From Turneriella sp. (GTDB taxonomy: Bacteria; Spirochaetota; Leptospiria; Turneriellales; Turneriellaceae), in the NCBI GenBank assembly GCA_965279515.1, contig CBDIID010000003.1, positions 2,240,001 to 2,304,000 on the forward strand: a stretch of DNA of 64,000 nucleotides. The letters are read 5' to 3'. The notes under the pieces are model-generated. The model did no database searches and had not been told where the DNA came from. It saw nothing but the letters and a program-made list of their open reading frames with translations. Both the position numbers and the translations under genes were made by a program. Below are positions 1 to 64,000 of this stretch, piece after piece (the first letter of the stretch is position 1; the number at the start of each line of letters is the position of its first letter).

Positions 1-9
1 GCGGCGCAG

Positions 10-768
10 ATGCTGCGGGCTTTCCGGAATTTATCCTTACTGACCCAGAACTTTATCCTGGGCCTCATCGCCATGGCGGTCGCTTTTCCGATCTACATGG
101 TGCCGAACCTGGTGTATGCCGACAGGCCGGGCATGAACCTCAGTATCTTCATCGATACGTGGATGCCCTTCGCGCCATGGACAATTCTCGGTTATGCACT
201 CATCTACGTGTTTGTTTTCCTGCCGCTCTTCACCATCAAAGACCGTGAAATTCTCTGGCGGGTGATTTTGGGTTTTTTAGCCTGCAGCGTGATCGCTGTT
301 CCCTTCTTTATCTTTATGCCGGTGCGCATGCCGCGGCCGGGAATCCCCACGCAGGAAAGTTTTTTCTACTGGGGCGTGGCGCTGAACTATGTTCTCGACA
401 AACCCGTGAATTGTTTTCCGAGCCTGCACGTGGCCAATTCCGTTTTTGCCGTGGCCTGCTGCATGAAACTTTCGCGCCGCGTGGGCCTGTGGGGTATCGT
501 GGGCGCGGCGCTGATTTGCGTTTCGACCATGACGCTGCGGCAGCATTTTTTTGCCGATATTCTCGCCGGCGCCGCCCTGGCCTTAGGCTGTTATTTTGTT
601 GTGGTACATCCCCTGATCCAGCGCCGCCTGGGCGAGGGGGCTGAGACCCTCGTCTTTCCGCCCCGGACAGCCCTGTGGGTGCTGTATATGTATGGCATTG
701 TCGTTGGTACCTGCCTGCTGCTGTTTGCCGCCGGCATGCGTTTTCAGCCGGTTTTGCCGGTGAATTGA
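10..768 (+). CDS. PAP2-superfamily membrane phosphoesterase/phosphotransferase (PAP2_3/Aur1-like)
   Basis: Multiple TM segments; NCFPSLH and RQHFFAD motifs typical of the PAP2/Aur1-like family. Confidence 0.8.
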   Translation: MLRAFRNLSLLTQNFILGLIAMAVAFPIYMVPNLVYADRPGMNLSIFIDTWMPFAPWTILGYALIYVFVFLPLFTIKDREILWRVILGFLACSVIAVPFFIFMPVRMPRPGIPTQESFFYWGVALNYVLDKPVNCFPSLHVANSVFAVACCMKLSRRVGLWGIVGAALICVSTMTLRQHFFADILAGAALALGCYFVVVHPLIQRRLGEGAETLVFPPRTALWVLYMYGIVVGTCLLLFAAGMRFQPVLPVN

Positions 769-829
769 CCGCGGCGCCGTGGATTTTCTTAATTGACGGA
801 ATATCTCAGCGCACGCGCTGCTTCACTCC

Positions 830-1600
830 ATGAAAAATATCAGCCTTAAAACCACGTTATTGATTATTGCTATCAGCGCCGCGGCGTATTGCGGGAAGAA
901 AAAAGACGGCGATGCGCCGAAAGCGGCGGCCAAAATCGCCTACGCCGTTTACGGTGCCGGCCTCTTCGACCAGATCGGCGCGGCAAAAGCATCGGAATAC
1001 CTGAGCCGCGGTGAGATGGTCACCGTGCTCGATACCGTAACTCCACCGTCAGTCAAAGAAGATGCTAAAGCCAAGACCTGGGCCAAAGTCGAACGCACTA
1101 CCGGCAAACAGGGTTTTGTCGATGCGGCAAACATCGAAGGCAAGGCATTCGTCGTCATTCGCCCACTCGACGTCTTCAGCATCAACCAGGCATCGGGTAA
1201 AAAACTCGCCAGCGTTCCTGCGGGTCAGGTCGGTTTTATCATCGAAGAAAAAGCCGATTGGGCAAAAATCCGTTTCGGTTACAAGATCAACGAAAACTGG
1301 GTATTCAGCAAGGACAGCACGAAATGGGTCGACCAGAAATGGGCCCAGGTCGAAGGCGTAAGCTATGATCCAATGGCGATCGGCCAGGGCGTCGAGCTTG
1401 AGACAGCGCTGCGTAAATATTACGACGGCGATGCAGCGAAAAAAGCGGCGGGCAAAAAAGAACTCGAAGGGATTATCAAAGAAGGTAAGTCACAATTTAT
1501 CGAACCCGCTCAAAAGGCGTTAGCCGGTGACGGTGAAGCGAAGAGCGAAAACAAAACAGAAGAAACAAAACCCGCTTCCGAAACACCAGGCGGCAATTAA
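830..1600 (+). CDS. Lipoprotein, probable SH3b-like domains
   Basis: Signal peptide with lipobox-like AAYC followed by GKKK; WAKV...GKQGFV and WAKIR segments resemble bacterial SH3. Confidence 0.6.
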   Translation: MKNISLKTTLLIIAISAAAYCGKKKDGDAPKAAAKIAYAVYGAGLFDQIGAAKASEYLSRGEMVTVLDTVTPPSVKEDAKAKTWAKVERTTGKQGFVDAANIEGKAFVVIRPLDVFSINQASGKKLASVPAGQVGFIIEEKADWAKIRFGYKINENWVFSKDSTKWVDQKWAQVEGVSYDPMAIGQGVELETALRKYYDGDAAKKAAGKKELEGIIKEGKSQFIEPAQKALAGDGEAKSENKTEETKPASETPGGN

Positions 1601-1603
1601 GCG

Positions 1604-2569
1604 ATGGCGCGCCGCAAGCAGCGTAAAGAGACCGCCGTCTTTATCGTCAACCCACAGGCGGGGGGCGGCAAATCAGATAAGCAGCTCAAGCAGTTGCTTG
1701 CGGATATCGAAGCGATTTACGGCAACGCAAAAATACAGTTCACCGAGCGCAAACTGCATGCGACAGAACTCGCGCGCGGTGCGGTAGAAGCAGGTACCGA
1801 ACTGATCGTTGCCGTGGGCGGCGACGGCACCATCAGCGAAGTGGCAGCGGGTTTTTTCGACGCGAAGGGCAAGGCCCTGAAACCGATAAAACAGGCGCCT
1901 GCATTGGGAATACTCCCTGCCGGTTCAGGCAGCGACTATGCCAAGACGATTGGCATTCCCCGTTCATCGGCGATTGCTTTACAGATTTTGCAAACAGGCC
2001 ACACACGCACCGTCGATGCCGGGCTCGTTGAGTTTATTTCCACCAGCGGAGAAAAAACAAAACGCATCTTTATCAATATCGCCGATATCGGTATCGGCGG
2101 CGAGGTGATCGATATTCTCGAACGCCAGGGTAAACGGCTCGGTGCATTTTTGTCATACCAGATAGCGACACTGCGCGGCCTCATCGGTTACAAGAATAAA
2201 CACCTGAATATCGTACTCGACAAAAAACAGAAATTCGACGGCACGTATAATGGTGTGATCGTCGCGCTCGGGCAATACTTTGGCAGCGGCATGAAGATTG
2301 CGCCCAATGCGATTCCCGACGACGGCCTCTTTGATGTCGTGATGCTCGGCGAAATGAGCAAAATCGAAATGGTCGCCAAGATGCAGAAGCTGCGCAATGG
2401 TACGCACATTTTTGAAAAGAACATCACTGTACACCGTGCGAAACACGTCAGCATACAATCAGATACCCAGGCGCTTCTGGATTGCGACGGTGAAATGCCG
2501 GGTGAAGCCCCCGCCGAATTTACTATTCTGCCCGGCGCTATAAAAGTTGTGGTTCCGCCGCCGGCTTAA
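1604..2569 (+). CDS. Diacylglycerol/lipid kinase family protein (YegS/BmrU-like)
   Basis: NPxAG, GGDGT, PAGSGSD and DGE motifs. Confidence 0.9.
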   Translation: MARRKQRKETAVFIVNPQAGGGKSDKQLKQLLADIEAIYGNAKIQFTERKLHATELARGAVEAGTELIVAVGGDGTISEVAAGFFDAKGKALKPIKQAPALGILPAGSGSDYAKTIGIPRSSAIALQILQTGHTRTVDAGLVEFISTSGEKTKRIFINIADIGIGGEVIDILERQGKRLGAFLSYQIATLRGLIGYKNKHLNIVLDKKQKFDGTYNGVIVALGQYFGSGMKIAPNAIPDDGLFDVVMLGEMSKIEMVAKMQKLRNGTHIFEKNITVHRAKHVSIQSDTQALLDCDGEMPGEAPAEFTILPGAIKVVVPPPA

Positions 2570-3066
2570 AACATCGGCTTCAGAGAATCTTTTTTCGGCT
2601 TGGCTGTTTCTTTTTTCGCCGTTTTCTTTTCCGGCGTTTTCACGGGCGTGGGCTCCGGCGGAAACAGTGCCACGGGTTTCGGCTCTTTATAGAGTCTAAC
2701 CTGTTTCAGAATCTCGATCATGCGGTTGTCGTGCCGGCCCGTCATGGCCTGCAGGTCGCGCGTGTTCTCGCGCTTCTGCGCGGCGACCAGACCCTCGACT
2801 CCGCTCTGCGTTTTTTTCCACTCCGCGTTCGCGTTGACGGGTAACTGTTTCGCGGTACCGATAGCCGCGTCAACACGGGGGATATCCAGCTTTTTGAGCT
2901 CGGCTTTCTTTTTCTCAATCTCTTTCGGGATCTTTTCTTTGACTACCGGATTCTCTTTTGTCTTTTTCCAGAGCTTTTCAAGGTCTTTGCCCCAGAACAG
3001 CCAGACTGCGCCGACGAAGATACCCGTGATGACAAGATAGATTGCGGCGCTGCGCAGCCAGGACAT
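2566..3066 (-). CDS. Hypothetical membrane-anchored Lys-rich protein
   Basis: N-terminal TM helix; TTGACG/TATAGA promoter-like sequence immediately upstream. Confidence 0.7.
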   Translation of the reverse strand: MSWLRSAAIYLVITGIFVGAVWLFWGKDLEKLWKKTKENPVVKEKIPKEIEKKKAELKKLDIPRVDAAIGTAKQLPVNANAEWKKTQSGVEGLVAAQKRENTRDLQAMTGRHDNRMIEILKQVRLYKEPKPVALFPPEPTPVKTPEKKTAKKETAKPKKDSLKPMF

Positions 3067-3099
3067 GAAGCTCTATAGGAAATTCGTGCACCGCGTCAA

Positions 3100-4854
3100 T
3101 TAGAAGGTATGGCTGACGCCGAATTGCAGGGCGTTCAAGAGATTGATCTCCGGCTCATTCAGGTTAAAACCGAAATCAATGCGGAAGACATTGTTGTCGA
3201 ATTCATGGAGCATCGTGCGAAGGCCAAGGCCGGCGATCGAATAATACGTGAGCGCACTCAGGTTTTCGCCGACTCCCGCATAATCGAAGAAGATGACCCC
3301 GGCGACCAGAAGGTAGGGCAACTTAAGGCCCGGCGAGCGGTACTCGATCGATGTCAGATGCCCTGCGCTCGGGTATACTGAACCATACGAGAAACCCCGC
3401 CGCAGCTGGTTAGCAATGTCTTCCCGCTTGTCCTTGGTGAGATGATTGCCTTTCGCCAGGTAGGTCCGCAAGGCCAGCGTACCAAAGCGCGTGAAATAGA
3501 ACCCGCGCAGATCGAAAGCCCAGAGATCGTCTGTGGGGTAAGGCGCACCGTTATACCAGAAAATCGCGGCGCGGGCCACGCTGGTTTCGAGCCTCAACTT
3601 CTGGTCGAGAAAATTCTTCTGGTACGCAGCGCCGAAAGAAGGCGCCGTGTAGTGGTCGGCTAAACCAAACGACGGGTTCGCGTAGACAATTTTCGAAGAA
3701 GTCCTCAGGCCCTCGAACTGGTCTTCGGTAAAAAGATAGCGCCTGAAATTGCGCATCGGCGCAAAATTACCGTTACGGGTATTGACTGAAAAAGTCAGCG
3801 CATGCGTCGAATATTGCTGGCTTTGGTAGAACGCCTTTGACGCGGCTGAAACAGGTAGCTCGGGGGTCTCAGAAAGCGAATACTGGTCATTTGCATAGAT
3901 ATAATTATCCCGTCGGATGTAATGCCAGATACCAGGCCCGAATTCGATGCGGTCATTTTTACCGAGGCCATAGAGATATTGCGCCGAAATATCTTCAATT
4001 TTCGTGCGGTAGATCAGGTCGAAATATTTCCCCGTCGCAGTATTATAACCCTGCCGTATGCCGCCGCCGAGATAGTCATAATTCACGCCATTCGTAAACG
4101 AAGTCGAAAGCTGAAAGGCATGCTTTTGGCCGTTCCTCGTGAACGGATGCGACAACGTAATTCCCTGCGTCTGCAGGTTGTACTGTGAATTGGCAAAACC
4201 CATCGTTGTCGCTGCGCCGATTTCCCAGCGCGAACCGTTGATGCGTGTCTTGCCGACACCGAGCGAAATGTAATCGCGGAAATTTTCGCGGCCATAACTT
4301 GCGCCCCAGTAATAGAGTTTTCCGAATACACTCGGCTCAAAGACATTGACGCCGAAAGAAGAGTAACCGCCCGAGCCGCTGGCGCCGGTGCTGAACTGCG
4401 GCGAATACCGGTCCTGTGTGACAACGGTCACATCTGTTTTTCCGGTTTCCGGATTTTTCTTCGTGACGATGACGGCCTGTTTGATAGGATCCAGAAGCCG
4501 CACATAACGTTCGGCGTCATAGAGTTTAAAGCGCGGTATCTTATCGCCCTCTTTGAAATCCAATTCGCTGTAGATGACATCTTTCTGCGTCACAAAATGC
4601 AAATTGTTGAGTAACGGAGCGAATATGTCGCTTGCAGGCAAGACCGTCTGGTTGAGGATCGTGATCGTGCCGACGGTTATTTCCGTTTCATCGGCATTTT
4701 CCTTTTCCAGTTCTGCGGGAGTTTCTTTTGCGCGCACGGCGAGCGCCGCCTCGACATCGGCCGGCAGATTTTCAACATGGCCGTCGAAACCTGCACAATG
4801 GAAAAACCCCGCCGCGAGACAAAGCGCGACGCCCAAACGGCCGGAGCGTTTCAC
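3100..4854 (-). CDS. Omp85/BamA-TamA-like outer-membrane protein with POTRA-like N-terminus
   Basis: Signal peptide; POTRA-like TQKDVIYSELDFKEGD; RRGFSYG and EYRSP motifs; amphipathic strands; C-terminal Phe. Confidence 0.7.
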   Translation of the reverse strand: MKRSGRLGVALCLAAGFFHCAGFDGHVENLPADVEAALAVRAKETPAELEKENADETEITVGTITILNQTVLPASDIFAPLLNNLHFVTQKDVIYSELDFKEGDKIPRFKLYDAERYVRLLDPIKQAVIVTKKNPETGKTDVTVVTQDRYSPQFSTGASGSGGYSSFGVNVFEPSVFGKLYYWGASYGRENFRDYISLGVGKTRINGSRWEIGAATTMGFANSQYNLQTQGITLSHPFTRNGQKHAFQLSTSFTNGVNYDYLGGGIRQGYNTATGKYFDLIYRTKIEDISAQYLYGLGKNDRIEFGPGIWHYIRRDNYIYANDQYSLSETPELPVSAASKAFYQSQQYSTHALTFSVNTRNGNFAPMRNFRRYLFTEDQFEGLRTSSKIVYANPSFGLADHYTAPSFGAAYQKNFLDQKLRLETSVARAAIFWYNGAPYPTDDLWAFDLRGFYFTRFGTLALRTYLAKGNHLTKDKREDIANQLRRGFSYGSVYPSAGHLTSIEYRSPGLKLPYLLVAGVIFFDYAGVGENLSALTYYSIAGLGLRTMLHEFDNNVFRIDFGFNLNEPEINLLNALQFGVSHTF

Positions 4855-4860
4855 GCGAGG

Positions 4861-5538
4861 TTATTTCTTGAAGTCGGCGCGGTCGTTCTGGAACGCGGGC
4901 GTCATCGGGAAGGTAATTTTGGCGATGGTCTTGTTTGAATAATCACTGTAGATCGTGAAAAAGTGCGGATCGATGCCCTCGGATTTAAGCATCATCAGAA
5001 TGAGCGCAATACCCATACCGGCGCCTTCTGAGTTATCTTGCATGTCCATATAGAGCTCACCGATGTTCTCGTACTTAAGGCCGTCGCGGAACTTGTCGCG
5101 GATACGCTCGTCTTCGCGCTTGGTGAGCGCGCTGTTATTCAGCACTTCGACAATCAGCTTCGTGTCATCGTATTCGAACTTGATGTCAACGAACAGCCCG
5201 CGGTCTTTTGCTTTTTGGGCATACTCATTGATGAATTTATCGGTCAGCTTTTCGCGGAACATCTCTAAGCCGCGGCGGTAATCGGATTCATTCTCGAGAT
5301 CGATCTTCACTTCATCGAACAGAATGCGTTTGATGTTGGCTTTGGCGCCGTTGACCGCAAGTTCTTTGATGCAGGTATAGAGCGTGGCTGTCAGGTCGAG
5401 TTTATTGTATTTATTGAGCAGGCGCAGAATGATGAGATTAAGGTCTTTCTCAGTTTCGGGCAGTAATGCGTAGGCACGTACCTTGATCGTCTGGTTTTTC
5501 TGAATCGCCGAATCTATGCGTTCCGCGAGCGATAACAT
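4861..5538 (-). CDS. Histidine-kinase-like ATPase (HATPase fold, no DHp domain seen)
   Basis: N-box-like ELAVNGAKAN and G2-like EGAGMGIALI; start taken at internal Met (ORF track extends to 5637). Confidence 0.65.
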   Translation of the reverse strand: MLSLAERIDSAIQKNQTIKVRAYALLPETEKDLNLIILRLLNKYNKLDLTATLYTCIKELAVNGAKANIKRILFDEVKIDLENESDYRRGLEMFREKLTDKFINEYAQKAKDRGLFVDIKFEYDDTKLIVEVLNNSALTKREDERIRDKFRDGLKYENIGELYMDMQDNSEGAGMGIALILMMLKSEGIDPHFFTIYSDYSNKTIAKITFPMTPAFQNDRADFKK

Positions 5539-5729
5539 AGGGTTAAATGGGTTTGCCGGATGAAAGAGCAAGCTGAAAGCTATGTGCGCCTCACAGGGTG
5601 CATCCGGGATAACCGGAAGCAGCGAAGGCGTTTGCATGGCAAACGGCGCAGCGCTTTAGCAGCAGTTTGGCTAGACAAACTGCGAGGCTTCCGGTTATCT
5701 GTGCCCTGTGAGGCCACGGTAAAAATAGC

Positions 5730-6479
5730 ATGCTGCCCGCCAATCCCGTAAGACGCACCCTTTACCGCGCCACAACGAGTTTCTTTGCCGCGCTCTCCGC
5801 TGTTCTGATTTCGATCTATGAATCGACGCTGCGCTTCGAGATCGAAGGCGAAGACCATCTGCGCATTTTGCGCGCGAAAGACCAGAACTACATCGTGGCC
5901 GTCTGGCATACCTTCGTGACAGCCGCGGTGTTTACCCTACACCACCGGCGCTTCTGCATTTATTCGGATCACCCCCGCACCGAAGCCTATGAGAAAAGCT
6001 GGACGCATTTTTTCCGTGAGATTGGCCTGAAGACGCTGCGCTCTCTCGGTTTCGACGTGCTCGATGCATCGCTCGGCAAACAGTCTGCGGGCGTTTTGAA
6101 TTTCATCAAAAAAATCCAGAGCGGCACACCGGCGATCGTTGCGCCCGACGGCCCGCATGGGCCGATCTACGAAGCGAAGCCCGGCGTGATCTACATGGCG
6201 GCAAAGGCCTCGAGTGTCGTGGTGCCGATCGGCGCCAGTTTTTCGCGGCGTGTCGTCGGCGCCAACTGGGACGACTTCTCGCTGCCGCTACCCTTCTCGC
6301 GCGTGGCCTTCGTGATCGGCGAACCGATCTATCCGCCGGCTGATTTGAGCGAAGCGGCGCTGGCGGAGCAAAGCAAGAAGGTCGAAGAAGTTCTGGATCA
6401 GCTGTGTTTCAGGGCGAATGAAATTTTAAAACAAAAGGGCGGCGTCAGCGCGGGCGCGCGAGAAAAAGCCCCAACATAA
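5730..6479 (+). CDS. Lysophospholipid acyltransferase-like protein (DUF374 type)
   Basis: VWH, PDGPHGP, KPG and LPLPFSR motifs. Confidence 0.8.
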   Translation: MLPANPVRRTLYRATTSFFAALSAVLISIYESTLRFEIEGEDHLRILRAKDQNYIVAVWHTFVTAAVFTLHHRRFCIYSDHPRTEAYEKSWTHFFREIGLKTLRSLGFDVLDASLGKQSAGVLNFIKKIQSGTPAIVAPDGPHGPIYEAKPGVIYMAAKASSVVVPIGASFSRRVVGANWDDFSLPLPFSRVAFVIGEPIYPPADLSEAALAEQSKKVEEVLDQLCFRANEILKQKGGVSAGAREKAPT

Positions 6480-6810
6480 TCAGCGATGCCAGCGCGCTGC
6501 TGAGCAAAAACGGCACTGCCAATAATGCCACAAAATTATCAGACTGCCACACAAAGGTTAATCCCACTACGCTCGCGAGCGCGAAGAATAACCACACCCA
6601 GGTATACCAACCCGGCAGCACCTTCACTTTCCAGCCGCGGCTGAAGAGCCCGCGCTTGCCGGTGCGCGTTCCACCGCGGCGGTCTTCGCTGGGTGTTTTC
6701 TCGTCGTCGGGTAAATGGACAGGATTTAAAAAATCAAAGTTGATATTGCCGCGGCGCAGCGAGCGTTCGACGCGTTCAGAAAATTCTTTGTCGCTGCCTG
6801 AATCAGCCAT
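6445..6810 (-). CDS. Hypothetical membrane protein
   Basis: Two C-terminal TM helices; overlaps stop of upstream gene. Confidence 0.6.
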   Translation of the reverse strand: MADSGSDKEFSERVERSLRRGNINFDFLNPVHLPDDEKTPSEDRRGGTRTGKRGLFSRGWKVKVLPGWYTWVWLFFALASVVGLTFVWQSDNFVALLAVPFLLSSALASLIMLGLFLARPR

Positions 6811-7417
6811 CTTTTTTCAACGCGTCCTTGAGTAGTTTCTGGTAACGCTCCACCTCGCCGCGCAGAATTTCATAGCGGCGCGAGAGATAGCCGGTGTAGA
6901 TGCCGACAAGCCAAAACCCGGCGACCTTCAACACTTCCTGGTGGAAGTCGGGAATATGCATGTCGGGCCAATACTGGTTCGCCAGCACACCGAGATAAAA
7001 GATATTCATGATAAACGTGCCCGCGAGGGCAATGCTCATGCCATAACGCAGCGCATTTGAAACGATGATGACATAGTTAATCGGATACAGGAGGCTCGTA
7101 CTGCCGCCCGTGGGTATCAGCACCAGCGCCACGAGCAGAAAGTCGCAGCTCATCGTCAGGTATTTGACCCAGCGGCCGATCTGTTCTTTTTTGAGCGCGC
7201 GCTGTACCAGCACGGCGATACCGACGTTAAAGGCCACGGCAAAACCCATGAGGCCGAAGATATAGGTGGCATCGAAGGTGATCCCACCCAGGGCATTGCC
7301 CTCACCCCGGTAGAATAAATAGCTGAGGTAGCTGCCGATCGTGAGTATCAGCACCCAGCGGACGCTGGCCTTGTTTTTTTCGTTGCGGATTTCCCAGAGG
7401 GCCTTTTCTCGGTTCAT
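6803..7417 (-). CDS. Hypothetical polytopic membrane protein
   Basis: About 5-6 hydrophobic segments; resembles a stand-alone membrane sensor module. Confidence 0.65.
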   Translation of the reverse strand: MNREKALWEIRNEKNKASVRWVLILTIGSYLSYLFYRGEGNALGGITFDATYIFGLMGFAVAFNVGIAVLVQRALKKEQIGRWVKYLTMSCDFLLVALVLIPTGGSTSLLYPINYVIIVSNALRYGMSIALAGTFIMNIFYLGVLANQYWPDMHIPDFHQEVLKVAGFWLVGIYTGYLSRRYEILRGEVERYQKLLKDALKKDG

Positions 7418-7531
7418 AGCGGTTGCCGGTCACTGAGCCGTGCCGCACTGGCCGCGCCACAATTTTTCGCAAAGCCGGGTCTATGGCCTGAGTTACGCTT
7501 TACACCGGGTTTCGGCCGCAAATATTGACGT

Positions 7532-7798
7532 ATGGCACACAAGAAGGGCGGCGGTTCGTCTAAAAACGGTCGCGATTCCAATTCACAACGACTCGGCCTG
7601 AAGGCTTCGGGCGGTCAGTTCGTAAAGGCCGGTTCTATTCTGGTACGCCAGCACGGCACGGTTTTCCATGCAGGCAGCAACGTTCTGCGCGGCCGCGATG
7701 ATTCCCTCTTTACTACAGTCCACGGCGTCGTGAAATTCGAGCGCATCGACAAGCACCGCCAGAAGATTTCAGTATATCCGGCAGCTGCCGCAAACTAA
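7532..7798 (+). CDS. rpmA: 50S ribosomal protein L27
   Basis: [16 protein letters not shown]...RLG signature. Confidence 0.98.
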
Positions 7799-7818
7799 GG
7801 GGACTTCCCCCTGTTCTG

Positions 7819-7849
7819 AAAAGGCCCCACTGGGGCCTTTTTTATTTTT
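7819..7849 (+). terminator. Rho-independent terminator after rpmA
   Basis: AAAAGGCCCC-ACT-GGGGCCTTTT hairpin followed by T-rich tail. Confidence 0.85.
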
Positions 7850-7851
7850 CG

Positions 7852-7891
7852 CCCCACCCCCAGACTTGAGGTAAAGGCCGGGGATTAGGGG
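7852..7891. repeat. Degenerate copy of a dispersed C/G-rich palindromic repeat
   Basis: About 33/40 identity by hand alignment to the reverse complement of 55272-55310. Confidence 0.6.
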
Positions 7892-7895
7892 GAAG

Positions 7896-7911
7896 TTAAC
7901 CATTTGGTTAA
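7896..7911. promoter_or_regulatory. Candidate TetR operator
   Basis: TTAACCA-TT-TGGTTAA inverted repeat about 50 nt upstream of the TetR gene. Confidence 0.55.
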
Positions 7912-7962
7912 TTTTTTTGGCAGCAAAGTTGAACGGTATGTATATTTCAGTTAACAGCGTTT

Positions 7963-8703
7963 ATGTCAGCCACCGCAAAAAAATCCGGACGCCTGCCTGA
8001 AGCCAAGACACGCGAGGCTATTCTCAGGGCTGCCATCCATGAGTTTGCCGAGCGCGGCTTTGCCGGTGCCCGCACCGAAAACATCGCCAAATCGGCGGAA
8101 GTCAATAAGGCGATGCTGCACTATTATTACCACGACAAAGAGACCCTCTACAATGCGGTGCTCGACAGCCTCTACGGTTCATTTCTCGAAGCCGATGATC
8201 TCATCGAAAAAATCGCGAATGCGCCGCTGAACTCCGTACAGCATATACATATCTTTCTGAAGGTCATCATCGCCAAACACGGTGATCCCCGTAACCGCTC
8301 TTTCCGTTGCATTCTGGCATGGGAGCTGGCAGCCGGGCAGAATAACTTAAAACGCGTCGCGCAAAAATACCTGGTACCCCGCATGGTGCATCTCGCCGAA
8401 GTGATCGAGAAGGGCATCAAAGACGGAGAACTCGAATGTAAGAATCCGACCCTGGCCGTTTACAGTATGATTTCCCAGGTTGTGTTCTATTACATGCACC
8501 ATGAGACCTATACCGGTAGCGCAATCTACGACGACCTTTACGGAGATGTAACGCCCGGGTTTCTACTCGATTTTCTGCTGCAGAACTTTATCGCTGCATA
8601 TGCATGTGACCGCAAAATTGCCTACAAGCTGCCCGCGGATATTGAAAAAATCGCCGCAGAGCTGGCCGTGAAAATGACCACACACCCGCTGATTCAGGCA
8701 TAA
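7963..8703 (+). CDS. TetR/AcrR family transcriptional regulator
   Basis: ILRAAIHEFAERGF...IAKSAEVNKAMLHYYY HTH. Confidence 0.93.
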   Translation: MSATAKKSGRLPEAKTREAILRAAIHEFAERGFAGARTENIAKSAEVNKAMLHYYYHDKETLYNAVLDSLYGSFLEADDLIEKIANAPLNSVQHIHIFLKVIIAKHGDPRNRSFRCILAWELAAGQNNLKRVAQKYLVPRMVHLAEVIEKGIKDGELECKNPTLAVYSMISQVVFYYMHHETYTGSAIYDDLYGDVTPGFLLDFLLQNFIAAYACDRKIAYKLPADIEKIAAELAVKMTTHPLIQA

Positions 8704-9770
8704 CGCCGGCTGAGCCTCAGCATATATGTTTCGACATTCGCTAGCCGCGTCTGCGCCGCAAAGCTGCGATTGAAATACGCTGTTCCCCGCGCATGCGTGA
8801 CGCGGCGGCGGTGGCCGCCGTCGTGCCCGAATATTTTGACCGCCGCATCGCCAAAAAGCTTTTGATACACCGCGCGCATCAGCGAACCGACATCGCCGGC
8901 GGGGTTCTCGACGGCTGTCAGGTCGGGCCGCGATACGGCGCAGAATTCCTGCACCAGCGGGTGCGAAGAGGCGTAGGCGAGATGTGCGGCAAAGGGCAGG
9001 CGCTGCACCGCCGGATAACCCAGCAGGTCACAGACCAGCAACATCTGGTGTGAATGGATTGCCGAAACGGCACCCACAAAATGTTCCCGGCTGGCAAAGC
9101 CGGCGTCGACGGAGAACACAACCTGTGGATAGATACCACGGGCAATGAGTGCCGGCAGTGCGGTATCGGCACACCAGATCGTCATATACCCCGTTAAATC
9201 AGCGTTATCCAGCGACGGCCCTGCCATCACCAGGGCGTCTGGCCTTTTGCCCCCTAGCCGTTTAATGTCGCCGTAACCGGCCGCAGGCATCGCGTTCACG
9301 CGAAAATTGATCTGCCAGAGCTTACCAAAGTGGCCGATCGTTTTTAAGCGCACCGCCGCGCGTTCCAGCAGGGCCCGCGTCGCCTGGACTACATAGTCAG
9401 CCGCCTGCTGCCACTGGGCAATCGGCAGTAAGGTAAATTTTTCAGCGGCGCCGACATTGTTGATAAAACCTTCGAGGGCGGCATCGTCGGCGACCAAGCG
9501 GTCATCGGCGGGTAAATGTTCCGTAAAAAGCACGGGAGCAATCCAGACAAACCGGGTGCGATCGTTGAATATATCTTCGAGGCCACCAGCATAAGGAGCA
9601 ATCACCAGCGCCGTATGCCCCGCCGGTACGGATGCGATGAGCTCCCTTATCTGCGCGAGGTCGCGCGTACCTGAGCGGTCACTGTAGATCGGGATTTTTT
9701 TTCCCTGGAACAAAACAAAAAAGCGGCCTTCCGTCGCTTCGGCAGAAAGTTCGCTGAAGGCGAGCAGCAT
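8694..9770 (-). CDS. DUF115/Maf-like (MptE-like/motility-associated factor) protein
   Basis: AGPSLD, CADTALPAL...GIYP...SVDAG and G-H-D motifs; start at internal Met just after upstream stop. Confidence 0.65.
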   Translation of the reverse strand: MLLAFSELSAEATEGRFFVLFQGKKIPIYSDRSGTRDLAQIRELIASVPAGHTALVIAPYAGGLEDIFNDRTRFVWIAPVLFTEHLPADDRLVADDAALEGFINNVGAAEKFTLLPIAQWQQAADYVVQATRALLERAAVRLKTIGHFGKLWQINFRVNAMPAAGYGDIKRLGGKRPDALVMAGPSLDNADLTGYMTIWCADTALPALIARGIYPQVVFSVDAGFASREHFVGAVSAIHSHQMLLVCDLLGYPAVQRLPFAAHLAYASSHPLVQEFCAVSRPDLTAVENPAGDVGSLMRAVYQKLFGDAAVKIFGHDGGHRRRVTHARGTAYFNRSFAAQTRLANVETYMLRLSRRYA

Positions 9771-9772
9771 AG

Positions 9773-10276
9773 TTATTCCAATTCTATTCGAATTGTTCGC
9801 TCGCCGATGAGATCTTTTCCACAATAGACACCATAGGTCACTGCGAAGGGTTCGAGCCGCCGATACGGCTCTGCTTTGACGATCGCATATCTTTTCTCTA
9901 TAAGACTACCGAGCATCACAAGTCCATAGACATTATTTTCGCGTAACTCCAGGTATTCAAGCTCCAGCTTTTCGCCCGTAGGTGGTGAGAATGTATAACG
10001 CCCGTGCAGGCATTCGAAGGTAACGTCGTATTTTGAGCGCGCATTCTTCAGTTCAAAGGCAAGGCGGTCGCCGCGGAAATATACCGAGTTCGCAAAATCG
10101 CGGATCGTTTTGTTCCGCACGGTTTTTTCTGACGCGGAATAGACAACCTTTTCGGCAACGGGATTGATACAGCCCTTGGGATCAAAGTCGCGGCAAAAAG
10201 AAAAGATGTTATGCTGTTTGCATGCGCAGCACAGTAGAGATCCCACTGCAAAAAAAAAGGGTATGGCGATTCTCAC
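9773..10276 (-). CDS. Hypothetical lipoprotein
   Basis: Hydrophobic signal with Cys (LLCCAC); GTG start overlapping upstream stop (GTGA). Confidence 0.6.
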   Translation of the reverse strand: MRIAIPFFFAVGSLLCCACKQHNIFSFCRDFDPKGCINPVAEKVVYSASEKTVRNKTIRDFANSVYFRGDRLAFELKNARSKYDVTFECLHGRYTFSPPTGEKLELEYLELRENNVYGLVMLGSLIEKRYAIVKAEPYRRLEPFAVTYGVYCGKDLIGERTIRIELE

Positions 10277-10743
10277 AGGACCTTCAAGGCGAAACCGCAA
10301 AGGGAAATCAACAACAAAAGCGAGATGATAAAAACCGGCGATACGACGCGTGGCTGCGGCAGCTCTTTCTCAGGATACGTGTGTTCGACCTCGGGCGTGA
10401 ACGGTTTCAGTGTCTCTTGTGTTAAATAGATCTGCACGAGCCACAGCACAAGTTTTGCCGAAAACACCAGGCCATAGAATCCCTTCAGCACCGACTTGCC
10501 CTTGAGCCCAGCCAGCGCTGCCCCTGAAATCACAATGACAATGAAGGCGCCGTGGAGGAACTTCCAGTAGAGGATAATGATCTCGCCACGGAAATTATCG
10601 ACATACTTATACGAGCGGTAGCGGCCGTAGATGCGCTGGAATATCAGCAGAAGAAAAACGAGGGAGCCGAAATAGACCGCGACGCCCAGCCAGTGGGCGG
10701 CGGTAAAAACAACCGGTACCCATTCCTGAGCCGGCTGCGCCAC
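10273..10743 (-). CDS. Hypothetical 4-TM membrane protein (CopD-like topology)
   Basis: HWLGVAVYFG in TM1, ISG in TM2, KL in TM3. Confidence 0.55.
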   Translation of the reverse strand: MAQPAQEWVPVVFTAAHWLGVAVYFGSLVFLLLIFQRIYGRYRSYKYVDNFRGEIIILYWKFLHGAFIVIVISGAALAGLKGKSVLKGFYGLVFSAKLVLWLVQIYLTQETLKPFTPEVEHTYPEKELPQPRVVSPVFIISLLLLISLCGFALKVL

Positions 10744-10748
10744 GGGGC

Positions 10749-11108
10749 TTAGTCTTCGCGGTAGTAGAGCTCGACCAGATTGCCGTTCGGGTCGGTCACG
10801 TGAACGCTTTCGCCGCCTTCGATCTCGAAGGGGCCTTTGGCGATGGTAATTTCACCCTGCTCTATTTCTTGCAGCGCCTCGGTGAAGTCGTCAACATCGA
10901 GTAAAAACGATAAAACGGGGACTTTTGCGTAGGGCTCAAGGCCGCTATCGAGCCGAATCTGAAGGTTATCAAAGGAAACCACTGCAAAATTTGTGCTTTC
11001 TTCGACAACTTCGAAGTCTAAAAACTGCGTGTAGAATTCTACCGCCTTTTGAAGGTTTTTGGCGGGCATATTGATATGACTCAGCGTTTCGATGATGACC
11101 ATGTGCAT
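10749..11108 (-). CDS. VOC/glyoxalase family protein
   Basis: HINM...NLQKAVEFY...LDF and DPNGNLVEL motifs; start moved to internal Met. Confidence 0.88.
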   Translation of the reverse strand: MHMVIIETLSHINMPAKNLQKAVEFYTQFLDFEVVEESTNFAVVSFDNLQIRLDSGLEPYAKVPVLSFLLDVDDFTEALQEIEQGEITIAKGPFEIEGGESVHVTDPNGNLVELYYRED

Positions 11109-11157
11109 GGCAAAAAGCACGGGAAAAACATGCCAGCAAGCATAATTTGAGAATCGA

Positions 11158-12432
11158 TTATCGGCTGGCGACAGGGCGACGCGCCGCAGGCACCGGTAGT
11201 GAAAAAATCTCGATGGGATTGGGAATTCCCTTGAGCTCTTTGGCGCCATGCGGCTCGAGGCGGATTCTCAGCAAACGCGCCAGATCGGCACTGATCAGGA
11301 CATTCTTGCCGAGCTCAGCACAGAGCGCGGCAACCCGGCTCGCGGTATTGACCGCCGCACCGATCGCCGTGAAATCGAGGCGGTCGTTCGAGCCGATATT
11401 GCCATACTGTATCAGGCCATAATGCAGGCCGATACCGTGCTCCAGGGGGATTTTCCCCTCGGATACGCGCCGCTCGTTGAGCTTTTTCAGTGCGCGGCCG
11501 GCGGCATTCGCCGCGATCAGCGACTGGTATTTCACCTGCCGCTCTTTGCCCTCGCGCGCGCTGAAGATGACCAGGAGTCCGTCTCCCAGGAATTTAAGCA
11601 CTTCGCCGCCATACTCGCGCACCACGGGAATAATAGTCTCATAGTAGGTGTTTAAGACCTCGATAATTTCTTCGGGCTGCATGATCGAACTCATCGCCGA
11701 AAAACCGCGGATGTCTGAAAACCACACAACCGACTCGAAATTTTCCATGTCACCGCGCTGGATACGCCCCGCCAATACCTGTGGCCCGGTGATTTCGCCG
11801 AGATAGAGGCGCAGCAAACTATCGAGCAGTTCATCTTTCAGGCGCGCCTCGAGTGCCAGCGTAAAGAGTCCCGTCAGGCGCTTCAGGTCAGTCATCGCCG
11901 CGGCATTGAATCCGCCTTTTTTGCGTGTCGCGAAGCTGATAAAACCCTCGATCTTCGCCTTGAAGTAAACCGGAAGTGCCAGGTAGTCGGTGCCGTCGAG
12001 CTCGTGCAGGTCTTTGAGAATCGGGTATTTAAATTTCTTCTGGCCCCGTAGGATTTTTTCGCGCACGGTGCGACCATGGAGAATGACCGGCGCCATCGGC
12101 GATTCGCGGAACGCCGGTGTCTCGATGTTTACACGCAATATGCGGATGTGATTTACGTAACCGTTTTTCAGTTTGATCTGGCGCACATCCTGGATACCGG
12201 TGCCCGGCGGCGGCAGCGGTATGTTATCGACATCTGACCATACCAGTGAAATCGCACCGAACTGCGGGTGCAAAGAACGGCTGGCGAAATTGGCGCGGAA
12301 AATCTGGTAACCCGCGCGGTTGAGAAAACCGGTGAAGGCGCCGAAAAATTCGACCGCCGATGCTTCTTTTCCGGATTTGCGCGCGAGCCAGTCGCCAAAT
12401 TCAAAAATCAGATTCTTCTGCTTTTCAGCCAT
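11158..12432 (-). CDS. Class III adenylate cyclase with GAF-like N-terminus
   Basis: FSDIRGFS, KFLGDG, DFTAIG..VNTASR; Lys/Asp specificity pair indicates ATP. Confidence 0.9.
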   Translation of the reverse strand: MAEKQKNLIFEFGDWLARKSGKEASAVEFFGAFTGFLNRAGYQIFRANFASRSLHPQFGAISLVWSDVDNIPLPPPGTGIQDVRQIKLKNGYVNHIRILRVNIETPAFRESPMAPVILHGRTVREKILRGQKKFKYPILKDLHELDGTDYLALPVYFKAKIEGFISFATRKKGGFNAAAMTDLKRLTGLFTLALEARLKDELLDSLLRLYLGEITGPQVLAGRIQRGDMENFESVVWFSDIRGFSAMSSIMQPEEIIEVLNTYYETIIPVVREYGGEVLKFLGDGLLVIFSAREGKERQVKYQSLIAANAAGRALKKLNERRVSEGKIPLEHGIGLHYGLIQYGNIGSNDRLDFTAIGAAVNTASRVAALCAELGKNVLISADLARLLRIRLEPHGAKELKGIPNPIEIFSLPVPAARRPVASR

Positions 12433-12537
12433 AGATCTGTCACAGAAGCCCACCATCACCGTCAATGGAATTCACAGCGTGTACGCGGGAAATCCCACAT
12501 TGTGTTGACGCCATAATGACAGCGATTAGCAACCAGT

Positions 12538-12801
12538 ATGGAAGCACACATTGCCGCGAAACAACCGATCGAAGCCGAACTCGAAGCAGGCAAAACCTAT
12601 TTCTGGTGCGCTTGCGGGCATTCGAAAACGCAGCCCTACTGCGACGGCACTCATAAAGAAGTAAATTCAGGCATTGCCGATGCAGCCGCGCGCTTCAAAC
12701 CGGTACGCGTTTCATCAGAACAGGCGCAAAAGGTGTGGCTTTGCATGTGTAAGCATACGAAAAATGCGCCCTATTGTGACGGAACCCATAAAACTCTCTA
12801 A
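12538..12801 (+). CDS. CDGSH iron-sulfur domain protein (two CDGSH motifs)
   Basis: WCACGHSKTQPYCDGTH and LCMCKHTKNAPYCDGTH. Confidence 0.95.
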   Translation: MEAHIAAKQPIEAELEAGKTYFWCACGHSKTQPYCDGTHKEVNSGIADAAARFKPVRVSSEQAQKVWLCMCKHTKNAPYCDGTHKTL

Positions 12802-12932
12802 AATGTAGCGGTGCTTAGCACTTTTCTTCCCTTAAACCACCAATTCTTAGCATAAATTAGGCCGCCGATAGGGCCATTTTGTGCCATTTTATTCCTTACG
12901 AGAAGAAACCCAAGGATCTCTTAGCGAGACTA

Positions 12933-12948
12933 TGGCATTTAATTTGCT
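12933..12948 (+). promoter_or_regulatory. Putative sigma-54 (-24/-12) promoter
   Basis: TGGCAT-TTAAT-TTGCT with exact GG-N10-GC spacing, about 50 nt upstream of the porin start. Confidence 0.65.
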
Positions 12949-12996
12949 GGATCTCGCCTAAGAGAACCCAATTCTCTAATACACAAGGAGTTAAAC

Positions 12997-14520
12997 ATGA
13001 AGTTAAAAAGCATTGCCTTATTGGCAAGTTTAACAGTCTTCGCTGCTGCAGTTTCTGCCGCGCCGAAGAAAGCCCCGGCAAAGCCAGTGGCCGCTAAGGT
13101 AGACCCAAAAGTGGCTAAAGCTGAAGCAGAGGCAAAAGCTAAGGCGGAAGCAGAAGCAAAAGCCAAGGCTGAAGCGGCGAAGGCGCCCGAAGGCCCGCCG
13201 GACAAAGCGTCATGGTTCAATGTTGGTGGTAATCTCGTACAAGGTTACACTTATAACCCGCAACATCCGTCAGACGGATATAACGGTACATTGACCTGGA
13301 CAGACCGCGCGAATGAGTATCAGCTCAATCAGGCGTGGATGTACTTCGAGATTCCCACAGACACAAGCAAAAAAGATTTTGACTTTGGTCTGCGCGTGGA
13401 TACTATGTTCGGTTCCAGCTACCGTTGGGCAACCAGCGCCGGTTTTGAAGACAAACTGTTCAAAACAAATACCGGTAACGGCTCGAGCGTAGCAAGCAAC
13501 CAATATGGCTTGGCAATTCCCCAAGCATACGTTGATATGGCTTACAAGTCGCTGAAACTGCGCGTGGGTCACATCATATCGCCTGTAGGTTTTTTTACGG
13601 TGGATACAACACAGAACGTGTTTAATACCATCCCCTACACGTATGCTTACGGTGAGCCTTTCACGCACTGGGGTGCATTTCTGTATTGGACTGCCAGTGA
13701 TAAGCTGACCCTTATGGGTGGTGCAACACGCGGTGGAGATAACCTCGATGGCGCAGGTGTTGGCTCGAAAGTTCCCGGCTTCCTTGGAACGCTGACGTAC
13801 GTCTTCGACAACAAAGCAACCTTTGACTGGGTTGTTCACGTAAGTAAGGAATACAACTACCACAGCTCAACCACGAGCACAAACCCGGCTCAGAGTTATG
13901 CTTTGGGTTCGTACAACCCTGATGACAGTCTCTACAGCTGGAGGTACTTTCAGACGCTCGTCTATAAGCGCCCACTTACCTCAACGCTGCAGCTGGTTGT
14001 TCAGTCTGACTTCGGAATTCAAAAAGTGGCAGACATGAAGTCCGCTCTGGATGCAACAAATCCGCAGAAAGACAAAGACGTTACAGCAATGTGGTACGGT
14101 GCGAACGTGTACCTGATACACCAGACACTGCAAACGCTGCAACTCGCGGTTAACTTTGAATGGTTCCGTGACAATAACGGTGTTCGCGTAGGTAACGTGC
14201 TCCCCACATACTCTGCGGCAACAACAGGTGTGCGTGGTATGGGTTCGAACTATCTCGCCGGCGGCCGTCTGAATTACGTGGGTAACTTCTTCCAGGTTAC
14301 ATTCGGTCCAAAATGGCAACCACAGAAGAACTTCTTCGTTCGTCTGAATGGTCGTTATGACTACTTCGACGGAACAGCGTTGAATGCAACGACTGCAGCA
14401 ACACTCGCTGCTTCCACGGATGCTGCGACACGAGCTACAGATCCTGCCGCATTACCGTTTGGGAACGGAGCGAAAAAAGATCAGTTCGTAATTGGCTTAG
14501 ACGCAGCTCTCCTCTTCTAA
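12997..14520 (+). CDS. Outer-membrane beta-barrel porin (DUF1597/BBP2-like)
   Basis: Signal peptide, AEAKAK low-complexity linker, NEYQLNQAW, PQAY and EPFTHWG motifs, terminal Phe; strong AAGGAG RBS. Confidence 0.8.
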   Translation: MKLKSIALLASLTVFAAAVSAAPKKAPAKPVAAKVDPKVAKAEAEAKAKAEAEAKAKAEAAKAPEGPPDKASWFNVGGNLVQGYTYNPQHPSDGYNGTLTWTDRANEYQLNQAWMYFEIPTDTSKKDFDFGLRVDTMFGSSYRWATSAGFEDKLFKTNTGNGSSVASNQYGLAIPQAYVDMAYKSLKLRVGHIISPVGFFTVDTTQNVFNTIPYTYAYGEPFTHWGAFLYWTASDKLTLMGGATRGGDNLDGAGVGSKVPGFLGTLTYVFDNKATFDWVVHVSKEYNYHSSTTSTNPAQSYALGSYNPDDSLYSWRYFQTLVYKRPLTSTLQLVVQSDFGIQKVADMKSALDATNPQKDKDVTAMWYGANVYLIHQTLQTLQLAVNFEWFRDNNGVRVGNVLPTYSAATTGVRGMGSNYLAGGRLNYVGNFFQVTFGPKWQPQKNFFVRLNGRYDYFDGTALNATTAATLAASTDAATRATDPAALPFGNGAKKDQFVIGLDAALLF

Positions 14521-14539
14521 GGAAACTGTATCGAATCTC

Positions 14540-14569
14540 AAAAAGGCGGCCGCTGGCCGCCTTTTTTTT
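14540..14569. terminator. Bidirectional intrinsic terminator
   Basis: AAAAAGGCGGCC-GCT-GGCCGCCTTTTTTTT between convergent genes. Confidence 0.9.
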
Positions 14570-14571
14570 GC

Positions 14572-17500
14572 CTAGCGCTTTCGCTTTTTTTTCTTCCACT
14601 TCGACTTACCTTCGTTGGCGCCTTCATAGACCAGGCGCGGCGCAGTCTCGGCTGTCGCCTCGTGATCCCTGATATCGAAGTAATCCGTTTTGCCGGCATG
14701 CGAGCCCGCAGTGGGCGCCGTGGGATTCTCGTCTTTTACGATCAAAAGGTAGAGGCATGGTAAGACAGTCAGAATCAGCACCAATGCCGCAAACAGACCG
14801 CCGACGACGACCGTGGCAAGCGGTCGCTGCACGTCTGAACCCACCCCCGTTGCCAGCGTCGCGGGGATTAATCCCAGAAGCGCCAGCGTCATCGTCATGA
14901 GGCGGGGCCTCAGCTGCACAATCGCCGCGTGTTCGACGGCTTCCATGACGCTCATGTTCAGGTTTGACCTCAGGATCAGGTTTGTTCGCGAAACGAAGAG
15001 GACTCCCCCCATCGTCGCAATACCGAACAACGAGATAAATCCCACCCCGGCCGAGATGTTGAAGTAATAATCGCGGACGACGAGCGCCATGAGGCCGCCG
15101 ACCAGCGACAGCGGAATGCAGGCCAGCGCCACCATCACGTAACGCAGGCGTTTGTAGAGGCCATACAGCAGCGCAAAGATGATAAAGATCGTCACCGGAA
15201 TCGCTACCGCCAACTGCTTACCGACGCGCGCGAGGTTCTCATAGTTGCCGCCGTATTCGAGGCTGTAGTCCTCGGGCAATTTTACCTGCGCGGCAACCTT
15301 GTCCTGTAACTCTTTCACGAAACCACCCTGGTCGCGGCCGCGGATATTCGTGCGCACTGTGATGGCGCGCTTACCTTCTTGCCTGAAAATCATCGTTGGC
15401 CCATCGATGATGGAAATATCGGCAAGCTGCGCCAGCGGCACGCGTTCTCCGGTGGGAGCGAAAACCGGCAGGGCCTGCAGCGCCTTGACGCTCTTGCGGT
15501 ATTCATAGGGATACCGCACAACGATGCCGAAGCGCCATGGCCCTTCATACAGCGTCGATATCCGCTGGGCACCGATACCCCGCTCTATGACGCTCTGGAT
15601 CGTGCTGATATTGATGCCGTAGCGTCCGGCAACTTCGCGCTTGATCTTGATCGTCAGTTGCGGCGAGTCGGCTTCCTGTTCGAGACCATATTCCGAAGCC
15701 CCCGGAATCTGACTGAGGATATCGAGGATTTCATTGGCTTTTTGCCGGGCGATCTTGAGATCGGGCCCATAGACAAACACCGCCAATTCAGCAATGGTAC
15801 CGTTAATCGCCTCCTGCATGTTATCCATAATCGGCTGCGAAAAGCTCCAGCGCACCGAGGGAAACTCGTGTTCCATATCCTTGATAATGCGGATGAGCAG
15901 ATCCTGTTTTGTTATTTTCTCTTCCCACTTCGCGTAATCGTGCAGCGACATCGTGATTTCGAGGCGATTGGGCGGCAGCGGGTCGGTACCCGAATCGTTG
16001 CGTCCGAGCTGCGCCACGGAGTTGGCGATCATGGTATTCTTCGCCAGGACTTCCTGAATCTTCGGCAACTGCTTGTTTGCGGACTGCAAAGAAACACCTA
16101 CCGGGAAATATCCCCTAAGTGTCAGGTTGCCTTCGTCGAGCTCGGGCAAAAATTCAGACCCGATCTTCAGCGTACCGAATATCGTCAGGGCGAGAACGGC
16201 GCCGAATGCGATGGCGACGACCTTTTTGTAGCGGGCCAGCAAATAACGTACCACACGATCGTACTGTTTTTCTATCCAGCCGTATACCGGGTTGTGCCAT
16301 TCGATTTTCTCCTTGCTGTCGGATTCCCAGTATTTCCGGTAAATCATCGCCATTAACACGGGCACTACTGTCATGGCAAAAACGAGCGATCCGAGAATCG
16401 CGTAAGAAATCGTAAACGCCATCGGTTTAAAGAGCCGTCCCTCGATACGCTCAAACGAGAAGATGGGAATATAGGCGAGGATAATAATGAGCATCGAAAA
16501 GACGATCTCCATCCCCACTTCCTTGGTGCCGTTCAGCGTATACTGGCCGATATTCTGCGTGCGGTTGTCTTTTCGGTCACGGTAAAGCCGCGTGATGTTC
16601 TCGGCCATAACGACGACGCCGTCGACGATGATACCGAAGTCAATCGCGCCCAGCGATAAGAGGTTCGCCGAAAGCCCCGTCATCCGCATGAGAATAAAAG
16701 CGCAACAGAGCGAGAACGGTATCGTCAACACCACCACCATCGCGGTGCGCACCGAACCGATGAAGAACACCAGAATCAAGGTCACAATCGTCACACCCTC
16801 TATCAGGGTTTTGCTGATCGTATTCAAGGTATACTTGACGAGATCGCCCCGGTCGACCATGACCTTGACCTGCATGCCATCCGGCATGTATTTCTCATTG
16901 ATTTCTTTGGTCTTCGCGCGCAGTTTTTCTCCGGTAGTATTGGGGTCACACCAGCGCCGCATGGCCGTGTTCCCCTGGACTCCCGAGGGGACGCTGAACA
17001 GCGCTTCGCCGGCGGATTTATCCTGCGTGAAATAGTTCACAACCCCTTGCGGTATCAGCGGCGAAACTTCGACCGAGGCCAGGTCTTTAACGAAGACCGG
17101 TACGCCGCGTTCGGTTTTCACAAAAATATTTTCGATATCCTTGAGATTGCGGATAGCGCCCAGCGAACGGATCGCAAACCCCTGGTCGCCCTGGCGCAGA
17201 ATATTGCCGCCGCTGTTGAGATTATTATTCTGAATGGCGTTGACGACTTCTTCGAGATTGGTATTGTATTGAACCATCCGCTCCGGGGTCGTGATTACGT
17301 GGTACTGTTTTTCCAGGCCGCCGAATGTCACAACATCGGCAACGCAAGGCACCGATAGAAGTTTCGGCATGACTACCCAGTCCTGCACCGTGCGCACTTC
17401 CATCGGCGTATGGTTTTTTCTGCTCTCGACGATGTAACGGAAAATCTCGCCCGAAGGTGAACTCATCGGCGCAAGTTCCGGTTCCACTTCGGGGGGAATC

Positions 17501-17862
17501 TGCGCTTCCTTGACTTTTTCCATCAGACGTATGCGCGCGAAATAGTCGTCGGTACCTTCTTCGAAGACGAATTGGAATGTCACAAGGCCATTGATCGTCC
17601 GCGAACGCCTGACGCGCACATTGGGCGTATTATTTGTGACGCGCTCAATGGGCAGTGTCACACGCTCTTCAACCTCGACGGCGGCGCGCCCCGGAAACGC
17701 CGCAACCATACGTACCTGCGTATCGGCAATATCCGAATACGCCTCTTTCTGGATGCCGACCCACGACCAGATTCCCAGCGCTACGATGAGACCGGCGAGA
17801 CCGAGGGTCGGGAGTTTGTTCTTGAGGGCGAACTCCACCGCCCGAAAAATAATCTTATCCAT
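14572..17862 (-). CDS. CzcA/CusA-family heavy-metal efflux RND permease (copy 2)
   Basis: About 1096 aa; [46 protein letters not shown] at 17862 preceded by AAGGAG. Confidence 0.95.
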
Positions 17863-18005
17863 GATTGCTCCTTGCAACAAAGACATCTTTGTTTTATCCC
17901 TGCCTGGAGTCGGCGCGCAATGGCAGCCCGCGCAGAGCGGAGCTCAACACTCAAGACGCACCTCTCCATACCCGCGGGTTTTCCGCGGCATTAAAAATTT
18001 TTTGC

Positions 18006-18446
18006 TTAGATGGATCTTACCGGAGGAGGAATCGGATACCGGCTTGGGATATCAGATTGGGCAAAATAATGAAAATCATCGTCGGGATGGATGACACTCA
18101 GGAAAAAACCGGAAGGTTTCAGGACCGCAGAGGTGACCGTCTGCAGAAAAAAATCGCGAAAATGTTCCTGAAAACCGAATCGCAGAAGGCTGCCACGCTT
18201 ATTCGGATGCGCGAGTTTTTGGGCGACTTCACCCGCAGTTTCCCGCACGCCGTGCTCCGATGCCAGCCCTCCGCCTGCAGCATGCAGTTCGGGTGCCTTC
18301 TGGATATGACCGTAGCCGAAAGTTCCCGGCGGCTGCACGCCTCCGGCGACGGCAAATCCGGAGACGGCATAGAATAAAAGGAAGAGCACCGCGGGGATTT
18401 TTCTCCGCGGGGAAAATTCAGAAACTGCTTTCGAATCGGATAACAA
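18006..18446 (-). CDS. Putative leader/arrest peptide ORF 2 (146 aa; signal peptide; C-terminal SRYPIPPP)
   Basis: In-frame TTG 1 nt after the czcA copy 1 stop; aligns with 24800-25246 (DS..VS..PR, ELHAA, G[VI]RE, SRYPIPPP). Confidence 0.75.
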   Translation of the reverse strand: MLSDSKAVSEFSPRRKIPAVLFLLFYAVSGFAVAGGVQPPGTFGYGHIQKAPELHAAGGGLASEHGVRETAGEVAQKLAHPNKRGSLLRFGFQEHFRDFFLQTVTSAVLKPSGFFLSVIHPDDDFHYFAQSDIPSRYPIPPPVRSI

Positions 18447-18447
18447 G

Positions 18448-21400
18448 CTACCTCTTCTTCTTACGTTTCTTCCACTTCGACTTACCTTCGTTGGCGCCCT
18501 CGTAGACCAGCCGCGGCGGTGCCGCCGATTCCGCTGCATCTTTCGCCGCAAAATAGTCGATCGGCGATCCACCACCCGAAGACCCGGTCGATGGCGTCTT
18601 CTTTTCATCTCTGACGACGAGCAGGTAGAGGCAGGGCAGCACGGTAAGCACCAAGAGCATTGCCGAAGCGAGACCACCGACGATGACCGTTGCCAGCGGG
18701 CGCTGCACGTCTGAACCCACACCGTGGGCCAGCGTCGCGGGGATTAACCCCAGAAGCGCCAGGAGAATCGTCATCAGCATCGGCCGCAGCTGCACCTGCG
18801 CGGCTTTTTCGACCGCTTCAAACGTGCTCATGGTCAGGTTATTCGCGAGAATATGGTTCGTGCGCGAGACGAAGAGAACCCCCGACATCGTCGCAATACC
18901 GAACAGCGAGATAAACCCCACACCCGATGACACATTGAAATAATAATCGCGCATCACGAGGGCCATCATACCACCCACAAGCGAGAGAGGTATACAGGCC
19001 AAAGCAACCAGGACGAAACGGATATTTTTGAACAGCCCATAGAGCAGGCCGAAAATGATGAGGATCGTCGCCGGTATCGCAATCGCCAGCTGCTTACCCA
19101 CACGCGCAAGGTTTTCATAGTTACCACCATACTGCAGCGTATAGCCCTCGGGCATTTTTATCTGCGCATCGACCTTTTTTTGCAGCTCGGCGACAAAGGA
19201 GCCCTGGTCACGGCCGCGAATATTCGCACGTACTGTAATAGCGCGCTTGCCCTCTTGCCTGAAGATCATCGTCGGTCCATCGACAATGTCAATGTCGGCC
19301 AGCTGCGCCAGCGGAATACGTTCGCCAAGCGGTGAGAAAACCGGCAATGACTTCAACGCTTTGATGCTTTTTCTGTATTCATATGGAAAACGCACCACGA
19401 TACCGAAACGCCACGGGCCTTCGTACAGGGTGGATATCCTCTGCGCACCAATACCTTTCTCGATGAGGCTTTGAATGGTACTGACGTTGATGGCATAACG
19501 CGCGGCGACCTCGCGCTTGATCTTAATCGTCAGCTGCGGCGAATCGGCTTCCTGCTCGAGGCCGAATTCCGAGGCACCCTGGATCTTACGCATGATTTCC
19601 AGAATCTCGCTCGCTTTTTGCCGCGCGATCTTCAGGTCGGGACCGTAGACGAATACGGCCATATCGGCAATCGTACCCATGATCGCTTCGGACATGTTGT
19701 CCATAATCGGCTGCGAGAAACTCCAGCGGATCGACGGGAACTCGTGTTCGACATCTTTGATGATGCGGATCAACAAATCGTCCTTAGTAATTTTTTCATC
19801 CCATTTGCTATAGTCATGGAGTGCCATCGTGATTTCGAGACGGTTGGGCGGCAGCGGGTCAGTGCCCGAATCGTTGCGGCCGAGCTGCGCCACGGCATTC
19901 GCAATCATGGTGTTCTTTGCCAGTACCTCCTGGATTTTCGGCAACATCTTATTTGCAGACTGCAACGAAACACCAACCGGGAAATATCCCCTGAGCGTCA
20001 GGTTGCCCTCGTCGAGTTCGGGTAAAAATTCAGAACCGATGCGCATCCCGCCGAAAGTAATTAAGGCCAGCACGACACCAAAGGAAATATAGACGACCTT
20101 TTTATAACGTGCGAGCAAAAAACGCATGAGCTTGTCATAACGTACTTCGACCCAGGCATAGACCGGGTTATGCCATTCGATTTTTTCGTTCGAATCGGAT
20201 TCCCAGTATTTTTTGTAGATCATCGACATGAGGACAGGCATGATCGTCATCGCAAAGAGCAGAGACCCCAGAATGGCGTATGAAATCGTGAACGCCATCG
20301 GCTTGAACAGTCGGCCCTCGACGCGTTGGAATGAAAAGATCGGGATATAGGCCAGAATGATGATGAGAATCGAGAACACAATCTCCATCCCCACTTCTTT
20401 ACTGCTATTGAGCGTGTACTGGTTGATGTTCTGGCTGCGGCTAGCGCTTTTATCGCGGTAGCTGCGCATGATGTTCTCGGCCATGATCACGACACCATCG
20501 ACAATGATACCGAAATCGATAGCCCCCAGCGACAACAGGTTCGCCGACAAGCCGGTCATGCGCATGAGAATAAAGGCAAAGAGCAGCGAAAACGGAATCG
20601 TCAATACCACGACCATCGCCGTGCGCACTGAGCCGATAAAAAAGATCAGAATCAGGGTTACGACCGTCACGCCTTCGATCAACGTTGTACCGATCGTGCG
20701 CAGTGTATAGTTGACGAGGTCGGCCCTGTCGATCATGGGCTTCACCTGCATGCCGTCGGGCATATACTGTTCGTTAATTTCTTTCGTTTTAGCGCGCAGG
20801 TTGTCCCCGGTCGTATTGGGGTCGCACCAGCGCCGCATCGCGGTGTTTCCCTGGACGCCCGATGGAACCTTAAAGAGCGCCTCGCCCGCTGATTTATCCT
20901 GCGTAAAATAATTGATGATACCCTGTGGAATCAGCGGCGAAACTTCGACCGAGGCGAGATCCTTAACGAAAACCGGCACGCCCTTATCGACCTTGACGAC
21001 AATATTCTCAATATCTTTGATCGTGCGGATAGCCCCCAGTGAGCGAATAGCAAACCCCTGGTCCCCCTGGCGCAGAATGTTACCGCCGGTGTTCAGGTTA
21101 TTTTTCTGGATGGCTTCGACAACTTCATCGAGATTCGTGTTATACTGAACGAGCTTTTCCGGCGTCGTGATCGCATGGTACTGTTTCGCAACGCCGCCAA
21201 AGGTTACGACGTCGGCAACGCAGGGAACGCTGAGCAGTTTCGGCATCACAATCCAGTCCTGCACGGTACGCACTTCCATCGGCGTGTGATTTTTTTTCGA
21301 TTCGACTATATAGCGGAAAATTTCGCCTGAAGGTGAACTCATGGGCGCAAGTTCGGGCACGACCTCTGGCGGAATCTCCGCCTCTTTCACCTTTTCCATC

Positions 21401-21738
21401 AGCCTGATGCGGGCAAAATAGTCGTCTGTACCTTCCTCAAAGACAAACTGAAAAGTGACGAGGCCGTTGATCGTGCGCGAACGGCGTACGCGCACCTGTG
21501 GTGTATTGTTCGTCACGCGCTCGATGGGCAATGTGACGCGCTCTTCGACTTCAACGGCGGCCCGCCCGGGAAAAGCGGCAACGAGACGCACCTGCGTATC
21601 GGCGATGTCCGAGTAGGCTTCTTTCTGAATGCCGACCCACGACCAGATACCGAGCGCGATAATGAGACCAGCCAGTCCCAGGGTCGGCAGTTTGTTTTTT
21701 AGGGCGAACTCGACCGCCCGGAAAATTATTTTATCCAT
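18448..21738 (-). CDS. CzcA/CusA-family heavy-metal efflux RND permease (copy 1)
   Basis: 1096 aa; same RND-HME motifs; highly similar to copy 2. Confidence 0.95.
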
Positions 21739-21741
21739 AGT

Positions 21742-22701
21742 TTAGAAACCGACGGATAAGCCCTTGAGCAGCATGACGCCTTCCGTCACGACCGTATCGC
21801 CCTTCTTCAGCCCTTGCAGAATCTCGACGTATTCGTCGTTGGAGTTTCCAATCACGACGGTTTTTTTCCGGAACGTATCTTTCGCTTCTTCGACAAAAAC
21901 ATAGTTTTGACTTTCGACGGTAAAAATCGAAGTGAAGGGTAGCACCATAGGTGCTTTTTGGTCGTCGATGAATTCGACCTTGGCGAACATGCCGGGTTTG
22001 AACTTGCCATTTTCATTCGGGAAAATCACACGCACTTTTACAGTCCGCGTCGCCGGGTCGACGTTGTCACCCACGGCCTGCACCTTTCCTTTCATTTTCT
22101 TATCGGGGAAAGAATTGAAAATAATGTTCACGGCTTTACCGGCGCGGCAGGTGTCTAACCTGCTTTCGCTGATGTCAGCAATCATCCAGACGATGTTCGA
22201 GCCATAGTTGTTGAGGTCAGAGGGATTCACCCCTGCGGCGCGCAGCTTACCTTCCGATTCGGCGACCTGGGCCCCCGAGTTGCCGGCTTCGGTCTCGGCC
22301 TCGATGATGTCACGCTCGGTGGCAACCTGCATCGAGTACATGTCTTTCACGCGTTTGAGATTTTTCGAAGCACGCGAAGAGGCGTTGCGCGCCTGGCGGT
22401 ACGTGGCATACGCCGTGTTGAGATCGGCAGATTCGAAGAGCACGATTTTGCCCCCACTCGAAACCGAACGGCCGACGGTTGCAACCACGCGCGCCGGCGC
22501 CTGAATCTGTATGAATTCCTTGCCGCTGCCGAAGGGCCGCGTTTCAATGCGGGCACGCCCTTGGGCGCCTTCCGGGAAAAAGATCACTTCTCCCTTCTCG
22601 CGGATTTCAGGCGCCACATAGACCGTCGGCGGCTTTGCTTTCGGCCCGCAGGCAACAAGAACCAGACTCAAAAATACAGAATAAGACAGTATCGTCTTCA
22701 T
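21742..22701 (-). CDS. RND membrane-fusion protein (CzcB-like), lipoprotein
   Basis: Lipobox LVAC; VDPATRTVKVR and KPGMFA motifs; AAGGAG RBS (alternative in-frame start at 22734). Confidence 0.92.
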   Translation of the reverse strand: MKTILSYSVFLSLVLVACGPKAKPPTVYVAPEIREKGEVIFFPEGAQGRARIETRPFGSGKEFIQIQAPARVVATVGRSVSSGGKIVLFESADLNTAYATYRQARNASSRASKNLKRVKDMYSMQVATERDIIEAETEAGNSGAQVAESEGKLRAAGVNPSDLNNYGSNIVWMIADISESRLDTCRAGKAVNIIFNSFPDKKMKGKVQAVGDNVDPATRTVKVRVIFPNENGKFKPGMFAKVEFIDDQKAPMVLPFTSIFTVESQNYVFVEEAKDTFRKKTVVIGNSNDEYVEILQGLKKGDTVVTEGVMLLKGLSVGF

Positions 22702-22748
22702 TTTATTCTCCTTAATAGAAGTATGTTTTTTCATGATTATTCCTTTGT

Positions 22749-23312
22749 TTAACGTGGAAAAGTGAACAGGTAGCCGGCCTGAAAAATCAAGACCGGGTTC
22801 TTCATTTCATCCGACATGGCACGCCCCACCCCGCCCTGGAAGAAAAATCCGTCCATGAACAGTTCATAGGCGCCACCGATGTAACCGCTGGCCTGCGAGA
22901 CGCCGGTCTTGTCGTCAGGCAATGCCGGATCGAGCGCAAACAGCGGGTTGCGCTTCATATAGCCCCCGACAAAAGACAGGCTGTGGCGGATGCGATCGCC
23001 GTTAAACAGCGAGAAACCGACATCACCCTGAAAGCCCATAAAATTGCTGCCGTAAAACATGCCCGATCCCCTGAGGATAAAGCGCCACAGATGAAGCTGC
23101 GCATGCACATTGAGCCCCGAAGGCAAGCCAACGGTCGGCCCGATGGCAAAAAACGAATTTGTCAGCAGGTTACGGTCGATGGCCTCGTCGGCGTCTTTAT
23201 ACGCTTGGGCGAATTTATCCGTCTTCGCTTCGCTGTCCTTTGCCTGGGCAAACAGCACTCCGCCTGACAAAAATGCGCAAACCAACAATATACCAGGTTT
23301 GAAAGTTCTCAT
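22749..23312 (-). CDS. Small exported protein, probable beta-barrel OMP
   Basis: Signal peptide; Gly/aromatic alternating strands; C-terminal AGYLFTF. Confidence 0.6.
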   Translation of the reverse strand: MRTFKPGILLVCAFLSGGVLFAQAKDSEAKTDKFAQAYKDADEAIDRNLLTNSFFAIGPTVGLPSGLNVHAQLHLWRFILRGSGMFYGSNFMGFQGDVGFSLFNGDRIRHSLSFVGGYMKRNPLFALDPALPDDKTGVSQASGYIGGAYELFMDGFFFQGGVGRAMSDEMKNPVLIFQAGYLFTFPR

Positions 23313-23313
23313 A

Positions 23314-24759
23314 TTATTTCACCTCCGCGGCATTGTTGTTCGCCGGTACGGTTTGCAGGAAGATGATGTCTTTCCCGATCGAGTAGTTGATGTTCTCGAG
23401 GGCTTCGGTGCGCTGCGTTTTAAGGTCGATCAGCTGCACGATGCTGTTGCGGTAAGTCTCAAAGAAGTCTGCAAGTTCGATGACGGAGATATAACGTTTC
23501 TGGTAACTCGCCACCATCACCTGGATCAACTCGCGGAAATCCTGGACATGGCCGCCCTTGAATTCCTGGTAAATCTTGTCTTTTTCTTTCGCCTTAATCA
23601 GCGAAGCCGCGAGCTCACCTTCGAGCCTCATACGTTCGTTCATGAGCTCGCGTTTTTTTGCTGCGATCGCCTTCTTGGCCGATTCGATATTCCCCTGGTT
23701 GCGGTCGAAGAGCGGCACATTCACCTGCGCAGTGAGACCGAAGTAGTTGGGCTGATACGTGTTTGCGCGGTTAAAAACCGGCCCAAATGCCAGGTCGGGA
23801 ATCGCATTCGCCTCTTGCAGTTCGAGGTTCGCTGTCTCGTACTTGAGGTTCAGCATCGCGGTTTTGAGATCGGGCCTATGCGTCTCCGCATACTCAACGA
23901 GTTGCTTTATCTCGAGGCTGTTTGCAGCCGCATTCTCGAGCAATTTTTCGTCGACGAGCGGCACCAGTTGGTGCTCGGCAAGTTCAGGCCGGTTCATCAG
24001 CACGCGTAAATTCACTTCTTTCAGGCGCACATTCATCATGATGTTCGCGCGCTCATTGCGCAGAAAATAACTTAGCGCCTTGAGACGCAGGTACTCCGCT
24101 TTAGTGATCGCGCGGCGAGACAATGCCACTTCGGCGCCCTTCACAGTTCTGCCGAGAGCTTCGATCGTCTGGTCATAATACATGACGCTCTCGCGCATAT
24201 AATGGAGGGCGAAAAAAGTATTGCGCAGTTCAAACTTCAGCGCGCGTAAAACATTAAAGAACTCATTTTCCGTCAGCGCCTTGTTGATTTCCGCAACCTT
24301 GATCCGCTTATCGATCTTGCCGCCCATGAGAAAGAGCTGCTGTATCTGGATTACCTGGCTGCCGTTTTCGGTAGCATCGAGAAATTGCGCCGTCTTATGG
24401 CTGTAAATGCTGGTTTCGAGAAACACGCTGGGGTTTGCATAAAGCCCCGCCTGCATGACAAGCGCGCGTTTCGCCTCGATCTGAAATTTTGCCGCAAGGA
24501 GCAGCAGGTTTCTTTCGACGAATGATCGTTCGGCTTCTTCCAGCGAAAGTCTATAGACTTTCAGATCACTCGCCGCGAGCGTCGGCGAAGTGATTGGGTT
24601 CGCAACGATAGGCTCCGGTGTCTGCGACGCCGGTTTGGTCGCGGACACAGGCTCGGCGGACTTAATGAGCTCCGCCTCTTGTTTTTCCGGAATATCGCCA
24701 GCCTGCGCATACAGCGATGCAACCAAAACAAGAAAAAAAGATATAGATACTTTAAACAC
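23314..24759 (-). CDS. TolC/CzcC-family outer-membrane efflux protein
   Basis: RPDLK and VPLFDRNQGNI motifs; signal peptide; GTG start with GGAGG. Confidence 0.93.
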   Translation of the reverse strand: MFKVSISFFLVLVASLYAQAGDIPEKQEAELIKSAEPVSATKPASQTPEPIVANPITSPTLAASDLKVYRLSLEEAERSFVERNLLLLAAKFQIEAKRALVMQAGLYANPSVFLETSIYSHKTAQFLDATENGSQVIQIQQLFLMGGKIDKRIKVAEINKALTENEFFNVLRALKFELRNTFFALHYMRESVMYYDQTIEALGRTVKGAEVALSRRAITKAEYLRLKALSYFLRNERANIMMNVRLKEVNLRVLMNRPELAEHQLVPLVDEKLLENAAANSLEIKQLVEYAETHRPDLKTAMLNLKYETANLELQEANAIPDLAFGPVFNRANTYQPNYFGLTAQVNVPLFDRNQGNIESAKKAIAAKKRELMNERMRLEGELAASLIKAKEKDKIYQEFKGGHVQDFRELIQVMVASYQKRYISVIELADFFETYRNSIVQLIDLKTQRTEALENINYSIGKDIIFLQTVPANNNAAEVK

Positions 24760-24799
24760 ATTCCCTCCACGCCTGCCTGAGCCGGCGAATCTTTATCGT

Positions 24800-25246
24800 T
24801 TATGCGAGAGAGAGGGCAGGTGGAGGTATTGGGTAGCGGGAATTAAGGTGCGTATGCGCAAGTGAAATAAGATTAGCGTTCAGGCAGGCATCACCCAGAA
24901 GCAGCAGCGGTTTGTTGAGTTTCTGGGCTGCGAAGGCCATGGGAAAGAGTTCCCACAGGGAAGATCCGGATGTATTGTGACGAGGCGGAGTGAAGCGGTT
25001 GTTACCCTGTTCGATCCGTTGGATTTCTTCGGGTGAAGATTCACGGATACCCTGCGCCGGTGACGTAAAGTCACGCGCAGCATGCAACTCAAGCGTACTG
25101 ATGTGCAGCGCTGAGCTTTTCACAACTTTGGGTGACAGGTCTTGCGTTGCAATGCTGAAGCTGCAAAGCACCAGAACTGATGCGATCAGTACAGAGAAAA
25201 CGCTTCTTGGTGCCGAGACAGATACGTTCATAATGCTATCAACCAA
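24800..25246 (-). CDS. Putative leader/arrest peptide ORF 1 (148 aa; signal peptide; C-terminal SRYPIPPP)
   Basis: Hydrophobic N-terminus; directly upstream of tolC; paralogue at 18006-18446. Confidence 0.78.
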   Translation of the reverse strand: MVDSIMNVSVSAPRSVFSVLIASVLVLCSFSIATQDLSPKVVKSSALHISTLELHAARDFTSPAQGIRESSPEEIQRIEQGNNRFTPPRHNTSGSSLWELFPMAFAAQKLNKPLLLLGDACLNANLISLAHTHLNSRYPIPPPALSLA

Positions 25247-25295
25247 ATCGAATCCGTCGTTCTTGGTAGATGGCTCAACGGGTCAATGAATATGG

Positions 25296-26084
25296 CTATG
25301 CCTGTCGCCAGGATGGCGTCTTTTTATACAAGAAAGCGCCGACGCCTTCACGGCCTTCATCGCTCATGCGCCGCCGGGCGGCCAGATCGATCAGATGCGC
25401 CGGCAGGTCAGCAGGCCATTTGCCACGGCCAGAATAAATATCCAGCAGGTTTTTGATCTCGGCCTGGGCCCCAGGCGCCCCTCTTTTCAGGTCGGTAATC
25501 ATTGCATTGAGAAACTCAAAACATGCCATCTTTGTACCGACATAATTCACGAGCCCCATTTCCTTGGCATCCCAGAACTGGAAAATCTCACCGGATAGGA
25601 AGAACCTCCTAGCGTTCGTCAGGCCGATGCGCGATACGACATAAGGCGTAATCACGCTGGGGATGAGCCCTAAGGTTACTTCAGCAAAGGCGAAGGTGGA
25701 AGATTCGAATGCGACAGCGATATCGGCGGCGGCCAACAGGCCAATGCCGGCCCCCGAAATATGCCCTTGCGCAATGGCAATGACGGGTATGCCGCAGGTG
25801 GCAATCGAAGTAAGCAGCTCTGAGAGGGGCTTAATGTCTTTTATCTGCTGCTGTTTCGTGAGCCCCGCAGTCTCTTCGATATGTTTCATATCGGCGCCGC
25901 CGCAGAACGATTTGCCTTCGCCGCGCAGCACGATCACCCGGGTCTCGGGGGATTTTGCCGCCCCCTTAAATATGCCTGTCAACTCAGCGATCATCTCTTC
26001 TGTCAAAGAGTTGGCTTTTTCGGGATGATTCAGGCTGACATGCAGAACACCGGCATCAAACTTGGTCAGAATAAATGAGCTCAT
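25296..26084 (-). CDS. Enoyl-CoA hydratase/isomerase (methylglutaconyl-CoA hydratase-like)
   Basis: SFCGGAD, GAGIGL, EVTLGLIP, EGREGVGAF. Confidence 0.9.
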   Translation of the reverse strand: MSSFILTKFDAGVLHVSLNHPEKANSLTEEMIAELTGIFKGAAKSPETRVIVLRGEGKSFCGGADMKHIEETAGLTKQQQIKDIKPLSELLTSIATCGIPVIAIAQGHISGAGIGLLAAADIAVAFESSTFAFAEVTLGLIPSVITPYVVSRIGLTNARRFFLSGEIFQFWDAKEMGLVNYVGTKMACFEFLNAMITDLKRGAPGAQAEIKNLLDIYSGRGKWPADLPAHLIDLAARRRMSDEGREGVGAFLYKKTPSWRQA

Positions 26085-26144
26085 GGAACCTAAAACCCCA
26101 TGCCCCGGAAACGGAAAAGCGGAAAAAAGATCGCAGGCTTTAAG

Positions 26145-27239
26145 CTATAATTTCAGGCTCGCGGCGGCGGTCACAATATGTTCCTGCGGACGAACAGCGT
26201 CGGAAAAACGGTAAATACCATCGGCGGCAAAAAAATTACGGTACTCCAGGCGGAGCACATAGGCCTCCTGCGGCTGAAAATTCAGATTCCAGGTAAATCC
26301 TCCCACCTGAAAACCATTCGCAGTGCCCGTCGCCACCATCACTTGTTTCGGATCGATAAAATATTCGAGGCGGATTGCGGTATTCCACTGCGGATTCAAA
26401 ACATAACGCGCGTACGCGGCGCCGGTGTACCATTGCCGGTACGATTCAAGGCCTGCGGTTTTTTGTACACCCACGTCGCAGGTAAGGGCAAATTGCCACG
26501 AAGCTGAAAGAGAAAACTGCAAAATTAAATTACTGTAAAACCGGTATTGCGGCGTATTGTCGTCGGGCGCGACGTTGCCGGCAAAAGAATTGTGAATAAT
26601 TTTCAATTGCGGTGAGAATTCATAGCTCACCTGCGTGCCTAAACTTTTATCGCGGTTCGTCGGCGTGATGACCTGCCAGCCGTTCAGTATGTGCAGTTGT
26701 AAAATCAGTTTTTGCGTCGCTTCGTAAGTCAGCCGCACACCCGTCGCATAATAAGGCACGTTGTCGAGATTTAAGGCACGCGAATAATTCCAGTTGGTGT
26801 GGGATATCCACGATTCATAACCGATATGGCCGAAAAAGATTCCGGCATCGAGCCAGAGCTTATCAAAAAATTTATAACCGACAAAAGCCTCCTGTAGATT
26901 TCGCGTCGAGAGCTGGTTCGAATATTTTTCCGTGTTCGTTTCGTTCTGGTAGTTTGCATTCACGGAAGTTCCGAACTGTAGCGCGAGGCGGCCACGGATG
27001 TGCTTTTCATCCACCGCCGCTTCAACATGCGCTAGATTGATATTAAATTCGCGGTCGCGGGCAATCTGCGTGAGATATTGCCGGTCACTGCTGGCTGGCC
27101 GGTAGACGCTCGATGCATAATACGTGTCGATGAAAACACCGGGCCTTACCAGGGGTTTTTCCGCCGCTTCGGTAACAGCATAAACGCCCTGTGCGGTTAG
27201 ACACAGGGCTGTCAGAACACATGTTGAAACTTTAGTCAC
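26145..27239 (-). CDS. Outer-membrane beta-barrel porin (DUF1597/BBP2-like)
   Basis: DTYY, EFNINLA, DAGIFFGHIGYES...NWNYSR...PYY motifs. Confidence 0.82.
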   Translation of the reverse strand: MTKVSTCVLTALCLTAQGVYAVTEAAEKPLVRPGVFIDTYYASSVYRPASSDRQYLTQIARDREFNINLAHVEAAVDEKHIRGRLALQFGTSVNANYQNETNTEKYSNQLSTRNLQEAFVGYKFFDKLWLDAGIFFGHIGYESWISHTNWNYSRALNLDNVPYYATGVRLTYEATQKLILQLHILNGWQVITPTNRDKSLGTQVSYEFSPQLKIIHNSFAGNVAPDDNTPQYRFYSNLILQFSLSASWQFALTCDVGVQKTAGLESYRQWYTGAAYARYVLNPQWNTAIRLEYFIDPKQVMVATGTANGFQVGGFTWNLNFQPQEAYVLRLEYRNFFAADGIYRFSDAVRPQEHIVTAAASLKL

Positions 27240-27242
27240 GGG

Positions 27243-27539
27243 CTATTTGCAGAGGCCAGCCGTACCCCAACCCCAATAGTAGATGCCTTGTTTGGGGTGA
27301 TTTACGCGCTTAATATCCATGAGCAGGTAGTTTGCCCCCAGATCTTCCGCTTCTTTTTTAAGCCCTGCGACGACGTCGGCGCGGGGCTTGCCTATCGCAA
27401 TATCACCGACTTTGATTTCGCCGATCACGCGGCAGTTTTCCGGAAGCGCATTCGCATCCTGTACGGTCAGTGGCGCTGCGCCGAGAAATCCCAACGGCAA
27501 TAAAACCGTTAATAGCAGCATTTGTTTAATTTTTTTCAT
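27243..27539 (-). CDS. Small exported protein (DUF4156/YbjQ-like)
   Basis: Signal peptide; C..IGE...LKKEA..LGAN...G.A..C pattern; GGAGG RBS. Confidence 0.6.
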   Translation of the reverse strand: MKKIKQMLLLTVLLPLGFLGAAPLTVQDANALPENCRVIGEIKVGDIAIGKPRADVVAGLKKEAEDLGANYLLMDIKRVNHPKQGIYYWGWGTAGLCK

Positions 27540-27685
27540 TTGATCCTCCCGAATCCTCTGAATTCTGTGCTGAAATTAGCTGTTTTGCGGCGGGGCGCCC
27601 TGAGGGCCTTGTGGTAATAAAATACCGTAAACTACGGAGACGGTTATTTGGCTTGAGAAAGAATCTCTTTGTACTTTAGCCGCAG

Positions 27686-29317
27686 TTGAAAAAGGAACGC
27701 CGACGCGTCTGGGGATTAGTATTGATTCTGGTGGCTGCCTCCACCTTCACGGGCACAATTGCCTCCTTAATATTGTATCAGACAGCGCTCCGGGAAAAGT
27801 CCGATTTTCTGCTGATCGAGGTGCAGAACCTCGCGCGCCTCATTGGCGCCGTCGCCCGCTTTGACCGCAATACGTTCAGCGATGTCAGCAAGGCGACCAA
27901 GGCTACCCTCAGCCAGGTTGAAGATGCATTCAAGAGCCAGAATCCCGTAGGCGAAACCGGTGAAATCATGCTGGGCCGCAGCGAAGACAAAAAGATCGTT
28001 ATCTTTCTGCGTTACCGCGACCACCACCTGAACCAGAACCTCGTTCTGCCCCACGACAAAGCCCGTTCCGAGGCGATGGCGCGGGCACTGGCGGGTGAAA
28101 CCGGGGTCGGCCAGTTTCCCGACCTGAACGGAGAGCCTGTACTGGCGGCATATACCTACATTCCCTATCTTAAAACCGGGCTCGAGATAAAAATCGCCAT
28201 GGCCGAAATCGTCAAACCCTACTTGTGGAGCGGCTTTATGATCGCTCTCGCCAGTGGTGCGATGATCCTGTTTTGTATTTTTCTCTTCGTGCGCGTCAGC
28301 CGTCCCGTGCTTGCCGAGCTCGAGAAACACCGCATGCTCACCGAAGCGGTCGTCGAATCGGCGCAGGATATGATTATTACAACGGACGAGCAGGGCCTTA
28401 TCCGCCTCGTCAACCCGGCGACGCTCGAGGCGCTCGGTTATTCTGAAAACGAACTCATCGCCCGTGATTTTGCAATCCTGTTCGACCCCGAAGATGACAC
28501 GACGATGCAGACCATTGGCCGCATCCGCGATGAAAGTTTTGTTAACCGCCCGGACATCACAGTGTACCTGAAAAAAAAATCCGGTCCGCCGTTTCCCGCT
28601 TCGATCACTTCGGGTCGTAAACACCTCGCCGAGAACGGCATTATTACCATCGTCCTGCACGACCTGACGGCGCTCAAAGAAAGTGAAGATACGGTGCGGC
28701 ATCTCACGCACAAGATGATCGAAATTAAAGACGAAGAGCAGGATAAAATTTCGCGGGAACTACATGACACGCTGGGAACAAATCTCGGCTGGCTGAAACT
28801 GCAGGCGCAACAGCTGCTCAGGCACCTGCCCGACAAACGTGATGATGCCGCTGCGCTCATAACAGGTATTGACGAGACGATTGAAATGGCGCGCAGCATT
28901 TCACACTCCCTGAGCCCCATCGCCATCGAAAAACTGGGCCTCGTAACCATGCTCGAACGGCTGATCGAACGCGCGGCAAAGCTGACGCCGGCTTCGGTGA
29001 CGCTGCGGCACGAAAACCTCGATGTTGAGATTTCATCGCGTCTCAGCTTTCATATTTTCCGCATTGTGCAGGAATCCCTGAACAACGCCCTGCGCCATTC
29101 GCAGGCCACGAACATCTCTGTACTGTGCGGATGCAGCCGGAATAAACTCTCCCTCTGCATCGCCGATGATGGCCAGGGTTTCGATAGCGCGAAAAAAGCA
29201 TCGGGTCTGGGCCTTGCCCTGATTGCCGAACGCGTGCGGCTGCTGGGCGGCAAACTTAGCATCGACTCGGCGCCGGGTCGGGGAACGGAGGTGGCGATTG
29301 AGCTTGCCGTTGGTTAA
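27686..29317 (+). CDS. Membrane PAS-domain sensor histidine kinase (HisKA_3/NarX type)
   Basis: Two TM helices, PAS domain, ISRELHD H-box, QESLNNALRH, DDGQGF, GLGL. Confidence 0.93.
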   Translation: MKKERRRVWGLVLILVAASTFTGTIASLILYQTALREKSDFLLIEVQNLARLIGAVARFDRNTFSDVSKATKATLSQVEDAFKSQNPVGETGEIMLGRSEDKKIVIFLRYRDHHLNQNLVLPHDKARSEAMARALAGETGVGQFPDLNGEPVLAAYTYIPYLKTGLEIKIAMAEIVKPYLWSGFMIALASGAMILFCIFLFVRVSRPVLAELEKHRMLTEAVVESAQDMIITTDEQGLIRLVNPATLEALGYSENELIARDFAILFDPEDDTTMQTIGRIRDESFVNRPDITVYLKKKSGPPFPASITSGRKHLAENGIITIVLHDLTALKESEDTVRHLTHKMIEIKDEEQDKISRELHDTLGTNLGWLKLQAQQLLRHLPDKRDDAAALITGIDETIEMARSISHSLSPIAIEKLGLVTMLERLIERAAKLTPASVTLRHENLDVEISSRLSFHIFRIVQESLNNALRHSQATNISVLCGCSRNKLSLCIADDGQGFDSAKKASGLGLALIAERVRLLGGKLSIDSAPGRGTEVAIELAVG

Positions 29318-29948
29318 GGCCCGGCTGATTCTCGCCGACGACCATGCCGTGTTCCGCGAGGGCATGAAACGTATGCTGGAAGATTCGGGATTTTTCAGTG
29401 TCGTGGCACAGGCCGGCGACGGCAAGACGTTGGCCGAAAAAGTGGCTTCGGTCGCCCACGATCTCGTGCTCACCGATCTTTCGATGCCGGGTGCCAACGG
29501 TTTCGAAGCGATCGAACTTGTGAAAAAGAGCTCTCCGCAATCCAAAATCGTGGTCCTGTCCATGCACAAGGACCGCGACCTCTTTAAGAAGGCTATCCAA
29601 CTCGGTATCGACGGCTACATACTGAAAGAAGATATCTTTGAGCAGATGATCCATTGCCTCAAGACGGTTGTGGCTGGTGAAAAATCTTTTTCGCCGCGCC
29701 TGACTAATTTCATTGCGACGGATTACGCGCTCGGGCAAACCGACGAACTCGCTTTTGAAATTCTGACGAAGCGTGAGCAGGAAATCTTACGGTTATTGGG
29801 CAAGGGGCAGAGCAACAAAGAAGTCGCCGGGTTTCTCGATCTCAGCGTGCGTACCGTCGAAACACACCGCGCCAGCATCATGCGCAAGATGGATTTCCAC
29901 AATATCCAGGAACTGGTGACGTACTGCGTGCGGAACAACCTCGATTAG
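29298..29948 (+). CDS. NarL/LuxR-family response regulator
   Basis: ADDH, DLSMP, LTKREQEIL...TVETHR; TTG start after GGAGG. Confidence 0.93.
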   Translation: MSLPLVKARLILADDHAVFREGMKRMLEDSGFFSVVAQAGDGKTLAEKVASVAHDLVLTDLSMPGANGFEAIELVKKSSPQSKIVVLSMHKDRDLFKKAIQLGIDGYILKEDIFEQMIHCLKTVVAGEKSFSPRLTNFIATDYALGQTDELAFEILTKREQEILRLLGKGQSNKEVAGFLDLSVRTVETHRASIMRKMDFHNIQELVTYCVRNNLD

Positions 29949-31108
29949 AATTTGTAACTCGTCGCAAGCCCCGTCACCAAGCGGTCGATCGGGGTCTGCG
30001 CGGTGATGTTGTAAATCGTGAATGCGTACGCGCCCCAGAGGCTGAGGGCGATATGCTCGTTCAGGGCCACGGCGTATTCGAGAAAACCGACATGGAGAAT
30101 CGTATCGAGCGTGTCGTGCAGCGGCACGTCGCGGAAAATCCACGAATAGGCGGCTTCGATGCGCATGTGTTTCGCAAAATGCCAGGTCAGCTCAATCGGT
30201 ATTGAATGCGTTCTCACAAAGAAGAGATCGCTGGAACCGGAAAACGCCGGGCGTTCCAAAAACCGGCGAAATTCGATCGAATAAGACAGGCTGAGCTCAA
30301 GCGTGTGGACAATTTCATGCGCCAGTGATATCTCGTAAGAATGCGCTGTCGAACTTGCTGGCAAGAGCCCCGCCTGCATGCCGACGTCGTTGTAAGAGCC
30401 CGTCGCGGAAAAACGCGCGTCCCATTTTTCCCAGGGCATCGCCATAAACGACAGGCGCGCCGAATAATTATTTACGTAGGTGGAGCGCGCAAAACTCTTC
30501 AGCGCCGCATACGATTGCCCGCTGCCAGGCCCGGCATAATTGGAATCTTCAAAATCGTCGTCCACATCGGTATTCGCCGATTCTGTCGCGCCGAGTTCAT
30601 TGTGGTGATCGGCCGCGGCGCTACCGTCATGGCTCGCCCCGGGCTCGAGTTCATGGAAGCCGTCATCTTCCGACGTATTCAGGATATTGGTCTGATCGTC
30701 GGCCGGATTGTTATTAAAGTACGGATTAAATTTGTGCGAGTAGTTGAGATCGAGCATGGTGCGGAAATCCCACTTGGACAAAATACCCGGCGTCCAGAGC
30801 GTATTGGCGTTAAAGCGGGGCATAACCTGCCAAACCTGGGCATTGAGGGGACGTCCCGATTGCCGGTAGGCGCTGTTGATGCCGCCATTCAGGCCGAATT
30901 TGAGATTTTTCGAACGCGAGATACTGTAGTGCACCCTGAGTTTGGTATCATTCACCACACCTTTATCACCCGCAGAAGGCGTATTGTTGAGGTTAGATTC
31001 ATAACCAGCCGCATTGACAACGATGATCCGGGGATTTTTCGCCTCGGCGGTTTCGGCGAAACAGAATGCGGGAATGATATAACAAAAACAGGTAAATAGC
31101 CGCCGCAT
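29945..31108 (-). CDS. Probable outer-membrane beta-barrel protein with acidic/His-rich insert
   Basis: Signal peptide; amphipathic strands; C-terminal SYKF. Confidence 0.65.
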
Positions 31109-31159
31109 CGGGAAAGAGCTAAAATCTTGACGCGGCCATTTCGTCAATCACTCCGCCTT

Positions 31160-31807
31160 ATGGAATTTTTCATTGATACGGCGGATGTGAACGAAATCAA
31201 AACCGCCCACGAACTCGGTATTTTAGACGGCGTCACGACCAACCCGTCGCTTGTGGCAAAGACAGGCAAACCCTTCAAACAGGTCATCCGCGAAATCTGC
31301 GCAATCGTCGACGGCCCTGTTTCGGCCGAAGTCGTCGCGATAGAAAAAGATGCAATACTGAAAGAAGGCAGAGAACTTGCCAAGCTGGCAAAGAACGTCG
31401 TCGTGAAGGTGCCGCTGATTCCCGAGGGATTAAAAGCCGTGAAAGTTTTTTCGGCCGAAGGCATTAAAACCAACGTGACGCTCTGCTTCACTGCAAATCA
31501 GGCATTGCTCGCCGCAAAAGTCGGGGCGACTTACATCTCTCCCTTCATCGGCCGACTCGACGACATCAGCCAGGAAGGTATCGAACTCATCGAAGAAATC
31601 AAAACCATTTACGAGAATTACGATTTCTCCACAAAAGTCCTGGTTGCGAGCATACGCCATCCGATTCACCTCAAACAAGCCGCGCTCATCGGCGCAGACG
31701 TCGCCACGATTCCGTTCAGCGTCTTCGGGCAGTTGGTAAAACACCCGCTCACCGACTCGGGCCTCGAAAAATTTCTCGCCGACGCAAAAAAGTTTAACTG
31801 GGATTAA
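31160..31807 (+). CDS. tal: Transaldolase (short Fsa/TalC type)
   Basis: [34 protein letters not shown]. Confidence 0.93.
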
Positions 31808-31813
31808 TGTACT

Positions 31814-32605
31814 TTGGCCGTCGTTCTTTCCATTACAAACCAGAAAGGCGGCGTAGCTAAAACCACAACGGCGTTGTCGCTCGCGCATGCGTTCGCGCGC
31901 AAAGATCCGCAAAAGAAAATACTGCTGATCGATCTCGATTCGCAGCGCAATGCGACGTCGATTCTCCTGGGCGCGCAGGATATTCCGCCGGAAAAATCGG
32001 TCTATGCGCTTTTCCAGAATAAAAAACCCGAGAGCTCGGTGCTCTATCCCACACGACTCCCAAATCTTTTTGTGATTCCTTCGAACCTGCACCTGGTCGA
32101 AGTCGAATCACAGCTCACAGGGGCCATCGACGGCTTCTTTCGTCTCAACGACGCGCTGCAGATTCTGCGGCACGAGTTTGACTTCATTCTGCTCGATTGC
32201 CCGCCCTCGCTCTCTGTCATCACCATCAACGCGATGGTCTCGGCAGATTTTCTGCTGATCCCCCTGCAGATCTCCAAATTCTCGATCGACGGCATCCAGA
32301 ATATCCGCGATGCGGTAACCACGGTGAACCGCCGCTACAACGCACACCTCAAGATCGCCGGCGGATGCCTGACCCTGCACGACGGGCGCACGACCCTGTC
32401 GCAGGCGATGATTCCCGAAGTGGAGAAGATCCTGCCGATTCTGAAAACGACTATCCCCCGCTCGGTCGCCGTTGAAGAAGCCCACCTGATGCGGCAGGAT
32501 ATCTTCGATTACGCGCCTGATAACAAGGTCGCTGTTGCCTATAACGACCTGGCCGACGAACTTGCCGGCGTCTTTGCGGCCCATGCCGCGGGTGCCGCGC
32601 CATGA
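31814..32605 (+). CDS. ParA/Soj-family ATPase
   Basis: NQKGGVAKTT, DLDSQRN, DCPPSL. Confidence 0.92.
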   Translation: MAVVLSITNQKGGVAKTTTALSLAHAFARKDPQKKILLIDLDSQRNATSILLGAQDIPPEKSVYALFQNKKPESSVLYPTRLPNLFVIPSNLHLVEVESQLTGAIDGFFRLNDALQILRHEFDFILLDCPPSLSVITINAMVSADFLLIPLQISKFSIDGIQNIRDAVTTVNRRYNAHLKIAGGCLTLHDGRTTLSQAMIPEVEKILPILKTTIPRSVAVEEAHLMRQDIFDYAPDNKVAVAYNDLADELAGVFAAHAAGAAP

Positions 32606-33381
32606 AAAAGAACAAAAAAGATCTGTTCCGCAAGGCCGTAGCCGATAACCTGAGTGAAAACCAGGAAGAGAATTCCGAACTCGGCGATTTTGTCAGTGAC
32701 ATGAAGCGTTCGCGTGACGACATCCATGCCTCCGCGAACCTCGGTGCCTCCGTGCACCACGGTTCGCGCGCCGACAACCCCGGCGAAGCGGCCGAAAAAG
32801 AAACCGGCGAAAACAAAAATGACTTGCCGGAACAAAAAGAAGAAAAAAGAACCGGCTCAGCTATGGAAAGCCGTCTCAAAAGACTCACATCGGGTTCCGG
32901 AGGACCGGTTCAACCCGCGGCATTTGCCGACGACGATGAACCGCCCCGCTGGCGTAAAGCGGCCCTATACGGCGTCGCCGCCTTCCTTGTACTCAGCCTG
33001 TTATACTGGGCCATCTTTTCTCCGGGGCAAAAACCCACAATCTACCTGTCTAACGCAGTGATCGAAGAAAACAACGCACGAAACCTCAGCACCGCGAATC
33101 TCGTGTTTCCCCGCAACAAGACCCTTTACCTGTTTTTCTCCAGCGGGGGCCGCCTGGGGCAAGATAAGCTCGTCACAAAACTTACCGAAGTCTATGCCGA
33201 TTCGAGCAACATGATGAAAGAAGAGAGTGTCGCGCAGATCGAAGGCAGTGTGAAATCGAACTGGCGCTACTTTACGACCCAGTTCCAGAAAGAAAACTTT
33301 GATCATACCGGCAGATTCCGCATCCATGTCCTTTCGCCTAATGGTGAAGTGCTCGCTTCGCAGGAATTCCGCATCCAGTAG
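32602..33381 (+). CDS. Hypothetical bitopic membrane protein
   Basis: ATGA overlap with parA; charged N-terminus, one TM helix, beta-rich C-terminus. Confidence 0.75.
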   Translation: MKKNKKDLFRKAVADNLSENQEENSELGDFVSDMKRSRDDIHASANLGASVHHGSRADNPGEAAEKETGENKNDLPEQKEEKRTGSAMESRLKRLTSGSGGPVQPAAFADDDEPPRWRKAALYGVAAFLVLSLLYWAIFSPGQKPTIYLSNAVIEENNARNLSTANLVFPRNKTLYLFFSSGGRLGQDKLVTKLTEVYADSSNMMKEESVAQIEGSVKSNWRYFTTQFQKENFDHTGRFRIHVLSPNGEVLASQEFRIQ

Positions 33382-36300
33382 GTGAAAGCATTGCACCGAC
33401 TTGCTATCGTTTTAGCCGGTGCCTTGATTGCGGCGCATTGCTCGGGTGCGAACGTGCGCGACGACGCGCACTTTAGTTACGAGAACATCTATCAAGACCG
33501 CTACCAGCGCGGTAACGGTGGTATTATTCCGATCACGCTGGAGCGCGGCGAATCATACAGCGGGTCGATCACGCGCGACCAGAAATATCTCTACTTCTCT
33601 TCAAACACATCGGGTAATTACGATATTTACCTGCGCGACCTTTCCGACGTATTTTCGATTCCGGTCGTCACGACGGTAACAAACCAGCGCGAGCCATCGA
33701 TCAGCCCCGACGGCAAGTACCTTGTCTATGTCGACGACGAACTCGATCCCGACGGCGATATTATTCTGCTCAAGGTGAGCCCGAAAAAACTCATCGAGCT
33801 CTACCGCGACCGGGAGCAACCCGGCGACGAATGGTTTGCCTCGCGCGCAAAAAATCTCACGAACAGCGAAAAGAACCGCATCCGCGCACGCGACGCCAAC
33901 CCAACTTGGTCGCCCGACGGAAAATGGATCGCCTACAGTTCTGACCTGGTCGCGCTGAAACAGGATGACCTCGGTGCGGGCGCCGGTGCGATACAAAATA
34001 TCTGGATCATGCCCGCATCGAGCCCCGAAGAGAAAAGACAGCTCACGACGAAAGGCGGCGTGATGCCGTCTTTTTCCCCGGACGGGAAACGCATCGTCTA
34101 TATCTCGTACGAAGATGAAAAATCTTCGGGCGCAGTTTACGAAGTCGAGGTTGCCACAGGAAAAACACGGCGCATCACCTCAGGCAAAAGCATGGATTTT
34201 TATCCAAGTTATACGCCCGATATGGACGGGATTATTCTGACACGGATCGCGGCAGATACTAACGGCGACGGCCAAATCGACCGTAAGGATGCGGGACAGA
34301 TTATTCGTATCGAACCCGACGACCTCGATACCGACGCACCGCTCGACTCGCTCGACAGGGGTTTTGTCGAAGACCACGAACACGTCGCACTCACCGCAGA
34401 TACAGACCATGTCTTTGATTCGCGGGTGAGCAATTTTATCGGCGGCAGTGTGATTCTGGCCCAGCTTAAGGGCGAAGACGTCAACGTCGGCTTTATTCCG
34501 TTATCAGGGGCAATCCCCGTGAAACCTGATGTGCGGCAACAGCAGGCCTACCTGTTTGAACAGATGAAAAAAGCCAAAAACAAGGCCCGCCCCTGCCTGG
34601 GCCTTGAACAATTGCCCAGTGCCTTTGAAAAATCACCTGACATCGAAATCTACCAGGCGCTGAGCCGTATGCGGCAAGCCGCGTGCGATACAAATGAGGC
34701 CGCAGAACTCAGGGAATTCATCGCCGATGTGACGTATGAAGAGCAGGTTGTTTACCGCCTGTTAAACGACCTCTCGGCAATCTCGGCGGATTATGCGGAT
34801 TTAAAGGGTATCGTGCGCCTTGCTGCCCTTGCCGAAACAGGCAACGTGCAGGAATACTTCGAAAAAATAACCAGCGACAAAAAAATCTGGAATGAATACC
34901 GCGATGGGGATCCCGGGGACAAAGAAGATTATCGCGCGATCTTCTCCTTCATCCGCCATGAACAGGCAAAATATTTTATCCGCCAGGGTAAACACAAAGA
35001 TGCGGTAGAAGTTATCCGCAAGGTTATCCGCTTCAATGTGGATTACCTGGGCCTCGACGAATTGCTGCTCGGGAACGGAAGCATCGATTCCGCGTCGCTG
35101 CCTGCCTCTGAAATTGTTTATCTGCTCGCCGATACACCCGATCCGGCGCTGATACCGGATTATTTTTCGGGCCTCAAGAACACCGCCATCAAAGTCAGGC
35201 CGCATGTGCGCAGACAGGCCGAAAGATTTCTCGCCGATTTCTTCAGAAAACAATTTGCAGCCGGCAGCGAAGCCGCGCAGAAACAATTTCTTGCCGCATA
35301 CCCCGAGAAAAATCACCGGACCATGCACGCACTTTATTCTGTAGCCTCGGCACGCAGCGCTGTAAAAAAAGAGCTTCTCGATGAAGCGGCGGCCGCTTCG
35401 GCGCGCGCGCAGGCATTGGCTCCGGCGGGCTCGCTCATCCACTATGATGCAGAAATCGTGCGCGGCAAAATCGAAGAAGTCCGCAACGGCGCCGACGGGG
35501 CAATGCGCGTCTATGCCGCAGCGGTGGGGGCCTTCCGCGATACCGAGATACCGGCGAGCGCGAAGAACATTATCGCAAAACTCACGCGTTACCACGAAGA
35601 GCGCGCCGAACGTTTCCGCGGAGAACAAAATGACCGCGCGGCGGCGGGCGAGTACCAGGCGCTGCTCGATCTCTATTTGTCTGCGCATGCGAACAAACTG
35701 ACAAAAGAGATCGCGGCGGGGGAGCTCCTGGATAGTGCCCTCAATCTCGACCAGGTGGCGCTGCGCGCGGCGGGTGACGACGGCGACGAGAAGCTGCTCG
35801 ATGAAATCATGAATTTCTATGATTCGCGCATTGACATCGCGCGGCGTTACCTCGTGAGCGAGTTTATTTTCGGGCGCGGTTTTTTACGCGCACAACTCGG
35901 CATCAAACGCCACCTGGCAGCGGAAGCCGATGGCCTCACCAAATCTGAGAAGAAAAAAGTCTTTGAACACTTTCGTAAGGCAGAGGTTGACCTCAATTGG
36001 TGTTTTTTTGCGAACGCACGCTTCGCCGACGCCTACATCATGCTGGGGTGGATGTACCAGTTCATCGACGAAAAACGCGAAGTCGTATTGGAGCCGAGTT
36101 CGGGAAAAAGAGACCGCGAGGTATTCGAGTCGCTCTATAAGTCGTTCTTCCCGGATTATCTTTTTGAAAAGAACATCCGCCTTTACCAGAAAACGCTCGC
36201 ACTCTTTGGCAAATCCGGTTCGCCGCGTATCAAGAACAGCTTCCATCTCAACATCGCGAATAACTATTTCCTCCTTAATAATTACAGCCAGGCCGAAGAA

Positions 36301-39300
36301 CATTACGCTGCCATTCTCGATAAAAATGGCAATCCCGATTTCCAGTTTGAAAACCCTGAACAGGAAATGATGTTTTATTATCATTTCGGCCGAACGCTGT
36401 ATTTTTCGGGTAAGAACGACGTAGCGGCACGCTACCTGAAGTATGTTGAGAACAACCTGAATTCACGCTATCCCATTGCCGGGGTACCCGCCGACGTGCA
36501 GAAACTCAATCAAGGGAGGAGGGAGATCGCCTATAAGACTTTCGCCCTCAACAGCGAGTATTCGCAGAATGTTCCGATGGCGATCCAGTACCACCAGACC
36601 ATTCTCGCCGAAGCCAAGGCCGTCGCCGCCGAAACCCCCGTATCGATGTCGCAGCTCGAACTGGCACGACTTTTTCTCAGGCAGGGCGATCTCGCCGCCG
36701 CGCTCAGGCATACCAACCGGGCAGAAAAAGCGCTGGAAAAAGAAAAAGAAATTCCGATTCCAAAGTTTAAGCTCCGCCTCAAATGGTTCTGGATCTACGA
36801 GCCGTGGACAACGGTGGTCGGTTGGCTTTACAAACTTTCGTATGACGATGTCTACATCGGTGAAAATCATCTTGCCTTCGAATTACCCACGGTGAACCGC
36901 TACCAGCTACTCTACTCCATCCGCGCCGATGTTTACAAACAGAAGGGCCTCATCCAGGACGCCTCGGAAGCACTGGCGAAACTTGTCGAATACGCCGAGA
37001 AAGACAAAACGACACACGGCAAAGAAACTCTGAGCGCTGCTGTAAGCCGGCGCGGCGAGCTGGAGTTCCAGCTCAAGAACTGGGATAATGCCATGGCGCT
37101 GTACCAGACTGCGCTCAAGCAGGCGGAAAAAGACGCGAATGCTACAGCCGCGCTGACCTTCCGCAAAAACATCCACCTCTGTAAGCTGCGCAAACTCGAA
37201 ACCGAGAACCAAACGCTGGCCGATAAAATCAAGACCGCGCAAAAAAACAGCGAAGAAGTTGCGGAATTTGAGAAAGATAAAATTGAAGAGCGGCTCAAAG
37301 CCGTACGCAAAGCGATCAAAGAAAAGGATGATCCCGAGAAAAAAGACATTTCTCCCGAAGGCGTCATCAAAGTCACACAGAAAGTCCAGGCTGAAATCCA
37401 GCCGATTCTTTTCTTTAAAGGTCTGAGCCTGGCGCATGAAGCCGAGCTCGCCGACTTCAAAGACCGCTTTGAAGCAAAAGACGAAACATTCGATCAATAC
37501 CTGGCTCATAAAAAAGCAGGGTTCGATAAATTCCGGCAGGCGCTGAAATACTTCAGAGGCTTTACAAAAGAAAGTTTTCCGGAAGTCGACCCGGTATTCG
37601 AACCCGATCTGAAAAATAACAGTCTCAGGATTAAACTGGCGATGAACCGCGCCAAGGTTCTGCAGGAAATGAATCTCGTCGACGAATCCATCGCCGAGCT
37701 CAAGGAGATCCAGGAACGCAGCCAGGAGTTCCGCGCCGATCTTGAATATGCCATCGCCACTTACCGCGTATACCGGGTCTATGAAGAGGCTGAGCTCGAA
37801 GAGAAAGTCAACCTGACACAATACCGTAACCTGATCCGCTTTTTTATGCGCAACCAGAACTTCATGCGCGCCAACACGGATCTCTTTGAAAGAATCTGTA
37901 ATATCATCACAGACCGGGCCCTGAAAAAACGAAACTTCGCCGAGGCTATCCTCACGGAAGATCTGCGGCGGCAACTCACGGGAATACAAATGTACCTCGA
38001 TGATCTGAAACTCTATGGACCCAAGGAAGAGCAATTTTCGAAGCTCCTGATCCTGGAACAGAAACGGTATACGCTCTCGAACCGCATCCGCGCGGGACGT
38101 CTTGCCCGCCAGAGTGTGCAGACTCTGGAAAAAGAGCTTTTCGACGCTGACTCTGAAGCCGAATCCCTGAAACGCCGGCTGCGGCAACCAGATCGGCTCG
38201 ATTACCGCTACGATACATTTTTCAGCGACGGTTACTCCGAAGCTGAACTTGCGCGTATTGCCCGCTACGGCGTCATCTATGCCCTGAGGCCGCGCGACGA
38301 CCTGATGTTTGTTTATGTGAAATCTGAAGGCGGAAAACGCGGCGGCTTCCGTTATGAAGTTTCTGTACCCGTGGAAGGCCAAAGCGATATTCAGGAACTC
38401 GAGGCCTTTGCCGCAAAAACACGTGCACGCGTTTTGATTTTAGCGCCGCAAATTCTCGCCGACGCTCTCAAGAGCGAGAAATTAAAACCGCTGGCGATGC
38501 AAACCACCGCGCGGGCGGCGATCAACTTTGCCGACAACCCCGACCGCGCCAAACGCAGCCTCGTGCAACTCGTCAAGAGTGGAACGTTCTTCGGCCTTGC
38601 CGGCAAGAACGAAATCACGTACAATCTGCCTCAATCCGTCGAGCGCGTGAAAAAGGCCTCTGAAATCAACGCCCTGACGATTCACCGCAACGTCGTCGAT
38701 TACGAAGCTGAACTCGTGCGCAAGACTGTGGTTACAGACAACGCCCCGATCACGCCCTCAGCGATGTTTGCATTGAAGAGCAATCCCAACTACGCGCTGG
38801 CATCATGGTCATCACGCGATAAGATCGGCAAAGGCGATGAATTCCGTTACGCAACCTCCATCGACCTGTATTTTTCCGCGATGGGTGCAGGGCAGGTATT
38901 ACATACCCTTGCGCCCCGTAAAACCGCACAAGGCGCTATCGAGACATTTCTGAGTTCCGGGGAGATCACGCCGGGAACCATGCTTACCGGAAATGCGCAT
39001 TTTATCGAAAGTGAAGAAGCCGAGCGGAAACTCATGGCTTCGCAACGCGCCTCGTACCAGGCAAAGGTCACGGCTGCCCGAAAATTGCGCGAGTACACCG
39101 AAGCCGCCTCTTATGCCGAAGACGCCCTCTCGCTGTTCCCCACGGACGTAAATTTGCACCTAACGGCGGCGGAACTTCACATGATGCAGGGAGTCAATGG
39201 TGCGGCGGCACGGCATATCGCGGCAGCGCACATTACTCAGGCATCACCCCTGAAAGACCGGAAAAATTATGCAAAACTTTTACTGCGCTCCGGCTCACAT

Positions 39301-40938
39301 GACGAAGCAGAGCGCTTTATCTCCGCAAATGCTGATGTGAAGTCGGCTCTGGCAGGCGAAACAGCCGAGAGTGAGAGCCTCGTGCAGCTGGCCGCTTTCG
39401 TCAGTGGCGACCTGTCGCGGCTCAATCAATCTTTTCCTTGGGAAACCAAGGCAGGCGGTTCGCACGCTGATCTTAAAAACAAACTCTCCGCAAATCTGAA
39501 AAATGAAGAACTCAAGAATGAGATCTGTAGCGCGGCGACCGATGCGCTGGAATATGCGCTGGTGCTGCGTGCCTGTATTGAAAATAAAAACGCCGACGAA
39601 ACGGAAAGGGCCGACCGCCGGCAGATCAAAGCCTGGTTTGCCGGCTCTAAGTCTGAACTCAAAGACCTGACGCGGCCCGAAGACACGGATTTTTTCCATG
39701 CGATTTCACTGATGCAAGCGGGTTTTGTCGCCGACGCACTCTTCTATTCGAAGAAACACCTGGCACCGGTAACTCTGTCGGTATCGGAAAACCTTCTCGC
39801 CTTCACCTTGCTGCGCGTTCTTGCCCAACGCCGCACGAGTGAAAGCGACGCGCAGGGCATTGCCCGTCTGCTCAGCGAGTACGGCGCCGCGGCAGTCCCA
39901 AAAGCACCGAATGCACAAGTGCAGGCATTTTATACCCTGCTCTCGCGCAGCGCCAGCGTCTATGCGACCGGTGTCGCAGCGCTGGCCGATATCGCGCCCC
40001 GCGATGCGGGTCAGTGGACATCGGGTGTCCATTCCGCCTTCAACCAGCTTTATCTGACCGGTATCTCTGTAAATCCCCAGGGCAATACAATCGCAGCGGC
40101 AACCGCAACGGGATTTCCCGCGGATACGCTCGTCGATGCGAATCTTAAATCCTACGCCGAAACCGACCGGGGTTACTCCCCCACCATAGACTGCACCCGC
40201 GTTAACTGCGCATTGCTTATCAAACGTCATATCGCGCGCGGCGAGAACACGGCGGGGCTGAACCTGCTGCTGAGAAATCAGGGCGAACCGGGAACAAACA
40301 CGAAACGCCTGGCGGCAGGATCTTTTGGTTACAGTGAAATCTTTACTGATGAAATTTACGAATGGTACAGCGACGGAACGAACGTGCAGTTCCAGCGTTT
40401 GCCGGCATTTGACGAAAAATCGCTCGTGACCGTGCGACCCGGGCGGCGCTACCTGGCGTACACGCCCAAACGCAATCTCTTCGCACGGCACAAGATTCAG
40501 CCGCCGCGCGAAGCCGTGCTCGTCGATATTTCGAGTAGCCCTGGCGCCACGACGGAAGTCCCCGAATCACTGAGTTTCGCTGCCCCGGAGCCAACGGCAC
40601 TCTACTCGGCACTTTACTCGGAATGGGGTTCGGGAAAAAAAACGGGCAAGTCTGCTTTTATACAAATCAAGCCGCCTTACCACGGCGCCGCAGGTGCCCT
40701 CAACATCTATTCCGAGCCGGTCGAGCTCGATAATCTGCCGCGCCTGAAGCCCGCAGCCTATCACCTGTTCTGCGCGCAGGGGGAATCTTACAATAATTTC
40801 GCGGCCTTTGCCCAGACAATGGTGCGCAATATGGCAGAACAGAAAATGCCGGTAGAAACCGCATATGAGGCCGCGTTTAAAACACTCAAGGGAAAGCAAG
40901 CCTCGACGCGGCCGCTCTATTATTTATACCGGAACTGA
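33382..40938 (+). CDS. Giant PD40 (TolB-like) propeller + TPR lipoprotein, 2518 aa
   Basis: Lipobox-like AAHC; repeated PxxSPDGK; EF-hand-like DTNGDGQIDRKD; extensive TPR-like helices. Confidence 0.85.
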   Translation: MKALHRLAIVLAGALIAAHCSGANVRDDAHFSYENIYQDRYQRGNGGIIPITLERGESYSGSITRDQKYLYFSSNTSGNYDIYLRDLSDVFSIPVVTTVTNQREPSISPDGKYLVYVDDELDPDGDIILLKVSPKKLIELYRDREQPGDEWFASRAKNLTNSEKNRIRARDANPTWSPDGKWIAYSSDLVALKQDDLGAGAGAIQNIWIMPASSPEEKRQLTTKGGVMPSFSPDGKRIVYISYEDEKSSGAVYEVEVATGKTRRITSGKSMDFYPSYTPDMDGIILTRIAADTNGDGQIDRKDAGQIIRIEPDDLDTDAPLDSLDRGFVEDHEHVALTADTDHVFDSRVSNFIGGSVILAQLKGEDVNVGFIPLSGAIPVKPDVRQQQAYLFEQMKKAKNKARPCLGLEQLPSAFEKSPDIEIYQALSRMRQAACDTNEAAELREFIADVTYEEQVVYRLLNDLSAISADYADLKGIVRLAALAETGNVQEYFEKITSDKKIWNEYRDGDPGDKEDYRAIFSFIRHEQAKYFIRQGKHKDAVEVIRKVIRFNVDYLGLDELLLGNGSIDSASLPASEIVYLLADTPDPALIPDYFSGLKNTAIKVRPHVRRQAERFLADFFRKQFAAGSEAAQKQFLAAYPEKNHRTMHALYSVASARSAVKKELLDEAAAASARAQALAPAGSLIHYDAEIVRGKIEEVRNGADGAMRVYAAAVGAFRDTEIPASAKNIIAKLTRYHEERAERFRGEQNDRAAAGEYQALLDLYLSAHANKLTKEIAAGELLDSALNLDQVALRAAGDDGDEKLLDEIMNFYDSRIDIARRYLVSEFIFGRGFLRAQLGIKRHLAAEADGLTKSEKKKVFEHFRKAEVDLNWCFFANARFADAYIMLGWMYQFIDEKREVVLEPSSGKRDREVFESLYKSFFPDYLFEKNIRLYQKTLALFGKSGSPRIKNSFHLNIANNYFLLNNYSQAEEHYAAILDKNGNPDFQFENPEQEMMFYYHFGRTLYFSGKNDVAARYLKYVENNLNSRYPIAGVPADVQKLNQGRREIAYKTFALNSEYSQNVPMAIQYHQTILAEAKAVAAETPVSMSQLELARLFLRQGDLAAALRHTNRAEKALEKEKEIPIPKFKLRLKWFWIYEPWTTVVGWLYKLSYDDVYIGENHLAFELPTVNRYQLLYSIRADVYKQKGLIQDASEALAKLVEYAEKDKTTHGKETLSAAVSRRGELEFQLKNWDNAMALYQTALKQAEKDANATAALTFRKNIHLCKLRKLETENQTLADKIKTAQKNSEEVAEFEKDKIEERLKAVRKAIKEKDDPEKKDISPEGVIKVTQKVQAEIQPILFFKGLSLAHEAELADFKDRFEAKDETFDQYLAHKKAGFDKFRQALKYFRGFTKESFPEVDPVFEPDLKNNSLRIKLAMNRAKVLQEMNLVDESIAELKEIQERSQEFRADLEYAIATYRVYRVYEEAELEEKVNLTQYRNLIRFFMRNQNFMRANTDLFERICNIITDRALKKRNFAEAILTEDLRRQLTGIQMYLDDLKLYGPKEEQFSKLLILEQKRYTLSNRIRAGRLARQSVQTLEKELFDADSEAESLKRRLRQPDRLDYRYDTFFSDGYSEAELARIARYGVIYALRPRDDLMFVYVKSEGGKRGGFRYEVSVPVEGQSDIQELEAFAAKTRARVLILAPQILADALKSEKLKPLAMQTTARAAINFADNPDRAKRSLVQLVKSGTFFGLAGKNEITYNLPQSVERVKKASEINALTIHRNVVDYEAELVRKTVVTDNAPITPSAMFALKSNPNYALASWSSRDKIGKGDEFRYATSIDLYFSAMGAGQVLHTLAPRKTAQGAIETFLSSGEITPGTMLTGNAHFIESEEAERKLMASQRASYQAKVTAARKLREYTEAASYAEDALSLFPTDVNLHLTAAELHMMQGVNGAAARHIAAAHITQASPLKDRKNYAKLLLRSGSHDEAERFISANADVKSALAGETAESESLVQLAAFVSGDLSRLNQSFPWETKAGGSHADLKNKLSANLKNEELKNEICSAATDALEYALVLRACIENKNADETERADRRQIKAWFAGSKSELKDLTRPEDTDFFHAISLMQAGFVADALFYSKKHLAPVTLSVSENLLAFTLLRVLAQRRTSESDAQGIARLLSEYGAAAVPKAPNAQVQAFYTLLSRSASVYATGVAALADIAPRDAGQWTSGVHSAFNQLYLTGISVNPQGNTIAAATATGFPADTLVDANLKSYAETDRGYSPTIDCTRVNCALLIKRHIARGENTAGLNLLLRNQGEPGTNTKRLAAGSFGYSEIFTDEIYEWYSDGTNVQFQRLPAFDEKSLVTVRPGRRYLAYTPKRNLFARHKIQPPREAVLVDISSSPGATTEVPESLSFAAPEPTALYSALYSEWGSGKKTGKSAFIQIKPPYHGAAGALNIYSEPVELDNLPRLKPAAYHLFCAQGESYNNFAAFAQTMVRNMAEQKMPVETAYEAAFKTLKGKQASTRPLYYLYRN

Positions 40939-40939
40939 A

Positions 40940-43330
40940 ATGATTGCGACCAAAAGCACGGATGCGTCGACCGAAGCTATCAGCCTCCCAGGTGCGGGCA
41001 ATATGCTCATGCAATCGAATGGCGGACGTCTATACATAGAAGCGACCGACGAACTGAATAAGGCGGCGCAGTATATTCTCAAAGCCGCTTGCGGCCTGAT
41101 GCAGGCAGAAGGCTGTTTTATGGCACTGCGCACGGGCCAGGGCGTCAAAACATACCGCATAGCAAAGCGCGGCCTCACGACCCTCGAAAAAAATATCATG
41201 CAGAAAAGTCTTGTCGAAAGCGAGACGCTGATCATCGAAAAACGCCAGCAACTTTTCAATGCGGCGCAGATTTCAATGGGCGAGGCCGAAACTTCGTACC
41301 TCGCGGCCCCACTCCTGACCGACGGCAAGGGAGTGCTCGGCGCCCTGTTATGGGCAACCAAACAGGGTGAAGATAATTTCAGCGAAGAGGATCTAAGCCT
41401 CGCGGCGACCTTTGCCCGTACCTTCGCGCGCATGCTCGCGAATTGTATTACCTCACCTGACCGCACCACGCTGCTGGTGAAATTCAGCGGTAATCTCGTC
41501 ACGGTTTTCGAGAATCTCTACCTTTACCGCAAGAACATCGAGAATAATTTCCTGCTCTCAGAGATGATCAAAGTGTCGAAGATGATCAATTCGACGCTCG
41601 ACATCAACAGCCTGCTCGAGTCGATCATGGATTCGGCGAAAATCGTTCTCAAGGCAGAAGCCTCGTCGCTGATGCTGATCGACCGCAAAACGAACGAACT
41701 TTTCTTTAACATCATCTCGGGCGAGAAGGAGCGCGACCTCAAGGAAATCCGCATTCCGATGGGCGTCGGCATCGCCGGCATCGTCGCCGAAACCAACAAA
41801 CCGCTGATCGTCAACGATGCGCAGAACGACGAACGTGTCTATAAGCAGGCAGACGCGAAAATTAATTTTGTCACAAACAACCTGATTGCCACGCCGCTCA
41901 TGGTGCGCAACCGCATTATCGGCGTCATCGAAGTCATCAATTCGATCGGGCGCACCGAATTTTCCGAGAAGGATCTCGAGCTCTTCAATACCTTCTCCGA
42001 GCAGGCGGCACTCGCGATCCACAACCGCGAGCTCATCGACTCCCTCAAGGATATCAACCGCGAACTGAAGAAGAAGGTGCACGAACTTTCGAGCCTGCAC
42101 GAAATCGGCAAGGTTTTGATGTCGACGCTCAATGAGAAAGATCTTTTTGACTCGATTGTACGCATTATCGCCGACGAGATGCAGGCCGATCGTGTCTCGA
42201 TCATGATCTATGCCGCCGACCACGACGCGCTTGAGATCGTCTCGCATTACGGCCTGGACCTCTCGCCCTTCGAGCGCACCTTTGTCTCCCTCGATAAATC
42301 ACTCGCCGGCAAATCGTATGAAGAGCGCAAGCTCATCTACACCAACGCCCTCGAAAAGACCCAGTACGCGGCGTTCCGGGACGTCGAACGTTACCATAGC
42401 GGCGGTTGCATTATACAACCACTGATGCACGGGCAGGAAATCTACGGCGTACTCAATATTTCTGACCGGCAATCATCGCTGAGCCATGATTTCAATGACG
42501 ACGACCTGAGACTGGTATCAACGATCGCCAGCCAGATCACGCGCAGCATACAGAACTTCCGCCTGCTCAATGAGATGTTGCAGAAACGTTCGTACGAGAA
42601 AGAACTCGAAATCACTTCGAGCATCCAGAAATCCATCCTACCCACGCATTTTCAAAAATCGGCATGGTTCGACCTCGGTGTGATTTCAGAACCCGCAAAA
42701 CTCATGGGCGGGGATTTTTACGACCTGCTGTCTTTTGACGGCGACCAGTTTGTGTTTTCCGTCGCCGACGTGAGCGGTAAGAGCCTGCCCGCCGCACTTT
42801 TTATGGCAGTGACGAGTTCGATTATTCGTACATACGGGCGTGAGATTAAGACGCCGGCAGAGGTGCTCTATAAGGCCAACGACCTCATCTACCAGGACAG
42901 CCAGGCGGGAATGTTCGTCACATTATTCTACGCCTTTTTCGACGCCCCCGAGCATCAGCTCTACTACTCGTCGGCCGGCCACAATGAACAACTGATCTTC
43001 CGCCATGACACGCGCACCTTTGAAAAACTCGGCACCCGCGGCCGGCCGCTCGGCGTCGTCGACTCGGCACTGCACGGCCCGTTCGGCGAAGGCAAGGCAT
43101 TTCTCAACGAAGGCGATTTGCTCATTCTCTACACCGACGGCGTGGTCGAGGCCATCAACGAACGCAAAGAAGAATTCGGCTTTGACCGCTTTTGCCGCAT
43201 CATCAGTGAAAATATGCTCTTATCGTCCGATCAGCTGGTGAAGAAAATCTTCCGTGAAGTGAAGACTTTTGCGGGCAGCGAGCCGCAATACGACGACTTT
43301 ACGCTAATGGTTATTAAAGTACTGAAATGA
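40940..43330 (+). CDS. GAF-domain SpoIIE/RsbU-type PP2C phosphatase
   Basis: Multiple GAF domains; GGDFYD, ADVSGK, MFVT, SAGH, YTDGVVE, DDFT. Confidence 0.93.
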   Translation: MIATKSTDASTEAISLPGAGNMLMQSNGGRLYIEATDELNKAAQYILKAACGLMQAEGCFMALRTGQGVKTYRIAKRGLTTLEKNIMQKSLVESETLIIEKRQQLFNAAQISMGEAETSYLAAPLLTDGKGVLGALLWATKQGEDNFSEEDLSLAATFARTFARMLANCITSPDRTTLLVKFSGNLVTVFENLYLYRKNIENNFLLSEMIKVSKMINSTLDINSLLESIMDSAKIVLKAEASSLMLIDRKTNELFFNIISGEKERDLKEIRIPMGVGIAGIVAETNKPLIVNDAQNDERVYKQADAKINFVTNNLIATPLMVRNRIIGVIEVINSIGRTEFSEKDLELFNTFSEQAALAIHNRELIDSLKDINRELKKKVHELSSLHEIGKVLMSTLNEKDLFDSIVRIIADEMQADRVSIMIYAADHDALEIVSHYGLDLSPFERTFVSLDKSLAGKSYEERKLIYTNALEKTQYAAFRDVERYHSGGCIIQPLMHGQEIYGVLNISDRQSSLSHDFNDDDLRLVSTIASQITRSIQNFRLLNEMLQKRSYEKELEITSSIQKSILPTHFQKSAWFDLGVISEPAKLMGGDFYDLLSFDGDQFVFSVADVSGKSLPAALFMAVTSSIIRTYGREIKTPAEVLYKANDLIYQDSQAGMFVTLFYAFFDAPEHQLYYSSAGHNEQLIFRHDTRTFEKLGTRGRPLGVVDSALHGPFGEGKAFLNEGDLLILYTDGVVEAINERKEEFGFDRFCRIISENMLLSSDQLVKKIFREVKTFAGSEPQYDDFTLMVIKVLK

Positions 43331-43364
43331 CCCCAACCGATCCATTAAAGAGAGCCTACCCAAA

Positions 43365-43796
43365 ATGAGCCGATGCAAGCAAGTTTTCGTCGCAGAACCC
43401 GCCGCAATACCGCAGGTGCATGACTTTGTCAAAGACACACTGGCTGCGAACGGTGTCGGCTCCGATTCCACCGACGATCTGGTACTCGCCTGTGACGAAG
43501 CCGCGACAAACATCGTCGAACATGCGTTCGAGGGCAAATTGGGCGCCTTAAAACCTAAACCGAAGTTCGTTCTCGCCCTCAACTGCCGCAAAGACAAGGT
43601 AACAGCAACCTTCTTCGACTCGGGCAGCGCCTTCAATTTGAAGGCTGTGGCGCCGCCGGATATCAGCAAAAATCTCGCCGGCGAAAAACGCGGTGGTTAC
43701 GGTGTTTTCCTGATCCGGAAACTAGTCGATAAAATAGTTTACAGCGCACGGCACAGGCTCAACATTACAAAGCTTGTAAAAGAAGTTCAAGGTTAA
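43365..43796 (+). CDS. RsbW-like anti-sigma factor/Ser kinase
   Basis: LACDEAATNIVEHA, DSG..F, RGGYGVFLI. Confidence 0.9.
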   Translation: MSRCKQVFVAEPAAIPQVHDFVKDTLAANGVGSDSTDDLVLACDEAATNIVEHAFEGKLGALKPKPKFVLALNCRKDKVTATFFDSGSAFNLKAVAPPDISKNLAGEKRGGYGVFLIRKLVDKIVYSARHRLNITKLVKEVQG

Positions 43797-43797
43797 C

Positions 43798-44124
43798 ATG
43801 CTCAGAACGAAAGAAGTCGGCAACTACATAGTAGCATACCTCAAGGGTCGGCTCGATGTGCATATCAGTGGCGAGATTGAAAAAGACCTCATGGCGCTCA
43901 GCGAGAAAAATCCCGAATCTGATTTCATACTGAACCTCGAAGGCATCGAATATATGTCGTCGAGCGGACTGCGCGTGCTCGTCGCCCTGATGCGCCACCT
44001 CAAGGGTCGCAGCCGTAAAATGAAACTTTGCAACATGAATGTTGCGGTGAAAAAAATCTTTGAAGTCGTCGAACTCATGGACATGTTCGATATCTATCCC
44101 TCAGAAGAAGAAGCTCTCAAATAA
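43798..44124 (+). CDS. RsbV-like STAS anti-anti-sigma factor
   Basis: GRLD and YMSSSGLRVL. Confidence 0.93.
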   Translation: MLRTKEVGNYIVAYLKGRLDVHISGEIEKDLMALSEKNPESDFILNLEGIEYMSSSGLRVLVALMRHLKGRSRKMKLCNMNVAVKKIFEVVELMDMFDIYPSEEEALK

Positions 44125-44127
44125 GTT

Positions 44128-45150
44128 ATGGCGTTCATTCTTTCGTCGCTGGCGAATCTTTTCAAGGCGAAAAAGAAGAGACATAATCCCGACGGCGCCG
44201 CGGGGAAACTCAATCGCCCGCTGTCGCGTTCGGAGTTCATGAGTGTCTATGAGAGCATGCCCGAAGCCGCGCGTGCGCAGCTCTTCGCCTCGCTGAACTA
44301 TGAACAAAAAGCGCGGCTGCTCGAACTACTGACCCCGCAAAATAACAACGCCCCCGCAAAACCCGCCGCCGTGACCGAAACGTGGGAGGCAGAAGATTTT
44401 CTGCCGGAAAAAGACGAGCGCAAAATCGCGCGCCTGCGCCATGTCAAAGAAGTGCGCGAACTCAAAGACCTCTATGCCGGTTTTGAAAAATATCCGCCAG
44501 CGGCAGTGGCCGAAATTCTTTCCGGCGAATCGAGCGCGGTCGCCGCGACCGTGCTTCTGCAGCTGAGCCAGCGCTTCGCATCGCAGGTCATTAAAAACCT
44601 GCCTGAACTCTCGCGCGGTGAAATCGTGCGCGCGATGGCATCGGAACGCCATATCGTCAGCGAGGCCCTGGTCGCGCTCGGCAAAAAAATCGCTGCGCTG
44701 CTCGCGGCTCTTCCTGCTGAAATGCCGGCGAGAATCGACGGCGTCAAACATGTGAATGAAATCTTAAAGCTCATGGGTGTCGATGAGGCGGATCGCATCA
44801 CGCGCGAAGTTTATGAGCACGACGAGGTTCTCGCTTCGACCCTGGAAAAAAGCCGTTACAACTTTGAGGACCTGGTCAATCTCAATGCGCGTGACTTTCG
44901 CACCCTGTTTAGCTCGATTCCGGATGAAACACTTTGGGCGCGGGCTCTAAAGGCCATCGACCAGGGTAAAAGAAAATCGCTGCTGGGTAAATTGCCCGTC
45001 AAACGCGCGGGCATGATCGCCAGCGCCATGGCCGAGATCAAGACGACGCGGCTCGACAGCATCGACAAGGCGCGCAGCAAAATTCTGTCGCAGGCACTGC
45101 GCCTCGCTGCACAGCACGAAATCAAATTCGCCGGTAACGGATTACATTAA
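44128..45150 (+). CDS. FliG-like protein (middle/C-terminal domains)
   Basis: ESSAVAATVLLQL, DGVKHVNEIL, FEDLVNL, ARALK resemble FliG_M/FliG_C. Confidence 0.72.
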   Translation: MAFILSSLANLFKAKKKRHNPDGAAGKLNRPLSRSEFMSVYESMPEAARAQLFASLNYEQKARLLELLTPQNNNAPAKPAAVTETWEAEDFLPEKDERKIARLRHVKEVRELKDLYAGFEKYPPAAVAEILSGESSAVAATVLLQLSQRFASQVIKNLPELSRGEIVRAMASERHIVSEALVALGKKIAALLAALPAEMPARIDGVKHVNEILKLMGVDEADRITREVYEHDEVLASTLEKSRYNFEDLVNLNARDFRTLFSSIPDETLWARALKAIDQGKRKSLLGKLPVKRAGMIASAMAEIKTTRLDSIDKARSKILSQALRLAAQHEIKFAGNGLH

Positions 45151-45155
45151 GAATA

Positions 45156-45428
45156 ATGCGCAGGCGCTACGTGGTGTCAGGCCGTGTGCAGGGCGTCGGC
45201 TTCCGTCAGTTTACAGCCGAAAAGGCGCGCCTGCTGAAACTCGCTGGCTGGGTGCGTAATTTACCGGACGGCAATGTGGAAGCCGAAGCCGAAGGTGACG
45301 AACAGGTACTCATTACCTTTGAAAAGGCACTGGGACAAGGCCCGAGCTTCGGCAGGGTCGATGCGGTAAAAAAGGATGACTTACCTGTAAGGGACAGTCT
45401 ACCTGCAATTTTTGAGATTCGCGCATGA
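45156..45428 (+). CDS. acyP: Acylphosphatase
   Basis: VSGRVQGVGFR and GWVRN.PDG.VE. Confidence 0.95.
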   Translation: MRRRYVVSGRVQGVGFRQFTAEKARLLKLAGWVRNLPDGNVEAEAEGDEQVLITFEKALGQGPSFGRVDAVKKDDLPVRDSLPAIFEIRA

Positions 45429-46696
45429 TTCCTCTTTATAATGTTCTGCTTTTGATTGTTTACCCCTTGCTTTGGCTGGTGTCGCGCTTCCATGGGCGAC
45501 TCAGGGAGAACTTTGCCCTGCGCGCGCAGATGCCTGATTTTAACGCGGCGCGGGGAAAACGGCATATTTGGTTTCACGCAGCGTCGGCAGGCGAATTCGA
45601 GCAGGTGCGCGCGGTGGCGCTCGAGATGCGTAAGGCATATAAGAATTTATTTTTTTCATTCAGTTATTTCTCCGATAGCGCCTATCGGGCAAAAAAAAAC
45701 GATAACGTACCCGACCTGCTCTTCGCCCTGCCCTTTGATTTTCCCTGGCGGATGAAACGACTGGTGCGGCAAATGCAACCGGACGCGCTCATCATCGGTA
45801 AATACGACGCGTGGTTAAATCAGACACGCCAGGCGCAGCAGGCGGGTGTCCCGGTTTACCTCGTGAGCGCGACGCTGCCTGCCAAATCGGGGCGCAACAA
45901 ATGGCCGCTGAAAAAGCTGATGCATGCCGTCTATGCGCCGATGCGGAAAATTTTCGCCATCAACGCAGAACATGCGGCGCGCTTTCGGAAAATTTCGTCC
46001 CTGAATGTCGAAGTCGCCGGCGATACGCGCTTCGACGCGATTCAGGCAAGGCTGAAAGAAGCGGCCGCGAGAAAAAAAGACATCGATAGCATAAAAAAAA
46101 TCTGCGCCGGGAAAACGGTGCTGGTCGCGGGTTCAAGCTATGCCGCATCAGAAAGAATGATCGTGGCATACCTCGCACAGAAACCGCGCATCGTAAAAAG
46201 ACCGGTCGTTGCAATCATCGCTCCGCACCATATACGCGAAGAGAAAATTGTGGCTCTCGAAGCGCTGTGCAAAAACGCGGCGTTGACTGTCGCAAGATTC
46301 AGCCAACGCGGGACATCCCACTTTGTTAAAAACCCAGACGTGTTAATCATAGATAGCCTCGGCCTTTTGCCGCTTCTTTACCCGCTGGCCGACGTGGCCT
46401 ATGTCGGGGGCGGTTTTGAGGGCTCGGTGCACTCGGTCATCGAGGCGACGCTTGCTGGTGCGCCGCCCATCACGGGCCCCCATATCGCCAATTCGGCGGA
46501 GGCCCTCGATCTGAAGGCTTTGGGATTGTTGCAGGTGATGGCCCGACCCGACGCGGCAGAGTTTGGCAGGCTTGTGGAAAACCTGTGTAAAAGTCATAAT
46601 GCACTGTCCAAAAAAATGCGGAGCTTCGCCGGAGAAAGATTGGGCGTGGCACGGAGAATTATGCATACTGTGATGGACGACACATTCGGGGAGTAA
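45425..46696 (+). CDS. waaA: Kdo transferase
   Basis: [30 protein letters not shown]. Confidence 0.85.
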
Positions 46697-46706
46697 AAGA
46701 GGACAC

Positions 46707-47318
46707 ATGGCATACGCACCAATTGTAATTGAGCAGACAAACCGCGGCGAGCGGCATTACGACATCTATTCGCGGCTACTGAAAGACCGCATCGTTTTTT
46801 TGGGATTTCCCATCGACGACGCTTACGCCAATGTCATCATCGCGCAGCTGTTGTTCCTGGAATCTGAAGATCCTGAAAAAGATATCTATCTTTATATCAA
46901 CTCACCGGGGGGCTATGTCTCCTCAGGACTCGCGATCTATGATACCATGCAGCTGATTCGCCCCGACGTGCGCACTGTTTGCACCGGGCAGGCATCGAAC
47001 ATCGCGGCGCTTATTCTCGCGGCCGGCACAAAAGGCAAGCGCTCGGCGCTGCCTCATTCGCGCGTTCTGCTGCACCAGCCGGTGGGCGGCGCCTCAGGAC
47101 AGGCCGCCGACATCGAGATACAGGCACGCGAAGTGCTGCGCATCCGCGATACCCTGAACGGCCTTTACCAGAAACATACCGGTCTCACACTCGAGAAAAT
47201 TGAAGAAGAGACTGCGCGTGACCTCTACATGGACGGCCCCGAAGCCATGAAATGGGGCCTCATTGATTATGTCATATCAGGCCGCGTAGAAAATGCCTCC
47301 AAAGAATTGGCCGGTTAA
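46707..47318 (+). CDS. clpP: ClpP proteolytic subunit homologue (catalytic Ser replaced by Asn)
   Basis: [31 protein letters not shown] at the nucleophile elbow. Confidence 0.93.
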
Positions 47319-47337
47319 ACGATAATTAAGAGATAAC

Positions 47338-48702
47338 ATGGCTGAGCGACGTTCGTATGATTCGGGTAACCATTGTTCCTTCTGCGGTAAAGAACAGGCA
47401 AAAGTAAACCGCCTGATTGCCGGCCCCGGCGTGCACATCTGCGATGAATGCGTCGTGCTGTGCAACGGCATTCTCGCCGACGATCTCGAAAAACAGGCAA
47501 CACCGGCAACTGTACAAAAACTGCCGAAACCGGCGGAAATCAAGAATATCCTCGACGAATACGTCATCGGGCAAGATTCCGCGAAGCGCGCACTCTCGGT
47601 CGCGGTCTATAACCACTACAAACGCCTGCAGTACGAAAAAGACCAGGCGACCAAGCTCGGCGGCAAGTTTCTGCGCAAACATGCGACGGCCGACCAAAGC
47701 GGCGTTGAAATCGATAAGTCGAACATCCTGCTCATCGGCCCCACGGGTTCGGGCAAAACCTTTCTCGCCCAAACGCTCGCCCGCATTTTGCAGGTACCCT
47801 GCGCCCTTGTCGACGCCACCGCGCTTACCGAAGCGGGTTATGTCGGCGAAGACGTAGAAAACATTCTGCTGCGTCTTTACCAAAACGCCGACGCCAACGT
47901 CGAAAAGGCGCAAACCGGTATCATCTATATCGACGAAATCGATAAAATTGCCCGCAAGTCGGATAACCCCTCGATCACGCGCGACGTTTCTGGCGAAGGT
48001 GTTCAACAGGCGCTTTTGAAGATTATCGAAGGCACTGTCGCAAGTGTTCCTCCCGTCGGCGGCCGCAAACACCCGCACCAGGATTTTATCCAGATGGACA
48101 CGCGCAATATTCTCTTTATCTGCGGCGGCGCCTTCGAAGGCCTCGACAAAGTCGTGCAGAAGCGCGTCGATAAGTCGACGCTGGGTTTTGACTACAAAGC
48201 ACCCAAGAAAAAAGAGCAGCAGAGCGAATACCTGCGCCTGGTGAACCCCGACGACCTGATGAAGTATGGCCTGATTCCTGAATTCATCGGCCGCCTGCCG
48301 ATCATCCGTTCGCTCGACAACCTCGACGAAGCGGCGATGGTGAAAATTCTCACCGAACCGCGCAACGCGCTCATCAAACAATACAAGAAGATCTTCGACC
48401 TTGAAGGCATTAAACTCAGCTTCGAAGACGATGCCATTAAGGCAATCGCCGCAAAAGCCCTCATCCGCCAGACCGGTGCACGTGGGCTGCGGGCAATTCT
48501 CGAAGATTCCATGATGGATCTCATGTTCGAGATACCGACGATGATCGGCGTCGACGAAGTCATTATCACACGCGCGATGATTGAAACAGGCGAAAAAGCA
48601 CGCATCATTTCACGCGCAGAGACCGATAAAGAACGTACCAAGAAGAGCAAGGCCTCCACTAACGAAGAGACCTACCTCTTACCTCCGGAGAAAATGGCTT
48701 AA
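47338..48702 (+). CDS. clpX: Clp protease ATP-binding subunit ClpX
   Basis: CSFCGK zinc finger, [25 protein letters not shown] loop. Confidence 0.98.
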
Positions 48703-51107
48703 TGGCAGAATCTTCCGCTATCCGCTACCCATTGTTGCCACTGCGCGACATGGTTATTTACCCGGGTAGCGTCACGTCCATCTTTGTCGGCCGTGAAAAA
48801 TCGATGGAAGCAACGCGGCGCGCGATGGACGCCGACCGCAAGATTATTCTCGCCACACAGCGCAACGCTGAGATCACCATACCGGGTTTAAGCGATCTCT
48901 ATGAAACCGGCGTCGCTGCAGAAATTCTGCAGCTGCTGAAGATGCCCGATAACACGTATAAAATTCTCATAGAGGGCCTCAGCCGCGTACGCCTCGTCGA
49001 AATCGATGACAACGACGAGAAATGCCCGATCGGTGTCGCCGTCTCTGCCATGTCGGTGCAGCCCGCCGGCGAAAAAGAACTCCACCTCTATGAGAAATCT
49101 ACCGCCAAACTCGTCGACGCCTTTGAGCGCCTGAACGAGCAGCAGACCTTCATGCCCAGCGACAACTGGCGTGAGATTCGCGCGAAAGATGAACCCGAAC
49201 GACTGATCCACGCCATCGCCGAAAGCCTCAGGATTCCCTTCATCGAACAGCAGGATATTCTCGGCACCGATAACCTCTGGGAACGCGCCGAAAAAGTCAA
49301 AGCGGCGATGGAAAACCAGCTCGAACTGTCACGCCTCGAAGGCCAGATCCACGACAAGGTGCGCGCGCAGCTCGACAAGATGCAGCGCCAGTATTACCTG
49401 CAAGAGCAGATCAAGGCGATCCGCGAAGAGATGGGCGAAACCGAGCCCGACGAATTTGAAACGTTAAGAAAAAAAGCCAAGGCGAAAAACTGGCCAGACG
49501 ATATCCGCGCGAAAGCCGAGTCGGAGATCCGCAAGCTCGAAAAGATGCCGCCGATGTCGGCCGAATCGGGCGTGATCCGCAACTACCTCGACTGGTTGCT
49601 CGATCTGCCCTTTTCAGAGACGACGGTCGACAATGACGATATTTCCAAAGCCGAAAAGATTCTCGAAGAGAGCCATTATGGTCTCGAAAAAATCAAAGAC
49701 CGCATTCTCGAATTTATCGCCGTAAAACAATTGTCATCCGCCATGCGCGGCCCGATTCTTTGCCTCGTCGGCCCCCCGGGTGTCGGTAAGACCAGCCTCG
49801 CAAAGTCACTCGCCGAGGCCCTCGACCGTAAATTTGTGCGCATCGCCCTGGGCGGTGTGCGCGACGAAGCAGAGATTCGTGGCCATCGCCGCACCTATAT
49901 CGGTTCGATGCCCGGCCGCATCATCGCTGCACTCAAAAAAGTCAAAGTCAAGAACCCGGTGATTCTGCTCGATGAGATCGATAAGATTTCGTCGGATTTC
50001 CGCGGTAACCCGGCGGCGGCGCTGCTTGAAGTACTCGACCCCGAACAGAACAAAGAATTCACCGATCACTACCTCGACATTCCCTTTGATTTGTCACAGG
50101 CACTCTTTGTCGCCACGGCGAACGTCACACATTCTATTCCAGAGCCCTTACTCGACCGCCTTGAAATCATCCAGCTCTCAGGCTACACCGAGATGGAAAA
50201 AATCCAGATCGCAAACAAGTATCTCATTCCACGCCAGATCGAAGAAAACGGCATCAAGGGTGTCGACCTGCAATACACAAATAAATCCCTCGCCTACATT
50301 CTGCGCCACTATACCAAGGAAGCCGGCGTGCGCCAGGCAGAGCGTGAGCTAGCGCAGATTGCACGCAAAATCGCGCGCGAAGTTGTTGAGAAGAAACAAT
50401 CCGGAACCCAGGTGCTGGATAAACAATCGATCATCCAGTATCTCGGGCCCGCAAAATATCTCTATACGCGCAAAGAACTCGAAAACCCGGTCGGCAAGGT
50501 TTCGGGCCTCGCCTGGACATCTACCGGCGGCGATATACTCAATATCGAAGTGGCGCTCGCGCACGGCAAGGGCAAACTCTCGCTCACCGGTAACCTCGGC
50601 GACGTCATGAAAGAATCGGCGAACATTGCGCTGGGCTTTGTGCGCACGCAGGCCAATATTCTCGGTCTCAGCGCCGACTTCTTCGAAAAAAATGACATCT
50701 TTATCCACGTACCCGAAGGCGCGATTCCGAAAGACGGGCCGTCGGCGGGGATTACCCTCGTGACGGCGATTATTTCAGCGCTGACGCAGCGCGGCGTGCT
50801 CAGCCACATTGCCATGACCGGCGAAGTCACGCTGCGCGGCAACGTGCTGCCGATCGGCGGCCTCAAGGAAAAAGTGCTCGCGGCATTCCGCGGCGGCATC
50901 ACGCACGTGATTTGCCCGAAAGACAATGAAAAAGACTTTGCGGAAATTCCGCAGAGCATACGCCAGCAGATGCAGTTCCATTTTGTCTCACACGTGCGAG
51001 AAGTGATTGTACTCGCGCTGGTGCAAGGCTCTTCTATTTTCCAGGACAAGGCGGGACTCGCCTTCTACGCGACACATCTCACCGGTTCTACTACGCAACC
51101 GATGTAA
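48702..51107 (+). CDS. lon: Lon protease
   Basis: LPLRD, GPPGVGKT, DEIDK, PKDGPSAG, GGLKEK. Confidence 0.98.
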   Translation: MAESSAIRYPLLPLRDMVIYPGSVTSIFVGREKSMEATRRAMDADRKIILATQRNAEITIPGLSDLYETGVAAEILQLLKMPDNTYKILIEGLSRVRLVEIDDNDEKCPIGVAVSAMSVQPAGEKELHLYEKSTAKLVDAFERLNEQQTFMPSDNWREIRAKDEPERLIHAIAESLRIPFIEQQDILGTDNLWERAEKVKAAMENQLELSRLEGQIHDKVRAQLDKMQRQYYLQEQIKAIREEMGETEPDEFETLRKKAKAKNWPDDIRAKAESEIRKLEKMPPMSAESGVIRNYLDWLLDLPFSETTVDNDDISKAEKILEESHYGLEKIKDRILEFIAVKQLSSAMRGPILCLVGPPGVGKTSLAKSLAEALDRKFVRIALGGVRDEAEIRGHRRTYIGSMPGRIIAALKKVKVKNPVILLDEIDKISSDFRGNPAAALLEVLDPEQNKEFTDHYLDIPFDLSQALFVATANVTHSIPEPLLDRLEIIQLSGYTEMEKIQIANKYLIPRQIEENGIKGVDLQYTNKSLAYILRHYTKEAGVRQAERELAQIARKIAREVVEKKQSGTQVLDKQSIIQYLGPAKYLYTRKELENPVGKVSGLAWTSTGGDILNIEVALAHGKGKLSLTGNLGDVMKESANIALGFVRTQANILGLSADFFEKNDIFIHVPEGAIPKDGPSAGITLVTAIISALTQRGVLSHIAMTGEVTLRGNVLPIGGLKEKVLAAFRGGITHVICPKDNEKDFAEIPQSIRQQMQFHFVSHVREVIVLALVQGSSIFQDKAGLAFYATHLTGSTTQPM

Positions 51108-51122
51108 CCCCACCCCGGCCGG

Positions 51123-52214
51123 TTACGAACCGGCCCAGTCTGCGCCCGAGCATACCGCGGGACTTTCGGTTTTACTGGCATTGTCGAAATGCGTTCTGTA
51201 CTTCACTCCCGGTCTGTCTTTATAGTACTTTGACCAGGCCAGACGATCGCGGCATTTGGTTGTGACGACCGCTTCGCCGTTTTCGCCGCGCGCCACTTCA
51301 TAGATTGCAAACTGGAAGCTGCCACCGCTGTGATAGACGATCACCGCCTTGTGCTTCTTATTCTCAGGCGCGGTCACAGCCTTCAGCAATTGTTCAAACT
51401 GCGCTTTCGAGGTATACCCCGGGTCGACGGCGTTGGAGACATGGATGACGCTGATATCAGACAGGGGCTGCACCTGCACATCGTGCAGAAACGACAGTTG
51501 CAATTGGATCGCGCCCAGCATGCGGAAGTATATGGGAAAACGCTGGAAAACGAGCCGGCAATCAGGCCGGGTCGGCCAGTAACAAAAGCTGTCGACGGTG
51601 ATACCCTCTTCACGCGGGCGGATCTGCTCTTCGTCGCCGAAATTCGCCGACCAGCGTAGTTCGAGGTCTTTGAACTTCAGGGGCTGTTCTTTCAGTAAAC
51701 GTGACAGCACCTGCATTTGCAGGTCAAGAATGCGCCAGTCGATGTCGATCGACACCCATTTATTGCAGCCCATCGTCGTGTGCATAAAATACAGTTGGGC
51801 AAAACCCACTGAATAACAGTCCTTTTGCCCGGGATAAAACTCGCGCACCATGGAGAATGCCTTCTTGACAGCGAGGTCATTCATCGTAAAAAAATTATAA
51901 CAGCCCGCAATGATCTCCGAAAGATAGGCGTTATATTTCTGTGTCCACAGCAAGGGTGAGAATTTTTTGAAAGCGTAGATATTGCCGGGAACCTTTTTAT
52001 GCAATACCTGGCAGACGGGTTCGCTGTCCTCCGTCATTTTTTTAAACAGCGCCTCGGTTTCGGCCTGATTGTATTTTGCCTTCAGCTCGGGAAAAATCTC
52101 GCGGAGCTTTTCAGAAACCACAAGGCTGAGTTCCGGTTTTTCTTTCTTTTTAGTGCAGGAGAAACAAAACCCGGTAACTATGAATAGAATCAGGGGTAGG
52201 CGCAGCGAAAACAC
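51123..52214 (-). CDS. Hypothetical Cys-containing lipoprotein
   Basis: Signal with CFSC followed by TKKK; 363-aa ORF. Confidence 0.7.
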   Translation of the reverse strand: MFSLRLPLILFIVTGFCFSCTKKKEKPELSLVVSEKLREIFPELKAKYNQAETEALFKKMTEDSEPVCQVLHKKVPGNIYAFKKFSPLLWTQKYNAYLSEIIAGCYNFFTMNDLAVKKAFSMVREFYPGQKDCYSVGFAQLYFMHTTMGCNKWVSIDIDWRILDLQMQVLSRLLKEQPLKFKDLELRWSANFGDEEQIRPREEGITVDSFCYWPTRPDCRLVFQRFPIYFRMLGAIQLQLSFLHDVQVQPLSDISVIHVSNAVDPGYTSKAQFEQLLKAVTAPENKKHKAVIVYHSGGSFQFAIYEVARGENGEAVVTTKCRDRLAWSKYYKDRPGVKYRTHFDNASKTESPAVCSGADWAGS

Positions 52215-52248
52215 TGCGCATCGAGGGCGGGGCGCGCACTCTGTAAAG

Positions 52249-53802
52249 TCAATTTGGTTCGAGCAAAACCGGCGTTAACGCGGGATATCCGGGGCCATGC
52301 GGAGCAAGTTCGATTTTTTTCGTTTCGTATCCCTTTGCAGACACAGTGATTTCAACCGGTTCGGTACTTTTGGTCAGACGGAAAAAACTGCCATCTGCAG
52401 GATTCGTCGTTCGGGTCTCGCCTTCGAAAAAATTCACATCCGAAAAGCGTAGCGTGGCTTTGACAGCTTCGCCGCGCGCGTTTTTGACCTGGAGCGCGAA
52501 TTTATGGTTTTCCGTATAATCAGCCATCACCCCTGTCCAGAGAGGCTGATAACCTTCGAGATAATACGGGACATAGCGGTACTCACAATTACGGTAAGAA
52601 CTCTCGACGATGTAGGCGAGCGTACCATACTTAAAATAGAGATAGTCCTGGTCGGTGCCGTCGACGGGATAAATATTCTTCACTGCCCGAAATCCCCGCT
52701 TCGGATTATGATGGCGTACCTTCGGCACAATATCGCGGGCGAACGCCCAGGCATAATCGGGTGTCGGGTTGCGGACATTCTCGATCGTGTACGGCACGAG
52801 AATTTTTCCCGAGACGGCATGGAAGCTTACCGCATAGAGAAAACGCTCGCGCTCGGCGAGCTCCATAATAGCCCGCGTCTCTTTTTCTGAACCCGGCGCG
52901 ACGCCGCGAAAATAGACATTGTTCGGATCTTCGCTCGAGGCCTTCTTATGCCCCGAGTTCCAGCGGAAAGGAAAGTTGCGGTTGAGGTCAACACCGCGCA
53001 GCGGCGCTCCCGTTGTCTGTCCAGGCCCCACCGCCGCATTCTTGCGGCCCATGAGGCTCGAAGCATGCCAGAAGAAAAAATTCCCATCAGGGTTGGCGAT
53101 CGGTATAATCCAGAGACTCAGGTGCTCCAGCGCGTCGCTGTAACTTCCCGGATTTTTGAGTATTTCATAGATGATATGGTAACAGTGCTCCGTCGCCGTG
53201 AGCTCATTGCCGTGCAGAGCCCCGGAGAAAAGCAGGGGGATTTTTTTCTGTGTGGATTTGAAATCCGTGATTTGCAGCGCGAGAATATTGCGCCCCAGCC
53301 CTGTCGTGCCGATGATATGCAGCTTCGCATGCCGCGGAAAGGCCTGCACGACGCCCGCCAGCAGCACCTCGTTCAGCATCGGATCTTTATACCCTGCCAT
53401 CAGGTCTTCGGGTGAAGTATAACCCTGTTGCAGGCGCATATTATAGGTCGGATCAAAATAAATGAACGGCGGGTATTTCCCGGCTTCGCGCAGCTGGAAA
53501 TCTGCCAGCGCGGCGTCTTTTGCCTCGCTCATGTTTATGAGATAAACCGAAGCCTCACCTTTTTCAGTAACGAAAACCGGATCTATACCGAAGCGCTCGC
53601 GGTATTTTTCGCGGAAGGAGCTGGCGACGGCAGTCTGCACAAAATAGGGTTTTCGTGTTTTCGACTCCTGGATTTCATCGCTGATCGCGGCCTCGTCGAT
53701 CAGCTGCGGCGCTTTGACGGTAGACCGGCAAATCGGCACGAGCAAAATAACGGCAACGGAAAACAGCAAACCACGAAGCATGCGGATGGTGATTTGAGAC
53801 AC
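52249..53802 (-). CDS. M14 zinc carboxypeptidase
   Basis: HGNE, NPDG, RKN, GVDLNRNF, SFH; C-terminal carboxypeptidase-regulatory-like domain. Confidence 0.9.
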   Translation of the reverse strand: MSQITIRMLRGLLFSVAVILLVPICRSTVKAPQLIDEAAISDEIQESKTRKPYFVQTAVASSFREKYRERFGIDPVFVTEKGEASVYLINMSEAKDAALADFQLREAGKYPPFIYFDPTYNMRLQQGYTSPEDLMAGYKDPMLNEVLLAGVVQAFPRHAKLHIIGTTGLGRNILALQITDFKSTQKKIPLLFSGALHGNELTATEHCYHIIYEILKNPGSYSDALEHLSLWIIPIANPDGNFFFWHASSLMGRKNAAVGPGQTTGAPLRGVDLNRNFPFRWNSGHKKASSEDPNNVYFRGVAPGSEKETRAIMELAERERFLYAVSFHAVSGKILVPYTIENVRNPTPDYAWAFARDIVPKVRHHNPKRGFRAVKNIYPVDGTDQDYLYFKYGTLAYIVESSYRNCEYRYVPYYLEGYQPLWTGVMADYTENHKFALQVKNARGEAVKATLRFSDVNFFEGETRTTNPADGSFFRLTKSTEPVEITVSAKGYETKKIELAPHGPGYPALTPVLLEPN

Positions 53803-53895
53803 GCCGCTGCGCTGTCATCTAAATGCCGGAAAAGTGAAATCGCGATCCCCTAAAAGGAGATTTACGCAGCGCGGAAAAATCTTGATCTGATCGGA

Positions 53896-54771
53896 ATGGT
53901 ATTCACCCTGCGCTTTTCAGGCACCATCTTGTTTTTTCTCGCTGTTAGTCTCATTACCTGTGGAAAAAAGGCTGAAGCATGCGGCATCGAAATCCCCGGA
54001 ATGAAGTGCATCCCCGCGGGTTTCTTCATTCGCGGTTCGAATAACCACGACGCCGACGAGAAACCCGAAGAAAAAATTCTGCTCGATGCGTTTTACATCG
54101 ACACCTACGAGACGACCAACCGCGAATTTAATGAATGCCTTGCCGCCGGTAAATGCCGCAATTGCCTGAAGGCCAATAAATGCACACAGGTGACACCGGG
54201 CTATGGCAAACCCTATATGGGCGAGAAACAACCGATCGTCGGCATCAGTTGGTATACGGCGAAAGAGTACTGCGAGTTCCGCGGTAAGCGCCTGCCGACC
54301 GAGGCCGAATGGGAAAAGGCCGCGCGTGGCCCCGACGGTAACCTTTATCCCTGGGGCAATGAACCCGCAACCTGCGCGCGCGCTGTCATTGAAGAAGGCA
54401 CGGGCGCAAATAAGGTGAAAGGTTGTTTTCCCAAACGCACCGCCGTCGAATGGCACATGCATACCGCCAACGTCGGCACAAAGGCCCCCGGCGCGTATGG
54501 CCTCTATGACATGGCGGGTAATTCGTGGGAATGGGTCGAAGACTGGTATGCACCTTCTTATGCGGCCTGTGGCGAAGCCTGCCGCGGTAAAAACCCGAAA
54601 GGCCCTTGTGCCGGCGCAGAGACTTGCCCGGGCTATACGAAACGCGTTTTGAAGAGCGGCTCGTGGTGGTGGCCCGGCGACTATGCCCGCGGTTCGAAAC
54701 GGCGCGCGCACGTACCGCAGAACTTTCCCGAATACCATCACTTTGGTTTCCGCTGCGCGAAATCCATTTGA
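53896..54771 (+). CDS. FGE-sulfatase (SUMF1) domain lipoprotein
   Basis: RLPTEAEWEKAARG, YGLYDMAGNSWEW, GFRC. Confidence 0.92.
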   Translation: MVFTLRFSGTILFFLAVSLITCGKKAEACGIEIPGMKCIPAGFFIRGSNNHDADEKPEEKILLDAFYIDTYETTNREFNECLAAGKCRNCLKANKCTQVTPGYGKPYMGEKQPIVGISWYTAKEYCEFRGKRLPTEAEWEKAARGPDGNLYPWGNEPATCARAVIEEGTGANKVKGCFPKRTAVEWHMHTANVGTKAPGAYGLYDMAGNSWEWVEDWYAPSYAACGEACRGKNPKGPCAGAETCPGYTKRVLKSGSWWWPGDYARGSKRRAHVPQNFPEYHHFGFRCAKSI

Positions 54772-54801
54772 CGGCGGCATTGCATCGGGGCCGGATAACC
54801 C

Positions 54802-55101
54802 ATGAAATTCACCTTCGCCCTAATCGTGCTATTCTCCCTGGGCCTTTGCCAGTGCCGGCAGAAAAAACCGACCGCGGCGGCAAAAGGTAACTCAATTGCC
54901 TATGCGAAGGCGCGCTGCACCTGCGAGAAATTGAAGAAGAAAAACCCTCCCGGCGATCTCACACGCTGCACCGACGACATGGCAAAGGCCACGCGTTACC
55001 TCAAAATTAACCTTGAATTCAACAGTTTCAGCGAGGCCGATAAGGCCGAAATCGCCAAGGCCGGGGATGACGCTTTTGCGAAATGTATAGCAGAACCTTA
55101 G
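54802..55101 (+). CDS. Small hypothetical lipoprotein
   Basis: Signal peptide with Cys; paired Cys residues. Confidence 0.65.
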   Translation: MKFTFALIVLFSLGLCQCRQKKPTAAAKGNSIAYAKARCTCEKLKKKNPPGDLTRCTDDMAKATRYLKINLEFNSFSEADKAEIAKAGDDAFAKCIAEP

Positions 55102-55129
55102 ACCCTGCCGATAATCTAAGGGTATCCCC

Positions 55130-56650
55130 ATGCCCGAAGGTCTGCGTCATATTCTCGATTTTATCTCCCGCCACCGGGTATTCTTTATCTCCGGCGGGGT
55201 TGTTTTTGCCCTCTTCGTGACGGCCCTCATCACACTGATTGTCGCCTTGAAGCGCGCGAGGCGGATGCACGCCCCTAACCCCGCCCCTTCCCCCAAGTCT
55301 GGGGGAAGGGAGCTAGCCCCCGAGGGGGAAGGGGGTGAGGCCCCACCCCGTGTAAAGCGCGCCAAACTTTCGATCGGCGATGCGCCGAGCCCCTGGACAC
55401 AGGGCATCTACGAGCAGCATTCACCGGAAAGTAAAATCGAAGCCCTGCTGCCCGCCTTTGCCTTCGACGAGGCGGGCAACATTCACCGGGTACAGATGCC
55501 CGACGCCGTGCAGGGCGCGGACTTTCTCAGCGCCGTGCGGCACTGCGACACCGCCGCCGGGCTTGCCGTGAACGGCGCCTATGCGACGCTGCTGCTGTGG
55601 CATAGCGGCGACCCTTCGTATGCGCAGATGGCACTCAAGGTCGCAAGCCATGCACAGATCGCGCCCGAGCAAAAAGAACTCATCCGTTTTTTATTCCAGG
55701 ACGTCATCGGCAAACCGCTCTCGCCGCGCTCCGTACCGGGATTAACCCGCTGGTCGAAACCGGCATTCCAGGCGGCAGTCACGCTCTACAATTCCGCAAA
55801 AATATCACCGCAAAAATCGCAGGATCTCGAAAAACTGCTGCCGGTCGAATTCCGCCGTTTCTATGAACTCGAGCTGGCGCAGAAATTACCCGCAAAGACC
55901 ATTTACCGCGAGGCGGCCACCAGCCCGGTTTTCAGCGAGGGCCTTTACCTCACGAACCTGAAAACACTGCGCCGCTACATGAGTCCCTCGCGCTGGTTAC
56001 GGATCCGCAATTCGGGCAATACCGCGCGTTTCAGCGAATGGATACGCAACCTGCCCTGCGAAACCGAAACCGATGCGCTGCTGCAGGTCGCGAACCCCGA
56101 TATATTTGAAAAAGAAGATTTGCCCGAAGATCTGGCCCTGAAAATCCAGGAGATTTTTGCAACGACGGATATCCGCAGCTGGCTTTTCGACAACGGAAAA
56201 AAACCGCCGCTGACCTGCCGTCTGCATTATTTCAAATTTTTCTGTTTGTTCGAACGTTACAACGAGGCTGTGCGTTGTTTCGCCTATCTCGGCATCTTCC
56301 GCCGCGACCGCGCGACACGCCTCTATTACGCGCGCGCGTTATTCGCCGTGCAGATGCAGCACGAGGCATGGACCGAGATGAGCGCGCTGATGACCGATTA
56401 CCCGCGCGACGCGGCGGTGTTGAACGAAGCGGCGATTTACGCGCACAAACTCGGGCGCCATGAAGAAGCCGCGGAAATTTTTGGACTCGCACGGGGCATG
56501 TACCCCGACGACGCGACGCTCGCTTACAACGAAGCAGTCTTCACCGAGCAGTTCAGCCAGGTGCAGATTCAGGAAAAATGGTCTGCGGTGCAAAAAATGA
56601 CCGAATGGTCAAAACCGCAGAAAATCGTTTCACCGCCGGTGGTGGAATAA
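55130..56650 (+). CDS. Membrane-anchored TPR-containing protein
   Basis: N-terminal TM helix; C-terminal TPR-like helices. Confidence 0.75.
   Translation: MPEGLRHILDFISRHRVFFISGGVVFALFVTALITLIVALKRARRMHAPNPAPSPKSGGRELAPEGEGGEAPPRVKRAKLSIGDAPSPWTQGIYEQHSPESKIEALLPAFAFDEAGNIHRVQMPDAVQGADFLSAVRHCDTAAGLAVNGAYATLLLWHSGDPSYAQMALKVASHAQIAPEQKELIRFLFQDVIGKPLSPRSVPGLTRWSKPAFQAAVTLYNSAKISPQKSQDLEKLLPVEFRRFYELELAQKLPAKTIYREAATSPVFSEGLYLTNLKTLRRYMSPSRWLRIRNSGNTARFSEWIRNLPCETETDALLQVANPDIFEKEDLPEDLALKIQEIFATTDIRSWLFDNGKKPPLTCRLHYFKFFCLFERYNEAVRCFAYLGIFRRDRATRLYYARALFAVQMQHEAWTEMSALMTDYPRDAAVLNEAAIYAHKLGRHEEAAEIFGLARGMYPDDATLAYNEAVFTEQFSQVQIQEKWSAVQKMTEWSKPQKIVSPPVVE
55271..55345. repeat. Palindromic dispersed repeat lying in frame within a CDS
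   Basis: CCCTTCCCCCA-AGTC-TGGGGGAAGGG hairpin plus CCCCC-GA-GGGGG; related to 7852-7891 and 61475-61560. Confidence 0.7.
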
Positions 56651-56666
56651 CCGCCGCGGTGCAGGC

Positions 56667-57011
56667 TTAAGCGGCGGCAGTCTGTGCCTGGAGAGCTTCC
56701 TCGACACTGTTATAGTTAGTAAAGAGCTCCAGCGCCCGAATGCCCCTTAAAACCTTGAGCACTTGCTCTGTAAGATTTACCAGAATCATGCTGCCGCTAT
56801 AGGTCTTGATAAACTGTTGCAGAGAGAATAGCATACCGATCGCCGAAGAATCGATTGATTCGACTTCCCCTAAATCAAAAACAACGGTGCGTGGTTGGGG
56901 TTGAAGGTGGTCCCGTATCAGGCCATTGAGGTCAGTGACGTTATACATATCGAGTTTCGTTTTTTGAATTTGCAGCACTACCGCATTATTTTCTTGAATC
57001 GCTTCGAGCAT
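56667..57011 (-). CDS. STAS-domain anti-anti-sigma factor
   Basis: VVFDLGEVESIDSSAIGML. Confidence 0.9.
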   Translation of the reverse strand: MLEAIQENNAVVLQIQKTKLDMYNVTDLNGLIRDHLQPQPRTVVFDLGEVESIDSSAIGMLFSLQQFIKTYSGSMILVNLTEQVLKVLRGIRALELFTNYNSVEEALQAQTAAA

Positions 57012-57115
57012 GGCAAGTTAGACGCGGGCTCTTTGATTTTGCCAACAAAGGAAAAATAGTGAACACTTGTTCAATTTTAAGTTGACAGACAGTTTCTGCT
57101 TTTGCGCCCTGCACC

Positions 57116-58603
57116 ATGAAAGAGAAACAGTTGGATGTACTCATCATCGGTTCCGGCTTCAGCGGCATCGGTACGGCGATCAACCTGCAAAAACAGGGCG
57201 TGACGAACTTCAGGATCGTCGACAAAGGTAAGGATTTCGGCGGTACCTGGCGCGATAATTTTTACCCCGGCGCGGCGTGCGACGTGCCATCACACCTCTA
57301 CTCATTCTCTTTTGAACAAAACCCCAACTGGTCGCGTATGTTTGCGACGTCGGATGAAATACAGGCCTACTTATTAGGCGTGGTCGAAAAATACCGCCTG
57401 CGCGAGAAAGCTGAATTCGGCACCACGGTAACCGGCATGAAATTCGATGAAACATCGGGTACCTGGACAGTGACAACCAAAGAAGGGAAGACGATTGTTG
57501 CACGGGTTGTCGTATCCGCGATGGGCGCCCTCTCGAATCCCGCGATTCCCAAAATTGAAGGCTCTGACTCATTTCAAGGCGAGATCTTACACACGGCGCG
57601 CTGGCGCCGCGATGTGAACCTCAAAGGCAAAAAGGTCGCCGTCGTCGGCGGTGGCGCCAGCGCGATTCAGCTGGTGCCTGCGATTGCACCCGATGTGAAA
57701 GAACTCACAGTATTCCAGCGCACGCCCTCGTGGATTATCCCCAAACCCGACTATGAGATCGGCGCGTTTGAAAAATCACTCTATCGCGCGCTGCCGTTTG
57801 TGCAAACGCTGCGCCGCAACACAATCTATGCCATCACCGAAATGTTCGGTGCCGGTATCGTTTTTAATACGCCAATGACCTCGGCTCTCGAACGCCTCGC
57901 GCGCTGGAATATTGAACGCACCATTCAAGATCCCGCGTTGCGCGCGAAGGTCACGCCGGATTACCGCTTCGGCTGCAAGCGCATGCTCATTTCGAATGAC
58001 TGGTATCCCGCGCTCGTGCGTGACAATGTCGAACTCGTGGCATCTCCCGTAACCAAGATCCATCCCACCGGGGTCGAATCGAATGGTCAGAAATTTGACG
58101 CGGATGTCTTGATCTATGCTACGGGTTTTGAAGTGCCGAAAGCCGGAGTGCCCTATCCCGTGGATGGTGCGCGCGGACACAATCTCAACAACGACTGGGC
58201 GCGCGGCGCCGAATCTTATCTCGGCATGAGCACCCACGGTTTTCCGAACCTGTTTTTCTGCATGGGGCCCAATACAGGTCCCGGGCATACCTCGGTACTT
58301 GTTTACACAGAACCGCAATACCGCTACATCGCCGCGGCCGTCTCGCGCATGCTCACCGAAGGCATACAGAGTATCGAGGTGAAAGCTGAAAAGCAGGCGG
58401 AGTTCACCCACTTCATCGACGAGCGCATGAAGATCACCAACTGGACGTCGGGTTGCAAGAGCTGGTACCTCACCGATTCAGGGCGCAATACGACCCTCTA
58501 TCCCGGGTTTGCCGGCGAATATGTTTTGAAGGCAAGCCAGTTTCACCCTAGGGATTTCGATATAATACACAAGACCGGCGCGAGAGAGAAGAAAGTCGCG
58601 TAA
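57116..58603 (+). CDS. Flavin-containing monooxygenase (Baeyer-Villiger type)
   Basis: GSGFSG, GGTW..N.YPG..CD, FQGEILHTARW fingerprint, GGGASA, ATGF. Confidence 0.93.
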   Translation: MKEKQLDVLIIGSGFSGIGTAINLQKQGVTNFRIVDKGKDFGGTWRDNFYPGAACDVPSHLYSFSFEQNPNWSRMFATSDEIQAYLLGVVEKYRLREKAEFGTTVTGMKFDETSGTWTVTTKEGKTIVARVVVSAMGALSNPAIPKIEGSDSFQGEILHTARWRRDVNLKGKKVAVVGGGASAIQLVPAIAPDVKELTVFQRTPSWIIPKPDYEIGAFEKSLYRALPFVQTLRRNTIYAITEMFGAGIVFNTPMTSALERLARWNIERTIQDPALRAKVTPDYRFGCKRMLISNDWYPALVRDNVELVASPVTKIHPTGVESNGQKFDADVLIYATGFEVPKAGVPYPVDGARGHNLNNDWARGAESYLGMSTHGFPNLFFCMGPNTGPGHTSVLVYTEPQYRYIAAAVSRMLTEGIQSIEVKAEKQAEFTHFIDERMKITNWTSGCKSWYLTDSGRNTTLYPGFAGEYVLKASQFHPRDFDIIHKTGAREKKVA

Positions 58604-58656
58604 CATGTCCCTGTCGGCTTGACACCGCTGGTTGCATCGCCGGTCTAAATCCGCCG

Positions 58657-59847
58657 ATGCAAAAACTCACTTATCTGGTGTTCAGCCTGGTTTTCCCTGC
58701 GTTGTGCGGCTGCCAATCGTGGGGAAAATTTTGGGAAATCGAAGAGCCCGATATTTGCTCGCGTAACCTGACTTACAGCCAGGTTGCTGAAGCGCAGTAC
58801 AGCGATCTCTTTCTCAAATACCTGCGCACGCAACGCGATAAGGGTTCTTCGGCCCAGGCCACCGCGCAATACACAATGACGGGGTTATCCACCTCTACCT
58901 ATAAATGGCTAGGTGGTGTACTGGCACCGAATGGCAAAATTTACGCCATGCCGTTTTACAGTTCTATCGGCCTGATCATCGATCCCGTAACCGGCACAAC
59001 AGACTCCACAACGATTCCCGCCGTTGCGGGCGCCGTTGAAAGAACGGCGGGTGGTGTACTCGCCCCGAACGATAAAATTTACGGTATTCCGACCAGTATA
59101 TCGCCCTCCGTAATTATCGACCCGTCGAACAACTCGCTCTCGTACATCACGAGTGCCGCAGTGGGGCAAAGTTGGCTGGGCGGTGCTGTTGGGCGTAATG
59201 GCAAGATTTATACGACGCCATTCTACGTTGGCACGACGCTGATCATCAATCCGGCGAATAATACCACCAGCACCGTATCTGTCGGCACCGTAAGTCCCCG
59301 CTGGGCTGGCAGCGTTCTTGCGCCTAATGGTAAAATTTATGGCATACCGCTGGGCGAGACGAGTGTGCTCATCACTGACCCTGAAACCGATACGGTAAAT
59401 ACAACGGCGATACCCGTCAGCGCCACCGCAGGCAAATGGGCCGGGGGAGTACTCGCCCCTAACGGCAAGATTTACGGCATTCCCTTAAATGCCACATCCG
59501 TTCTCATCGTCGACCCGGTCAGTAACACGGCCGATACGACATCGATCCCCGTTCCCGCAGGTACAGGAAAATGGTCGGGCGGCGTGCTCGCGCCGAATGG
59601 TAAAATTTACGGCATACCACAGAACCGGAATACCATACTCATTATTGATCCCGAAAAAAATACGGCCGAAGAGATTGCTGCGCCGGGGTGGATTGCCAAC
59701 GCGGATTGGTATGGCGGCGTTCTGGCAGCGAACGGAAAGATTTACGCGATTCCCTCGGCGAGCGACGGCGTGCTGGTCATCGACACCAAATCGAACGGCA
59801 GTTTTTGTTCCGCGGTATTGCAGTCTGCATACCTGAACAAGTTCTAA
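58657..59847 (+). CDS. Lipoprotein with seven GGVLAPNGKIY repeats (probable 7-bladed beta-propeller)
   Basis: Seven ~42-aa repeats W.GGVLAPNGKIY.IP....VL.IDP; signal with LCGC. Confidence 0.85.
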   Translation: MQKLTYLVFSLVFPALCGCQSWGKFWEIEEPDICSRNLTYSQVAEAQYSDLFLKYLRTQRDKGSSAQATAQYTMTGLSTSTYKWLGGVLAPNGKIYAMPFYSSIGLIIDPVTGTTDSTTIPAVAGAVERTAGGVLAPNDKIYGIPTSISPSVIIDPSNNSLSYITSAAVGQSWLGGAVGRNGKIYTTPFYVGTTLIINPANNTTSTVSVGTVSPRWAGSVLAPNGKIYGIPLGETSVLITDPETDTVNTTAIPVSATAGKWAGGVLAPNGKIYGIPLNATSVLIVDPVSNTADTTSIPVPAGTGKWSGGVLAPNGKIYGIPQNRNTILIIDPEKNTAEEIAAPGWIANADWYGGVLAANGKIYAIPSASDGVLVIDTKSNGSFCSAVLQSAYLNKF

Positions 59848-59892
59848 CGCGTCGATTTTTGTCGACGGATCGTTCAGGTTCTCCGAAATGAC

Positions 59893-59940
59893 TGTAGCGA
59901 TCGCTACACATTAGCCAGTAAATTAATTTACTGGCTAATG
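59893..59940. promoter_or_regulatory. Two abutting perfect palindromes (16 bp and 32 bp) upstream of the thiolase
   Basis: TGTAGCGATCGCTACA (59893-59908) and CATTAGCCAGTAAATTAATTTACTGGCTAATG (59909-59940). Confidence 0.6.
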
Positions 59941-59963
59941 AAAGAGGTTATGCGGAGGAATAC

Positions 59964-61145
59964 ATGAGAGAAGTTTACATCATCGGTGCTCACGAAACCG
60001 AACATGGCAGTTTCAAGGATAAGAGTTTCAGGCATTTGATCGCCGACGCAGGCAATAACGCCATCCAGGATGCCGGCATGGACCGCAAAGAGATCCAGGC
60101 GCTCTACCTCGGCAATTATAACGGCAACGGCCTGAATGCGCAGAATACGATGGCTGCCCTCGCTGCCACTTCTCTCGCGATGCCGCATGCGGCGACGCTG
60201 CGTTTTGAAGCGGCCTGCGCCTCGGGCGGTGTCGCCTTTCGCAATGCCATGATCGCCGTCGGTGCGGGTGTTTATGACACCGTGATGGTGATGGGCGTAG
60301 AAAAGATGAACATCCCACCCGACGAATTGCCTTACGAAGACCAGATGAAGGCCGCGCTTTCGGGTGTGGACTATCTCTATGAGGCGGGCCCTGGCATGAA
60401 CGGCTCGACGATGTTTGCGATGTTCGCGCACCGCCACATGCACGAGTTCGGCACGACACGCAAACAGCTCGCACAGGTCGCAGAAAAAAATAAGTACCAC
60501 GGTAGCTTAAACCCCTACGCGTATAAGCAGCGCGAAATACCGCTCGAGAAAATTCTCAAATCACCCATGATTGCAACGCCCTTCAGCGCGCAGGAAGTCT
60601 CGCTGATCACCGACGGCGCGGCCGCTGTGATTATCACAACCAAAGAGCGCGCGAAGGCGCTCGGCAAAAAGAATGCTGTGAAGGTCATGGGTTCGGGCCA
60701 CGGCGGGGCATCCTTCTCTGTGGCGTTTCGGGCGAAACATACCGAATCGGAAGCGACCAAAAACGCGGCGGCCGAGGCCTACAAAATGGCGAACCTGAAA
60801 CCCAGCGACATTTCCGTCGCCGAGTGCCACGACTGTTTTAGCTTCACGGAAATCATGAATGTCGAAGATCTCGGCTTCACCGAAAAGGGCAAAGGCGGAT
60901 TTTTTGCGGCGGAAGGCCATTCGCGCCTGGGTGGCAAATTGCCCATTAACACATCAGGCGGCCTCACCGCCAAAGGACATCCCATCGGTGCAACCGGTGT
61001 CGGCCAGATCGTCGAGATGACCTGGCAATTGCAGGATAAATCAGACAAACGCCAGGTAAAAGATGCAAAGTTTGCGCTGACACACGTGCTCGGCGGCCCC
61101 GCATCGGTTTCAACCGTACATATTCTGGGAAGAGGTGATATATGA
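59964..61145 (+). CDS. Thiolase-family protein (SCP2/archaeal-type)
   Basis: EAACASGG, DGAAA, ECHDCF, NTSGGL..KGHPIGATG. Confidence 0.92.
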   Translation: MREVYIIGAHETEHGSFKDKSFRHLIADAGNNAIQDAGMDRKEIQALYLGNYNGNGLNAQNTMAALAATSLAMPHAATLRFEAACASGGVAFRNAMIAVGAGVYDTVMVMGVEKMNIPPDELPYEDQMKAALSGVDYLYEAGPGMNGSTMFAMFAHRHMHEFGTTRKQLAQVAEKNKYHGSLNPYAYKQREIPLEKILKSPMIATPFSAQEVSLITDGAAAVIITTKERAKALGKKNAVKVMGSGHGGASFSVAFRAKHTESEATKNAAAEAYKMANLKPSDISVAECHDCFSFTEIMNVEDLGFTEKGKGGFFAAEGHSRLGGKLPINTSGGLTAKGHPIGATGVGQIVEMTWQLQDKSDKRQVKDAKFALTHVLGGPASVSTVHILGRGDI

Positions 61146-61474
61146 GTTCAACAATACCTGCTGTAAAATGTAAGGATTGCGGCACGCCGCACCCGAAGGG
61201 TATCGCGGCCTGCCCGGCCTGCGGATCGATGAACCTCGAGGATTATGAAGCGAAAGGCACGGGTGCGATCTATACGTACTCGGTGAATACCTTCGTGCCG
61301 ATGGGTAAACACAAGGCGCGTGCGCCGTATTGTATGGCTGTGGTCGAGACCGACGACAAGATGCGCATCACGGCCATCGTCGAAATGCCCGATGCCAACA
61401 CGGCAAAGATTGGCGATAAGGTGCAGTTCAAGGCTTACGAAGACAAACTGACGCCGGTGTTTTCGAAGATCTAA
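61142..61474 (+). CDS. DUF35 Zn-ribbon/OB-fold acyl-CoA-binding protein
   Basis: CKDC...CPAC zinc ribbon, G.IYTYSV, IGDKV; overlaps the thiolase stop. Confidence 0.9.
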   Translation: MSSTIPAVKCKDCGTPHPKGIAACPACGSMNLEDYEAKGTGAIYTYSVNTFVPMGKHKARAPYCMAVVETDDKMRITAIVEMPDANTAKIGDKVQFKAYEDKLTPVFSKI

Positions 61475-61560
61475 CCCCCCTCGATCCCCCCTTATAGGGG
61501 GGATGCCCTTTGTATCCCCTCCCCTATAAGGGGAGGGGTGGCCGTAGGCCGGGGTGGGGT
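61475..61560. repeat. Composite C/G-rich palindromic repeat between convergent genes
   Basis: Hairpins ATCCCCCCT-TAT-AGGGGGGAT, CCCCTCCCCT-ATA-AGGGGAGGGG and GGCC-GTA-GGCC. Confidence 0.75.
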
Positions 61561-62615
61561 TATCGCAACCCCAACGCCCGCTGGAAAAAATTTACCAGCG
61601 GGTTTTCGAACCTGCCCAGCAATTTCTTCACGGCGAAGACGGCAATAAACGCCGTTGCCACAGTTAACATCCAAATCAATAAGGTCGGCAGACCTGGTAG
61701 CTGCCAGTTCAGAAACCGCAGAATCTGCGGATGTACCAGGTAAACGCTGAACGTCAACCCTGCCAGCGTGGCAATTTTTCCGGAGCCTTGCATCCCCCGC
61801 TCCGCCATTGCATGCAGCAGATAAATCACCGCCAGCGCATAGAGCGCTACGCTCGGCCGGGAGAAATGATTGTAATAATCGACCGGGGTACCCAGCCGCG
61901 AGTAATAGATATAGTCATGGAGCACAAGAACCAGGGCTATAAACACGGCGGTGATTGCTGTGAACATACCCCACGGTGCGGGCGGCGTCTTCGCGTGCAG
62001 AATGCCGAGCATAAAATACGGCAACCAGTAGATGCAGAACGAAGCATGCCAGCCCGGATGCGTTAGGCCAAGATAGCCCAGCGTCCGCTCCGACGTGGTT
62101 TTATAAAGAAATAAAACCACGAACAGGAAGACGATGAGCACGAACAGCCGGAACGCCTTTGCCGATCTCTCATGCAGCCACAACATTAACGGAAAGAGCA
62201 GATAACACTGCAGAAGGATGACCAGAAAGTACAAATGATAATCCCCGCTGCCTTTTCGCAGCGTGTCAATAATGACCCACGGTGTCAGATACTGAGAATT
62301 CAGCGCAAGCCCCCACGCGGAGAAAAAAAGATAAGGAATCAGAATCGTTGCCAGGCGCTTTGTGAGAAAAAAAACATAGTCGGATGCAAAACTTTCGCTC
62401 CGGCGTTTGTCCGAAAGCGCCAAACCATATGCGGAAAGATATAAAAATAGCGGCACGCTGAAGCGCGCCCACTGATTTAACAGCACACTGACAAAATCTG
62501 CAGAGAAAAAATCATGTTTTGCCGCAAAACTGTTCTCTGATGTACTGGTCGCATGAATTCCGACGACGGCGATTGCAGCTATTACCTTGGCGAAGTCAGT
62601 GAGTTCACGGCGCAT
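61560..62615 (-). CDS. Acyltransferase-3 family membrane O-acyltransferase
   Basis: D..K..A..AVVGIH, RFSVPLF..LS, YHLYFL, FSVYLVH. Confidence 0.88.
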   Translation of the reverse strand: MRRELTDFAKVIAAIAVVGIHATSTSENSFAAKHDFFSADFVSVLLNQWARFSVPLFLYLSAYGLALSDKRRSESFASDYVFFLTKRLATILIPYLFFSAWGLALNSQYLTPWVIIDTLRKGSGDYHLYFLVILLQCYLLFPLMLWLHERSAKAFRLFVLIVFLFVVLFLYKTTSERTLGYLGLTHPGWHASFCIYWLPYFMLGILHAKTPPAPWGMFTAITAVFIALVLVLHDYIYYSRLGTPVDYYNHFSRPSVALYALAVIYLLHAMAERGMQGSGKIATLAGLTFSVYLVHPQILRFLNWQLPGLPTLLIWMLTVATAFIAVFAVKKLLGRFENPLVNFFQRALGLR

Positions 62616-62757
62616 TGCAGACATTATAAGGATAGGAAACTTTTTCGGAAATAAAAAGTAAACGGTTGTTTGGAATTATTTTTCGTTATGTCGCATTGTT
62701 TGTCTGTTTTTTCTACTAAACGTTTGACATGTGCGGTGGCTGATTAGTATGCTCTTC

Positions 62758-64000
62758 GTGCAGCAGCGAATATTTTTTCTCATCATCTTTTTCTTTTCCT
62801 CTTCTGGTTTTTTATTCTCCGCCGATTACGATTTTAATATCGATGAGAATACGGCGCCGGCAAAGCCCGACAAAAAAAATAAAAAGAATAAAACTGAAGT
62901 ACGCCGCGAAGAATCGGACCCTGACGCTGCGAAAACTCCACTGACAAAACCCACAAAAAAAGATGCAGTCTCAAGCGCCGACGTCTTCGAGCTCTTTAAG
63001 GGCGAGCAGAAAGTTGCGATCGTGTCCAAAAAAGAAGAGCGCGTACAGGACGCCCCCGCGACAATTTATGTTGTAGGCGAAAAAGAGATAAAAGAACGCG
63101 GGTATTTGTTTTTGCACGACCTGCTGCGCGATGTTCCAGGGTTTGATTTTACCAACGATCTCGGTACCTACGGCATGATGGCGATGCAGCGGGGCGTCGA
63201 TTCTCCGGAGAATAATAAGACGCTGATCTTTATCGACGGAATTTCAACAAACAACCCCTCGCAGGGGGTGAGTTATATGTCTTATCAATTCGCACTCCAC
63301 AACGTAAAGCGGGTCGAGATTCTTTGGGGGCCGGCTTCAGCGCTCTACGGAGCGAACGCCTTTTCGGGTATCATCAACATCGTAACCAAGACCGCAGATG
63401 ATCTGGAGGCCGAAGGAAAACTTGGGCATGTCAGTGCCGGAACAGTTATTCCACGCCTCTCGCAATCGGCAACTCCGGCAGGTATGTATTTTGACTTTCT
63501 GGCGGGCGGAAGAATGTGGGAGGATGAAAACGCGGGAAAAATTACCGTTTCAGGACATTATATCCGATCGGATACCGGCCCTGAGTATGGTCGGCATTAC
63601 GATCCGGCGAAGGGAGCAAAAACCAATGCAGAATATTCTGTTCCCAGTGGCGGAACAATGCCCATATTGGGAGACTATAGTGCGCAGATTCGCTTTGATT
63701 ACAAAGGATTAACCGTCGGGGCACGGGCATGGTATATCATGTCTAAGCAGGGGGGATTCGCAAATTACAACGCGAGCGCCGTAGAACTGGCGTATTGGGG
63801 GTTTCAGGGTCAGGATGTCTATGCGAAATATAATCACAAATTCAATCAGACCTTCTCTACATTCTCCCAAGTCAGTTTCCGTGCGAGCCAGCTACCCGAG
63901 GGTGAATATGGTAAGCGCGTTGTGGATGCCGATAGAGATTGTACGATAGCGGGGGCGGCCACGACTTGTTCCCCTGCGACCTCAGCGGGAAATCCCAGCA
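62758..64000 (+). CDS. TonB-dependent receptor (partial; runs off the window)
   Basis: Manual translation gives a signal peptide then plug motifs DAPATIYVV, LRDVPG, IFIDG, RVEILWGPASALYGANAFSGIINIVTK; in-frame ATG also at 62749. Confidence 0.9.
   Translation, partial: MQQRIFFLIIFFFSSSGFLFSADYDFNIDENTAPAKPDKKNKKNKTEVRREESDPDAAKTPLTKPTKKDAVSSADVFELFKGEQKVAIVSKKEERVQDAPATIYVVGEKEIKERGYLFLHDLLRDVPGFDFTNDLGTYGMMAMQRGVDSPENNKTLIFIDGISTNNPSQGVSYMSYQFALHNVKRVEILWGPASALYGANAFSGIINIVTKTADDLEAEGKLGHVSAGTVIPRLSQSATPAGMYFDFLAGGRMWEDENAGKITVSGHYIRSDTGPEYGRHYDPAKGAKTNAEYSVPSGGTMPILGDYSAQIRFDYKGLTVGARAWYIMSKQGGFANYNASAVELAYWGFQGQDVYAKYNHKFNQTFSTFSQVSFRASQLPEGEYGKRVVDADRDCTIAGAATTCSPATSAGNPS

Follow-up and report, generated by a model that had tools for sequence, protein, structure and literature searches.

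Two paralogous small ORFs with an invariant proline tail as putative exported pausing leaders of a CusA/CzcA-type efflux operon in Turneriella

A CusA/CzcA-type RND efflux operon of Turneriella contains two divergent small genes, ORF A and ORF B, which end in the same proline motif a few codons before the stop and precede a TolC/CzcC-like outer-membrane factor (OMF) gene and a second permease gene, respectively. We consider it probable (roughly 60%) that both encode cis-acting, exported leaders of the CutF/uA_LPPP type, in which ribosome pausing would unmask the ribosome-binding site in front of the next gene; this reading draws on sequence comparison and on analogy with published systems. The Turneriella leaders form a new sequence family, most likely built to a recently described pausing-leader design (CutF, uA_LPPP).

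Two small ORFs in a tightly packed efflux operon

All features described below lie on the minus strand of the window, that is, the whole stretch of DNA analysed (64,000 nt). ORF A (24800-25231, 143 aa, with an ATG start at 25231, MNVSVSAPR) is followed, after a 40-nt spacer (24760-24799), by the OMF gene (23314-24759, GTG start; PF02321, E = 1.2e-27), a 187-aa ORF that matches neither Pfam nor NCBIfam (22749-23312), the gene of an RND periplasmic adaptor (MFP; 21742-22734; PF16576; TIGR01730 with 117 bits, above cut-off) and czcA-1, encoding a CusA/CzcA-family RND permease (18448-21738). The gaps between these last four genes are 1, 14 and 3 nt. ORF B (18006-18446, 146 aa, TTG start) begins 1 nt past the czcA-1 stop codon and is separated by a 143-nt spacer with internal GC-rich hairpins (17863-18005) from czcA-2 (14572-17862), a second CusA/CzcA-family permease gene that is 84% identical to czcA-1. 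The two permeases score 835.0 (czcA-1) and 835.4 (czcA-2) bits against TIGR00914, for which the curated cut-off is 701.45. Each of three relatives compared has a single czcA, and an ORF of 196-220 aa occupies the place of the 187-aa ORF in all three. No terminator-like site or intrinsic terminator was found on the minus strand in either spacer. ORF B as a read-through product or extension of czcA-1 was rejected because the reading frames differ.

Both minus-strand ORFs called by the first-pass annotation are present at the positions given above, and its description of them as divergent homologues is correct: they are true paralogues, 26% identical over their full length (BLASTP, E = 2e-9). All elements of the shared core that it had listed (HI-x3/4-ELHAA, G[IV]RE, E..Q and N.R) are found in both, as is SRYPIPPP shortly ahead of the stop. 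The SRYPIPPP codons span 24818-24841 in ORF A (PPP, 24818-24826), followed by five codons (ALSLA) and TAA (24800-24802), and 18021-18044 in ORF B (PPP, 18021-18029), followed by four codons (VRSI) and TAA (18006-18008). TTG starts had been suggested for both ORFs; they are possible in both and TTG is taken as the start of ORF B, but for ORF A, in which TTG at 25246 would give a 148-aa product (24800-25246), the gene at 24800-25231 is the likelier one because the position equivalent to the internal ATG is where its four closest relatives (55-79% identity) begin. Among stop-to-stop frames of at least 50 aa in the 4.9-Mb genome, ORFs A and B are the only ones with PIPPP near the C-terminus, and the base rate of PPP within the last nine residues is 132 in 49,659.

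ORF A carries a signal-like hydrophobic segment at residues 10-29 (25145-25204), an uncharged run judged by eye that is preceded by Arg and followed by SIA|TQD. The conserved central block spans 25010-25093, with LELH at 25082-25093 and GIRESSPEEIQRIE at 25010-25051. The sole confident part of the AlphaFold model of ORF A is a helix at residues 8-31 (pLDDT 84-89); overall, mean pLDDT is 59.9 and pTM 0.23, with no confident fold and a quality too low for a fold search.

A Turneriella family that conserves its tail

The leader family comprises about 15 members, all in the genus Turneriella. Four relatives were found among 5.8 billion clusters, and a profile search of 1.84 billion representatives yielded nine relatives; another hit of the profile search, P0015 (2816 aa, E = 6e-4), was judged spurious. 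A word-indexed search with ORF B as the query returned no relative, nor did a search of genome contigs and metagenome contigs with the family alignment, and an orthologue of ORF B was found nowhere else, including the loci of the three relatives. Family members are 117-167 aa long, and none is a fusion. Pfam and NCBIfam scans gave no meaningful match for ORFs A and B (zero Pfam families by hmmscan at E values up to 1), leaving the leader genes without any family in either database. The single source annotation met for a leader reads 'hypothetical protein'.

All 15 aligned members end in PIPPP, 2-6 residues and the stop, and the motif takes the form R-[YF]-P-I-P-P-P across the family. At six DNA loci, positions 1 and 2 of the PIPPP codons are constant and each third position is variable, which indicates selection on the PIPPP peptide. 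Further upstream, L49 and Q71 are invariant, and R63, E64, E68, R79 and R84 nearly so. Q71 and PPP are 63-65 residues apart in 14 of the 15 members and 59 in one, across a spacer of hypervariable sequence. ORF B is 15-26% identical to the family, yet keeps every family-invariant position. Judged by eye, the N-termini have a basic n-region, a stretch of 13-20 uncharged residues and an AxA-like site. A lipoprotein reading was rejected, the Cys of LVLC being confined to the five closest members. The first-pass annotation had suggested that the conserved His binds metal; His50 is present in 13 of the 15 members and absent from two, which speaks against this assignment. With His missing from two members and no Cys conserved in the mature part of the 15 aligned sequences, a metal site in the leader is a conjecture.

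Between genomes, the leaders are 19-35% identical, compared with 68-86% for czcA and 72-87% for the OMF, and the one stretch that is invariant in them is the proline run, whose short distance from the stop is fixed. The leader body appears, by these sequence comparisons, to be fast evolving and weakly constrained. Such divergence beside supposed partners that are 68-87% identical speaks against an alternative that we regard as unlikely, namely that the small ORFs are working periplasmic efflux proteins (a metal chaperone or a CzcI-like regulator), with PIPPP as a docking or stability motif and the Shine-Dalgarno (SD) pairing described below as a by-product of the Pro codons or, at most, as ordinary translational coupling. 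A mature protein of about 115 aa behind a signal-like N-terminus would fit this role, as would the family-wide conservation of the central block (LxLH, G.RES.PEE[IV]QRIE, R....R) at fixed spacing, SD pairing that does not exceed that of synonymous recodings, and Cupriavidus CzcI, a small putative metal-sensing regulator described without a proline tail (PMC9973294). It is harder to reconcile with a pTM of 0.23, with a proline run near the stop as the only invariant stretch, and with the non-homologous ORFs that occupy the same place in Leptospiraceae and have just the tail in common with the Turneriella leaders.

Linkage to the OMF gene across the class

At all five loci with DNA, the leader lies immediately 5' of the TolC-like OMF gene of a CusA/CzcA-type RND operon, with leader-OMF spacers of 40, 51, 168, 54 and 36 nt. 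Among 13 other genomes of the genus, four have the leader and the same four have this OMF gene. Orthologues of the OMF gene occur in 99 of 151 genomes of the class. We examined 29 of their loci for an upstream ORF whose last nine residues include PPP; one locus is cut by its contig end, which leaves 28 that can be evaluated. An xPPP-tailed ORF lies 5' of the OMF orthologue at all 28 (27 by script and one more, L036, by eye), including 24 of 24 evaluable loci in Leptospiraceae alone. Positional linkage to transporter genes, the absence of which the first-pass annotation had named as refuting, is found for the Turneriella leaders at all five loci with DNA. Together with the xPPP-tailed ORFs at 28/28 class loci, the invariant tails (15/15), the fast-evolving body, the lack of a confident AlphaFold fold and the predicted sequestration of the OMF SD, this linkage lends comparative support to its proposal of an exported-leader anatomy with a C-terminal proline pause motif and motif codons that cover the next ribosome-binding site. 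Experimentally studied examples of this design have been published (CutF and uA_LPPP, below).

Similar to the Turneriella leaders, the Leptospiraceae ORFs have an N-terminal hydrophobic segment and a PPP (LxLPPP or xPPP) 1-4 residues from the stop, and they occupy the same place, before OMF orthologues that are 45-52% identical. Unlike the Turneriella leaders, they are shorter (105-134 aa from the first start codon), lack the LxLH and EEIQRIE block and have longer spacers, within which G-rich segments, not the SD, tend to be the pairing partners of the Pro codons. Aligning the two sets of leaders by hhalign detected no homology (0.74% probability over 7 columns). Across the class, a hydrophobic head and an xPPP tail are shared and no other feature is, which argues for a general, repeatedly used solution.

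Predicted pairing between motif codons and the next Shine-Dalgarno

The OMF SD (GGAGGG, 24763-24768) lies inside the G-rich arm GGCAGGCGUGGAGGGAA (24761-24777) of the ORF A-OMF spacer, and the czcA-2 SD (AAGGAG, 17868-17873) within the 143-nt spacer. The first-pass annotation had described the motif codons as complementary to the next ribosome-binding site in both cases. In ORF A, the Pro codons supply CCUCCAC and the N-S-R-Y-P codons AUUCCC.GCUACC, both opposite GGC-GUGGAGGGAAU with the OMF SD, and this pairing is present in the minimum free energy (MFE) fold of the local region. With at least 90 nt of upstream context, the predicted partner of the SD becomes CCUUCGC (24930-24936); in all contexts tried, 6.8-9.8 of 10 window nucleotides at the SD are predicted to be paired. 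In ORF B, the Y-P-I-P-P codons read UAUCCGAUU-C-CUCCU and are complementary to the czcA-2 SD and start, AGGAG-C-AAUC-AU-GGAUA. For a 201-nt segment, the MFE and centroid folds both contain this pairing; it is predicted solely with at most 39 nt of the upstream ORF and is lost at 48 nt or more, and 43.5% of genome junctions have SD pairing at least as high. The complementarity is present in both ORFs; for ORF B, the predicted pairing is context dependent and not unusual among genome junctions.

At the five OMF-linked loci, folding pairs 9.6-11.9 of 13 nt of the SD window with the 3'-terminal 48 nt of the leader. Compared with 400 crude same-strand gene junctions of this genome, these values rank in the top 0.25-2.25%; by these folding models, the OMF SD is predicted to be sequestered at all five. 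Context-robust pairing of the SD by motif codons is predicted at four of them (L004-L007). When a ribosome footprint is masked on PPP, SD pairing at these four loci falls by just 1.5-4.3 nt, partly freeing the SD, and in the long context of ORF A it goes from 7.59 to 7.47 of 10. In 300 synonymous versions of the last 16 codons of each locus, the fraction with pairing at least equal to the real one was 0.78, 0.52, 0.07, 0.31, 0.03 and 0.65 at the six loci, that is, there is no excess pairing. Consequently, the SD pairing is explained by the Pro codons, and RNA-level selection is not demonstrated. Duplex energies of cognate and non-cognate tail/SD pairs reveal no clear advantage and no clear covariation. 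Among 236 genomic GGAGG contexts, the fraction that pairs at least as well is 0.08, 0.03, 0.11, 0.28 and 0.26 for the OMF loci and 0.53 for the ORF B tail, and whole-region fold z-scores are unremarkable (-0.78 for ORF A and -1.67 for ORF B).

The strong predicted sequestration at 5/5 OMF-linked loci would also suit constitutive coupling without sensing, in which translation of the leader opens the masked SD, PPP merely lengthens the dwell, and synthesis of the OMF is linked to the first gene of the operon being transcribed and translated. The tight packing of the remaining genes, with ORF B directly behind czcA-1, and the lack of a proven ligand-binding motif agree with such coupling. We nevertheless consider it very unlikely: it leaves unexplained why the signal-like N-terminus, the central motif and the 63-65-residue ruler are retained, and why invariance extends beyond C-rich RNA to the P-I-P-P-P peptide itself.

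Relation to described leader systems

CutF of Rhodobacter capsulatus (cutFOG) ends in P109EPEGPPPRL118, and its PPP, its signal peptide and an SD-shielding stem-loop are each reported to be required for Cu-induced CutO synthesis; the published model has it act in cis, with pausing that overrides EF-P, and the tail by itself is described as not being a strong staller (PMC9973294; bioRxiv 10.1101/2025.02.05.636593). Similar to CutF, the Turneriella leaders are small, putatively Sec-exported peptides with PPP a few residues from the stop; at the five OMF-linked loci, the short spacer has structure predicted to hide the next SD, and metal-homeostasis genes follow. Unlike CutF, ORFs A and B do not match DUF2946 (PF11162), a family not detected in any of the 201 genomes sampled across the phylum, this one included (the control was positive in 2 of 14 named genomes). 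The Turneriella leaders also lack CxxxC and have a conserved acidic/His block instead, their motif is R-[YF]-P-I-P-P-P, the next gene encodes the OMF of a CusA/CzcA RND pump and not a multicopper oxidase, and two leader copies are present in one operon here.

The uA_LPPP peptides of Planctomycetota combine a signal sequence with XPPP in the last 15 aa and are reported to stall ribosomes when codon three of LPPP is in the P-site, with no stalling of E. coli ribosomes in vivo; their genes lie upstream of secA, and their proposed role is to monitor secretion (Fujiwara et al. 2024, PMC10987492). The Turneriella leaders have in common with them an N-terminal signal(-like) sequence, a hypervariable body and an aliphatic residue plus PPP near the C-terminus. 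They differ in lacking any sequence relationship, in using Ile as the aliphatic residue with an invariant Pro before it and, as compared with other Sec/YidC monitors as well, in being followed by an OMF (PF02321) and a CusA/CzcA permease and by no sec or yidC gene.

This architectural match is one argument that the leaders could monitor the cell and not metal, namely Sec capacity or proton-motive force, or Pro-tRNA or EF-P status. SecM and VemP are monitors of export, and the Salmonella mgtP leader responds to Pro-tRNA or EF-P status. Deletion of efp alone is reported to induce the gene downstream of CutF (bioRxiv 10.1101/2025.02.05.636593, PMC9973294), and a SecM cluster came up at rank 29 (score 0.94) of an ESM-Atlas feature search, a result that we treat as a lead only; apart from this low-ranked cluster, the search returned unnamed clusters. 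Against this, ORFs A and B do not match the SecM profile PF06558, the genes that would be regulated encode a CusA/CzcA-type pump and not export machinery, and no obvious logic links a metal pump to secretion load; we judge such monitoring highly improbable.

CruR of Bordetella pertussis (BP2923, DUF2946) is described with a RAPP motif, a CXXC sensor and a dispensable signal peptide, and copper is reported to relieve its arrest, leading to Rho-dependent termination and hence repression (PMC9426467); its spacer is given as 162 nt (PMC9973294). Like CruR, the Turneriella leaders are metal-linked upstream ORFs with a C-terminal proline motif, and the ORF B spacer (143 nt) can be compared in length; unlike that of CruR, it is G-rich and, by eye, has no obvious Rho loading site. 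CzcI of Cupriavidus metallidurans, a small exported protein encoded directly 5' of czcCBA and a proposed metal sensor, is reported without a C-terminal proline motif and grouped among CutF-like sequence clusters (PMC9973294). The Turneriella leaders are similarly small, putatively exported and encoded before pump genes.

A literature search for PIPPP, YPIPPP, RYPIPPP and IPPP gave no translation-related paper among the matches listed, and searches on heavy-metal RND uORF stalling and on Leptospira or Turneriella CzcA leaders found nothing on the Turneriella family; the xPPP-tailed ORFs of Leptospiraceae were not met in print in these searches either. The earlier view that the motif is undescribed applies to RYPIPPP, which was not found among the papers matched, but not to its type, as XPPP-type arrest or pause tails have been published.

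Proposed mechanism

From the anatomy, conservation pattern, linkage and predicted pairing observed here, we infer pausing, export and regulation in cis; the most inferential element is the signal sensed. As pausing leaders, ORFs A and B would be translated while the N-terminal signal engages the Sec pathway, and peptide-bond formation would slow once the ribosome arrives at the invariant P-I-P-P-P, with 2-6 codons left to the stop. The paused ribosome would cover the CCN-run codons, an anti-SD look-alike otherwise paired with the GGAGG-type SD of the next gene, and so provide a time window for OMF initiation, which tight coupling would extend to the three genes that follow (187-aa ORF, MFP and czcA-1). 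ORF B is coupled to the czcA-1 end and would act likewise on czcA-2. The length of the pause would probably be tuned by the fate of the exported part of the chain; the LxLH...G.RES.PEE[IV]QRIE block, 63-65 residues from PPP, would be outside ribosome and translocon during the PPP pause. This conserved block is equally compatible with a mature protein that has its own function. The pausing reading has against it that this genome encodes EF-P (TIGR00038, 217 bits), the factor by which PPP stalls are normally relieved.

That the signal sensed by such pausing leaders is a divalent metal is a guess, and a doubtful one. A more specific version, which we think fairly unlikely, is that exported, cysteine-free 'ruler' leaders of the Leptospira/Turneriella class, distinct from DUF2946, sense metal across the membrane. 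The 63-65-residue spacer would then set the acidic/His block at the periplasmic mouth of the translocon at PIPPP, binding of Zn, Co or Cd to this block would prolong the pause and turn the pump on, and two divergent sensors in one operon would independently gate the shared OMF/MFP with czcA-1 and, separately, czcA-2.

Metal sensing by a nascent exported chain, as in CutF and CruR, is a recent theme that has until now been tied to the Cys-based DUF2946 alone; the Turneriella leaders would place the same design in a cysteine-free family of spirochaete relatives, before a CzcA-type efflux pump. With its invariant five-residue motif, fixed-length spacer and short spacer RNA, the Turneriella branch offers a clean test case, in which ORF B is a natural internal duplicate that would control the second pump gene.

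Two paralogous, probable leader ORFs in a metal-efflux gene string

The minus strand of the window carries, from ORF A through czcA-2, a single tightly packed string of genes in which two small ORFs each stand ahead of an efflux component. ORF A (24800–25231, or 24800–25246 from an alternative start) is followed, after a 40-nt spacer, by the gene for a TolC/CzcC-like outer-membrane factor (OMF; 23314–24759, PF02321 match), a 187-aa ORF of unassigned family (22749–23312), the gene for the RND periplasmic adaptor (MFP; 21742–22734), which passes the TIGR01730 cut-off, and czcA-1 (18448–21738). ORF B (18006–18446) starts 1 nt past the czcA-1 stop and is separated by 143 nt from czcA-2 (14572–17862). 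Both permeases score 835 bits against TIGR00914, the CusA/CzcA heavy-metal efflux family (curated cut-off 701). No terminator-like site was found on the minus strand in the ORF A–OMF or ORF B–czcA-2 spacer.

The first-pass annotation had described ORF A and ORF B as homologous small ORFs with shared features, and BLASTP confirmed full-length homology between them (26% identity, 2e-9). In both, SRYPIPPP lies close to the stop codon, followed by five residues (ALSLA) in ORF A and four (VRSI) in ORF B; these are the only two PIPPP-tailed frames in the 4.9-Mb genome. Neither ORF matches a family in Pfam or NCBIfam. TTG starts had been described as possible for both; for ORF A the likelier start is the internal ATG at 25231, since its relatives begin at the equivalent position. 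ORF B's frame runs on without a stop for another 276 nt upstream, over the czcA-1 3′ end (18006–18722, minus strand), and an equivalent alternative frame is likewise open over the czcA-2 3′ end (14538–14699, minus strand); the Lys/Arg-rich C-terminal tails of the permeases probably account for these open frames.

Judging from sequence and gene context, we propose for ORF A and ORF B a role as exported, cis-acting pausing leaders, which would gate translation of the OMF and, via ORF B, of the second permease, a reading to which we assign a probability of roughly 0.6.

A probable leader family found in Turneriella

Among 5.8 billion protein clusters, a word-indexed search returned four relatives of ORF A, at 56–81% identity by BLASTP, and none of ORF B, while a profile run against 1.84 billion representatives yielded nine real members of 117–167 aa (a weak match to a 2816-aa protein was disregarded). 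Across 34 genomes of the order, family matches are confined to Turneriella, where they occur in 4 of 13 other genomes of the genus.

One Leu, one Gln and the P-I-P-P-P are invariant in a 15-member alignment, and nearly so are R79, R84, the initiator Met and an Arg that stands two residues ahead of the motif; R63, E64 and E68 are also nearly invariant in a 10-member alignment. Between two and six residues follow the PPP across family members. Between the invariant Gln and the PPP lie 63–65 residues in 14 of the 15 members and 59 in one, and this stretch is hardly alignable in sequence. This 63–65-residue ruler, together with an acidic/His block, suggests that the signal may be a ligand in the periplasm, possibly a divalent metal. 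Two of the 15 members lack the His of 'ELH' that had earlier been put forward as a possible metal ligand. An AlphaFold model from the 15-row alignment (pLDDT 59.9, pTM 0.23) is confident in the N-terminal helix only. In the main rival explanation, which we regard as rather unlikely, ORF A and ORF B would each encode a real periplasmic accessory protein.

Linkage to the efflux operon and evolution within the genus

The leader lies immediately 5′ of the OMF gene in four related genomes (spacers of 51, 168, 54 and 36 nt), and the two genes co-occur within the genus: both are present in the genome of the window and four others, and neither in the remaining nine. Leader evolution is far faster than that of the neighbour genes, with identities between genomes of 19–35% for the leader, 72–87% for the OMF and 68–86% for czcA. 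Among six DNA copies of the PIPPP codons, positions 1 and 2 are constant and every third position varies (CCA ATA CCT CCA CCT in ORF A, CCG ATT CCT CCT CCG in ORF B, and CCC ATT CCT CCG CCC, CCC ATT CCA CCC CCC, CCC ATC CCC CCA CCC and CCT ATC CCA CCC CCT in the related loci L004 to L007, respectively). Such a pattern marks selection acting at the level of the peptide rather than of an RNA sequence.

Past the OMF gene, the relatives carry an ORF of 196–220 aa, then the MFP gene and then a single czcA, so that ORF B and czcA-2 are an addition peculiar to the genome of the window. The tandem czcA-1/ORF B/czcA-2 spans 14572–21738 on the minus strand; three relatives have one czcA and lack ORF B. 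czcA-2 shares 84% identity with czcA-1 and 68–80% with the czcA genes of the relatives, and czcA-1 shares 86% with the czcA of one relative genome, G024, which suggests that either the duplication is not recent or czcA-2 is evolving faster.

Predicted RNA pairing at the OMF and czcA-2 start sites

In local folds, the OMF gene's Shine-Dalgarno (SD) sequence is paired with codons of the motif or tail at each of the five OMF-linked loci. This GGAGG-like SD lies 4 nt before the start, with the same spacing throughout, and reads GGAGGG or GGAGGA in four of the five Turneriella genes and GGGGGG in L004. Strong SDs seem rare in the genome of the window, since at only 236 places in 4.9 Mb is GGAGG spaced 4–9 nt from an ATG or GTG that opens a frame of at least 100 codons. 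Between a 13-nt SD window and the final 48 nt of the leader, the summed pairing probability is 9.6–11.9 at the five loci, within the top 0.25–2.25% of 400 crudely called same-strand junctions, a null drawn from the genome of the window alone and applied to relatives that are kin, so that the tests are not independent. The pairing is stable whatever the context length in L004–L007; at ORF A, longer context moves the SD partner to CCUUCGC at 24930–24936. From these folds, the OMF SD is predicted to be hidden, with the Pro codons, which resemble the anti-SD CCUCC, as its natural partner.

No selection on SD pairing was detected: when the last 16 codons were recoded synonymously 300 times, the recoded versions paired equally well. 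Nor was a cognate advantage seen, since tail/SD duplexes formed across loci come out close to the cognate ones. With a ribosome footprint masked on the PPP, SD pairing falls by only 0.1–4.3 of 10 nt. Constitutive coupling of the leader to the gene behind it is a lesser rival that we consider improbable. The complementarity previously noted between the ORF B motif and the czcA-2 ribosome-binding site is present (UAUCCGAUU-C-CUCCU versus AGGAG-C-AAUC-AU-GGAUA), but the two segments are predicted to pair only with at most 39 nt of upstream context, and the pairing is unremarkable against the junction null (43.5%).

PPP-tailed ORFs upstream of OMF genes across the class

With the OMF protein as query, orthologues turned up in 99 of the 151 class genomes, and upstream ORFs were inspected at 29 of these loci. 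At 27 of them, a script picked up a same-strand upstream ORF whose last nine residues include PPP; the filter of the script passed over L036, where the ORF ends in NIPPPSIS, and L031 ends at a contig edge and was left out. A PPP-tailed upstream ORF is thus present at 28 of 28 evaluable loci, against a base rate of 132 in 49,659 frames (PPP within the last nine residues, six-frame translation of the genome of the window).

Of the evaluable loci, 24 belong to Leptospiraceae, with ORFs that end in LPPP, IPPP or RPPP plus one to four residues. What they have in common with the Turneriella family is limited to a hydrophobic head and the tail, and a profile–profile comparison aligned just seven columns, at 0.74% probability. 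Their spacers are mostly longer than those of Turneriella (24–250 nt, at least 100 nt in 12 of 16, with starts chosen heuristically by script), and the predicted partner of their PPP codons tends to be a G-rich stretch within the spacer (GGGGGUGG, GGAGGAUU or GGGAGAG), not the OMF SD (L034, L038, L041, L047 and others). This hints at a multi-helix switch, unlike the direct SD masking predicted for Turneriella.

Relation to known leader systems

CutF of Rhodobacter capsulatus is described as co-translationally exported, with the end P109EPEGPPPRL118 and copper-induced stalling that overrides EF-P (PMC9973294; bioRxiv 10.1101/2025.02.05.636593), and CruR of Bordetella as combining RAPP with Rho-dependent termination (PMC9426467). 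The uA_LPPP peptides of Planctomycetota are reported to carry XPPP in the last 15 residues, behind a signal sequence and a diverse body, and to stall ribosomes when the third LPPP codon is in the P-site; the stalling is efficient in B. subtilis but does not occur in E. coli in vivo (PMC10987492). ORF A and ORF B, with their signal-like N-termini, resemble these systems on every anatomical count. They fall outside DUF2946, the CutF/CruR family, having neither a profile match nor a Cys motif, and DUF2946 was found in none of the 201 sampled genomes of the phylum. Their context is not that of Sec/YidC monitors either. Monitoring of export or of EF-P status is the other lesser rival, which we consider very improbable. 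Among the papers listed by our literature searches, we found no description of PIPPP or RYPIPPP, or of a leader of this kind in Leptospira or Turneriella.

Other genes in and around the string

An enoyl-CoA hydratase family gene (25296–26084, minus strand) ends 64 nt 5′ of ORF A on the same strand and takes up the same upstream position in L004 and L007, two of the four related loci; no sigma-70-like promoter was found between this gene and ORF A. The 187-aa ORF between the OMF and MFP genes has a signal-like N-terminus and no Pfam or NCBIfam match; as three relatives carry the 196–220-aa ORF at the equivalent place, the RND operon apparently has in it a conserved fourth component. On the plus strand, an 87-aa ORF (12538–12801) contains two C-x-C-x-H...C-D-G-[ST]-H repeats, which on visual inspection suggest an iron-sulfur domain protein of the CDGSH type.

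Follow-up and report, generated by a model that had tools for sequence, protein, structure and literature searches.

A polyproline leader between two czcA paralogues of Turneriella and its possible role as a soft translational switch

CutF is described as stalling the ribosome at Pro-Pro-Pro and opening a hairpin that holds a Shine-Dalgarno (SD) sequence (PMC9973294; 10.1101/2025.02.05.636593), and uA_LPPP, from Planctomycetota, is reported to stall at LPPP (PMC10987492). In the available part of the survey of CutF-like genes, which lists 5334 proteins, such genes often precede CusC/CzcC and CusA/CzcA, and Spirochaetota are called scarce (PMC9973294). The literature searched says little about post-transcriptional control in spirochaetes, and the search found no description of a spirochaete family of Pro-Pro-Pro leaders at czc genes. 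Here we describe such a family and analyze one of its members, leader 2, which lies between two czcA paralogues and which we read, with a probability of roughly 0.45, as a stall-gated, soft translational switch on the second of them.

The window, that is, the whole stretch of 64,000 nucleotides analyzed, comes from a Turneriella assembly of 4.9 Mb and 53% GC. It contains the following operon.

24800..25246, minus strand: leader 1, 148 aa, ending in SRYPIPPPALSLA; predicted to mask the czcC ribosome binding site (RBS) 40 nt downstream
23314-24759, minus strand: czcC-like outer-membrane factor gene, within the block 21742..24759
22749-23312, minus strand: 187-aa gene of unknown function, between the czcC-like and czcB-like genes
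21742-22734, minus strand: czcB-like adaptor gene, upstream of czcA1
18448..21738, minus strand: czcA copy 1 (czcA1), starting 3 nt past the czcB stop
18006..18446, minus strand: leader 2 reading frame, TTG start, 146 aa, paralogue of leader 1
14572..17862, minus strand: czcA copy 2 (czcA2), 1096 aa, CusA/CzcA family, 84% identical to czcA1
14540..14569, minus strand: terminator-like GC hairpin after czcA2 with A and T runs at its flanks, read by eye

The minus-strand order is leader 1, czcC, the 187-aa gene, czcB, czcA1, a gap of 586 nt and czcA2. Both czcA copies score above the CusA/CzcA cut-off, with czcA2 passing TIGR00914, and ZneA is the nearest solved structure to czcA2. The hairpin after czcA2 resembles the one past the single czcA of genome G008, and none like it follows czcA1. 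A scan of positions 17600-18800 returned no sigma-70-like promoter, where 0.6 were expected (a weak test), and one weak minus-strand terminator-like site. Given the hairpin after czcA2 and the absence of promoter-like sites from the scanned region, a single transcript running from leader 1 through the terminator past czcA2 is likely. Misassembly at the czcA1/czcA2 junction was rejected, since single contigs from four public runs, which may be the source samples themselves, span it with no differences. Genes for rho and efp were both found in the genome. BBP2-family porin genes lie on both sides of the operon (12997-14520, plus strand; 26145-27239, minus strand). The operon itself is a mosaic: leader 1 and czcC are nearest to those of G008 (39% and 87%), and czcB and czcA are nearest to those of genome G012 (79% and 87%) and distant from those of G008 (57% and 70%), with which the window nonetheless has flanking genes in common (loci L031 and L033 compared).

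On sequence grounds, the leader 2 reading frame is real. The original prediction drew it from the tail of a 238-aa ORF (18722-18006), with a TTG start at 18446, 1 nt past the czcA1 stop, and took it for a hidden leader; coordinates and letters proved correct, the frame yields 146 aa ending in SRYPIPPPVRSI, and profile and pairwise matches bear it out as a conserved paralogue of leader 1. The two leaders align over their full length (26% identity over 148 columns, E 2e-9) and have ELHAA, G-RE and, at their ends, SRYPIPPP in common. Leader 2 alone retrieves leader 1 from the genome (E 3.7e-4), matches the leaders of genomes G008 and G010 pairwise (E about 1e-4) and matches the family profile, in which it is itself included, with E 4.7e-30. 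A search for homologues with the single sequence returned 57 candidates, of which none scored. Scanning the ends of genome ORFs for [YF]PxPP gave 14 matches, among which only leaders 1 and 2 appeared leader-like by eye, and a frame as long as leader 2 remains open in 1.2% of base shuffles. The parts of leader 2 and of the region that follows it are these.

18345..18446, minus strand: predicted signal-peptide-like N-terminus, with RRK, hydrophobic IPAVLFLLFYAV and AVA (by eye and hydropathy)
18030..18149, minus strand: C>G tract ahead of the Pro codons, with 35 C and 22 G; a possible site of Rho loading
18021..18038, minus strand: YPIPPP codons, the predicted stall site, of which 18038-18024 form the anti-SD strand
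17873..18005, minus strand: spacer with three predicted hairpins that would bring the Pro codons beside the czcA2 RBS
17961..17975, minus strand: likely relic of a czcC-type RBS, 30-45 nt past the leader 2 stop, resembling the RBS that follows first leaders
17856..17872, minus strand: SD (AGGAG), spacer and start codon (ATG 17862) of czcA2, the distal target

The best 12-residue Kyte-Doolittle mean of the leader 2 N-terminus is 2.55, within the 2.2-3.6 of all 15 family rows, and in the AlphaFold model, built on an alignment of 6 rows, a helix at residues 13-34 is the sole part with pLDDT about 70; the model is otherwise unstructured (pLDDT 49) and too poor for a fold search. Pro-Pro-Pro occupies residues 140-142 of 146, and the protein has no Cys and 7 His. 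Its TTG start, with merely a weak GAGG ahead, counts against a gate on czcA2. Similar CCGCGG inverted pairs occur in the 5' part of leader 2 (18384-18415) and past its stop (17972-17989); the main contig holds 22 such pairs, and an origin from a repeat element was considered.

Leader 2 belongs to a spirochaete family of Pro-Pro-Pro leaders found mostly ahead of czc genes. The joint 15-row profile matches 91 of the 190 genomes of the class, a few weak matches being probably due to chance, and most Leptospira genomes scanned have a member at the head of their czc operon, where a syntenic leader ends in LN(L/I)PPP. The link between its Turneriella and Leptospira halves is one of synteny and anatomy, the two having been aligned jointly and not found from each other; a search of 1.84 billion representatives with the Turneriella profile retrieves 9 such proteins and a single long match that is unrelated. 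Family members are annotated as 'hypothetical protein' (e.g. Q8F4S7), leaders 1 and 2 have no Pfam family, none of the 15 family rows has a relevant Pfam match, and there is no relevant NCBIfam match. Pro-Pro-Pro is the only feature invariant in all 15 rows, each of which also carries a hydrophobic N-terminal stretch 86-123 residues before it, and P-I-P-P-P is invariant in the six same-genus leaders. The family has no invariant Cys or His and no CxxC, which counts against the gate. Among 13 same-genus genomes, four have the operon, with one leader each, ending in (Y/F/L)PIPPP, and one profile match each (three of these four assemblies are fragmented); none of the 13 is a second genome with leader 2. 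None of the gaps between tandem czcA genes in eight Leptospira loci holds such an ORF, and the internal copy between czcA paralogues was seen only in this window. A leader stands 130-190 nt ahead of a stand-alone czcA in three genomes (G054, G166, G167), which counts in favor of the gate.

Family leaders also head operons for alginate-export-type porins, SulP permeases and hydrogenase-4-like complexes (L167, G112:C1:574000-592000; L180, G122:C21:10000-22000), and two leaders occur in genome G112, where one precedes a porin gene and the other, internal to the operon, precedes a hydrogenase-4-like membrane complex. Because of these members, the signal may not be metal and may instead be export load, pH or bicarbonate. 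Many g21 genomes carry two family leaders in tandem before czcC (L044:3530-4526, L060, L163, L183, L200-L225), the first of which ends in YL(N/S)LPPPV and frequently has a GC hairpin after it. Searching for related loci with czcA2 alone returned none in metagenomes and one Leptospira idonii locus; with the alignment, the search returned 77 loci, and a scan for Pro-Pro-Pro found, among the matches listed, family leaders in L060 and L067.

The Pro codons of leader 2 had been predicted to pair with the RBS and start of czcA2, 18038-18024 with 17872-17856, and the letters agree: the duplex is one of 9+5 bp, with a single C.C mismatch and a bulge formed by the AU of the start codon, amounting to 14 bp and -14.8 kcal/mol with 151 nt between the strands. 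The own SD and spacer of czcA2 both match leader 2 codons, and czcA1 has no such SD, which counts in favor of the gate. Synonymous recoding of the tail equals the pairing in 2.5% (uniform codons) or 1.7% (genome codon usage) of 5000 trials. Compared against 620 other start regions of the genome that bear an SD, the 15-mer of the pairing strand, chosen after the fact, equals the cognate pairing at 14, and longer strands do so at 67 (19-mer) and 97 (33-mer). Overall, the pairing lies only modestly beyond chance (p about 0.02-0.1). Net of self-folding, the cognate site stands at -7.3 against a mean of -8.5 for 374 SD-bearing genes, of which 61% are as good or better, and this counts against the gate. 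The match between leader 2 and the SD is partly built in, since Pro codons in the form CCU-CCU resemble the 16S anti-SD; 27 of the 1634 Pro-Pro pairs of the genome are encoded in this way, and the register of the pairing depends on which Pro codon is used. Scans for free duplexes across 250 nt proved too noisy and were discarded.

In folding, the predicted helix fared unevenly. It appeared in six of the seven folds that start at 18045 (pair probability 0.55-0.99, and 0.01 in the remaining one) but in none of the 14 that start at 18060 or 18100 (at most 0.17), because local pairings compete once sequence upstream of 18045 is included. That the helix would form mainly when a trailing ribosome covers the upstream RNA is plausible but speculative. 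The switch predicted for leader 2 is 1.5 kcal/mol, with 7 of 100 synonymous recodings as good, and ranges from -1.0 to 3.8 kcal/mol by window of folding, having the wrong sign in one of five. The spacer folds at -52.8 kcal/mol (z -2.6, 2/200 shuffles), and its second hairpin buries the GGAG core of the relic RBS, an alternative target of the Pro codons (-16.4 kcal/mol as an isolated duplex) with pair probability of at most 0.17. No mini-ORF coupled to czcA2, of the kind seen at Leptospira czcC (below), was found. A 62-codon ORF at 17969-17781 (minus strand) runs across the czcA2 start in another frame, probably by chance; it would start at ATG 17969 or else at TTG 17954, which the relic SD precedes.

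The original prediction had further taken the match between each leader and its own target for covariation, and this stood in one direction. For the czcA2 RBS, leader 2 is the strongest partner (-17.3, against -6.3 to -12.5 with the others), but leader 2 equals or betters the cognate with most czcC RBSs (-16.6 to -20.6); covariation beyond chance finds support at the level of the family and is weak for the leader 2 helix. In Turneriella, cognate combinations beat swapped ones on net binding energy (23/720 permutations), and the raw-duplex version is not significant (89/720). In Leptospira, 1714 of 362880 permutations match the cognate pairing, computed over nine lineages grouped by eye from 28 loci that were picked for alignable spacers; across these loci cognate binding averages -10.7 vs -9.3 kcal/mol, and a conserved GGAG window is the best target in 20.

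In Turneriella, the leaders are predicted to hide the following RBS through their Pro-codon region. In all five same-genus first leaders, the predicted energy of opening the RBS drops by 6.5-9.9 kcal/mol once the Pro codons are masked, counting in favor of the gate, with leader 1 at 9.9 kcal/mol. The same long-range design recurs in genome G013, where the RBS lies 168 nt past the stop and the spacer forms three hairpins (z -4.9, 0/200 shuffles). Counting against the gate, synonymous recoding of the five first leaders does as well as the observed pairing in 22-97% of trials, since Pro codons are C-rich anyway. The predicted switch is variable in Leptospira (median 2.9 kcal/mol), and because it is at most 1.5 kcal/mol in 11 of 28 leaders, SD masking may not be the only output of the family. 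Leptospira-type loci have a conserved GGAG/GGAGG target 41-57 nt before the czcC ATG (in alignment A4, for example, L060:2795-3017, L038:4042-4264 and L190:1895-2117, minus strand). In 16 of the 28 loci the GGAG precedes a mini-ORF of 11-15 codons whose stop overlaps the czcC start (ATGA), and in five Leptospira loci an in-frame CTG gives an N-terminal extension instead; the letters suggest an order of leader, mini-ORF and coupled czcC.

Under the reading of leader 2 as a switch, one transcript would span leader 1 to the terminator past czcA2, and coupling to the czcA1 stop would let leader 2 translation begin at the TTG. The nascent chain would enter Sec by its N-terminus and be exported during a pause, the ribosome stalling at Pro-Pro-Pro; so placed, it would cover 18038-18024 and leave AGGAG and AUG of czcA2 open. 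When no stall occurs, the Pro codons would pair with the RBS across the three spacer hairpins, damping czcA2. Predictions make this a soft gate (1.5 kcal/mol, or 0-4 by window of folding), under which czcA2 would serve as a pump subunit of the second tier. Candidate signals would be a divalent metal, sensed through His residues, none of the seven being invariant, or export or envelope load.

The C>G tract before the Pro codons makes Rho control the main rival of this reading, or its partner. The same stalling leader could have a CruR-like, Rho-dependent termination output, with a stalled ribosome shielding a C-rich loading site so that RNA polymerase continues into czcA2, and the helix being incidental or secondary; we consider this unlikely. 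In the 120 nt before Pro-Pro-Pro, C exceeds G in 115 of 119 distinct leaders, which are related and so not independent, vs 38 of 94 downstream windows, and the median C/G ratio is 1.71 vs 0.94 in downstream genes. The excess extends in part to silent sites, at which C3/G3 in Leptospira is 2.25 near Pro-Pro-Pro vs 0.97 downstream. Of 2394 ORF ends in the genome, 36 have a C/G ratio as high as that of leader 2 (top 1.5%), the rho gene is present, and the available part of the CruR report describes a C>G bubble and a gap of 162 nt, near the 143 nt at leader 2 (PMC9426467). Against this, the silent-site bias is weak in Turneriella (1.19; leader 2 has 7 C vs 7 G), amino-acid content may explain the tract, and the spacer is strongly structured and G-rich.

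Quite unlikely, in our estimate, is that leader 2 is the relic of an operon duplication that lost czcC-X-czcB, leaving czcA2 constitutive from its own SD or an internal promoter. The remnant of a czcC-type RBS past the leader 2 stop suits this account, as do a czcA2 RBS predicted to be nearly open without a stall (5.8 kcal/mol), a czcA2 branch longer than that of czcA1 (0.19 vs 0.057) and the eight leaderless Leptospira pairs. The czcA copies are sisters (support 94/98, short of the strict threshold) separated by about 0.85 substitutions per fourfold site (156/317 identical), and the persistence of an open frame, a hydrophobic N-terminus and YPIPPP over such silent divergence argues against a relic if the duplication took place in situ. 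In simulations that make the same assumption and introduce substitutions without indels, a neutral ORF that has diverged by 0.2-0.45 substitutions per site remains open in 10-1.5% of cases and retains YPIPPP in 9-0.5%. The empty promoter scan, weak as a test, also speaks against an internal promoter. Toward their 3' ends the copies are identical over about 27-30 nt (14593-14619 and 18469-18495), where contigs of run X1 break, silent sites elsewhere being near-saturated; gene conversion is a possible origin of this stretch.

That the leader 2 product is a small exported protein acting in trans on the pump or binding metal, with Pro-Pro-Pro and the pairing as side effects, is very unlikely, for despite the signal-like N-terminus, the 7 His and an Atlas likeness to CzcI, a suggested metal-sensing regulator in the available text of PMC9973294, same-genus leaders are only 18-39% identical where their pumps are 67-89% identical, conservation is concentrated at the C-terminal motif, the model is unstructured, and in the czc loci read the leader always lies immediately upstream of its target gene.

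The proposed translational gate and Rho gating can coexist, which puts some regulatory role for leader 2 at about two chances in three. The leader that heads the Leptospira czc operon as a 'hypothetical protein' is a conserved and testable candidate, and in this window leader 2 had gone unrecognized as a gene. The internal copy offers a natural experiment, in which one transcript carries two homologous leaders of different predicted strengths, with a near and a far target, and two leaders with two pump paralogues make stalling, SD masking and Rho control separable at one locus. A broader conjecture, rather unlikely as a whole, would have spirochaetes control their envelope transporters through a portable gate of cysteine-free exported polyproline leaders, whose stall codons also act as anti-SD; the same gate would head czc across Leptospira, the mid-operon copy would place czcA2 under separate control so that RND inner-membrane subunits are swapped or mixed on demand, and the signal might be export load, pH or bicarbonate.

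Among known systems, CutF (DUF2946-like, from Rhodobacter capsulatus cutFOG) resembles leader 2 in being a short upstream ORF with C-terminal Pro-Pro-Pro and a metal-handling gene next to it. CutF has a Sec signal, whereas the signal-like N-terminus of leader 2 is predicted only; the CutF stem-loop is described as intergenic within a 40-bp gap (PMC8456105), whereas in leader 2 the Pro codons themselves would be the anti-SD strand for a target 151 nt away, and leader 2 has no CxxxC, no Pfam match and a position internal to the operon. By the filters given for CutF-like proteins in the available text (PMC9973294), leader 2 has the size (<150 aa, PP within the last 15 residues), lies directly upstream of a metal-homeostasis gene, czcA2, and shows, for the signal peptide, a basic-hydrophobic-AxA pattern and a predicted helix; no DUF2946, CutF or CruR family profile matches it, and it contains neither CxxC nor CxxxC, though clusters of His only occur too. 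Leptospira, Turneriella and Q8F4S7 do not occur in three supplementary files of that survey (8054 characters), which apparently lack the full protein list, and some Leptospira leaders may be on it. CruR of Bordetella pertussis (DUF2946) is likewise about 145 aa, predicted to be exported and provided with Pro-Pro near its end, a long gap (162 nt) and a C>G bubble; as far as the available text goes, it has the motifs CXXC and RAPP and controls an importer by way of Rho, whereas leader 2 carries YPIPPP, has no Cys and precedes an efflux subunit (PMC9426467). CzcI of Cupriavidus metallidurans is, like the leaders, the product of a small gene upstream of czcCBA; unlike leader 2, it has no C-terminal proline motif according to the available text (PMC9973294). 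SecM and CzcI are the nearest named Atlas clusters to leader 2 and to a Leptospira member (0.93), as a lead only, the shared-feature counts with CzcI being low (87 and 111 of 256). SecM, MifM, VemP and uA_LPPP combine a signal sequence with a C-terminal arrest motif, as leader 2 is predicted to do, and the LPPP of uA_LPPP resembles the LNLPPP of Leptospira (PMC10987492); they lie before secA, secDF or yidC, with no sequence match to leader 2 shown. In SecM-type arrest the stalled ribosome disrupts an SD-masking hairpin, the counterpart of which at leader 2 is predicted, at 1.5 kcal/mol, and depends on the window of folding. The surprise is limited, in that the basic control logic is already known from CutF, CruR and SecM, of which the arrangement at leader 2 would be a variant.

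Follow-up and report, generated by a model that had tools for sequence, protein, structure and literature searches.

The window analysed here is a stretch of DNA of 64,000 nucleotides; one NCBI record names the host genus, which belongs to the Leptospira class, as Turneriella. On the minus strand of this window lies a CzcCBA-like heavy-metal RND efflux operon, headed by a small open reading frame (small ORF 1) and followed by a paralogue of that ORF (small ORF 2) and by a second pump gene. In the direction in which they are read, these genes are:

24800..25231, minus strand: small ORF 1, candidate CutF/CruR-like regulatory upstream ORF (ORF list; full-length homologue alignments)
23314..24759, minus strand: OMF gene, CzcC/TolC-like, 481 aa, GUG start at 24759-24757 (Pfam OEP, E = 1.2e-27)
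22749..23312, minus strand: 187-aa ORF between the OMF and adaptor genes (ORF list; no Pfam or NCBIfam match)
21742..22734, minus strand: periplasmic adaptor, CzcB/CusB-like, 330 aa (Pfam HlyD_D23, E = 2e-25; NCBIfam RND_mfp, 117 bits, above the cut-off)
18448..21738, minus strand: RND pump 1, CusA/CzcA heavy-metal efflux family, 1096 aa (TIGR00914, 835 bits, cut-off 701)
18006..18443, minus strand: small ORF 2, paralogue of about 145 aa, ending in SRYPIPPPVRSI before its stop codon (E = 3.8e-40 against profile A3)
14572..17862, minus strand: RND pump 2, CusA/CzcA family, 1096 aa (TIGR00914, 835 bits, cut-off 701)

The OMF starts 40 nt beyond the stop codon of small ORF 1 and, in NCBIfam, also matches IhpA (subunit of a divalent metal exporter), though weakly. 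Small ORF 2, which is 25% identical to small ORF 1, has its PIPPP codons at 18035-18021 and ends 143 nt upstream of RND pump 2, a pump gene that lacks dedicated OMF and adaptor genes and whose ATG (17862) is preceded by AAGGAG. Genes for both EF-P and Rho are present in the genome. An Rfam scan of positions 23000-27000 on both strands (E <= 1) returned 0 matches. Between 24600 and 25500, a promoter consensus scan found no sigma-70-like promoter, and a terminator scan found one terminator-like site, located on the opposite strand, a count no higher than shuffled sequences give.

Within small ORF 1, three elements can be distinguished:

25139..25210, minus strand: N-terminal hydrophobic segment, residues 8-31 (AF2 helix 8-31, block pLDDT 82-89)
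25010..25051, minus strand: best-conserved internal block, G-I-R-E-S-S-P-E-E-I-Q-R-I-E, residues 61-74 (alignments A2 and A3)
24818..24832, minus strand: PIPPP codons CCA AUA CCU CCA CCU, putative stall site (invariant C-terminal polyproline motif)

The ORF encodes 143 aa from the ATG at 25231, or 148 aa if the alternative TTG at 25246 is used, and terminates in SRYPIPPPALSLA, followed by the UAA stop codon at 24802-24800, with PPP occupying residues 136-138 of 143. A sequence-only reading of the window had named it leader 1, but it is no short leader peptide: the ORF has 143-148 aa, begins with a predicted signal or anchor helix, and can be aligned with its homologues from end to end. No Pfam or NCBIfam family matched small ORF 1, and its AF2 model (pLDDT 59, pTM 0.21) displays little structure beyond the N-terminal helix. 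In alignment A2, both the hydrophobic stretch and the A-x-Q-D-like small-residue motif that follows it are conserved; residues 8-31 are predicted to serve as a Sec signal peptide or, alternatively, to anchor the protein in the membrane. A lipoprotein reading was considered and rejected, as the Cys following the hydrophobic segment is not conserved. In the internal block, residues R63, E64, E68, E69, Q71, R72 and E74 are invariant in A2, while in the wider alignment A3 Q71 is invariant and E64 nearly so; a possible role of this block would be that of a periplasmic sensing or ligand motif. A +1 frameshift at CCU-C was also discarded, since the +1 frame stops 7 nt past the normal stop and adds nothing.

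To judge from the alignments, small ORF 1 belongs to a small family without an earlier name, whose members (117-167 aa) end in PIPPP and are found ahead of heavy-metal efflux genes. The family was represented by 23 rows, made up of 6 genomic loci, 12 proteins and 5 further proteins, two rows being exact duplicates of loci. In all 23, PIPPP is followed by only 2-6 residues before the stop codon, which argues that the PPP of small ORF 1 is not accidental. Moreover, the motif supplies five of only eight invariant columns in A1 and A3. The remainder of the protein diverges rapidly: between genomes, the small ORFs are 23-36% identical, against 74-82% for the adjoining OMF in the same genomes. In the main clade (A2), the blocks conserved besides PIPPP are ELH, RESSPEEIQRIEQ, KPLLL and NANLISLAH. 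In A3, which spans the family, none of the invariant columns is Cys or His, H50 and H126 being invariant in the nine-sequence main clade only, and for this reason no clear metal site can be recognised. As for distribution, the small ORF is present in 5 of 14 genomes of the genus, the same five that carry the orthologue of the CzcC-like OMF, and at each of the five junctions the two genes share a strand, the small ORF preceding the OMF start by 36-168 nt. A second OMF gene in genome G012 (L022, 33% identical) has no PPP-tailed ORF upstream.

A profile search of 1.84 billion proteins recovered the family itself only, with 9 matches at E <= 1e-10. PF11162 (DUF2946) gave no Pfam match at E <= 10 in the 15 members scanned and no match above the cut-off in the genome, and it was absent from the 301 sampled genomes of the phylum. 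In language-model clusters, SecM was the sole named family among the 30 nearest (score 0.94), which is a weak lead. A DNA-level search for related loci, with A2 as the query against metagenome and genome contigs, found no relatives, and the comparison at this level is consequently limited to six loci. Among public sequencing runs, no RNA run covering 24600-25300 is listed. A literature search retrieved no paper joining "PIPPP" with ribosome stalling, and the smaller supplementary files of PMC9973294, that is, those other than its large table of CutF-like proteins, list no Turneriella, Leptospira or spirochaetes. The same genome also encodes other small ORFs that combine N-terminal hydrophobic, signal-like segments with Cys-rich motifs and xPPPR tails and that sit upstream of TonB-receptor and MbnP/MbnH-like genes; the hhalign probability between the PIPPP family and this Cys-rich PPPR family is 0.3%.

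The codons of the motif are unusual for the genome. Across the six loci, CCG is used at 3 of 24 sites in the motif against a genome share of 45% (binomial P ~0.001), and CCU together with CCA at 12 of 24 against 23% (P ~0.003), the loci being related, so that codon and pairing counts are not independent. The Pro codons of the window motif are the two rarest in the genome. In E. coli, according to the available text of PMC8129111, Pro is translated fastest from CCG, and pausing is tuned by CCA.

The sequence-only reading had further proposed that these Pro codons pair with the Shine-Dalgarno (SD) region of the OMF gene and bury it, until a ribosome stalled on PPP sets it free. The RNA elements concerned are:

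24815..24826, minus strand: anti-SD arm CCUCCACCUGCC of that proposal (complementarity verified)
24764..24780, minus strand: SD region UCAGGCAGGCGUGGAGG, with the core GGAGG at 24768-24764
24831..24843, minus strand: competing anti-SD tract A, AUUCCCGCUACCC, SD partner in the 111-nt MFE (pair probabilities 0.54-0.62)
24880..24891, minus strand: competing tract B, AUGCCUGCCUGA (MFE with 90-nt and 150-nt upstream context)

The elements themselves are in place. Specifically, CCU CCA CCU GCC at 24826-24815 of the minus-strand mRNA encodes P136-P137-P138-A139; CCUCCACCUGCC (24826-24815) is complementary to GGCAGGCGUGGAGG (24777-24764, read as GGCAG/GC/GUGGAGG) over 12 bp (7 + 5) with a 2-nt bulge; and GGAGG (24768-24764) lies 4 nt ahead of the GUG at 24759, the start of a gene with a Pfam OEP match (TolC/CzcC-type). 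The context GUGGAGGGAWU of the SD is common to the window copy and to the orthologous junctions L002 and L005. Taken alone, the proposed helix amounts to -18.2 kcal/mol, but it is not the predicted fold, because pyrimidine tracts elsewhere in the same ORF outcompete it. In particular, the MFE of positions 24740-24850 (111 nt) is -24.0 kcal/mol and pairs the SD with 24843-24831 instead; with the helix forced, the same piece reaches -20.9 kcal/mol, and the pair probabilities are 0.40 for the core pair 24766:24824 and 0.12 for the arm pair 24774:24818. When 90 or 150 nt of upstream context are included, the probability of the helix drops to ~0.0 and tract B (24891-24880) takes part in a 12-bp helix with UCAGGCAGGCGU (24780-24769), directly 5' of the SD core, which pairs elsewhere. 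Whatever the context, the folding predicts a paired SD core. The specific helix put forward by the sequence-only reading is not well supported by the modelling at the window locus.

The modelling was extended to a set of five orthologous OMF junctions, including the window's own, plus the paralogue junction at pump 2. The probability of pairing between the SD core and the PIPPP region is 0.99 in L002, 0.82 in L003, 0.49 in L004 and 0.97 in L005, and a modelled ribosome on PPP lowers the opening energy of the SD core by 2.1, 5.7, 4.2 and 2.8 kcal/mol, respectively. Among control gene pairs of the same genome, drops of at least 2 kcal/mol occur in 4 of 82 pairs with a strong SD (GGAGG or GGGGG) and in ~5% of 154 pairs with any SD. 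The claim that a stalled ribosome frees the ribosome-binding site thus holds, as a prediction, in four of the five orthologous junctions; it does not hold for the window's own copy, where the opening energy remains at 7.4 kcal/mol with the ribosome on PPP (drop 0.0) and stays at 4.5-7.4 kcal/mol when queued ribosomes are added, since alternative partners, among them a U-run within the OMF gene, can take over. No tail-SD pairing is predicted at the paralogue junction upstream of pump 2. Applied to four junctions, RNAalifold gave a weak consensus fold of -6.35 kcal/mol, in which covariation contributes -0.38 and double changes occur in 3 of 11 pairs; this is too small a set of sequences to speak of covariation.

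The best explanation of these findings, although a tentative one with somewhat less than an even chance of being right, is that small ORF 1, at the head of the efflux operon, plays a regulatory role as an upstream ORF like CutF and CruR. This interpretation is favoured by the layout of the locus, by a PIPPP that never varies and keeps its place near the stop while the body of the protein diverges fast, by the heavy-metal nature of the pumps, by the predicted tail-SD pairing in four of five junctions and by the depletion of CCG. The N-terminal helix with its low-confidence remainder, which recalls CruR, the CutF precedent, the xPPPR-tailed ORFs of the same genome and the presence of EF-P also speak for it. 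We infer a course of events in which the N-terminal hydrophobic segment would target the nascent chain to Sec, so that the poorly structured body, with its ELH and RES-PEE-Q-IE blocks, would be in the periplasm while the ribosome decodes PIPPP. A periplasmic cue, most plausibly a divalent metal, would then alter the dwell of the ribosome on PPP despite EF-P. The dwelling ribosome would cover the C-rich tail of the ORF, which could otherwise pair with the G-rich SD region of the OMF gene, an unmasking step that does not appear in the modelling of the window copy. Initiation at the GUG at 24759 would rise, and the efflux genes would follow. In its fullest form, which we consider possible but rather unlikely, the family would be an independently evolved group of exported nascent-chain sensors, outside DUF2946 and without a Cys motif, controlling a CzcCBA-type pump through stalls at PIPPP that are subject to regulation; a single run of fifteen nucleotides would act as stall site, anti-Shine-Dalgarno and G-poor tract, and the acidic/His block would read periplasmic metal.

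Small ORF 1 could instead encode an ordinary exported accessory protein, CzcI-like and periplasmic or membrane-anchored, in which RYPIPPP functions as part of the protein itself, for instance as a tail for docking, and the complementarity to the SD is a by-product, with no regulatory role, of CCN codons close to a G-rich SD. We regard this alternative as unlikely; several results speak for it. When the last 20 codons were recoded synonymously 100 times, the tail-SD duplex averaged -23.6 +/- 2.9 kcal/mol against -22.6 kcal/mol observed, and 63% of the recodings paired at least as strongly as the native sequence; across junctions (100 samples in four of the six, L003 and L006 being left out), the native codons had no energy advantage in L001, L002 and L005 and a slight one in L004. 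As recodings pair equally well, the pairing stems largely from Pro codons meeting a G-rich SD. In addition, folding z-scores against dinucleotide shuffles are not significant (-0.65 for 111 nt, +0.27 for 201 nt), the cost of opening the SD core at the window locus, 7.4 kcal/mol, equals the mean of the 82 strong-SD control pairs, and the main clade conserves the four blocks named above besides PIPPP. Small CzcI-type proteins encoded upstream of czcCBA and lacking a proline motif are, moreover, known from the available text of PMC9973294. Against it stand the divergence of the body to 23-36% identity beside an OMF conserved at 74-82%, the lack of a confident AF2 fold, a motif fixed 2-6 residues from the stop in every row, the depletion of CCG at the synonymous sites of that motif, and a predicted tail-SD pairing that recurs in four of five orthologous junctions and is rare in controls.

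A stalling ORF of the CruR type with a transcriptional output is a further alternative, which we hold to be improbable. In this case, the C-rich, G-poor tail and spacer would load Rho, a ribosome on PIPPP would block Rho and let transcription enter the efflux genes, and release of the stall would result in Rho-dependent termination before the OMF gene. The candidate loading site is:

24790..24880, minus strand: C-rich, G-poor mRNA stretch over the ORF tail (sliding 78-nt composition)

The last ~80 nt of small ORF 1 form a C>G bubble with 41% C and 9-13% G, and the tails of the orthologous ORFs contain 32-43% C and 8-21% G, a composition due in part to the Pro and Leu/Ser codons themselves. The avoidance of CCG, which keeps the motif tract G-poor, and the presence of a Rho gene fit this mechanism. 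CruR, whose arrest motif is only three residues away from the C terminus, acts by this mechanism (available text of PMC9426467), and the longer spacers of L003 (168 nt) and L006 (143 nt) are similar to the 162 nt between cruR and bfrG given in the accessible part of PMC9973294. The rut site and the termination point are, however, putative, the spacers are short (36-54 nt) in four of the five OMF junctions, and a conserved tail-SD pairing would not be needed. Plain translational coupling, in which any ribosome finishing the small ORF melts the SD structure of the OMF gene and the dwell on PPP is not regulated, appears improbable too. In its favour, modelled termination makes the SD in L002-L004 about as accessible as a stall does (in L003, the opening energy of 10.5 kcal/mol falls to 4.4 with a terminating and to 4.6 with a stalled ribosome), so that coupling gives the same geometry, and the 36-54 nt spacers suit it. 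It leaves unexplained, however, why PIPPP never varies, why it keeps a set distance from the stop codon and why slow codons are preferred; structure of this type is also rare in other gene pairs of the genome (4 of 82).

To our knowledge, CutF and CruR are the only exported, metal-sensing, proline-stalling upstream ORFs studied experimentally, both being copper-linked DUF2946 proteins of Pseudomonadota. If small ORF 1, from a family unrelated to them in sequence and found in the spirochaete phylum, is a regulatory upstream ORF of this kind, the mechanism would be bound neither to one protein family nor to cysteine-based copper sensing. Should the fullest form described above be true, trans-membrane sensing by polyproline stalling would represent a convergent and recurrent solution in metal homeostasis, extending from copper to efflux of the Zn/Co/Cd type. 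Annotation pipelines would miss such regulators, because the PIPPP family has no Pfam or NCBIfam model. The family would also offer a compact test case, because it combines a single five-residue motif that is invariant with tails and spacers in six natural versions, and because one genome holds two copies. If the protein-level alternative is right, the locus amounts to an ordinary efflux operon that includes an accessory gene without a name.

Among known systems, short leader-peptide attenuators such as ermCL and cat, and the Pro-codon leaders mgtL and mgtP, employ a pausing ribosome that remodels the downstream mRNA. Such leaders have about 8-30 codons, are cytoplasmic and respond to drugs or charged tRNA. 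They correspond to the model of the sequence-only reading, while small ORF 1 differs from them in its 143 aa, in its predicted export signal and in the conservation of N-terminal and central blocks.

SecM-secA, MifM-yidC2, VemP-secDF2 and the RAPP-type monitoring substrates are likewise comparable: their nascent chains are exported or inserted into the membrane, translation is arrested a few codons ahead of the stop, and the stalled ribosome unmasks a downstream SD (available text of 10.1101/2025.02.05.636593). Unlike the genes controlled by these Sec/YidC monitors (SecM, MifM, VemP, ApdA/ApdP), those downstream of small ORF 1 encode metal-efflux components and not Sec/YidC machinery. Moreover, the motif is plain polyproline instead of RAGP or RAPP, and the sequences are not similar. 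CzcI of Cupriavidus metallidurans, encoded upstream of czcCBA, is set apart by its description as a protein without a C-terminal proline motif, as far as the available text of PMC9973294 describes it.

CruR (Bp2923 of Bordetella pertussis) resembles small ORF 1 in its length of ~145 aa, in being predicted to be poorly structured, in heading a metal-homeostasis operon and in the C-rich, unstructured 3' part of its upstream ORF (accessible sections of PMC9426467). The same sections describe a different motif, RAPP, with a CXXC 45 residues upstream, and an output by Rho-dependent termination that is independent of signal peptide and EF-P and controls a TonB-dependent importer. In addition, CruR is a member of DUF2946, a family from which the Pfam test excludes small ORF 1.

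CutF of Rhodobacter capsulatus (cutFOG) ends in GPPPRL and requires a signal peptide, a metal motif, PPP and a stem-loop masking the cutO SD, with EF-P being involved (available text of 10.1101/2025.02.05.636593). Small ORF 1 shares with it a small size (<150 aa), a PPP few residues before the stop and a place immediately ahead of a metal-detoxification gene that is read in the same direction; its hydrophobic N-terminal helix may correspond to the Sec signal of CutF, the SD of the OMF gene may likewise be masked by RNA structure, and EF-P may matter here too (available text of 10.1101/2025.02.05.636593 and PMC9973294). By the Pfam test with PF11162, the two have no detectable sequence homology. 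The PIPPP family also differs in possessing neither CxxxC nor another invariant Cys/His motif, its best block being acidic (RES-PEE-Q-IE); in its motif, PIPPP rather than GPPP-R; in the partner that would mask the SD, namely the Pro codons rather than an intergenic stem-loop; and in the downstream function, a CzcCBA-type pump and not a multicopper oxidase. Small ORF 1 has the length below 150 aa, the C-terminal PPP and, at 40 nt, the spacing to the next gene that serve as filters for CutF-like proteins in Ozturk et al. 2023 (PMC9973294, available text), and the commonest downstream neighbours of CutF-like proteins, as reported in that same text, are OEP genes of RND systems.

The gene upstream of which the small ORF lies, named tolC when read from the sequence alone, is CzcC-like and comes first among the structural genes of a heavy-metal RND operon, since a CusA/CzcA pump, an HlyD/CzcB-type adaptor and an OEP domain occur in the same gene run:

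25231 (ATG; or TTG 25246) to 24802-24800 (UAA), minus strand: small ORF 1, C-terminal end ...SRYPIPPPALSLA
GUG 24759, minus strand, 40 nt 3' of small ORF 1: outer-membrane factor (OMF) gene, 481 aa; Pfam OEP, E = 1.2e-27
22749-23312, minus strand: 187-aa ORF between the OMF and adaptor genes; signal-like N terminus, aromatic C-terminal end
3' of the 187-aa ORF, minus strand: adaptor gene, HlyD/CzcB-type by domain match
3' of the adaptor gene, minus strand: pump 1, 1096 aa; CusA/CzcA heavy-metal model TIGR00914, 835 bits against a cut-off of 701
18443-18006, minus strand: small ORF 2, paralogue of small ORF 1, ending SRYPIPPPVRSI, between two 1096-aa CusA/CzcA pumps
14572-17862, minus strand: pump 2, CzcA-type, 1096 aa, with neither OMF nor adaptor gene of its own

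The 187-aa ORF, for which no Pfam or NCBIfam family was matched, may be a small outer-membrane protein. Small ORF 2 is 25% identical to small ORF 1, and the 143-nt spacer 5' of pump 2 holds a hairpin (CCGCGG-AAAAC-CCGCGG). On the other side of the operon, an enoyl-CoA hydratase gene (25296-26084, minus strand) ends 62 nt 5' of small ORF 1, an order kept at two orthologous junctions (L002 and L005), and a scan for promoter consensus in this gap found none; an OmpL-like beta-barrel porin (Pfam BBP2) is encoded further upstream (26145-27239, minus strand).

The description of the small ORF as a short leader gives way to that of a protein family, as homologues exist for the 143-aa ORF as a whole: four come from other members of the genus, besides the paralogue in the window, and 12 more came out when 5.8 billion proteins were searched by a word-indexed profile method, while an exhaustive search of 1.84 billion representative proteins gave nine profile matches at E <= 1e-10. 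Among the homologues the sole source name, "Turneriella sp.", belongs to a hypothetical protein at NCBI, and no Pfam or NCBIfam model was matched, even at E <= 10. In 23/23 family rows examined (two of which duplicate loci), PIPPP stands 2-6 residues before the stop; five of the eight invariant columns in a 15-sequence alignment are P-I-P-P-P, and no invariant Cys or His was found there. AF2 is confident of an N-terminal helix (residues 8-31) and of little else (pLDDT 59, pTM 0.21). In an ESM Atlas feature search with 24803-25231 (minus strand), SecM (PF06558) was the only named family in the 30 nearest clusters (score 0.94, 147 shared features), a lead only, the recognition value of the query being below the reliability mark.

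The small ORF occurs in 5 of 14 genomes of the genus, precisely those with the orthologous OMF, and in all five junctions it precedes the OMF on the OMF's own strand, 36-168 nt from the start of that gene. From one of these genomes to another, OMF identity is 74-82%, that of the small ORF only 23-36%. A fast-evolving body with a frozen C-terminal motif beside a slow neighbour is what would be expected of a cis-acting regulatory ORF. Tentatively, and short of an even chance, we read the small ORF as a CutF-type stalling upstream ORF acting by unmasking of the Shine-Dalgarno (SD), for which we infer export, stalling, a ligand and the direction of control. In one genome (G012; locus L019, G012:C106:1039-5286) the OMF match contains one in-frame TAA, which may reflect a pseudogene, a split gene or an error in the sequence; the small ORF at its junction, L005, is intact.

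The pairing proposed in the sequence-only reading is exact as complementarity: CCUCCAC (24826-24820) faces GUGGAGG (24770-24764), CUGCC (24819-24815) faces GGCAG (24777-24773), a GC bulge separates the arms, and GGAGG stands 4 nt 5' of the OMF GUG. By itself this helix is worth -18.2 kcal/mol. As a predicted fold it does not hold. Specifically, the minimum free-energy structure of 24740-24850 (-24.0 kcal/mol) pairs the SD with 24843-24831 instead; forcing the helix costs 3.1 kcal/mol, and its pair probability is 0.40 in the core and 0.12 in the second arm. Once 90 or 150 nt of upstream sequence are included, its probability falls to about 0.0; 24891-24880 and 24780-24769 then make a perfect 12-bp helix, and a U-run within the OMF gene, or a far-upstream UUUCCC, becomes the partner of the SD core. 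Compared with dinucleotide shuffles, the folds have z-scores of -0.65 and +0.27. Whatever context was folded, the SD is predicted to be paired, as had been supposed, and an unpaired SD, the outcome named beforehand as refuting, did not arise. This burial is unremarkable for the genome: its pairing probability is 0.957, against a mean of 0.72 among 206 GGAGG-SD genes, 16.5% of which reach 0.95, and its opening cost, 7.4 kcal/mol, equals the mean of 82 gene pairs that share a strand and have GGAGG or GGGGG as SD. The complementarity is thus a real sequence fact and, as structure at this locus, not above expectation.

Modelled tail-SD pairing at the window's junction (L001) and orthologous junctions (L002-L005). 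Energies in kcal/mol; duplex, tail-SD duplex energy, mean of recoded versions then observed; P, probability of the SD core pairing with the PIPPP region; cost, opening of the SD core, free then with a ribosome on PPP.
L001 (window): duplex -23.6, -22.6; P 0.0; cost 7.4, 7.4
L002: duplex -29.0, -28.8; P 0.99; cost 9.8, 7.7
L003: P 0.82; cost 10.6, 4.9
L004: duplex -11.7, -13.7; P 0.49; cost 9.3, 5.1
L005: duplex -20.2, -16.0; P 0.97; cost 9.0, 6.2

Recoding of the last 20 codons with genome codon usage (100 synonymous versions per junction, four of six junctions) shows that complementarity largely follows from having PIPPP near GGAGGG, because any string of proline codons pairs well with a G-rich SD. 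An ordinary accessory protein, whose complementarity is incidental, would be consistent with this result; set beside the invariant PIPPP and its fixed place just before the stop, we consider it somewhat unlikely. Codon choice within PIPPP is itself biased across the six loci: CCG accounts for 3/24 proline codons where its share in the genome is 45% (P about 0.001), and CCU plus CCA for 12/24 where theirs is 23% (P about 0.003, or 0.005 with neighbouring genes as the reference), P values that overstate the case because the loci share ancestry. In E. coli, CCG is described as the fastest-decoded proline codon, preferred in Pro-Pro pairs, and CCA as tuning pausing (PMC8129111). By this comparison the bias would favour slow decoding and keep the tract free of G. 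The final ~80 nt of the small ORF are 41% C and 9-13% G, a composition that would suit an anti-SD role and the loading of Rho alike, and the organism carries both EF-P and Rho; that the same stalling ORF acts through Rho seems rather improbable.

SD release by a stalled ribosome, the core of the original proposal, is absent from the model of the window's own copy, where the opening cost is unchanged. Among the orthologues, the SD partner in L004 is chiefly the post-PPP tail and stop codon, and the helix in L003 bridges 168 nt. In same-genome control pairs, with a ribosome six codons before the upstream stop, the cost fell by at least 2 kcal/mol in 4/82 strong-SD pairs and about 5% of 154 any-SD pairs. 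RNAalifold on four aligned junctions gave a weak consensus, and at the paralogue junction the folding model predicts no such pairing between the tail of small ORF 2 and the pump 2 SD. Comparative RNA modelling leaves the window's copy equivocal, the orthologues not. Unregulated translational coupling of small ORF and OMF would agree with the modelling of L002-L004, where a terminating ribosome opens the SD about as far as a stalled one, and it seems a poor prospect beside the frozen motif.

PPP within the last 12 residues is found in 22 of 4178 open frames of the genome. Several such small ORFs have an N-terminal hydrophobic signal-like segment and a Cys-rich motif, with tails such as ETPPPRA, QPPPRR and LPPPRRS:

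L014 (G000:C3:1968500-1985500, in the window's genome) 1751-2173, 8246-8656 and 11675-12142, minus strand: PPPR-tailed small ORFs, Cys-rich C..H.K...CPCG, xPPPR(xx) end
L014 13456-13827, plus strand: PPPR-tailed small ORF, same motif and end
L016 (a further locus) 1805-2176, minus strand: PPPR-tailed small ORF, same motif and end

These five, CutF/CruR-like in architecture and none recognised by Pfam, precede genes for MbnP-like proteins, di-haem cytochrome c peroxidase and TonB-dependent receptors, the MbnP, peroxidase and TonB-receptor genes at C3:1.97-1.98 Mb among them. In the model, stalling eases SD opening by 3.6 kcal/mol at the TonB-receptor junction and by <= 1.4 at the other four modelled; hhalign finds no relation between this family and the PIPPP family (probability 0.3%). 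Separately, a 129-aa ORF ending EEIPTPPPLS (L015, G000:C3:817500-821000, 379-765, plus strand) lies 42 nt 5' of a SulP sulfate-permease/carbonic-anhydrase fusion gene; placing a ribosome on PPP brings the modelled SD opening cost of 8.6 down to 4.2 kcal/mol. Three paralogous ORFs of ~196 aa (G000:C3:268289-268876, minus; 2921847-2922440, plus; 3902398-3902994, minus), without obvious signal peptide, end ...E(K)T/L..PWPPP plus 5-6 residues.

CutF of Rhodobacter capsulatus is described as small and exported through Sec, with CxxxC as its Cu-binding motif and a GPPPRL end; Cu on the periplasmic nascent chain lengthens the PPP stall against EF-P, and the stalled ribosome melts a stem-loop masking the cutO SD (10.1101/2025.02.05.636593; PMC9973294). 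CruR of Bordetella pertussis, about 145 aa and poorly structured, carries RAPP three residues from its end and controls a TonB-dependent transporter via Rho (PMC9426467). "CutF-like" proteins are reported mostly from Pseudomonadota and Bacteroidota, their commonest downstream neighbours being OEP genes of RND systems (PMC9973294). The small ORF agrees with the CutF-like filters in its length, in carrying a PP motif at the C terminus and in having the next gene close behind on the same strand, and for a signal peptide its hydrophobic helix is the sole basis for judging; no homology to DUF2946 was detected, and a sample of 301 genomes of the phylum yielded no PF11162. What survives of the original interpretation is its kind, a polyproline-tailed upstream ORF coupled to a metal-efflux SD, and not the short leader, the particular helix or the SD release at this copy. 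As the CutF and CruR precedents share this layout, the proposed mechanism is already a known kind, of which the small ORF would be a sequence-unrelated variant.
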